Positions 1 to 31,076 are shown, numbered from the stretch's first letter. The stretch is 31,076 nt of DNA from Bacteroidales bacterium (GCA_035389045.1 DAOORA010000010.1:62001-93076), one strand, 5' to 3'. Notes: generated from the sequence alone by a model not told the origin. Translations and numbers: made by a program.

Positions 1-627
1 ATAGATCCCATCCGTAACATGATCGAACTGGAAATTTCCGGAAGCATCACTGGTATCCCTTGCCAGTTCATCGTTTGCCGGGAAGTTTTTAAGGATTACG
101 ATCACCTGGCCGATAGTGTATATATCGGAATCATAAGAAGGAAAATTACCATAAGTGCCTGACAAGGCTTTGCCTGCATAACGTGTTTTTCCGGATATGA
201 TAAATTCCGTACCTGTAAGTACCACTATTGTTCCTCCTGATGTAGTCGTTCCGCATGATCCGTAAGCTATCACCTCGTAATCAAATGTACCGGATACCAC
301 CGGAATACCGTTTATGGTAATGATACCTGAAGCCCAGGTAAATACTACACCGGCAGGTAAACCGGTAACTAAAGCCGCAGTGGCTCCTGTGACCGAATAT
401 GTAGTGGTAGTGACGGGCGTATTGATCAATACCGTTTGTGTGCCTCCGGGGGTAGGTGTGATCTGTGCCGGCACTGCAAATGCTTCCGGACTTATCTGTG
501 CATATCCGCCCACCTGGTAACCACCGGCAGGACTACAACAGCCTGATTTCTGGCCAAGGGCATCAATACTCAAAACAGCAATAAAAATTAGTGTGCAGAA
601 TAGTTCTGCAAATCTTTGAATATTCAT
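1..627 (-). CDS. Secreted protein, 5' part only (runs off the window); Ig-like beta domain followed by an SdrD-B/prealbumin-like module shared with 7959..10283
   Basis: Not in the ORF track; translated by hand from ATG at 627, 209 codons open to position 1: MNIQRFAELFCTLIFIAVLSIDALGQ (signal peptide, +1 Gln) KSGCCSP...VTGLPAGVVFTWASGIITINGIPVVSGTFDYEVIAYGSCG...IISGKTRYAGKALSGTYGNFPSYDSDIYTIGQVIVILKNFP...DTSDASGNFQF. The latter part aligns with IISGRVRYAGKAYAGTYGNYPTYDTEKYAINKVLVLLKNYP...DTTDASGFFRF of the 804-aa ORF. Confidence 0.85.
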   Translation of the reverse strand, partial: MNIQRFAELFCTLIFIAVLSIDALGQKSGCCSPAGGYQVGGYAQISPEAFAVPAQITPTPGGTQTVLINTPVTTTTYSVTGATAALVTGLPAGVVFTWASGIITINGIPVVSGTFDYEVIAYGSCGTTTSGGTIVVLTGTEFIISGKTRYAGKALSGTYGNFPSYDSDIYTIGQVIVILKNFPANDELARDTSDASGNFQFDHVTDGIY

Positions 628-683
628 ATTCAGGGATTTAACATGTACAAATTTTGATTTTTTCATGGCATATTTTTTTAAAC

Positions 684-3600
684 TCATGGAGTTACACACT
701 TTCCTTTTTTTGTATCGTCCTTCCATGCGCCGTTCACGCATTTCTGGCGTTCCCAAATTGTTCGTTTCCCTTTTACTTTTTTCTTTGTTGTTTTTGTAGT
801 CACCACCTGTACCCATCTTGTTTCACCCTCTGCGTTTTCTTGTTCTTGGTAAGAGGTAGAACTCTCAGTTATGTTCTTTGTTACATAACAATCTTCTTTA
901 TATGTCCGTATCGGATTAATCTGGTTTTCCACACAACTTGGTGCCGGCTCATACACAAGGTCTATCACAGCTACAGTAAGGGCTACGCCCGCAACCACCA
1001 CTCCGGCAATAACCCAGAACAGATCGCCATTGGGATCCACCCTGATTATCGGGTTATTACCAACATAACCATAACCGTTTCCGATATTTATTTCATCAAG
1101 CCATATACCTACGGGATCCCGTTGCAGAAATCTTCCCCATAAAGGGTTATATGTTCGCGCTCTATAATAATAGTACCCGGTTTCCGCGTCGTATTCCCTG
1201 CCGGTAAACATATAAGTATTGCCAATCGCCGTGGCACTTCTTGGCACATAAGAGGCGTCATATATTGAGATGTTGCCGTAACCATCATATTCATACCGTT
1301 CTGTAACGCTTCCGGTAACATCGGTAACGGCCGACACAGAGCCCAGCACATTCTGATGGTAAAAATAATCGGTACCGCTGCGTCTCATGTGCAGGATATC
1401 ATCCAGTTGTGTTCCGTAGACATAGGTGGCCTGCACCACATCGGTGGCATTGCGTTCTTCAATGACCTTTTTTTTGTCGAAGTAATAGTTGACCGTTCCT
1501 CCGGGAGTCACTTTACGGATTCTTCTTCCCAGGGCGTCGTATGTATAAGTGGCTGTTGCTCCGCCATCTACAGTGAGCAGGCGGTTCTCAAAATCGTAGG
1601 TAAAGGTGTGTGTGCCGTCGGCAAGGGTATTTCCGTCGGCATCGTAGGTCGGATTGATAATGGTGCCAGAGTTTATGGCTGTGTATTCGTTCAGTGAATT
1701 TACTGTATATGTTGTGTTTATACCGTCTTTCACCGTAGTAGTCCTGTTCAGCACTCCGTCGTAATTATATTGGGTTTGGGTAAGCGGTGATGGGATGTTT
1801 CCGCCTGCCAGGGTTCCTTCTTTATAGGTGATCAGCCAATTATCCGGATTGTAAATATATTGTTCGGAGTTAGCCGGATGATGCGACTTTTGGGCTGTGA
1901 GTATATTACCTTCATTATCAATGGTATAATTGAACCCTGCGATATTGGGTGGAAGGGTGCCGCTTGAGTTATGTGTCAATGCTGTCATCTGGTCATTATT
2001 GTTATATGAATATACCGCAACCGCACCGTTGTTGTATGTGCGCGATACGATACGGTTTCCGGCATCGTATGCGTAGGAGACCATGTTGGCTGAGTTTTCT
2101 TTAATCAGAGAAAGACGCTGTCGTAAATCAAAGTTTTCTTCTATGGCTCTTCCTCCGGGATAAGTAATATTACGCTTACCGACCGGTATATTATAGGTGT
2201 ACGTGCTTGTCTTCCCGTTTATGTTTTCACTGAGCATGCGGCCGGCATTATCCCATGACCATGAAATATTGGCATTGTTGTTATTGGCTGTAAGCATCCG
2301 GCCTTCATTGTCGTAAGTGTAAACATCATCATTGGCCCCCGGGTAATTCCTGCCGGTCAGCATATGCAATGCATCCCGGGAATAATATGTAATGGCTGCA
2401 TTGTTATCGGTTCTTGAAGTGATCTTGTCTTCAGCATCATAGGTATATGATTTGGTTGTTCCATCGGCAAAAGTTTCCAGAATCAGGTTGTCGTTAGCAT
2501 CGTATGAATAAGTGGTCGTATTTCCGTTGTCGTCCGTTGCGGAGGTCAGATTTCCCGTGCCGTCATATGCCGAAGTGATAGCATTTCCGGCCGGATAAGT
2601 AATTGAAATTTCTCTTTCGAGGTTATCATACTGATGGGTGGTAATACCGGAATTGCGGTCTTGCACGCTTGTTATGCTCGAGTTGTCGTTATATCCGAAT
2701 ATTGTTGGCCGGCCCATGGGATCTGTTGTCTGTGTCAGCCGGTTCAGGGCATCATAGGTAAGTAGTGTGGTATGCCCGCCTGCGTCAGCAGCAGTGAGTA
2801 CATTTGAATTTGCATCATAGGTATATGAGGCCAGTGTACCCATATTATCGGCAAAAGAAGTCAGGCGTCCTGCCGCATCATAGTTATAAGTATAATTATT
2901 GCCATTGGGAATGCTGCCTGCAATCATATTGCTGACCGCATTATACGTATAGGTTGACGTTTCGCCGGCAGGGTTGGTAACCGATGTATTCCTGCCCAGC
3001 GCATCAAAGGTTTGGCTGGTGGTAAGCCCGTTACGGTCTGTATAGGAAATAACATTTCCTTCATTATCATATACTTTTGCTGCGCTATTGCTCAGGGCAT
3101 CAGTCATGGTTATCATTCTGTCCCTGTTGTTATAAGCAAAGGAGGTGTTATGTCCCAGGGGATCGGTAACCGAGGTAAGGTTGTCATTGGCATCATATAC
3201 ATAATTAATTATTCCTATGGGCCGCTGCACCTGTGTCAAACGATCCAGCCCGTCATACACAAAGGTGGTGGTATGACTGTTGCCGTCGGTTAAAGAGGTC
3301 AGGTTGCCGTTGTTGTCATAGGCAAGGGTAGTGTTGTTGGAAAGTGCATCCGTGACCTGTACCAGCCTGTTCAATGTGTTGTAAGTAAAAGTGGTCGGGT
3401 TTCCAATGAAATCTGTTTGGGTCAGCCTGTTGCCGTTGGCATCATACGTGAAACTCCGTGATTTGTTCAAAGGATTTCTTAATGATGAAAGCAGGTTTTG
3501 AGCATTGTAAAAAAAGTTCCAGACATTCCCGTTGTTGTCGGTATAGGTACGAATATTTCCCATTGCGTTAAAAGTCCGGTATGAAGTGCCCGCAGGTGTT

Positions 3601-5546
3601 GTTCTGGCGGTTATATTGCCCAATGCATCGTAAGCCCATGTAATTGACTGTCCCAATGCGTTGGTTTCAGAGATAAGTTCTCCACGGCCATTATATACAA
3701 AGAATGTCGGGAAGCCTAGGGCATCGTTACGCTGTACCATGTGGTTAGCAAGATCGTAGATATAATTTGTTGTATTACTGTTAGCATCCGTATAGCTAAG
3801 TTTGTTTCCGGCATTATCCCAGGTGAATGAATTGGTTGTGCCGTCGGCATAAATTATCTGGGTTACATATCCATACCCATTACGGATATATTGCGTTACA
3901 TTTCCCTTCCCATCGGTGTATGAAACTACGTTTCCTGCTGCATCATACGTGAAGTGTTCGATAATTCCCAGGGGCTTGATCAGTGTCAGCAGGTTGCCGG
4001 AAGCATCATAAATGGCCGAGTATACGTTGCCGTTAGCATCGGTATAACTGAGTACCCTGTTGAACGGGCCGTATGCCCAGGATGAAATGGCTCCCGTCGG
4101 ATAGATCAGCTGGACAAGAGTGCTTTTTGCACCAAACGAAAAGTGGTACACATTTCCATTTGCATCGGTCAACTGTTGTAAATTATTGTGTACATCATAA
4201 TCATAGAGCTGGTGGTATCCGCAGCAGCCGCCGGCTTTCTCCCGCAGATTTCCATCCGTATCAAAACGAAAGGTCGTTGATTGCATGGACGTATCCACCA
4301 TTTCCGTAAGGGTTGTTGTTAATAGCGACGGATCATAAGAAAAATGCATTTGCCTCATGGGAGCCATAATGTTTTCGACCTGGCTGCAATTGATATAACT
4401 TATAAAAAACTCATTGTCAAGCTGGTCAGTGAGCATGATCATGCTGCGTGCCGCGTCGTATGCATATTGAATGCTGTCGCCTTCCGGCCCGATGACGGCC
4501 ACAGGATTCCAATTCGTATCATAAGCATAACTGATGTGTCGTGGAGGCATGGTGTTCATATCGAATATTTCGGCAAGGTGTCCGTTTAAATAACTCATAT
4601 ACAGACTTCTGCCAGAGGCATCTGTTATCATATATGGAAGTGAGTCGGTGTAAACTATGTGGATTTCATTATAGTTGGGATCCGTTATACCTGTGAGTCT
4701 GTGGTGGGAGAGATCATCGAAAAAATAATTGATGCCATATTTTGTGGTGAGACGGTATTTTCCGGGCTGGTATTCAGTCAGTGAGTCAGAAACTCCTTCC
4801 GGCGGAACATAGGCAATACCATTGAAGACATAGCTGTCTTTTCGTCCGTCACCTCTTCGGATGGTTATATTACCGCCTTCTGGTTTGCATATCATATTAT
4901 AGGTCATGGTCCACCCCGGGCCGTAACCGAAGTCCAGGGCTGTGGCGGTACTGTTGTATGAAAAAGTCAGGTCAAGGGATAATCCTTTGCCGGGAATATA
5001 AAGGTCCTGACGCTGGTAGAACAACCCGCCGGAATAACTGTTCACTGTCAGCCCGGCAGGTCCGACGATGTTGGGCTTTTTGATATCGGGCGGCCTCTCG
5101 CCGGGAAACCAGGTTACCTCATCACCTCCCATAAATGGCATACCAACCAAACACGGGTCACAATGAACTCCACCCAGTGTTCCCAGATCAGGCGGGCGAT
5201 CGTCGTCATACCACAAATAAGATGGATTAAGTATATCACCAGTCAAGGGATCATAATAACTGCAATCACAATTCCGGGGGTGAGCGTCATTAATAATTTC
5301 AAAAATATAGGGATCATAATAGTAATTGAATAATTGTGGGCTGTTACCATAACTACTTCGGTTCAGTCCACTGACAGAAGGACAGCCTCCCCCCGGATTT
5401 TCGTTCCCGATATAGTAACTAATATTGTCATTGATCCCCCACTTAATGTAATATTCTTTCGGACGTTTCTGGGCATAACTGTCACACAAATTAACAGCTA
5501 TAAAAAACAATAATGAAAGCAGTTTAATTAATGTTTTTATTTTCAT
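684..5546 (-). CDS. RHS/YD-repeat protein with Sec signal peptide, Cys-rich N-terminus, DUF6531-like region, RHS-associated core and ~113-aa C-terminal extension
   Basis: Many YD repeats (YTYDAxGN type); LSLDLTFSYNS...FGYGPGW (DUF6531-like); core motif YMFTGREYDAETGYYYYRARTYNPLWGRFLQRDP...NNPIIRVDPNG; N-terminus MKIKTLIKLLSLLFFIAVNLCDSYA-Q. Confidence 0.95.
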   Translation of the reverse strand: MKIKTLIKLLSLLFFIAVNLCDSYAQKRPKEYYIKWGINDNISYYIGNENPGGGCPSVSGLNRSSYGNSPQLFNYYYDPYIFEIINDAHPRNCDCSYYDPLTGDILNPSYLWYDDDRPPDLGTLGGVHCDPCLVGMPFMGGDEVTWFPGERPPDIKKPNIVGPAGLTVNSYSGGLFYQRQDLYIPGKGLSLDLTFSYNSTATALDFGYGPGWTMTYNMICKPEGGNITIRRGDGRKDSYVFNGIAYVPPEGVSDSLTEYQPGKYRLTTKYGINYFFDDLSHHRLTGITDPNYNEIHIVYTDSLPYMITDASGRSLYMSYLNGHLAEIFDMNTMPPRHISYAYDTNWNPVAVIGPEGDSIQYAYDAARSMIMLTDQLDNEFFISYINCSQVENIMAPMRQMHFSYDPSLLTTTLTEMVDTSMQSTTFRFDTDGNLREKAGGCCGYHQLYDYDVHNNLQQLTDANGNVYHFSFGAKSTLVQLIYPTGAISSWAYGPFNRVLSYTDANGNVYSAIYDASGNLLTLIKPLGIIEHFTYDAAGNVVSYTDGKGNVTQYIRNGYGYVTQIIYADGTTNSFTWDNAGNKLSYTDANSNTTNYIYDLANHMVQRNDALGFPTFFVYNGRGELISETNALGQSITWAYDALGNITARTTPAGTSYRTFNAMGNIRTYTDNNGNVWNFFYNAQNLLSSLRNPLNKSRSFTYDANGNRLTQTDFIGNPTTFTYNTLNRLVQVTDALSNNTTLAYDNNGNLTSLTDGNSHTTTFVYDGLDRLTQVQRPIGIINYVYDANDNLTSVTDPLGHNTSFAYNNRDRMITMTDALSNSAAKVYDNEGNVISYTDRNGLTTSQTFDALGRNTSVTNPAGETSTYTYNAVSNMIAGSIPNGNNYTYNYDAAGRLTSFADNMGTLASYTYDANSNVLTAADAGGHTTLLTYDALNRLTQTTDPMGRPTIFGYNDNSSITSVQDRNSGITTHQYDNLEREISITYPAGNAITSAYDGTGNLTSATDDNGNTTTYSYDANDNLILETFADGTTKSYTYDAEDKITSRTDNNAAITYYSRDALHMLTGRNYPGANDDVYTYDNEGRMLTANNNNANISWSWDNAGRMLSENINGKTSTYTYNIPVGKRNITYPGGRAIEENFDLRQRLSLIKENSANMVSYAYDAGNRIVSRTYNNGAVAVYSYNNNDQMTALTHNSSGTLPPNIAGFNYTIDNEGNILTAQKSHHPANSEQYIYNPDNWLITYKEGTLAGGNIPSPLTQTQYNYDGVLNRTTTVKDGINTTYTVNSLNEYTAINSGTIINPTYDADGNTLADGTHTFTYDFENRLLTVDGGATATYTYDALGRRIRKVTPGGTVNYYFDKKKVIEERNATDVVQATYVYGTQLDDILHMRRSGTDYFYHQNVLGSVSAVTDVTGSVTERYEYDGYGNISIYDASYVPRSATAIGNTYMFTGREYDAETGYYYYRARTYNPLWGRFLQRDPVGIWLDEINIGNGYGYVGNNPIIRVDPNGDLFWVIAGVVVAGVALTVAVIDLVYEPAPSCVENQINPIRTYKEDCYVTKNITESSTSYQEQENAEGETRWVQVVTTKTTKKKVKGKRTIWERQKCVNGAWKDDTKKGKCVTP

Positions 5547-5617
5547 GATATATAGATTTGTTTTTTGGGTTTAATACTTGAATTAAAGTTCTTTATTTCA
5601 GTTTGTTGTATTATTTA

Positions 5618-5625
5618 CAAATTTA
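5618..5625 (-). promoter_or_regulatory. Putative Bacteroidota sigma-A -7 box (TAAATTTG) for the RHS gene
   Basis: Matches TAnnTTTG about 70 bp upstream of the ATG at 5546; the AT-rich context lowers specificity. Confidence 0.5.
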
Positions 5626-5874
5626 ATAAAAATAGTTGTCTTTTACAAAGAAAACCTGATATATTTTGTTAAAAAAATATAAAAAATATTTTTAGATTTA
5701 TTAAATTGACCAAATATTCACATTTTATTGTTGAATATTATGTTTTTGTCCATTATGTTTATGGCATAAGCTATGATTTTCTTAATACCATCGGTCAAAC
5801 TTGTTTTTATACCGGATCAATAAACTGTTTTTCTTCTTCCACATCTAATTTCCCGGTGCAGAGCTTGTGTTTTA

Positions 5875-5943
5875 CGGTGGCTGAGGTTCTCGAAGCCACC
5901 GATAGTGTTTTTCCGCAGGTGTCTGAGGTCCTCGAATCCACCG
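5875..5943. repeat. Two 27-bp REP-like palindromic repeats (42-bp period)
   Basis: CGGTGGCTGAGGTTCTCGAAGCCACCG (5875-5901; 8-bp stem CGGTGGCT/AGCCACCG) and AGGTGTCTGAGGTCCTCGAATCCACCG (5917-5943), 23/27 identical; partial third copy near 6067-6083. Confidence 0.75.
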
Positions 5944-6407
5944 TTATTTTGCTGAATCAGAAAGGTATATTGAAAAACAAATTGCTCCCTTCGGACCGGG
6001 GCCAACAAATTGATTTTTCTTTCACTGCCATAAAATTAAAATCTTCCGTTCTTCCAGCTAATCCCCAGGTGGCTGAACCTGCCATCTTCTGTGGTTATGC
6101 CTGTTGAAGAACCCCTGACGACGAGACTATGATATAAGTGTTAGAAGCACACTTCAACTCAATTAACTTTGTATTTAAATGTAACATCCGAAAAATTTGA
6201 ACCATCTGTAGACCTCTTGTCAGATAATTCATTTTTGCAGTAAATATCTTATAAATAATGGAAGAGATGAACTACAATATGTTGTGCCATAGGTACATAA
6301 TACTAGTAGAAAAAATTCACAGGAGAAACGTCGTACCGTCAGTTATAAATGAAGTTATCTGCGGATAATTATAGTGAAAATGTATGCGCCATTTCAGATT
6401 TTTTTTG

Positions 6408-6415
6408 TAAGTTTG
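6408..6415 (+). promoter_or_regulatory. Putative -7 promoter box TAAGTTTG
   Basis: TAnnTTTG match 56 bp before ATG 6472; the same TTTGTAAGTTTG string precedes the paralog (7897-7908). Confidence 0.6.
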
Positions 6416-6471
6416 TAAAAATTTTGTGCGCGATATTAAGTGTTTGGTTTGCAAATATGTCTTATTAATCT

Positions 6472-7728
6472 ATGAAAAACAAAAACATTCCATTCATTTT
6501 CATTTATTATTGTTTTCTGATAAGTTTGTGTTTTCCTGCCGGGGCACAGCCATTTTCCTTTGTTCATATCAGCGATGTTCATGTTTCTGATGGTACGCTG
6601 GTCGGGACCATAGGCAATGACGATCCCGACGGTGAACAGTTTTCGTGCAGTTTACAGGAATTCAATTATATACATCCCAAACCGGCTTTTGTGGTTGTAT
6701 CGGGAGATATTTCCAATGTGGGAGAAATCGGTTCCGACGGGATGTACGATGCCCTTGTCCGGCATTTGTATCCGCAAGGGCTTTCCTACCCGGACAACGG
6801 AGATTATTATATAGATTCTGCGCAGACCATACCTATTTATTTTGTCCCAGGTAATCACGAATACTATGAATATCTTGTCCCACCTATCGTTTCTTCAACC
6901 ATAGGGCATTATGAGGAGTATGTGGGACCCGATGCTGATTATACCATAACACATAACAATACTGTGGTCGCTTTTTTGCGGACAGGTGGCGACCGCCCTA
7001 TATGGCAGGATATGCATCCCTTTTGTGTGGAAGGCAAGGGAATTACCGATGCACAGTGCCAGTGGCTCCGGACTGCACTTAACCCTGCAGGGGTGCCTTC
7101 TGCAAATACCCGGAAAATCATTGTCATGCATCATCCGGTGGTGAACGTGAACGGAACGGAATACGACGGATCGCCGAATACCGGCTCTATTGCGGGACCC
7201 GATGACGGCTCTTTCCTGTATAACAGGCAAACCTTTATGAATATCTGCGACTCTAACCATGTGGATGTGGTGCTTGCCGGTCATGTTCATCAGTTTGTGG
7301 TGGCTGACCGTAATGCTAATGTGGTGACTGAGAACTGGTCAGGCGGTACACGGTATTGTCAGACGGCACAGGAATTTGAAGGTGCTTATCGCATTATCAC
7401 GGTTGATTCGAACATTGTAAGTATCGGATCGCCTTCGCTGGTCAATTGCCTATCTCTTGCTGCGAAAGCACCCGGTAGGGCATCGTTTAAGATTTACCCG
7501 AATCCTTTTACCGATCGTGCCATACTGCAAATTTCCGGCACGGCAGAGGTTAAAAATTATGATTTAAGGATTTTTGATGTAATGGGCAGAGTAGTGAAAT
7601 CAGTGACAGGTATCAGCGAAGAAAAGACCATCATCGAGAGGGACGGCCTCGTAGCGGGCGTCTATTTTTATTTGATCTCGGATTTCAAAGGAAAGACTAG
7701 TAGCGGGAAGCTGATCATTACTGATTAG
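6472..7728 (+). CDS. Calcineurin-like metallophosphoesterase (Icc/CpdA-like) with T9SS type A C-terminal sorting domain
   Basis: Signal peptide ending AGA-Q; metal-binding motifs SDVH, SGD, GNHE, MHHP, GHVH; C-terminal YPNP...IFDVMGR...GVYFY...GKLII. Confidence 0.9.
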   Translation: MKNKNIPFIFIYYCFLISLCFPAGAQPFSFVHISDVHVSDGTLVGTIGNDDPDGEQFSCSLQEFNYIHPKPAFVVVSGDISNVGEIGSDGMYDALVRHLYPQGLSYPDNGDYYIDSAQTIPIYFVPGNHEYYEYLVPPIVSSTIGHYEEYVGPDADYTITHNNTVVAFLRTGGDRPIWQDMHPFCVEGKGITDAQCQWLRTALNPAGVPSANTRKIIVMHHPVVNVNGTEYDGSPNTGSIAGPDDGSFLYNRQTFMNICDSNHVDVVLAGHVHQFVVADRNANVVTENWSGGTRYCQTAQEFEGAYRIITVDSNIVSIGSPSLVNCLSLAAKAPGRASFKIYPNPFTDRAILQISGTAEVKNYDLRIFDVMGRVVKSVTGISEEKTIIERDGLVAGVYFYLISDFKGKTSSGKLIITD

Positions 7729-7900
7729 TTTTCAATACTAAACAATGCAATATTTGTAGTATTAGGATTTCTGTTGCTGTTTTTTTTGAGTCTGAGTTTG
7801 ACTGATAAATTTAATAGGAACATTATCGCGTATTGTGCTTATGATCTTGGATTTATTATTATTTAATCATGATAATGTTCAATTTTATAAGAAAAATTTG

Positions 7901-7908
7901 TAAGTTTG
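7901..7908 (+). promoter_or_regulatory. Putative -7 promoter box TAAGTTTG
   Basis: Lies inside the ORF-track 5' extension (7869), which supports the ATG at 7959 as the true start. Confidence 0.6.
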
Positions 7909-7958
7909 AGGTGGGATTCGGATCTATAGTCAAAAAATTATTTCTAACAATAACGCCT

Positions 7959-10283
7959 ATGAAAAAGCGATTTTTACCTCATTTATTTTTACTGTTTGTT
8001 TTTGTCATTTCCAATAGATGTGCTTATTCTCAGTCTTTTACGTTTGTTCATATTTCTGATATGCATATTTCAGATGGTTCTGGAAATATAGGAAATTATG
8101 ACGATGATGGTGAGCAGTTTCTTTGTAATGCCAGGCAATTTAAACTGTTGAATCCCAAACCGGCCTTTATTGTTGTTTCAGGCGATGTGTCCAATATCGG
8201 ATCAAAAAGTCCCAATGGGATGTACCCTGCACTTACACAGCATCTTTATCCGCAGGGCGGCATAACCAATCCGGCAAACGGCGCCTATTTTATTGACCAG
8301 GACCAGACCATCCCGATTTATTTTGTTTCCGGTAACCATGAATATTATGAATCTATATTACTTGCGCTCGATCAGACAAGTACTCTTACCTATTATCCTG
8401 CACGTATTGCCCCCGATGTGGATTATACTTTTACTTATAATAATGCACAGCTGATCTTTATGAGAACGGGAAGCGACGTTTCCCTGTGGAATTCTCCCGA
8501 AGATGGCGCCGGGATTACGAATTCCCAATGTCAATGGCTCAGGAATGTGCTCAACCCGGCCGGAGGATGGCCGCCACCTGATCGCAGGAAAATTATTATT
8601 ATGCATCATCCGGCGGCCAATGCTGCGGGTACCGAAGTTGATGGAAGTCCTTATACAGGTTATATTTCAGGACCTGCATCCAATTCATTCCGCTACAACA
8701 GGGTGAATTTCCTGAATATTTGTGATTCCAACAATGTAGATGTAACCCTGTCAGGGCATGTGCACCAGTGTGTGGTTGCTGACCGCAATGGCAATGTGGT
8801 GCCTGAAAACTGGGCCGGCGGAACCCGGTATTCACAGATTGCAAATGCTAATGAAGGCAGTTACCGTATCATTACGGTTGATTCAAATTTTGTTACCTTA
8901 AGCCCTCCCATGGTAGTGCCTTCGTCCCTTTGCGGCACCGGGCCCATCATCAGTGGAAGGGTACGTTATGCAGGCAAGGCATATGCCGGAACGTACGGGA
9001 ATTATCCGACATATGACACTGAAAAATATGCTATTAATAAAGTATTGGTGTTACTGAAAAACTATCCTTCAGGGACTGTTGCGGCCAAAGATACTACCGA
9101 TGCTTCCGGATTTTTCCGTTTTAACAATGTTCCGTATGGCAGTTATACGGTTTACTATGATAAAATCACTGCCGACACCATGCAATGGGGAAATGATATA
9201 AATGCCATAGATATCTCGCAGCTTAAGTATTTAATAGCCAGTGATCCCGCAATGGATCCGTCTTTTTATTTCTCAGAAAAATACAAGCGGGCGGCAGATG
9301 TAGATAATAATATGGCACTTAATGCTATTGATGTCTCAAGGATCAAGGCTAAAATAGGATCGCCTTCTTCAGCCGTAAAGAACTTTCCGAAAGGTAACTG
9401 GCCCGCTTATGATTCTGTAGTCAGTATTTCCGGTTCCGACCTGAACCTCAGCCTGCCGGTCATCTGCTACGGCGATTTCAATGCGTCGAGTTTCAAATAT
9501 AAAGACTCTCTGTCAACATGGAGTATGGCCAAATCTATTGAAAATGAGATTATTATGAATTCGGATGAGTATATCACTGCAGGCCAGCCTTCCTGGTTTG
9601 AGGTGCCTTTGCGAATCAGCGATAAGATGAATGAGTTTTCCGCTATGGGGCTCGAACTGCATTATCCTGCTGATGATTACCGTCTGGAGCAAGCATCTAT
9701 GTCAAAGGGCGCAGGTAAAGATATTCCGGTTAAGATCAACCCGACGCTGGAGGAGATCATCGCCAGCGATGACGACCTGCTGGTAACGGATGAACATGGC
9801 GTGGTGAGAGTGGTTTATGCCACCACCAGCCATTTTGACGTGGCAGCCGGCGATGAAATGATGGTGCTCGGTTTTCGTGCCCTACGGAACCCGACTCAGG
9901 GTGAACTTGACTTTAACCTTTCGGGTACAGGTGTATTCGGAAACCGCTATGGTGAAGAGAATGATAATCTGTATCTTCTGAAGCCAAAGATATTTGTTCA
10001 GGGTGATAATCCGGAAGCCGGGTTTGAATTTATGGGATACCCCAACCCGTTTGGTGGTGATGTAAAACTCACGTACTATATTCCGGAACAGGGGAGTGTA
10101 AAAATCGAAGTCTATAACACGATGGGCAGACTGCTGGCCATACTGTTGAATGAGTACCGTGAAAACGGTAAACATACGGTTGAATTTTCGCCCGGTGATT
10201 TGCCCGCAGGGATGTATATTTTCCGGTTCGAATATAACGGACAGAATCTGTCTAAAAGTTTGACTTTAAAGATGTTACATTAA
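7959..10283 (+). CDS. Metallophosphoesterase + SdrD-B-like domain + dockerin-like repeat + cohesin-like domain + T9SS type A CTD
   Basis: Start moved to MKKRFLPHLFLL...AYS-Q (signal peptide); motifs SDMH, SGD, GNHE, MHHP, GHVH; paired Ca-loop/helix repeats NDINAIDISQLK and ADVDNNMALNAIDVSRIK; FEVPLRI...FSAMGLELHYP (cohesin-like); YPNP...VYNTMGR...GMYIF...LKMLH. Confidence 0.88.
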   Translation: MKKRFLPHLFLLFVFVISNRCAYSQSFTFVHISDMHISDGSGNIGNYDDDGEQFLCNARQFKLLNPKPAFIVVSGDVSNIGSKSPNGMYPALTQHLYPQGGITNPANGAYFIDQDQTIPIYFVSGNHEYYESILLALDQTSTLTYYPARIAPDVDYTFTYNNAQLIFMRTGSDVSLWNSPEDGAGITNSQCQWLRNVLNPAGGWPPPDRRKIIIMHHPAANAAGTEVDGSPYTGYISGPASNSFRYNRVNFLNICDSNNVDVTLSGHVHQCVVADRNGNVVPENWAGGTRYSQIANANEGSYRIITVDSNFVTLSPPMVVPSSLCGTGPIISGRVRYAGKAYAGTYGNYPTYDTEKYAINKVLVLLKNYPSGTVAAKDTTDASGFFRFNNVPYGSYTVYYDKITADTMQWGNDINAIDISQLKYLIASDPAMDPSFYFSEKYKRAADVDNNMALNAIDVSRIKAKIGSPSSAVKNFPKGNWPAYDSVVSISGSDLNLSLPVICYGDFNASSFKYKDSLSTWSMAKSIENEIIMNSDEYITAGQPSWFEVPLRISDKMNEFSAMGLELHYPADDYRLEQASMSKGAGKDIPVKINPTLEEIIASDDDLLVTDEHGVVRVVYATTSHFDVAAGDEMMVLGFRALRNPTQGELDFNLSGTGVFGNRYGEENDNLYLLKPKIFVQGDNPEAGFEFMGYPNPFGGDVKLTYYIPEQGSVKIEVYNTMGRLLAILLNEYRENGKHTVEFSPGDLPAGMYIFRFEYNGQNLSKSLTLKMLH

Positions 10284-10646
10284 CCCTATCAAACTTGTGA
10301 GTTATTGGAATGACGAGTGGTTTTTATTTGCTCAGACCGAGGTAACAGACCTTAAACAACTTTTTTAAGCACTTGAATAACTGATATCTCCCGTTGTGCG
10401 GGTTTTGTGCTACATGCCCTCCTGCGGAGTAACTTCGACAACAACGCACATAAAAATAATCCCTTTTTCCCGATTCCTTCAAAATAGTATAGTAACTTTG
10501 ATTTCATCATTAATTATGATACCAGCACATACTTATTTAAAATTGATGAATATGCGTGATTATGTGATACTAATAAACAAGGTATGCAAGCCTGGCCATA
10601 AAATTCCACGGATACAAAATATAGTTTTCAGCCCATTTTTTAATAT

Positions 10647-11198
10647 ATGATTACCAGACAAAATATTTATTCACTCTTAATATGCACTATTATGACAGGA
10701 TTATTTTCTTGCGCTACTATTCCTAAGGGGGCAGTAGCGGTAAAACCTTTTAATAAAGAAAGATATCTTGGTAAATGGTATGAGATTGCCAGAAAAGATT
10801 TTAAATATGAACGGGATTTGAGTAATACCACAGCAGCATACTCTTTAAACAACAACGGAACTATAAAGGTTGACAATCAAGGATATAATACAAAAAAAGG
10901 AGAATGGACTCAGGCAATTGGTAAGGCAAAGTTTGTTGGAGAAGACCATATCGCTATGCTTAAAGTATCATTCTTTGGACCCTTTTATTCCGGGTACAAT
11001 GTAATCGCCATTGATGATGAGTACAGATATGCTCTGGTTGCCGGAAAAAGTCTCAAGTATTTATGGATTTTGTCCCGCGAGACTAACATACCTGTGGAGA
11101 TAAAAGATAAATATCTTAAGATTGCCGAAGAAATCGGATATGATACAGCAGATCTGATATGGGTTGAGCACGGCAAGCAGAAATATCGGCAGCCCTAA
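10647..11198 (+). CDS. blc: Bacterial lipocalin, outer-membrane lipoprotein
   Basis: Lipobox LFSC; YLGKWYEIAR, LKVSFFGPF and YLWILSR lipocalin motifs; TAACTTTG -7 box at 10493-10500. Confidence 0.92.
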   Translation: MITRQNIYSLLICTIMTGLFSCATIPKGAVAVKPFNKERYLGKWYEIARKDFKYERDLSNTTAAYSLNNNGTIKVDNQGYNTKKGEWTQAIGKAKFVGEDHIAMLKVSFFGPFYSGYNVIAIDDEYRYALVAGKSLKYLWILSRETNIPVEIKDKYLKIAEEIGYDTADLIWVEHGKQKYRQP

Positions 11199-11342
11199 GG
11201 GTGCCACCTATAAGTTGTAGTAATGATAAAGTTTTCAAGATTTTTTCAAACCATTAGCCACACAAGCAATAGTGTCCGCTACAAGGTGCTAACAATACAT
11301 TGTTAATTGTTCCGCCGTTCAGACAAAACACGATCCACCAGT

Positions 11343-14300
11343 TCAGATCCACCTCATCAGGCTGAAATCCTGACGGTGGGCGAGCAGGTTATTTTTAGGG
11401 AACAATCTGAATGCATAATCAAATACGCCTATCCTGTCCGTGGGCATTTCGATAGTAAAGGTCACCATGTTGTGATGGGTTTCGGTGATTTTTAATTCGT
11501 GTCTGTAAATGATTTTATTTACGACATCATTTACTTTTTGCCCCATGACCATTTCGATACCCACATCGTTTTTGTTCAGTTCGTTTAATTTAAGTTTTAT
11601 CTCCGCATGAAATTTTTCGCCCAGTCCCAGGGGCTTTTTATTTGAATCAATGGTGGTTACGGAGACAACTTCGATGCTTTCCCACGCCCTGAGGATTTTT
11701 TGTTTCCAGGATGCCAGTTTACGGGCATTCAGGTAATTATCATGATTTATCAGCATTATTCGCTTATAAAGCGGGTTGTAGAATTTGCTCCGGTAATCGT
11801 CAAGCATACGTTTTGTCGTGTACTCGGGCGCAATATGTGCAATGGTATTCTTGATTTTCTGCACCCATTTTACCGGAACATTATTCTTGTTGCGGTTATA
11901 AAACATCGGAGCTATTTCGTTTTCAAGGATGTTGTAAATAGTCACTGCGTCAAGAGCATCCTGTGCATCCTGGTTCTGATACGTACGTTCTTCTTTCAGC
12001 GCCCAGCCGGCTTCAGGAAGGTATCCTTCCGCCCACCATCCGTCGAGTACACTGAAATTGATGATCCCGTTCATAACGGCCTTCTCTCCGCTGGTTCCTG
12101 AAGCTTCCAGCGGCCGGGTGGGGGTGTTAAGCCAGATATCGACGCCCTGTACCAGTTTTTTTCCTAATTCAATGTCATAGTTTTCAACGAGCAGGATTTT
12201 GCCGACAAACTCCGGCATAGTGGATATCTCGTATATCTTGGTGATAAGTTTTTGTCCTTCAATATCTTTGGGATGGGCTTTTCCGGCATAGACAAATTGT
12301 ACAGGATATTTTGTATTGTTCAGTATTCTGGAAAGACGTTCCAGGTTCGAAAAGATCATGTTTGCCCTTTTATAGGTTGCGAAGCGGCGGGCGAAGCCAA
12401 TGGTAAGGACCTGGTCGTCGATGGTTTCCGAAACTTTGAAAATCTGCTGAGGGTTATTCTGCCTCAGAGTCATTTCATTCATCAGTCTTTTACGAAGGAA
12501 ATCGATGAGTTCGGCTCTTTGTTGCTGACGAATATCCCAGATCGTTTCATCGGGAACGTCAAAGATTTTTTTCCAGTAACTATGATTGGAAAGGTCATTG
12601 ACATACTTGGGGTCAAAAGTCGCATCATATAATTGTTTCCAACGCTTGGCCACCCATGTCGGGAAATGTACTCCGTTGGTCACATAACCGATATGCAGCT
12701 CTTCGGGAAAATAGCCGGGATACATCTGTGATAAGATGTTGCAGGTTACTTTTCCGTGAATTCTGCTCACACCATTGGTTTCGGCAGATAAAGTCGCTGC
12801 CAGTATACTCATGCTGAACTTTTCGTTTGGATCGTTTTCGTTGGCCTTTCCCAGGTTCATGAACGTCTCCCAGCTTATTTTCAGGCGGTCGGCATAATGA
12901 GGCATATAGGTCCTCAGCAAGTCTTCGCTGAAAAGGTCGTGACCGGCAGGAACTGCCGTATGTGTCGTGAACAGTGAAGACGCTTTCACTACCTCCACAG
13001 CTTCGTTGAAGGTGAGGTTTTCTTCCTGGACATATTTCCGGAGTCTTTCGATGCCCATGAAGGCGGCATGGCCTTCGTTACAATGATAGATGTCGGGTTT
13101 GATGCCAACAATATCCAGCAGTCTTATTCCGCCAATACCGAGCAGCAATTCCTGTTTGAACCGGAGATCGGTACCATCGCCATACAGGCAATGAGTGATG
13201 ATTTTATCTTCAGGCAGATTCTCTTCAATATCCGTATCGAGCAGGTACAATGAAGCCCTGCCGACATCAACACGCCAAACCTTCGCTGTAATAGTTCTTC
13301 CCGGAGCAGCAATATGTACTTTTAACCAGGTGCTCGATTTATCATCATCCGTCTGTTTTTTCCGGACCGGAATCAGCGGTAAATGCGAATATTTCTGAGG
13401 ATGATAGCAGGCAATCTGGTCACCAAGTAAAGAAATATTCTGGTCAAAATATCCGTAACGGTACAACAGGCTCACACCCACGATGTTGGCATTTGAATCG
13501 CTGGCCTGTTTCAGATAATCTCCTGCCAGTATGCCTAATCCGCCCGAGTAGGTTTTCAGCGAATGGTGCAACCCAAATTCCATGCTGAAATAGGCAACCT
13601 GTTCTTTTGGTTTTTTGGGGCCGTAGGCTAAATAATCGGTAAATTGTTTAAAAACGGAATCCAGTTTTTTTCGGAAATCTTTGTCATTCACCAGCTTATG
13701 ATAATCTTCTAAAGAGAGTGATTCCAGGAGTGTAATGGGGTTTTGCCGGCATTCTTCCCATAATTCCGGGTTGATCATCTCAAAAAGCTCAATGGCTTCT
13801 GAATTCCACGTCCACCAGAGGTTTTGTGTGAGTTTGTAGAGCGGCGAGAGTTTTTCGATGATACTGGGACGGACAAGGATCTTGTTCCAATTGGGTATCA
13901 GTTGTTTAGGAGGCTTGATCTCGAATTGTATCGACTGGGATTTGGTTTTATATAATTCATAGCGCGAAAGGGATTTCTGAAGGGCGATGTCGTAAGCATC
14001 ATAATAGTTCTCCACCAGTTTGCTCCATAATGCTTTTCGCGATAATTCATAAGCGCTTGCCCGTGCAGCTTCTTTTTCTTCATCAGAGCTGTTGACAAAT
14101 CCGAGGATTCTTTGCGTGATCATGGCGGTAACATGCTCGTCATTCTCATCGTTACGGTCAATAACGGTGACGAATTTTTCCGGGTCGGGTGATTGTGAGA
14201 GTGCCCAGAGGCCGAATCCGGCAAGCGTGGTAGTGATAGTCGGTATATGAAAGGCAATGCTTTCCAGAGGTGTATACCCCCACGGTTCATAATAAGATGG

Positions 14301-15608
14301 GAAAACAGTCATATCGAAGCCAATGAGAAAATCATAATATCCCAGGTCAACAATACCATCTTTTCCGTCAAGATAACAGGGCACAATGATAATTTTCACT
14401 TTATCGGTGGGTGCATTATTCAGATTGTTACCTTTTATACGCTGGATCATCGGATCATCATGATAATTGTTCAGGATGTGCGTGCAGAATTCTCCGGTTA
14501 CCGCTTCGTTGAAGTCGGGCTGAAGCATACGGCTGGCGAGGTTGGGCAAAGGTCCGCCATGGTCGGCGGGTATCGTTATGAAGGCAACAATATCATGAGT
14601 CAATGATGCGTCCTTATTCAATTGACCCAGGGCATCTATGTACAGATCAATACCCTTGTTATGGAACTCGTACCGTCCGCTGTTAAGCAGGTACAGTGCA
14701 TTATCACTCAAAGGCTGGTTGGTGAGGCCTTCGGTGATCTTTTTTATGGTTTCACGGGCGAGGTGCCTTTTTTCATCGAAATTTGAATTCGTAACCACCA
14801 CAGCATCATCGAATCCGTTGGGAGTGACCAGGTCTACCTCTTTATCCAGAAAATGTGCACATTCATTGGCCGTGATATCACTAACTGTGGTAAAACAATC
14901 GGTGTATTTTGCCGCACTTTTTTCGAGGGAAAATTTCGAAATAACCCCCAATGTTTTTGCCAGTGACTCGCTTTCATAATCCTGGAGTCTGCTGTACAGC
15001 GGCATGCCGTTTCCGGCAATGCATCTTCCAAGTACAGTAGCATGGGTGGTAAATACAGTAGCGATCTGAGGCGTATTGTCCTTAAGCGGAAGCACTCCGG
15101 CTCCGGTGAGCCATTCGTGAAAATGGGCGACAATATGGTCACTGGCTACGACATGATAATCGTAAAAGCTGCGGATGACCACCGATGCGGCGATACCGAA
15201 GAGGGCGGGCTCTATGTAATCCCATTGTCCGTAAATGGAATCAACCTGGTATTTTTCCCACAGTCGGGATAGTATTTCATTTTTTGTGGCAAAATATTGT
15301 GTGAAATCCACCAGGATGACCACGGGTTTACCTGCAATGTTCCAGTTTCCGATCTTAAATTTCAATCCTTTGCTCTCCGCGTCTTCCCTCCAGGATCTGT
15401 AAAGGAATTTGTCTTCAATAAAGTCGGGGTTTTCACGTGTTTCCTTCCAAACATCGGGCCCGATCAGAATGTAATTATTTTTCAGTGTCTCAGCAATGCC
15501 GGCAGCTTTGCTGGCGATTACCGTATAAATCCCGCCTACTTTGTTGCATACTTCCCAGCTTACTTCAAAAAGATAATCGGGCATTAAAAGATTTTTGCTA
15601 TCAGTCAT
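11343..15608 (-). CDS. glgP: Fused glycogen synthase-like glycosyltransferase (GT3) and alpha-glucan/glycogen phosphorylase (GT35)
   Basis: N-part: FEVSWEVCNKVGGIYTV, HFHEW, FTTHAT, GRYEFHNKG, FPSYYEPWGYTP. C-part: YFSMEFG, YSGGLGILAGD, HCNEGH, GFARRFATYKR, EASGTSGEK (PLP lysine). ATG 15608 preferred because the track's TTG at 15635 is part of a TAATTTTG -7 box (15633-15640). Confidence 0.93.
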   Translation of the reverse strand: MTDSKNLLMPDYLFEVSWEVCNKVGGIYTVIASKAAGIAETLKNNYILIGPDVWKETRENPDFIEDKFLYRSWREDAESKGLKFKIGNWNIAGKPVVILVDFTQYFATKNEILSRLWEKYQVDSIYGQWDYIEPALFGIAASVVIRSFYDYHVVASDHIVAHFHEWLTGAGVLPLKDNTPQIATVFTTHATVLGRCIAGNGMPLYSRLQDYESESLAKTLGVISKFSLEKSAAKYTDCFTTVSDITANECAHFLDKEVDLVTPNGFDDAVVVTNSNFDEKRHLARETIKKITEGLTNQPLSDNALYLLNSGRYEFHNKGIDLYIDALGQLNKDASLTHDIVAFITIPADHGGPLPNLASRMLQPDFNEAVTGEFCTHILNNYHDDPMIQRIKGNNLNNAPTDKVKIIIVPCYLDGKDGIVDLGYYDFLIGFDMTVFPSYYEPWGYTPLESIAFHIPTITTTLAGFGLWALSQSPDPEKFVTVIDRNDENDEHVTAMITQRILGFVNSSDEEKEAARASAYELSRKALWSKLVENYYDAYDIALQKSLSRYELYKTKSQSIQFEIKPPKQLIPNWNKILVRPSIIEKLSPLYKLTQNLWWTWNSEAIELFEMINPELWEECRQNPITLLESLSLEDYHKLVNDKDFRKKLDSVFKQFTDYLAYGPKKPKEQVAYFSMEFGLHHSLKTYSGGLGILAGDYLKQASDSNANIVGVSLLYRYGYFDQNISLLGDQIACYHPQKYSHLPLIPVRKKQTDDDKSSTWLKVHIAAPGRTITAKVWRVDVGRASLYLLDTDIEENLPEDKIITHCLYGDGTDLRFKQELLLGIGGIRLLDIVGIKPDIYHCNEGHAAFMGIERLRKYVQEENLTFNEAVEVVKASSLFTTHTAVPAGHDLFSEDLLRTYMPHYADRLKISWETFMNLGKANENDPNEKFSMSILAATLSAETNGVSRIHGKVTCNILSQMYPGYFPEELHIGYVTNGVHFPTWVAKRWKQLYDATFDPKYVNDLSNHSYWKKIFDVPDETIWDIRQQQRAELIDFLRKRLMNEMTLRQNNPQQIFKVSETIDDQVLTIGFARRFATYKRANMIFSNLERLSRILNNTKYPVQFVYAGKAHPKDIEGQKLITKIYEISTMPEFVGKILLVENYDIELGKKLVQGVDIWLNTPTRPLEASGTSGEKAVMNGIINFSVLDGWWAEGYLPEAGWALKEERTYQNQDAQDALDAVTIYNILENEIAPMFYNRNKNNVPVKWVQKIKNTIAHIAPEYTTKRMLDDYRSKFYNPLYKRIMLINHDNYLNARKLASWKQKILRAWESIEVVSVTTIDSNKKPLGLGEKFHAEIKLKLNELNKNDVGIEMVMGQKVNDVVNKIIYRHELKITETHHNMVTFTIEMPTDRIGVFDYAFRLFPKNNLLAHRQDFSLMRWI

Positions 15609-15801
15609 AAATATAAATTTTTTTGAGAGGGGCAAAATTACTGTTTTTTTAGCTTTGTCATGTGAATTAAATTGTTGTTTATATCCCGCTGAAGAATTGA
15701 ATTATTTTGTATACCGGTCAGGATGTTTCTTTCTGTTTTTTTCATAAAAACCTCAAAACATTCAATAAAAATCATTTAATTTGTACAATAAAAAATTTGC
15801 G

Positions 15802-16269
15802 ATGATCACATTAAAAAAGGGCGATAAGGCTCCTGATTTTTCGGGTTATGATCAGGATGGTAACAGATTGAGCCTGAAAAGTTTTTACGGTAAAAAAGTA
15901 GTTTTGTATTTTTATCCAAAGGATAACACCCCAGGTTGTACAGCCGAGGCCTGCAACCTGCGCGATAATTACAGTATGCTGCTTGACAAGGGTTATGCAA
16001 TTATTGGTGTCAGCGCCGATAGCCCAAAATCGCATAAAAATTTTATTGCAAAATATGATCTGCCATTCCCTTTGATTGCCGATACCGACATCACTATATG
16101 CCGGATTTACGGAGTCTGGGGACCGAAAAAATTTATGGGACGTACCTTTGACGGCATCAACCGCACCACATTCCTTATTTCTGAAGAGGGGGTTATCGAG
16201 GCCGTTATCACTAAAGTAAAGACAGGCGATCACACGATGCAAATCTTAAATGAACTGAATAATAAATAA
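15802..16269 (+). CDS. bcp: Thioredoxin-dependent thiol peroxidase (BCP/PrxQ)
   Basis: GDKAPDF...LYFYPKDNTPGCTAEAC peroxiredoxin BCP motif; ATG 15802 preferred over TTG 15781. Confidence 0.95.
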   Translation: MITLKKGDKAPDFSGYDQDGNRLSLKSFYGKKVVLYFYPKDNTPGCTAEACNLRDNYSMLLDKGYAIIGVSADSPKSHKNFIAKYDLPFPLIADTDITICRIYGVWGPKKFMGRTFDGINRTTFLISEEGVIEAVITKVKTGDHTMQILNELNNK

Positions 16270-16287
16270 TATTAAATCTTATACATT

Positions 16288-17307
16288 ATGGCAAAAGAAA
16301 CAGTAGACAAGAAGGAAGAAAACTTAAATAAGGAAAAGCTGAAAGTGCTGCAGCTTACGCTCGATAAAATCGAAAAATCGTATGGCAAAGGCGCTATTAT
16401 GAAATTGGGAGACCATCCGACAGAAGATATTGAATATATATCAACCGGCTCCATAGGTGTTGATGTTGCACTTGGGGTTGGCGGCTTTCCCAAAGGCAGG
16501 GTTATTGAGATATACGGTCCTGAATCATCAGGAAAAACAACGCTGGCGCTTCATGCTATAGCGGAGTCACAAAAAAAAGGCGGTATAGCTGCCTTTATTG
16601 ATGCGGAACATGCGTTCGACAGTTCCTATGCCCGCAAGTTAGGCGTTGACATCGAAAACCTGCTCATCTCTCAGCCTGATAACGGGGAACAGGCGCTTGA
16701 GATCACTGAAAACCTGATACGTTCCGGAGCCATCGACATCATCGTGATTGATTCGGTAGCTGCCTTGACACCCAAAAGTGAGATTGAAGGCGAAATGGGT
16801 GATTCGAAAATGGGTTTGCAGGCAAGACTGATGTCGCAGGCCTTGCGGAAGCTGACGGCTACCATAAGTAAAACACGCTGTTGCTGCATCTTCATTAATC
16901 AGTTACGCGAAAAGATAGGTGTCATGTTTGGAAACCCTGAAACCACCACAGGCGGTAATGCTTTGAAATTCTATGCCTCTGTGCGTGTAGACATTCGCAA
17001 AGTTTCCCAGATAAAAGAAGGCGACAGCGTTACCGGAAACCGCGTACGGGTGAAGATTGTGAAAAACAAAGTGGCTCCGCCCTTCAGAACTGCTGAGGTG
17101 GACATCATTTATGGCGAGGGATTCTCTAAAATGGGTGAAATAGTTGATCTGGGTGTGGAGAAGGAAATAGTCAAGAAAAGCGGTTCCTGGTTCAGTTATA
17201 ACGAGACCAAGCTCGGACAGGGCAGGGATGCGGTAAAACAGTTACTGCTCGATAACCCCGAACTGTGTGATGAAATAGAAGCCAGAATCAGGGAAAAACT
17301 AAAATAA
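16288..17307 (+). CDS. recA: Recombinase RecA
   Basis: [12 protein letters not shown]alker [44 protein letters not shown]. Confidence 0.99.
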
Positions 17308-17570
17308 TTTTTTTGCGGACATAAACCGGAGTTGAAACTCACGGTACTGGTTTAAGAGGGTATGCAACATATCGGAATTTACGGTAATTATCTGTTAGTC
17401 AATTATATATGTGTGAAATGACTTTGTTTTACGGTTAGGTAAATATTGCAAAACGCCATCATGCATAGGCAGGTTGGTTCAACACTTATTTGAAAAAAAT
17501 TTGCTCTAAAAACCTGAATGGCAGGATGTTATTCCAATACAAATAATTTAAATTTTCAAACTATTCTTCA

Positions 17571-18593
17571 ATGAAAAACATGCTGAACATTGTCCTGACG
17601 TTGTTAATGTTTATGATTTTTGCATGTGGAAACAATCATAAGCCGGGCATGGCGGATGCAGGTACAGACTCGTTACCCTCCGACCTGACCGGTATTACAG
17701 GAAAAATCAACGCAGACCCCAAAAATGCTGAGCTGTATAACCAGCGGGCGCTTTTGTATCTCGAAAAAAATGATCCGGATAAAGCCCTGAAGGATATTAA
17801 CAAAGCCATCACTATAAATCCTGAAAATTCTTTGTATCTGAGAACATTGTCCGACATTTTTTTTGCAACAGGCAAGATAAAGAATTGTGAGGATGCCCTC
17901 AAAAAGGCCTGCGAAATTAATCCTGACGATGCCGAAGCGGTGCTGAAACTGGCCGAACTTTCCTTTTATATGAAAGACTATAAAAAGACTTTTGAATATA
18001 CAGACAAAGCGCAGAAAATGGACAAGTTAAATGCCAGGGCTGATTTTATCAGGGGTATGGTGCACAAAGATATGGGCGATACGGCAAAAGCTGTCCGAAG
18101 TTTTCAGATAACGGTTGAAAAAGATCCTGAATATTTCCATGCCTATATGCAACTCGGACTTATGTATGCTGCAAAACACAGCAAACTGGCCATTGATTAT
18201 TTTAATAATGCCCTGAATATCAACCCACAAAGTATGGAGGCCTTGTATTCTCTGGCATTGTTTTATCAGGATAACGGTGAGTACAACAAGGCCATTGAAA
18301 AATATACCACCCTGCTCAAAATTGATCCTAAATACAAATATGCACACTATAACCTGGGGTATATCCACCTGGTTTATCTTCAGGTGTATGATGTGGCCGT
18401 AAAACATTTTACCGACGCCATCAATGCGGATCCTAACTATGCCGAAGCCTATTACAACCGGGGTTATTGCTATGAACTTTTAGGCAATGTGATGTATGCC
18501 CGCAGCGATTATCAGCAGGCGCTGAAAATCAAAGTTAATTATCAGAAAGCCGTTGATGGGCTGAACCGTATAGACAAACTGATGAAGATGTAA
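17571..18593 (+). CDS. Tetratricopeptide-repeat lipoprotein
   Basis: Lipobox IFAC; serial TPR units (e.g. AYMQLGLMY...FNNALNINP, AYYNRGYCYELLG). Confidence 0.9.
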   Translation: MKNMLNIVLTLLMFMIFACGNNHKPGMADAGTDSLPSDLTGITGKINADPKNAELYNQRALLYLEKNDPDKALKDINKAITINPENSLYLRTLSDIFFATGKIKNCEDALKKACEINPDDAEAVLKLAELSFYMKDYKKTFEYTDKAQKMDKLNARADFIRGMVHKDMGDTAKAVRSFQITVEKDPEYFHAYMQLGLMYAAKHSKLAIDYFNNALNINPQSMEALYSLALFYQDNGEYNKAIEKYTTLLKIDPKYKYAHYNLGYIHLVYLQVYDVAVKHFTDAINADPNYAEAYYNRGYCYELLGNVMYARSDYQQALKIKVNYQKAVDGLNRIDKLMKM

Positions 18594-18851
18594 ACTTTTT
18601 TAATGTGTTCAATATTATTGAGTTAAGAAAACGTTTTGAATTGATAAATGCATATCGAATTATCCTATATTAAGACGGGGTTAATTTGTTTGCTTTTAAT
18701 CCCAAAGGGCAATTTGATTTTCAAAACCGGCCTGACCGGCTGGGTAGGGCAGGCACTTTGTGTACAGCGTGATGTTGAAATCAATGTTATAATATAGGGA
18801 AAAATCAAAATACGTAATAAAAGACAAGAGTTTCTGACTAAAAATCATACC

Positions 18852-20882
18852 ATGAAAAAATCATTTGTGTTCTTCTGTTCCTTTTTGCTGGCCATATCGT
18901 TTACTTATGCACAGAACCGGCTTACGCCGGAATTGTTATGGAAATTCGGGCGGGTAAGTGATATGCAGCTTTCACCCGACAAGAAAACGGTTTTGTACGG
19001 GATAACTTATTATAATCTAAGCGAAAACAAAGGCAATCGCGACCTTTATGTCATTCCTTTGGCAGGTGGAACCCCGGTCAATCTTACCAATTCTGAAGGC
19101 AGCGAATGGAACGGTTTATGGCGTCCCGACGGTAAAAAGATCGGATATATTTCAGCAAAAAGCGGTGAACCCCAACTCTGGGAGATGAACCCCGATGGCA
19201 GCAACAAAAAACAACTGAGCAGTTTTACGGGCGGTATTACCGGTTTTGCCTATTCACCGGCCATGACACACATACTAGTTACCCGTGATGTTAAACTTGA
19301 TATGACTGCCGTAGAGCTTTACCCCGATCTGCCCCAGGCCGATGCCCGTATCATCGACGATTTGTTTTACCGTCACTGGAACGACTGGCACGACTATGCC
19401 TATAGTCATATCTTCGTATCGGCATATTCCGATGGCAATGTCAGCGGCGAACTCGATATCCTTCGAGGTGAAAAATATGATACCCCGCTCACACCCGACG
19501 GAGGTATGGAACAGATAAACTGGAGCCCCGACGGATTGAAAATTGCTTATACCTGCCGCAAACTGCATGGCAGGGACGAATGTGTGAGCACTAACTCCGA
19601 TATTTATATATATGATATTAAGTCGGGCATTACCGAAAACATAAGTAACGGCATGATGGGTTATGATCTTGATCCGGTGTTTTCACCCGATGGCAGTAAA
19701 ATAGCCTGGTGCAGCATGAAAACGCCTGGCTATGAGTCTGATAAAAAACGTCTTATGGTTTACGATTTTGGCACTAAAAAGTATTCCGATTTGAGTGAAA
19801 ACTTTGATGAAAGCGCCGCCAGTTTACGGTGGAGCGCCGATGCCAAAAGCATTTATTTTCTTAGTTACACCAAAGGTACCTGCCAGGTTTTTAAAGCCGA
19901 TGTGGCAAGCGGAAAAATCGTTCAGCTGACGACGGGCATGCATGATTTTACTGAGTTGTATGCTGACGGAAAGTATATGGCGGGTGTGAAAATGTCCATG
20001 TCGGCGCCCTCCGAAATATATCGAATTGATGAAGTTAAGGGGCAATTCAATCCGGTACAGATCACGTTTACTAACCTGGAGTTACTCTCATCCATTCAGA
20101 CGGGCAGGGTGGAGGAACGCTGGATTACCACCTCCGACAATAAAAAAATGCTGGTGTGGGTTATTTATCCTCCCGACTTCGACAAAAACAAGAAGTATCC
20201 TGCGCTGTTATATTGCCAGGGAGGGCCCCAGAGTACGGTCAGCCAGTTTTTCTCTTACCGCTGGAATTTTCAGATCATGGCAGCCCACGACTATATTGTG
20301 GTAGCCCCCAACAGACGAGGCTTACCGGGCTTCGGAACAGACTGGAACGATCAGATAGCCCTGGATTATGGCGGACAAAACATGCTCGACTACCTGGCTG
20401 CTATTGATACTTTAGCAAAGGAGCCCTATGTCAATAAAGACAAGCTGGGCGCCGTGGGCGCCAGTTACGGCGGTTTCTCGGTCTACTGGCTGGCCGGTAA
20501 TCATAACAAGCGGTTCAAGGCATTTATCGCCCATTGCGGCATGTTCAATTTCGAGAGCTGGTATGGTGCCACTGAAGAAATGTGGTTCCCCAACCACGAC
20601 TTTGGCGGTGCGTACTGGAATGAACCACAACCCGAAAGCTATAATTTTTCTCCGCACAAATTTGTGGGTAACTGGGATACCCCAATACTTGTGATACATG
20701 GAGGTTATGATTTCCGTATTCCTTATACCGAAGGCATGCAGGCGTTTAACGCGGCGCAGTTACAAGACATTCCCAGCCGTTTTTTATTCTTCCCCAATGA
20801 AACCCACTTTGTCGTCAAACCACAAAACAGTGTGCTGTGGCAGCGCGAGTTTTTCGGATGGCTGGATAAATACCTGAAGTAG
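18852..20882 (+). CDS. S9 family (prolyl oligopeptidase/dipeptidyl-peptidase 5-like) serine peptidase
   Basis: Signal peptide TYA-Q; WSPDG/FSPDG propeller repeats; GASYGG nucleophile, GGYDFRIP Asp and NETH His of the catalytic triad. Confidence 0.93.
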   Translation: MKKSFVFFCSFLLAISFTYAQNRLTPELLWKFGRVSDMQLSPDKKTVLYGITYYNLSENKGNRDLYVIPLAGGTPVNLTNSEGSEWNGLWRPDGKKIGYISAKSGEPQLWEMNPDGSNKKQLSSFTGGITGFAYSPAMTHILVTRDVKLDMTAVELYPDLPQADARIIDDLFYRHWNDWHDYAYSHIFVSAYSDGNVSGELDILRGEKYDTPLTPDGGMEQINWSPDGLKIAYTCRKLHGRDECVSTNSDIYIYDIKSGITENISNGMMGYDLDPVFSPDGSKIAWCSMKTPGYESDKKRLMVYDFGTKKYSDLSENFDESAASLRWSADAKSIYFLSYTKGTCQVFKADVASGKIVQLTTGMHDFTELYADGKYMAGVKMSMSAPSEIYRIDEVKGQFNPVQITFTNLELLSSIQTGRVEERWITTSDNKKMLVWVIYPPDFDKNKKYPALLYCQGGPQSTVSQFFSYRWNFQIMAAHDYIVVAPNRRGLPGFGTDWNDQIALDYGGQNMLDYLAAIDTLAKEPYVNKDKLGAVGASYGGFSVYWLAGNHNKRFKAFIAHCGMFNFESWYGATEEMWFPNHDFGGAYWNEPQPESYNFSPHKFVGNWDTPILVIHGGYDFRIPYTEGMQAFNAAQLQDIPSRFLFFPNETHFVVKPQNSVLWQREFFGWLDKYLK

Positions 20883-20956
20883 AAAAGCCAGGCATATTCC
20901 TAACCGTATTGTGCATTTTTGATTTTTGCTTTCGGGCAGAAAATCCGCAATGATTG

Positions 20957-20988
20957 TTTGTTTTTGTTGCTTTAATATCGTATATTTG
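20957..20988 (+). promoter_or_regulatory. Bacteroidota -33/-7 promoter (TTTG-N20-TATATTTG) upstream of adaptor 1
   Basis: TTTG 20957-20960 and TATATTTG 20981-20988; conserved with identical spacing in the duplicated block (25688-25719). Confidence 0.7.
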
Positions 20989-21036
20989 TATTAAATAATT
21001 CTTAAAAATAATTTATTTAAGTAATTATTTAATAAC

Positions 21037-21548
21037 GTGAAGCACAATGTTATCCTGTTTTTTGTTTTTATCAGTTTAACGGGTACTATTTTAAATGCCC
21101 GGTTGCTGGAAGCTTATGTGATCTCTTCCGGAGGTTACTATACTTCGGCTGCCGGTTCTTTTTGTGTTACGCTGGCCGAAACGACCATGGTGCAGACCTT
21201 GTCATCCATGGGTAATTTTCTGACACAGGGATTTCAACAACCCGACGAATGGTATTCATCCATCCAGGAGGAGCCTGTACAGGGAAACTTTGTTGTTTAT
21301 CCCGATCCTAACTATGGTAATATTATTGTAACTGTGCAATCCAAAGAAAATGGCGAGGCACAACTAAGTATTTATGATGTGCTGGGGCAAAAGGAATTTT
21401 CCATACAAAAGACCATTGTCACCGCAGCTAACCTTGAATATATAGATATTCGTGGTTATTCCATGGGTATTTATTTTCTCTTGTGCTAATAGGTTGATGA
21501 AAACGGCAAAATGAATTTAAAGTCCTGAAAATCAACACAACTAATTAA
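21037..21548 (+). pseudogene. Degenerate small T9SS-CTD protein (adaptor 1)
   Basis: Paralog of 23424 and 25767, but with GTG start, +1 Gln changed to Arg, YPNP changed to YPDP and a premature stop at 21487-21489; the lost C-terminal sequence persists, frameshifted, to ~21548. Confidence 0.75.
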
Positions 21549-21563
21549 ATAAAAAAGCAAACT

Positions 21564-22943
21564 ATGAGAACAACAATTGCCAAAATCATTTTTTCAGTAT
21601 CTTTTTTATTGATTACGGGCTTTTCATTGGCTCAGGTGCCGCATGCATTTAATTATCAGGCTGTTGCCCGCGATGTGTCTGGAAATGTGCTGCCTGACAA
21701 GATACTGGGCATCAGGGTTTCACTGCACCTGGGAACAGCGATGGGAGCCGTAGTTTATTCGGAAACATTTACTGCGATCACTAATGCCTATGGCCTGTTT
21801 ACCTTGGATATAGGGCTTGGAACCACAATTTCTGGGCAATTTGATACGATAGCCTGGGGTAAAAATCACTATTACATGCAGGTGGAAATGGATCCTACAG
21901 GCGGTGCAACATACATTGATATGGGAACCAGCCAGTTGCTGAGTGTTCCCTATGCCATGTATGCTGAAAACTCCGCATGGAAAAGAAATGGGTCAAATAT
22001 CTTTTATGATGCTGGAAATGTTGGGGTTGGATTAGCTGACCCCAGCCAAAAGCTGCATATAAAAGGAACTTTCAGGGTTGATGATCCAAATCCAATGATC
22101 CAATTAATAGACACTACTGCTTTTAAGGGTTATGTTCAGTCCTATCATAACGATATGATTTTTGCCAATGCCAATGATACCGGCAGTATTGAATTTTGGA
22201 CCAACTATGCTGAAAAAATGAAAATTAAAGCCAATGGTAACGTGGGCATAGGAACCACCAACCCTGCCAATAAATTTGAAGTTATCAATTCGGAAAGCGC
22301 TAAATTCAGGGTGGGAACAATTACTTCGCTCGGAAAAGGCTTTGGCCAGGAATATGACTCAATCACTCCAGGTTATTTTATTGCACATGGAGGCGAATAC
22401 TGGCATTTTTGTTATGCGGACACTCCCGATTCTGCCTATACAAGAAAAGTGACCCTTGACGGCAGGGGCAATATGTTCCGTCCATCCATCAATAATGTTA
22501 TCAGTCTTGGAAATCTTTCATATAAATGGGCTGCTGTTTATGCCGTAAACGGAACTATTCAAACTTCAGATTTACGATATAAGGACAATATATCTGATAT
22601 TCAGTACGGGCTTGATGAAGTGTTGAAACTTCGCCCGGTTTCCTACAGGTGGAAAGACGATAACCTTAACATTGGAACCGGAAAAAATCTCGGTTTTATC
22701 GCCCAGGAACTGGAAACCATTGTTCCTGAGGTAGTTGTACATAAGCAGACAGAAATTGATAATGAAACCAACCATCCTGCCGGCGAATACCCTGACACTT
22801 ATGGCGTGAAATACAGTGAACTTATTCCGGTGCTGGTAAAAGCCATACAGGAGCAACAAACCCAGTTTGTAAAAGCCATACAGGAACAGCAAACCCAGAT
22901 AGAACAATTAAAACAGGAAATAAAAATATTGAAAGGGCAATGA
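21564..22943 (+). CDS. Secreted fibre-like protein 1: conserved N-module + tail-fibre-like GxVGIG segments + peptidase S74 intramolecular chaperone + coiled coil
   Basis: Signal peptide SLA-Q; FNYQAVARD...LLSVPYAMYAE; GNVGIGTTNP; SDLRYK, LRPVSY, GFIAQE, YSELIPVLVKAIQEQQ (S74). Confidence 0.88.
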   Translation: MRTTIAKIIFSVSFLLITGFSLAQVPHAFNYQAVARDVSGNVLPDKILGIRVSLHLGTAMGAVVYSETFTAITNAYGLFTLDIGLGTTISGQFDTIAWGKNHYYMQVEMDPTGGATYIDMGTSQLLSVPYAMYAENSAWKRNGSNIFYDAGNVGVGLADPSQKLHIKGTFRVDDPNPMIQLIDTTAFKGYVQSYHNDMIFANANDTGSIEFWTNYAEKMKIKANGNVGIGTTNPANKFEVINSESAKFRVGTITSLGKGFGQEYDSITPGYFIAHGGEYWHFCYADTPDSAYTRKVTLDGRGNMFRPSINNVISLGNLSYKWAAVYAVNGTIQTSDLRYKDNISDIQYGLDEVLKLRPVSYRWKDDNLNIGTGKNLGFIAQELETIVPEVVVHKQTEIDNETNHPAGEYPDTYGVKYSELIPVLVKAIQEQQTQFVKAIQEQQTQIEQLKQEIKILKGQ

Positions 22944-23092
22944 CAATGCCCGTAAGCCTTGCAATTTTCAATAATATAACCCGTTGATGATGACTGTCCG
23001 GCAAAGGGTTGTCTTATTAATAATACCCTGGAATTCACTCCTGGTTTTTTTAATGAAATTTTAATAATAAAATATTTTTTTATTTATTTAAT

Positions 23093-23338
23093 CACTGTTG
23101 TCCGGTAAAAATATTTTAAATATGCTGAATAGCTTTATTTTCAGAACATTTACAACATATCGCCACCTACGGGGCTTTATTTTTCATTGTAATGTTTTTT
23201 CTACCAATATGCCGCCTCTAACGAGGCTAAAAAAGTTCCAAAGGTCTATAATATTATCATAATGAATAATTTGCCAACTTATAAAAGCGCCGTAGGTTCG
23301 AAATATTACATAGTTAATAAATTAACCGGACAATAATG
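23093..23338. mobile_element. MITE-like non-autonomous element (246 bp) with internal REP-like repeats
   Basis: Imperfect terminal inverted repeats CACTGTTGTCCGGTAAA (23093-23109) and TTAACCGGACAATAATG (23322-23338), 14/17 match; flanked by TTATTTAAT/TTATTTAAC (possible 9-bp target duplication); no ORF. Confidence 0.6.
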
Positions 23339-23377
23339 TTATTTAACAAATTTATTGTTTTTATAAACATAAATGAT

Positions 23378-23385
23378 TAAATTTG
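23378..23385 (+). promoter_or_regulatory. Putative -7 box TAAATTTG for adaptor 2/fibre 2
   Basis: TAnnTTTG match 38 bp before ATG 23424. Confidence 0.5.
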
Positions 23386-23423
23386 CTTTATTAATCGTAC
23401 AATTTTTAAATTAATCAAACCTT

Positions 23424-23939
23424 ATGAAACGAAAATTTATGCTACTGTTCATTTCCGGAGTTATGATAGTGTTTCTTTCTCATGCACAGTCGCTGACACC
23501 TTTTGTGATCTCTTCATCCGGTGGTTATTATTCTTCGGCTGCCGGTTCTCTATCGGCTACAGTGGCCGAAATGACCATGGTGCAGACTTTATCTTCCATG
23601 GGTAATTTTCTGACACAGGGATTTCAGCAACCCGGCGAATGGTATGTATCCATCCCGGAGGAGCCGGTGCAGGGCAACCTGTCCGTTTATCCCAATCCCA
23701 GTTATGGTAAATTCAATGTAACGGTGCAATCCAAAGAAAAAGGGGAGGCAGAGCTCAGCATTTATGATGTACTGGGGCAAAAAACCTGTTCCAGCCGTAT
23801 GCACATTGTACCCGGCGCTAACACTGAGTATGTGGATATCCGTGGTTATTCCATGGGCATATATTTACTCGAATATCTTTACACCGGAGAAAACGGTAAA
23901 AAGGAATCTAAAGTTCTGAAAATCAATGTAATCAATTAA
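23424..23939 (+). CDS. Small T9SS type A CTD protein (adaptor 2)
   Basis: Signal peptide SHA-Q; ~55-aa segment VISSSGG...LTQGFQQP; CTD YPNP...IYDVLGQ...GIYLL...KVLKINVIN. Confidence 0.9.
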   Translation: MKRKFMLLFISGVMIVFLSHAQSLTPFVISSSGGYYSSAAGSLSATVAEMTMVQTLSSMGNFLTQGFQQPGEWYVSIPEEPVQGNLSVYPNPSYGKFNVTVQSKEKGEAELSIYDVLGQKTCSSRMHIVPGANTEYVDIRGYSMGIYLLEYLYTGENGKKESKVLKINVIN

Positions 23940-23957
23940 TCATATAAATAAAATGCC

Positions 23958-25184
23958 ATGAAAACAACCGTTACCAAAATCATTTGTTCATTGATCTTTT
24001 TATTGATCACGGGCTATACTTTTGCCCAGATTCCACATGCCTTTAATTACCAGGCTGTTGCCCGCGATGTTTCGGGAAATGTATTACCTAACCAGCTTTT
24101 GAGTATCAGGTTATCTCTGCACCTGGGAACGTCGACAGGTACAATAGTATATTCGGAAACTTTTGCCCCTATCACTAATGATTTTGGCCTGTTTACCATA
24201 GGTGTAGGAATAGGAATCCCTGTTTCCGGGCAATTTGATACGATTGCGTGGGGTAAGAATCACTATTACATGCAGGTGGAAATGGATCCTACGGGCGGCG
24301 CGACCTATGTTGATATGGGAACCAGCCAGTTGCTGAGTGTTCCCTATGCCATGTATGCTGAAAACTCGGTCTGGAAAAGAAATGGGTCAAAAATATTTTA
24401 TGATAATGGCTATGTAGGAATTGGAATCAATGATCCCCTGACCAGGCTCCATGTATTGAGCACCATTCGTATTGACGGTTCATCGCCGTTAATTCAATTC
24501 AGAGATGGAGCTACACCTAAGGGATTTATTCAATCTTATGGCAGCAATTCCGATCTGATCATTTCAAATACTGTAAGCTCCGGTAGCGTTCAGTTATGGT
24601 CAGACAATAGCGAAAGAATGAGAATTAACGCCATGGGAAATGTCGGTGTAAATTGCACGGCGCCGGCATACAAATTCGAAGTTGACGGCCCTTCAGGCAC
24701 CTTCAGTGTAAGTGGTATCCGTATTCAAAACACTACCGCCTCTACAGGATGGAGTTTTTATCCTTCCAATACCGGCGATTTAGTCATTGGAAAAACTTCC
24801 AATCTTGGTTCATTCGACGGGACAACGGGCGCTTACACAGCCGCATCCGACGGACGGTTAAAAACAAATATAAGGCCTTTGGAAACGGTATTGTCTTCGG
24901 TGCTGGATATGCAGCTCAAACGTTATGAGTTTAAAGAAAACAATCCTTTACACAAAGAATCCATAGGGATTATTGCACAGGATCTTCAGAAAGTATTTCC
25001 TGAGTTTGTCTCTGTGAACACCGCAAATGACGGAAACCCACTGGTTGAAAATCAGATGGGTGTCGACTACAGCGGTTTGAGCATTATTGCCCTCAAGGCT
25101 ATACAGGAGCAACAAAAAGAGATCGAGTCACTGAAAGCAGAAATAAAAGCTTTGAAAGAAGCGATAGAGCAACTGAAGAAATAA
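23958..25184 (+). CDS. Secreted fibre-like protein 2 with peptidase S74 chaperone domain
   Basis: Same N-module as fibre 1; GYVGIG and GNVGVN segments; SDGRLK, GIIAQDL, YSGLSIIALKAIQEQQ; C-terminal coiled coil. Confidence 0.88.
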   Translation: MKTTVTKIICSLIFLLITGYTFAQIPHAFNYQAVARDVSGNVLPNQLLSIRLSLHLGTSTGTIVYSETFAPITNDFGLFTIGVGIGIPVSGQFDTIAWGKNHYYMQVEMDPTGGATYVDMGTSQLLSVPYAMYAENSVWKRNGSKIFYDNGYVGIGINDPLTRLHVLSTIRIDGSSPLIQFRDGATPKGFIQSYGSNSDLIISNTVSSGSVQLWSDNSERMRINAMGNVGVNCTAPAYKFEVDGPSGTFSVSGIRIQNTTASTGWSFYPSNTGDLVIGKTSNLGSFDGTTGAYTAASDGRLKTNIRPLETVLSSVLDMQLKRYEFKENNPLHKESIGIIAQDLQKVFPEFVSVNTANDGNPLVENQMGVDYSGLSIIALKAIQEQQKEIESLKAEIKALKEAIEQLKK

Positions 25185-25529
25185 AAGAAGTGGTTCGTAA
25201 TGAATCCGCAAATATTCTGTGCCTCGATTCGGGTTAGGTTATGAATTGATTTGAATAGTTTTATGTATTGGACGATCCCGAAAGTTTTCCTCAGGTTATT
25301 CGGTTAGATTGGATAACAGGCGATTATTGTTCCACTGCCTGTGTAATCTGCGTTCCTTCCGGAGTGGCGTAAAGAGGAGATTTTTTTACACTAAGTTAAT
25401 TAGTTGATTTATATTTGGTTATTAATGCCTGTTGCCCGTTCCATTGGTTATAAATTTAACATGGCTGAACTGATTAATATTACGGTATGCTTTACCTGAC
25501 CATAAGGTTCATATATATTTTTTATAAGA

Positions 25530-25616
25530 CAATGAAACGCACTTCGTTGTCAAACCGCAAAACAGTGTGCTGTGGCAGTGATAGTTCTTCAGCCGGCTGG
25601 TAAGTACCTGAAATAG
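25530..25616 (+). pseudogene. Duplicated, decayed 3' fragment of the S9 peptidase gene
   Basis: AATGAAACGCACTTCGTTGTCAAACCGCAAAACAGTGTGCTGTGGCAG encodes NETHFVVKPQNSVLWQ, identical to the peptidase C-terminal region (from 20796); followed by TGA, then aligns to the original stop region. Confidence 0.9.
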
Positions 25617-25687
25617 AAGAGCCGGCATATTCCTTCCTTTCCAGCACTTTTTTAATGTTCTCTTTCAGGCAGAAACCGGTAAAGTTT

Positions 25688-25719
25688 TTTGTTTTTGCTG
25701 CTTTTATGTCGTACATTTG
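25688..25719 (+). promoter_or_regulatory. Bacteroidota -33/-7 promoter (TTTG-N20-TACATTTG) upstream of adaptor 3
   Basis: Duplicate of 20957-20988 with the consensus retained. Confidence 0.7.
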
Positions 25720-25766
25720 TATTAAATAATTCTTAAAACTTATTTATTAAATAAAATTTTAAAAAA

Positions 25767-26282
25767 ATGAAATGGAATGTTATCCTGCTTTTTGTTTTTG
25801 TCAGTTTAACGGGCACTTTATTGAATGCCCAGTCGCTGACACCTTTTGTGATCTCTTCGTCCGGCGGTTATTATGCTTCGGCTGCCGGTTCCCTTTCGGC
25901 TACAGTGGCCGAAATGACCATGGTGCAGACTTTATCTTCCATGGGTAATTTCCTGACACAGGGATTTCAGCAACCAGGCGAATGGTATGCATCTATACCG
26001 GAGGAGCCGGTGCAGGGCAACCTGTCCGTTTATCCCAATCCCAGCTATGGTAATTTCTATGTAACAGTGCAATCCAAAGAAAAAGGGGAGGCACAACTTA
26101 GTATTTATGATGTACTGGGGCAAAAAATCTATTCCAGCCATATGCGCATTGTCAGCGGCGCTAACACTGAGTATGTGGATATCCGCGGTTATTCCATGGG
26201 CATATATTTACTCGAATATCTTTACACCGGAGAAAACGGTAAAAAGGAATCTAAAGTCGTGAAAATCAATGTGATCAATTAA
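25767..26282 (+). CDS. Small T9SS type A CTD protein (adaptor 3)
   Basis: Signal peptide LNA-Q; mature region differs from adaptor 2 at about 11 of 150 residues (hand count); intact CTD. Confidence 0.9.
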   Translation: MKWNVILLFVFVSLTGTLLNAQSLTPFVISSSGGYYASAAGSLSATVAEMTMVQTLSSMGNFLTQGFQQPGEWYASIPEEPVQGNLSVYPNPSYGNFYVTVQSKEKGEAQLSIYDVLGQKIYSSHMRIVSGANTEYVDIRGYSMGIYLLEYLYTGENGKKESKVVKINVIN

Positions 26283-26300
26283 CCATAAAAATAAAATACC

Positions 26301-27026
26301 ATGAAAACAACAGTTACCAAAATCATTTTTTCACTGATCTTTTTATTGGTCACGGGCTATTCTTTTGCCCAGGCGCCGCAGGCGCTCAACTACCAGGCCG
26401 TAGCCCGCGATGTTTCGGGAAACGTGCTGCCCAGCCAGATACTGGGTATAAAGGTGTCACTGCACCTGGGATCAGCCACAGGAGCCGTAGTTTATTCAGA
26501 AACATTTACTCCGACCACTAATCCCTTTGGTTTGTTTACGATAGACATAGGAAATGGAATTACTAATTCCGGGCAATTTGATACGATTGCCTGGGGTAGG
26601 AATCACTATTACATGCAGGTGGAAATGGATCCTACGGGCGGCGCAACATACGTTGATATGGGAACCAGCCAGTTGCTGAGTGTTCCCTATTCCTTGTTTG
26701 CAGAAAAGTCACGAACTGTTGCCGCCAGCTATACAAATTCCCCTCTTCCTGTCGCTTATGGCTTTGTGGAGTCAAGCGGTACACTTGCTTCCGGTACTTC
26801 AAATATCTCTTCTGTAACATGGAATGCCACAAATAGCCGATACGAGATAACAATTACCGGGGAATCTTATTATTTTAATGATTATGTTACGATTGTCACG
26901 ATCTGCGGTGTGGGTCAGATCACTGTTGAAACGAGCAGTGTCGGCGGAAAATTGCTGGTTTATTTGTACAACTCAGCAGGGACCAAAGTCCAAAGCATGT
27001 TTCAATTTATAACATATAAACCATAA
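26301..27026 (+). CDS. Secreted protein 3 of the array: conserved N-module + ~95-aa beta-rich C-terminal domain of unassigned family
   Basis: N-module to LLSVPYSLFAE, then PVAYGFVESSG...SVTWNATNSRYEITI...FQFITYKP. Confidence 0.85.
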   Translation: MKTTVTKIIFSLIFLLVTGYSFAQAPQALNYQAVARDVSGNVLPSQILGIKVSLHLGSATGAVVYSETFTPTTNPFGLFTIDIGNGITNSGQFDTIAWGRNHYYMQVEMDPTGGATYVDMGTSQLLSVPYSLFAEKSRTVAASYTNSPLPVAYGFVESSGTLASGTSNISSVTWNATNSRYEITITGESYYFNDYVTIVTICGVGQITVETSSVGGKLLVYLYNSAGTKVQSMFQFITYKP

Positions 27027-27039
27027 AATTTTTTAAACC

Positions 27040-27864
27040 ATGAAATCACCATTTATAAAGATCATCTTTTCATTAACCTTTTTATTGATCACGTGCTATA
27101 CTTTCGCCCAGGCGCCGCAGGCATTTAATTACCAGGCTGTTGCCCGCGATGTCTCGGGAAACGTGCTGCCTGACCAGATACTGGGGATTAAGGTTTCACT
27201 GCACATGGGAACAGCAACAGGTGCGGTAGTTTATTCGGAAACTTTTACACCGACGTCAAATTCCTTTGGACTGTTTACCATAGGCATAGGTCTTGGAACT
27301 GCTATTTCCGGGCAGTTTGATACGATTTCCTGGGGCAAAAATCACTATTATATGCAGGTGGAAATGGATCCTGCGGGCGGCGCGACCTATGTTGATATGG
27401 GAACCAGTCAGTTATTGAGTGTGCCTTATGCAATGTATGCAGCTCATACAGAGGGAATTGGTTTTTCCGCATATAGGAGTGCAACGACTCAATTAATTGC
27501 TGCAGGTTCATACACCGAAATTGTTTTTAATTCAGAGAATTATGATGATGGTAATGGCTATAACCCAACTAATGGTTATTATACCGCACCTTCAGCCGGA
27601 GTGTATCATTTTGATGCATCTGCCCGGCTAACCGGAACGGCAACGGAAGGGCAGACAACTGTTATTGTTCTTGTTGTCAATGGAAATCAAAAAAGGATGA
27701 AAAGGATGTTATCCGAAACAGATGCTTTTAGTATAGATGTTTCTGCTGATCTTAAGTTAAATGCCGGAGACATAGTGAATGTTGAAATATATAGCCAAAC
27801 AGAAACGTCTGCTATGTATATCAATAATATTTGTACATTTTTCTCAGGGCATAAGGTTTATTGA
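27040..27864 (+). CDS. Secreted protein 4 of the array: conserved N-module + C1q/TNF-like head
   Basis: GFSAY...IVFNSENYDDGNGYNPTNGYYTAPSAGVYHF...LKLNAGDIVNV...FFSGHKV matches the globular C1q pattern. Confidence 0.88.
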   Translation: MKSPFIKIIFSLTFLLITCYTFAQAPQAFNYQAVARDVSGNVLPDQILGIKVSLHMGTATGAVVYSETFTPTSNSFGLFTIGIGLGTAISGQFDTISWGKNHYYMQVEMDPAGGATYVDMGTSQLLSVPYAMYAAHTEGIGFSAYRSATTQLIAAGSYTEIVFNSENYDDGNGYNPTNGYYTAPSAGVYHFDASARLTGTATEGQTTVIVLVVNGNQKRMKRMLSETDAFSIDVSADLKLNAGDIVNVEIYSQTETSAMYINNICTFFSGHKVY

Positions 27865-27976
27865 TGTTGAGGAAAAATATCTTTTCTTTTTCAGGTATGC
27901 GTATTATAGCAGAAAGCACAGCGGCGAAAACGGAAAATAGGAATCTAAAGTGTTGAAAATTAATGGAATAATTAAT
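27858..27976 (+). pseudogene. Eroded 3' remnant of a fourth adaptor gene
   Basis: GGCGAAAACGGAAAATAGGAATCTAAAGTGTTGAAAATTAATGGAATAATTAATCATA aligns with the adaptor 2 end GGAGAAAACGGTAAAAAGGAATCTAAAGTTCTGAAAATCAATGTAATCAATTAATCATA; contains a stop and deletions. Confidence 0.75.
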
Positions 27977-27992
27977 CATAAAAAAATATAAC

Positions 27993-29423
27993 ATGAAAAC
28001 AACGGTTACCAAAATCATTTTCTCATTGATCTTTTTAGTTGTCATGGGCTATTCTTTTGCCCAGGCGCCCCAGGCATTCAATTACCAGGCCGTTGCCCGC
28101 GATATTTCGGGAAATGTATTGCCCAACCAGCTTTTGGGTATCAGGGTTTCACTGCATATGGGAACAGCCACGGGAACCGTAGTTTATTCGGAAACCTTTA
28201 CTCCGACCACTAATCCCTATGGTTTATTTACCCTAAGCATAGGTATAGGAACCTCTGTCTCCGGGCAATTTGATACGATTGCATGGGGTAAGAATCAATA
28301 TTACATGCAGGTGGAAATGGATCCTGCGGGCGGAGTGACGTATACTGATATGGGTACCAGTCAGTTGCTTTCTGTTCCTTATGCTATGTATGCTGAGAGA
28401 ACCAAAGCATTGCCTCCGGGTACTTCTGGACAAACTCTCGCTCATGATGCCTCAGGATGGGTAGCCAGTGATTTTCTTGTTAATACCGGAGTCCGCATAG
28501 GTATTGGAACCACCACACCGGGATTCTTATGTGAGATGAAATCCTCTCAGTCCTATTTACATATTAACTCCACAGGAACTTTCGGAGGTATTTTACTGAA
28601 CAGGCCTGATACGAATTCATATATGAGACTGATGTATCGCACTGATGATAGTAATAAATGGTATGTAGGCCTGCTGGGGGCCAAAGATGGTTATTCTGTT
28701 TCGAGAGCAAACAGCGATGATGGTACATTTCATATAAATCATAATAATGGTTATGTAGGAATCGGAACAATTGCGCCAACCAATATCTTTGAAGTAGTAA
28801 CCGGAACTTCAGGAAGCAAATTCCGTGTAGGCTCAGTCACATATGGCTCTGGTTTTGGCCAGGATTTTAACAGCAGTAATGCCTCATATTTTCTGGCTAA
28901 TGGCGGCTCTTACTGGCATTTTTGCTATGCGGCAACTCCTGCAGATGCATATACAAGAATAGTGTCCATTGATGGCGGAGGAAATGTTTTCCGTCCTTCT
29001 GCAAACAATACAGTAAGCTTAGGAAACTCAGGTTATAAATGGACCGCTGTATGGGCAGTGAACGGAACCATACAGACTTCTGACCTGCGTTATAAAACCG
29101 ATATCGCTGACATACCTTACGGGCTTAAAGAAGTTTTGAAACTTCGCCCTGTTTCTTATAGCTGGAAAAATGAAAAGCTGAATACCGGTACAGGCAAAAA
29201 TCTTGGCTTTATTGCCCAGGAAATGGAAACATTGGTGCCTGATGTTGTGGTTCATACTCAGATAGAAATTGACAAAGAAACCGATCAGCCCGGAAGTGAG
29301 TATCCGGATGCCTACGGCGTGAAATACAGCGAGCTTATTCCTGTGCTGGTAAAAGCTATTCAGGAGCAACAAGCTCAGATTGAACTGCTGAAGCAGGAAA
29401 TTAAAACCCTGAAAGAAAAATAG
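27993..29423 (+). CDS. Secreted fibre-like protein 5 with peptidase S74 chaperone domain
   Basis: Same N-module; GTSGQTL...W segment; RIGIGTTTP and GYVGIGTIAP; SDLRYK, GFIAQE, YSELIPVLVKAIQEQQ. Confidence 0.88.
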   Translation: MKTTVTKIIFSLIFLVVMGYSFAQAPQAFNYQAVARDISGNVLPNQLLGIRVSLHMGTATGTVVYSETFTPTTNPYGLFTLSIGIGTSVSGQFDTIAWGKNQYYMQVEMDPAGGVTYTDMGTSQLLSVPYAMYAERTKALPPGTSGQTLAHDASGWVASDFLVNTGVRIGIGTTTPGFLCEMKSSQSYLHINSTGTFGGILLNRPDTNSYMRLMYRTDDSNKWYVGLLGAKDGYSVSRANSDDGTFHINHNNGYVGIGTIAPTNIFEVVTGTSGSKFRVGSVTYGSGFGQDFNSSNASYFLANGGSYWHFCYAATPADAYTRIVSIDGGGNVFRPSANNTVSLGNSGYKWTAVWAVNGTIQTSDLRYKTDIADIPYGLKEVLKLRPVSYSWKNEKLNTGTGKNLGFIAQEMETLVPDVVVHTQIEIDKETDQPGSEYPDAYGVKYSELIPVLVKAIQEQQAQIELLKQEIKTLKEK

Positions 29424-29425
29424 TT

Positions 29426-30493
29426 TTATACTGACGTGATGAGCATTATGGAATGATGCTCACCGGCATAATGGTTATATAACAGAATACGGCGGATATT
29501 GCGGGGGGCGTTTCCACGGTAAAGTGCTACCGGAGGGATGTGCTGCTGTTTTAATATAGTGGAAGCCAGCCAGAGCCCGAAAGCAGAAGCTGTATAATAC
29601 TCTCCGCAAAAATGCTTGAAAGCGGCAACAGCTTGTTTATCAAATATCTCGTTAATTACTGAATGATACCACTTGTCAGTTGCATCGTCGCCGTTAAGTC
29701 CTGCAACAAAAAGGTCTATATCGGTGGCTGATAAATTATTATCTTTCAGTATGTTATTGATTGTATCATGGATGCAGGTAATTGATTTGGGTTTGTATAA
29801 TGTCTTTAAACAATCCAGGCGGGCATAGGAATTGGGACGTATGTCTTTTGTCAGCGTAAAATAAACAGAACCCTCACCTGGAATGGTGCCCTTTCCGGGA
29901 TTTTTCAGCATGTCAAGATGGTTTTCAGCTTGTTGCCGCCACAAACCCAACAGGCCGGAAATATTATAATGATTTTCAGAGATTTCGTCTATTCCGCCCA
30001 CCAGTGCCGAATCAGCTTCACCTCTCTGCATCAGGTCGAGCCCGTCAATGAGCGCCGATTCAAAAGAAAAACCACGGTGGACATAGGTCGAATTGTAATT
30101 GGCGCATTTCAGAATAATGGCTATCTGTGAACTGATCGTGTTATAGGTTGATTGCATAAAGTTAGTCGGGTTCAGCAGGGTTTCATTATTGTCGAGCATG
30201 GTGGTCAGAAACTTCTCCGTGTCTTTCACACTGCCTAAGCCCGTCCCTGTGATAATAGCCCCGGGCATTTCAACTCCCGAATCTTTCAGACAGATTACAG
30301 CCGATGTGATCCCCATTTTTATGATACGGCTCAGACGTCTGGCTAACAAAGGATCTATGTAATCCCTGTAAGATTCTGGCTGGATACATTGAAGGAATAA
30401 TGCACTATGATTGACAGGTTCTGCAAGAAAGTCATGGTTCCCGATGGTTTTCTGGGGTGAGATGCAGCCGATGCCGGAGATGTAGGTGGACAT
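29426..30493 (-). CDS. Beta-ketoacyl synthase-like protein, probable non-catalytic chain-length factor (aryl polyene/flexirubin-type cluster)
   Basis: YISGIGCISP, RRLSRIIKMG, GTGLG, PTNFMQS, GEG and FKHFCGE ketosynthase-fold motifs; the catalytic-Cys region reads YVHRGFSFE with no Cys. Confidence 0.8.
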   Translation of the reverse strand: MSTYISGIGCISPQKTIGNHDFLAEPVNHSALFLQCIQPESYRDYIDPLLARRLSRIIKMGITSAVICLKDSGVEMPGAIITGTGLGSVKDTEKFLTTMLDNNETLLNPTNFMQSTYNTISSQIAIILKCANYNSTYVHRGFSFESALIDGLDLMQRGEADSALVGGIDEISENHYNISGLLGLWRQQAENHLDMLKNPGKGTIPGEGSVYFTLTKDIRPNSYARLDCLKTLYKPKSITCIHDTINNILKDNNLSATDIDLFVAGLNGDDATDKWYHSVINEIFDKQAVAAFKHFCGEYYTASAFGLWLASTILKQQHIPPVALYRGNAPRNIRRILLYNHYAGEHHSIMLITSV

Positions 30494-30516
30494 TTTTTTG
30501 GGGGATTTTTAGGGAA

Positions 30517-30775
30517 TTAGGCTGTTAGGTGTTAGTTGTTAGACTGTTAGACTGTTAGACTGTTAGGCTGTTAGACTGTTAGGCTGTTAGACTGTTAGAC
30601 TGTTAGGCTGTTAGGCTGTTAGGCTGTTAGACTGTTAAGGTGTTTAGACTGTTAGGGTGTTTAGACTGTTAGGGTGTTTAGACTGTTAGACTGTTAGACT
30701 GTTAGACTGTTAGACTGTCCCGATAGTACCGATAGTTATCGGCATCGGAAGGCTGTTAGGTGTTCAGGCTGTTAT
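30517..30775. repeat. 8-bp tandem repeat (TGTTAGAC/TGTTAGGC), roughly 25 units, interrupted by a nested palindrome
   Basis: Directly visible; begins about 24 bp upstream of the start codon at 30493. Confidence 0.95.
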
Positions 30776-30911
30776 TTTGATTGATTTTTTTTAGTTTTTT
30801 TGTCTTCTATGAACATTTTTGTATTTGCTATGCGTTCATTTTGGTTATGTTTTTAAGGACTTCAAATTCAAATTAAGTGTTTCACTTTTATAATTCTAAC
30901 TCCCAACTCCC

Positions 30912-30929
30912 TCCCGATAGTTATCGGGA
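30912..30929. repeat. Short palindrome TCCCGATAGTTATCGGGA
   Basis: 8-bp stem TCCCGATA/TATCGGGA with 2-nt loop; related copies at 30718-30750. Confidence 0.8.
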
Positions 30930-30930
30930 C

Positions 30931-31076
30931 CTCCCGACTCCCGACTCCCGACTCCTGACTCCCGACTCCCGACTCCCGACTCCCGACTCCCGACTCCCGA
31001 CTCCCGACTCCCAGCTCCCAGCTCCCGACTCCCGACTCCCGACTCCCGACTCCCGACTCCCGACTCCCGACTCCCG
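30931..31076. repeat. 7-bp tandem repeat (CTCCCGA), about 21 units, running to the window end
   Basis: Directly visible; variants CTCCTGA and CTCCCAG. Confidence 0.95.

Follow-up and report, generated by a model that had tools for sequence, protein, structure and literature searches.

In the genome of a Bacteroidales bacterium, small proteins carrying a T9SS sorting domain (CTD) are encoded ahead of fibre proteins that lack one, and we found the same adjacency across many families of Bacteroidota. The genome also encodes SprA, PorU and PorV. This arrangement may well be a conserved two-gene module for surface display in T9SS-bearing Bacteroidota.

Adaptor and fibre genes of the window

We analysed a stretch of 31,076 nt from this genome (GCA_035389045.1, DAOORA010000010.1:62001-93076), referred to below as the window. 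ORF reading identified three genes for the small protein, here called the adaptor (A1–A3), and five CTD-less fibre genes (F1–F5), all on the plus strand. Adaptor A1 (21037..21489, 150 aa, GTG start) precedes fibre F1 (21564..22943, 459 aa), and the intact adaptor A2 (23424..23939, 171 aa) precedes F2 (23958..25184, 408 aa). The intact adaptor A3 (25767..26282, 171 aa) comes first in a run of three fibre genes: F3 (26301..27026, 241 aa), F4 (27040..27864, 274 aa) and F5 (27993..29423, 476 aa). From these coordinates, the gap is 74 nt for A1-F1, 13 nt for F3-F4, 128 nt for F4-F5, and 18 nt in both intact pairs, A2-F2 and A3-F3. An earlier note on this DNA had described a repeated pair, adaptor and then fibre, with this 18-nt spacing, and the ORFs agree with its description.

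Two points of that note need correction: A1 is probably decaying, and the window also holds a relic of a fourth adaptor. The match of A1 to the CTD profile PF18962 spans only profile positions 1-60 of 75, and the last ~22 codons of its CTD (21484-21563) are still recognisable, with three in-frame stops; A1 is probably a decaying copy, as judged by its sequence. The relic, the 3' end of the fourth adaptor, is a 68-nt segment (27918..27985, plus strand) directly before F5; it belongs to repeat family D4, shows 76% identity to the end of A3 and has no open frame. The upstream flank of A3 (25535..25766, plus strand) is duplicated as well. It duplicates the S9 peptidase gene's 3' end together with the intergenic region preceding A1 (repeat families D9, D8 and D7; 79-83% identity to 20800-21128).

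Candidate regulatory boxes with the consensus TAnnTTTG are located at 20981, 23378 and 25712, 39-49 nt ahead of each adaptor start. The motif was not enriched across the window (35 found vs 31 expected), and scans of the window for sigma-70 promoters and terminators gave results at or under shuffle level. At an identity of at least 99%, parts of A3, F2, F3, F4 and F5 are matched by contigs from two metatranscriptome runs; such cover does not demonstrate transcription, because DNA carry-over into the RNA libraries may account for it, and the uncovered parts are uninformative.

Composition of the adaptors

Each adaptor consists of a signal peptide, a ~50-aa segment ending in LTQGFQQP (the TQ segment) and a type A T9SS CTD, which in A1 is truncated at its end. 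In A2, the TQ segment (aa 22-69) is joined by a short linker to the CTD (aa 88-166). The N-terminus is hydrophobic and followed by A-Q, which we read as a predicted Sec signal peptide. The Pfam profile PF18962 (Por_Secre_tail) scored 34.5, 43.6 and 45.9 bits in A1, A2 and A3, against a cut-off of 27, and all three exceeded the TIGR04183 cut-off of 23 (A2, 39.4 bits; A3, 43.2 bits). The composition agrees with the earlier note, which saw in the adaptor no more than a signal peptide, ~55 aa and a type A CTD.

The TQ family comprises 10,278 cluster representatives (E<=0.001) and is without a descriptive name. The TQ segment was the most conserved part of the adaptor, with a mean pairwise column identity of 0.45 vs 0.30 for the CTD among 35 adaptors, a figure biased by the fact that these adaptors were picked by their TQ matches. 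The TQ profile matched PDB sequences at no better than E 0.028, and the Atlas clusters retrieved with the TQ part were all labelled 'hypothetical protein' (0.88, under the trust level). When compared profile to profile, the TQ segment and the N-module of the fibres showed no similarity. Where family members are longer, spacer domains separate an N-terminal TQ segment from a C-terminal CTD in every case, so that the TQ segment lies farthest from the anchor.

This composition bears on whether the adaptor, periplasmic or secreted, could instead help to assemble or chaperone the N-domain, acting as neither anchor nor carrier. Such a helper might, for example, block premature sticking of the N-domain, and the fibre would leave by vesicles, lysis or another exporter. 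The tight adjacency of the genes would suit any cognate helper, some fibre genes have no adaptor, and phage fibres, according to abstracts, often have a dedicated chaperone gene alongside. However, a periplasmic helper needs no complete T9SS sorting domain, yet almost all TQ family members keep one, and the long forms hold the TQ segment at the tip of their spacer domains, like a presented docking site. We consider a chaperone role unlikely, and regard the adaptor as plausibly a docking partner of the fibres that is delivered by the T9SS.

The fibres and their N-module

All five fibres have a common N-module of ~113 aa. Their alignment showed little or no variation as far as residue ~134 (LLSVPYA) and diverged beyond it; F5 and F1 are 67% identical overall. 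The partners had been noted to have the same signal peptide and a ~110-aa N-module ending in LLSVPYA, followed by different tips, and the alignment confirmed this. F1 consists of a signal peptide, the N-module, a stalk and a Peptidase_S74 intramolecular chaperone; F5 likewise has an N-module, a stalk and Peptidase_S74, and F2 has an N-module and Peptidase_S74. The PF13884 matches (F1, E 4.6e-16; F2, E 2e-15; F5, E 4.2e-15) scored 56-59 bits against a cut-off of 22, and each contains an SDxxxK motif (SDLRYK in F1 and F5, SDGRLK in F2), named as the motif of the S74 chaperone in the paper on Bdellovibrio fibres (PMC10769870). F4 ends in a C1q head, where PF00386 matched over profile positions 2-125 of 127 with 41 bits (E 2.7e-10; cut-off 23.7). 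F3 ends in a tip knob of ~100 aa that matched no Pfam family. In an Atlas search this knob resembled unnamed phage-fibre or collagen-like tips (TM 0.78-0.89), which we treat as a lead only.

Eleven further fibres of the genome were scanned and have YadA_head, Lcl_C, fn3 and S74 tips; YadA_head repeats occur in five of them. We rejected YadA-type trimeric autotransporters as a model, as no membrane-anchor family was found in any of the 16 fibres scanned. CTD profiles matched none of the five window fibres at E<=0.1, and a CTD was absent from all 11 further fibres tested, in line with the earlier claim that the fibres lack a CTD. The type B CTD (CHU_C, PF13585) was likewise found neither on the five window fibres (E<=0.1) nor on the 11 others (E<=0.001), and no route across the outer membrane was visible in the domain content of either set.

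An AlphaFold2 monomer model of the F3 N-module, built with an alignment, predicted a 7-strand beta-sandwich (pLDDT 90, pTM 0.82); a single-sequence fold of F3 (pLDDT 35) was discarded. Foldseek found nothing in the PDB at E<=0.001 with this model, and a wide VIA-align search returned only generic Ig-like sandwiches (best Z 6.9). T9SS CTDs appeared among the matches (8qb1, Z 6.6; 6za2, Z 6.1), level with numerous unrelated entries.

The NCBI model NF053851 (Bdello_MAT_N) matched 37 of 37 mature N-modules at E<=0.1 (best E 3.4e-11). The scores were under the model's cut-off of 60 bits, at 17.8-27.9 for the window fibres (F1, 26) and 32.1 for the best in the genome. On these profile matches, the N-module is a distant homologue of the MAT N-domain, outside the Bdellovibrio subfamily. 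The earlier note did not mention that the fibres are relatives of the published mosaic adhesive trimers (MAT), the chimeric fibres of Bdellovibrio bacteriovorus (Caulton et al., 2024, PMC10769870). As described in that paper, MAT fibres have a signal peptide followed immediately by a constant beta-rich N-domain, long stalks and swappable tips of S74 and non-S74 classes, and they occur as many paralogues per genome. The window fibres likewise combine a constant N-domain with mosaic tips, of the S74 class in F1, F2 and F5 and of other kinds in F4 (C1q) and F3 (unnamed). Three differences stand out: the N-modules here score under the MAT cut-off; the bacterium is no predator but a T9SS-bearing member of the Bacteroidales from sludge; and a gene for a CTD mini-protein precedes the fibre, whereas no surface partner is known for the MAT N-domain.

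Linkage of TQ and N-module genes

Seven of the eight TQ genes in the window's genome have an N-module gene directly downstream on the same strand, and the eighth lies at a contig end. By our own arithmetic, 19 N-module genes over 4.46 Mb give a chance expectation of ~0.0015 per TQ gene, so the pairing is far above chance. The genome has three N-module classes, each beside its own TQ class.

The adjacency test proposed by the earlier note was run with profiles in two samples, and the linkage held in both. In 41 related genomes, all from the same order, 74 of the 97 TQ matches had a same-strand N-module within 2.5 kb downstream; 68 of these 74 pairs were at most 700 nt apart, and the modal distance of 342 nt fits a CTD, a gap and a signal peptide. 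Several of the 23 unpaired matches were at contig ends. Both gene families were present in 34 of these genomes, neither in five, and only one in two incomplete genomes. Among 301 Bacteroidota genomes, 39 of the 41 TQ-positive genomes were also N-module-positive, and an N-module lay directly downstream of 43 of the 62 TQ matches (window's genome left out). Twelve further TQ matches had a same-strand N-module 1-4.7 kb upstream, and a divergent N-module was found downstream of 2 of the 19 unpaired matches after all. The pairs occur in at least 10 families by our tally, with the adaptor stop mostly 5-25 nt ahead of the fibre start. In genomes positive for the N-module and negative for TQ, 16 of 20 checked loci had immediately upstream an ORF of 168-202 aa whose product has a signal peptide and a CTD as well as a short beta segment rich in Gly and Ser. 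A tag-carrying mini-protein ahead of tag-less fibres suggests, at the level of gene content and order, that it exports or anchors them.

The pairing has exceptions. In the 41 relatives, 58 of the 150 N-module matches listed had no TQ match upstream, and no upstream mini-protein was found at the remaining 4 of the 20 checked loci. One N-module class in the window's genome, made up of three genes on contig C60, is not accompanied by any visible adaptor. Five of 11 checked TQ genes were true orphans; one long TQ protein is followed by a protein that lacks an N-module. No fusion of TQ segment and N-module was found among the 97 and 62 TQ matches or eight long or tandem proteins. Pairwise distances between N-modules tracked those of the adaptor CTD (r 0.78) as well as those of the TQ segment (r 0.76), and hence the test gave no TQ-specific signal above the CTD; the correlation can be attributed to a shared duplication history.

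Such a history would fit the spread of a cassette in which adaptor 3' and fibre 5' ends serve as a recombination unit for swapping tips, with no joint function behind the adjacency. It would account for the correlated distances, and the window contains what it predicts, namely a segmental duplication including flanks (D7-D9), decaying copies and a relic. We consider it very unlikely, because pairs whose TQ identity has dropped to 25-40% are still found in different classes of the phylum with both genes open, and a functionless linkage would not have kept both frames open so long.

The two proteins could also serve a shared process and never bind each other, the adaptor being a small surface peptide in its own right, secreted by the T9SS and expressed together with the adhesins, for instance a matrix component, a signal or a PorA-like sensor relay. 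The orphan TQ genes and the lack of a TQ-specific co-evolution signal are compatible with this, and PorA of P. gingivalis is described in an abstract as a small CTD protein that acts in signalling. Against it stand the stereotyped order and the spacing, mostly 5-25 nt, in at least 10 families, the pairing of distinct TQ classes with distinct N-module classes within one genome, and fibres that have no visible route across the outer membrane. We therefore rate independent action as rather improbable, and continue with docking as the preferred explanation.

T9SS context

The window's genome has SprA (SprA_N, E 1.4e-168), two PorU paralogues (1341 and 1148 bits, cut-off 420) and PorV (496 bits, cut-off 250). 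In the 301-genome sample, SprA was present in all 85 N-module-positive genomes. The proposed restriction to T9SS-positive genomes was thus borne out, both gene families occurring only in SprA-positive genomes of the sample; as the SprA-negative genomes are nearly all from one family, this pattern counts as a single evolutionary event. Some type A CTD cargo leaves the cell, as in Flavobacterium. In P. gingivalis, PorU cleaves type A cargo, which becomes anchored via anionic LPS, according to the abstract of PMC9143113. In the literature we found no case in which the T9SS translocates an oligomer or a passenger without a CTD, and nothing on the T9SS in combination with piggyback, tail-fibre or co-secretion pairs of this sort.

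Discussion

A fibre of this class would consist of a Sec signal peptide, a constant Ig-like N-domain, a stalk and an exchangeable, trimer-associated tip. Because its C-terminus is a receptor-binding tip or a self-cutting S74 chaperone, no C-terminal T9SS signal is possible there. We propose that the upstream adaptor would provide this signal in trans. Its type A CTD would carry it through the T9SS, PorU and PorV would remove the CTD and may link the remainder to the cell surface, and the ~60-aa TQ domain would be left as a docking site for the fibre N-domain. The earlier note had likewise inferred that the N-module docks on the adaptor's short peptide and that the fibre would travel by the T9SS, a reading that our results support in part. 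Docking on the surface would amount to capture, and docking in the periplasm to co-export, or hitchhiking. For the latter we tentatively suggest that the TQ domain binds the Ig-like N-domain of a folded, presumably trimeric fibre in the periplasm, that the CTD takes the complex through SprA, and that PorU tethers it. Co-export of a CTD-less fibre by the T9SS is a possibility that we advance with reserve, and it would be new.

Known systems offer partial parallels. Like type A CTD cargo, A2 and A3 have complete type A CTDs that score over the cut-offs, in a genome with SprA, PorU and PorV. Ordinary type A cargo, by contrast, has its functional domain in cis, whereas the passenger here has no more than ~60 aa, and the large adhesin is encoded apart from it and lacks a CTD. 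Tat hitchhiker export and the export of folded oligomers by the T2SS both let a signal-less subunit ride on a signal-bearing partner. The proposed mechanism resembles them in that the signal-less subunit would be exported by binding its partner before the folded complex is translocated; it differs in the machine and the membrane, and we found no T9SS case in the literature. The type B pairs SprB-SprF and PG1035-PorP, as covered in the abstract of PMC9143113, also have adjacent genes, with one partner holding the other at the surface, as may be the case here. Their partner, however, is an outer-membrane barrel and not a small soluble CTD protein. One type B CTD/PorP-like pair adjoins a long-adaptor locus in the window's genome. 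PorA of P. gingivalis is likewise a small T9SS-CTD protein with a non-enzymatic role; it differs from the adaptor in its FimH-like lectin domain and its part in PorXY-SigP signalling, and neither a TQ segment nor a fibre partner has been reported for PorA.

If the pairing is not physical, it would still be a strongly conserved operon. If it is physical, the adaptor would be the missing surface partner of MAT-like adhesin fibres, which form a widespread class, and a very large unannotated family of mini T9SS proteins would gain a function. The T9SS, for which only CTD-bearing cargo has been described so far, would then also export 'in trans'. The pairing would also provide a display handle for trimeric proteins on Bacteroidota, consisting of an N-module passenger and a TQ-CTD adaptor. 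Should hitchhiking be true, the adaptor would be a trans-acting, detachable secretion signal, which would explain how MAT-type fibres arrive at the surface and hint at the type of partner to expect in Bdellovibrio.

Three small adaptor genes precede five CTD-less fibre genes

The array occupies positions 21037-29423 and comprises three small and five larger genes, all on the plus strand, in the order A1-F1, A2-F2, A3-F3-F4-F5. The small genes, A1 (21037-21489), A2 (23424-23939) and A3 (25767-26282), encode adaptors. A protein alignment indicated that these could be aligned end to end, each consisting of a hydrophobic N-terminus running to A-Q, a Gly/Ser-rich segment of ~50 aa ending in LTQGFQQP (the TQ segment), a short acidic linker and a type A C-terminal T9SS sorting domain (CTD), which exceeded the curated cut-offs of Pfam PF18962 and TIGR04183. 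The larger genes encode fibres: F1 (21564-22943), F2 (23958-25184), F3 (26301-27026), F4 (27040-27864) and F5 (27993-29423). The aligned fibres were identical or nearly so over their first ~134 residues, until LLSVPYA, and unrelated beyond; we call this constant N-terminal part the N-module. A Peptidase_S74 intramolecular chaperone formed the C-terminal end of F1, F2 and F5, with SDxxxK visible in the translations, and a C1q domain that of F4. The tip of F3 was a ~100-aa knob without a Pfam family; its model resembled unnamed phage-fibre or collagen-like tips in the Atlas, which is a lead only. No CTD match was found in F1-F5.

These alignments and domain matches bore out the earlier note's account of the adaptor and fibre genes, but that description had overlooked the decay of A1 and a relic of a fourth adaptor. 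A1 carries three stops within the last ~22 codons of its CTD, which are still recognisable, and a 68-nt remnant of the fourth adaptor's end lies directly upstream of F5. The array was built up by segmental duplication: the DNA leading up to A1, comprising the 3' end of the upstream S9 peptidase gene and an intergenic region, is repeated before A3 with 79-83% identity. The peptidase 3' end at 20800-20865 was found copied at 25535-25600 (83% identity). In a contig from DNA run X1, position 25600 ran back into 20900 across 34 letters of other sequence; the junction reflects either variation of the unit's copy number in the population or an assembly effect caused by the repeat.

A TAnnTTTG box, a consensus from work on Bacteroides promoters, was located 39-49 nt before each adaptor start, the motif showing no enrichment in the window. 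A terminator scan revealed no convincing terminator between adaptor and fibre genes. An activated-sludge DNA run contained nearly the entire window, and digester and wastewater runs contained parts of it. Pieces of A3, F2, F3, F4 and F5 were present at at least 99% identity in contigs of two metatranscriptome libraries; because DNA carry-over is possible, this cover does not demonstrate transcription.

The setting is an ordinary chromosome and no prophage, with RecA, a TPR protein, a glycogen synthase/phosphorylase fusion, an S9 peptidase and further T9SS cargo as neighbours. The fusion is a 1430-aa ORF (11343-15635, minus strand) joining glycogen synthase, DUF3417 and carbohydrate phosphorylase domains. 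Two calcineurin-like phosphoesterases on the plus strand (6472-7728 and 7869-10283) each carry a type A CTD of their own; in the second there are further matches of CarboxypepD_reg-, SdrD_B- and dockerin-like type, spacer families shared with the long TQ adaptors. In the left part of the window, a gene on the minus strand (684-5546) encodes a 1620-aa polymorphic-toxin-like protein with RHS repeats (RHS_repeat, E 7e-118) and a DUF6531 domain. Positions 30868-31076 at the window end are open on both strands, with short tandem peptide repeats (GVGSRES and PTPDSRL on opposite strands), suggesting a tandem DNA repeat of ~21 nt.

The TQ segment defines a large family of mini-proteins

Beyond the CTD, the adaptors had no Pfam or NCBIfam match, and the TQ segment had no sequence match in the PDB. 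An Atlas search with it brought up only "hypothetical protein" clusters, and close homologues from Bacteroidales metagenome bins were labelled at best "T9SS type A sorting domain-containing protein" or "hypothetical protein". A TQ profile searched against 1.84 billion cluster representatives gave 10,278 matches at E<=0.001, of which 2,436 reached E<=1e-10. Most of these proteins were 155-175 aa long and had the segment near residues 20-76. A minority were longer, being either TQ-TQ-CTD tandems or forms of 500-900 aa with the TQ segment N-terminal, then spacer domains, and the CTD C-terminal; the one long protein scanned against Pfam had CarboxypepD_reg-like and dockerin-like spacer matches. 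Mean pairwise column identity was 0.45 in the TQ segment vs 0.30 in the CTD among 35 adaptors, a set selected through TQ matches. One protein of 4682 aa (P0063) partially matched the first half of the profile (positions 8-34) 39 times; the SSGG…SLS.T.GE hairpin may also be a repeat unit in giant proteins.

The fibres belong to the MAT type

The N-module was modelled, with 37 homologues, as a compact seven-strand beta-sandwich (pLDDT 90, pTM 0.82) with a less confident LLSVPYA tail, and fold searches returned only generic Ig-like sandwiches. After removal of signal peptides, 37 of 37 mature N-modules matched NCBIfam NF053851 (best E 3.4e-11), with all scores in the window's genome below the model's 60-bit cut-off. 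On sequence grounds, the N-module is distantly related to the N-terminal domain found in the mosaic adhesive trimer (MAT) fibres of Bdellovibrio. [quoted passage not shown] The fibres here share this architecture and are a Bacteroidota branch of MAT-type fibres, a known kind.

The window's genome has 19 N-module genes. Eleven further fibres scanned there carried YadA_head repeats, S74, Lcl_C or fn3, apart from one without a Pfam family; neither a CTD nor an autotransporter anchor occurred in any of the 11. Two N-module fibres of this genome flank a CTD-less fibre of a second kind (C3:116501-117655; locus L001, 7274-7999), which has a different N-terminus (…GVSINTSGAPADSSAMLDVSS…) and an Lcl_C-like motif at its end. 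An unusual arrangement was seen at C598:2708-4981 of genome G037, where a single 917-aa open frame contains five tandem N-module matches.

Adaptor and fibre genes are linked across Bacteroidota

The linkage of adaptor and fibre genes proposed in the earlier note was strongly supported by adjacency in 41 same-order and 301 sampled Bacteroidota genomes. The window's own genome has eight TQ genes, four of them coding for ~520 aa and four small (three in the window, one on contig C13); seven directly precede one to three N-module genes, and the eighth is at a contig end. Among the same-order genomes, 35 had the TQ segment and 35 the N-module (both in 34, neither in five); the two mismatching genomes were 81% and 70% complete. 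A same-strand N-module lay <=2.5 kb downstream of 74 of their 97 TQ matches, 68 of these pairs falling within 700 nt, with 342 nt from TQ segment end to N-module start as the commonest gap. Several of the 23 unpaired matches were at contig ends. When 40 pairs were fetched and searched with the profile, the adaptor ORF was recovered in 33, each of them 159-193 aa long and of the same build.

In the 301-genome sample, 41 genomes from 30 of 144 genera had the TQ segment; 85 genomes from 53 genera had the N-module, among them 39 of the 41 TQ-positive ones. Outside the own genome, an N-module lay directly downstream of 43 of 62 TQ matches, and for 12 more one was situated on the same strand at 1-4.7 kb upstream; a divergent N-module was found downstream of two of the remaining exceptions. 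True orphans made up five of the 11 TQ genes inspected. Conversely, no TQ match was found upstream of 58 of 150 N-module matches among those listed for relatives, and in the own genome the three fibres of one class, on contig C60, had no adaptor in view. Many N-module-only genomes are no exceptions: in 16 of 20 loci from TQ-negative genomes, the fibre gene is immediately preceded by an ORF of 168-202 aa that encodes a signal peptide, a short beta segment rich in Gly/Ser, and a CTD; the other four had no upstream mini-protein.

In the own genome, three N-module classes adjoin three matching TQ classes. Distances correlated with those of the N-module alike for the TQ segment (r = 0.76) and the CTD (r = 0.78), and therefore indicate a shared history, not a specific interface.

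Both components occur in T9SS-positive genomes

SprA_N was present in 237 of the 301 sampled genomes, including all 85 N-module-positive and all 41 TQ-positive ones, and neither component was found in the 64 SprA-negative genomes. The expected restriction to T9SS-positive genomes held within the sample, but this is essentially one event and no statistical proof, because a single family accounts for 63 of the 64 SprA-negative genomes. The window's genome encodes SprA, two PorU paralogues and PorV, all above cut-offs. The PorU paralogues stand in tandem, followed by PorV (C13:24939-33094), ~15 kb upstream of the adaptor-fibre pair on that contig. A classical type B pair also occurs beside the adaptor-fibre kind: about 1.1 kb before a long TQ adaptor in this genome (C3:106001-108139; L001, 2-2139), a gene for a CHU_C (type B CTD) protein stands in front of one for PorP/SprF.

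A possible role of the adaptor in fibre display

Formally, the adaptor is ordinary T9SS cargo. Tat hitchhiking is among the nearest analogies to the adaptor-fibre pair. Others are type B CTD cargo retained by an adjoining PorP-like barrel (PMC9143113) and PorA, a small CTD protein that signals instead of carrying. Full-text searches, and the sections on the T9SS in a review of the export of folded proteins, yielded no description of the TQ mini-protein family, no near-obligate pairing of such a protein with a CTD-less fibre and no instance of a T9SS signal being provided in trans.

The fibres have Sec signal peptides and no visible route across the outer membrane: no type A or B CTD, autotransporter anchor or conserved lipobox was found. 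Each C-terminus is already occupied, either by the receptor-binding tip or by a self-removing S74 domain that is lost after trimerisation, so a C-terminal secretion tag would probably be lost or obstruct. The adaptor, encoded in front of the fibre gene, is little beyond a CTD tag and a conserved 50-aa domain, the latter a putative dock projecting from the cell surface for the fibre N-domain. Such a docking site would be consistent with the TQ segment being the most conserved part of the adaptor, with its position far from the CTD in the long forms and with the matched classes. Docking could take place either in the periplasm, with co-export, or outside the cell, by capture. We give physical docking with T9SS-dependent display about an even chance, and consider true co-export rather unlikely. 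As judged from these sequence comparisons, a mechanism in which the adaptor would supply the fibre with its place on the cell surface is plausible.
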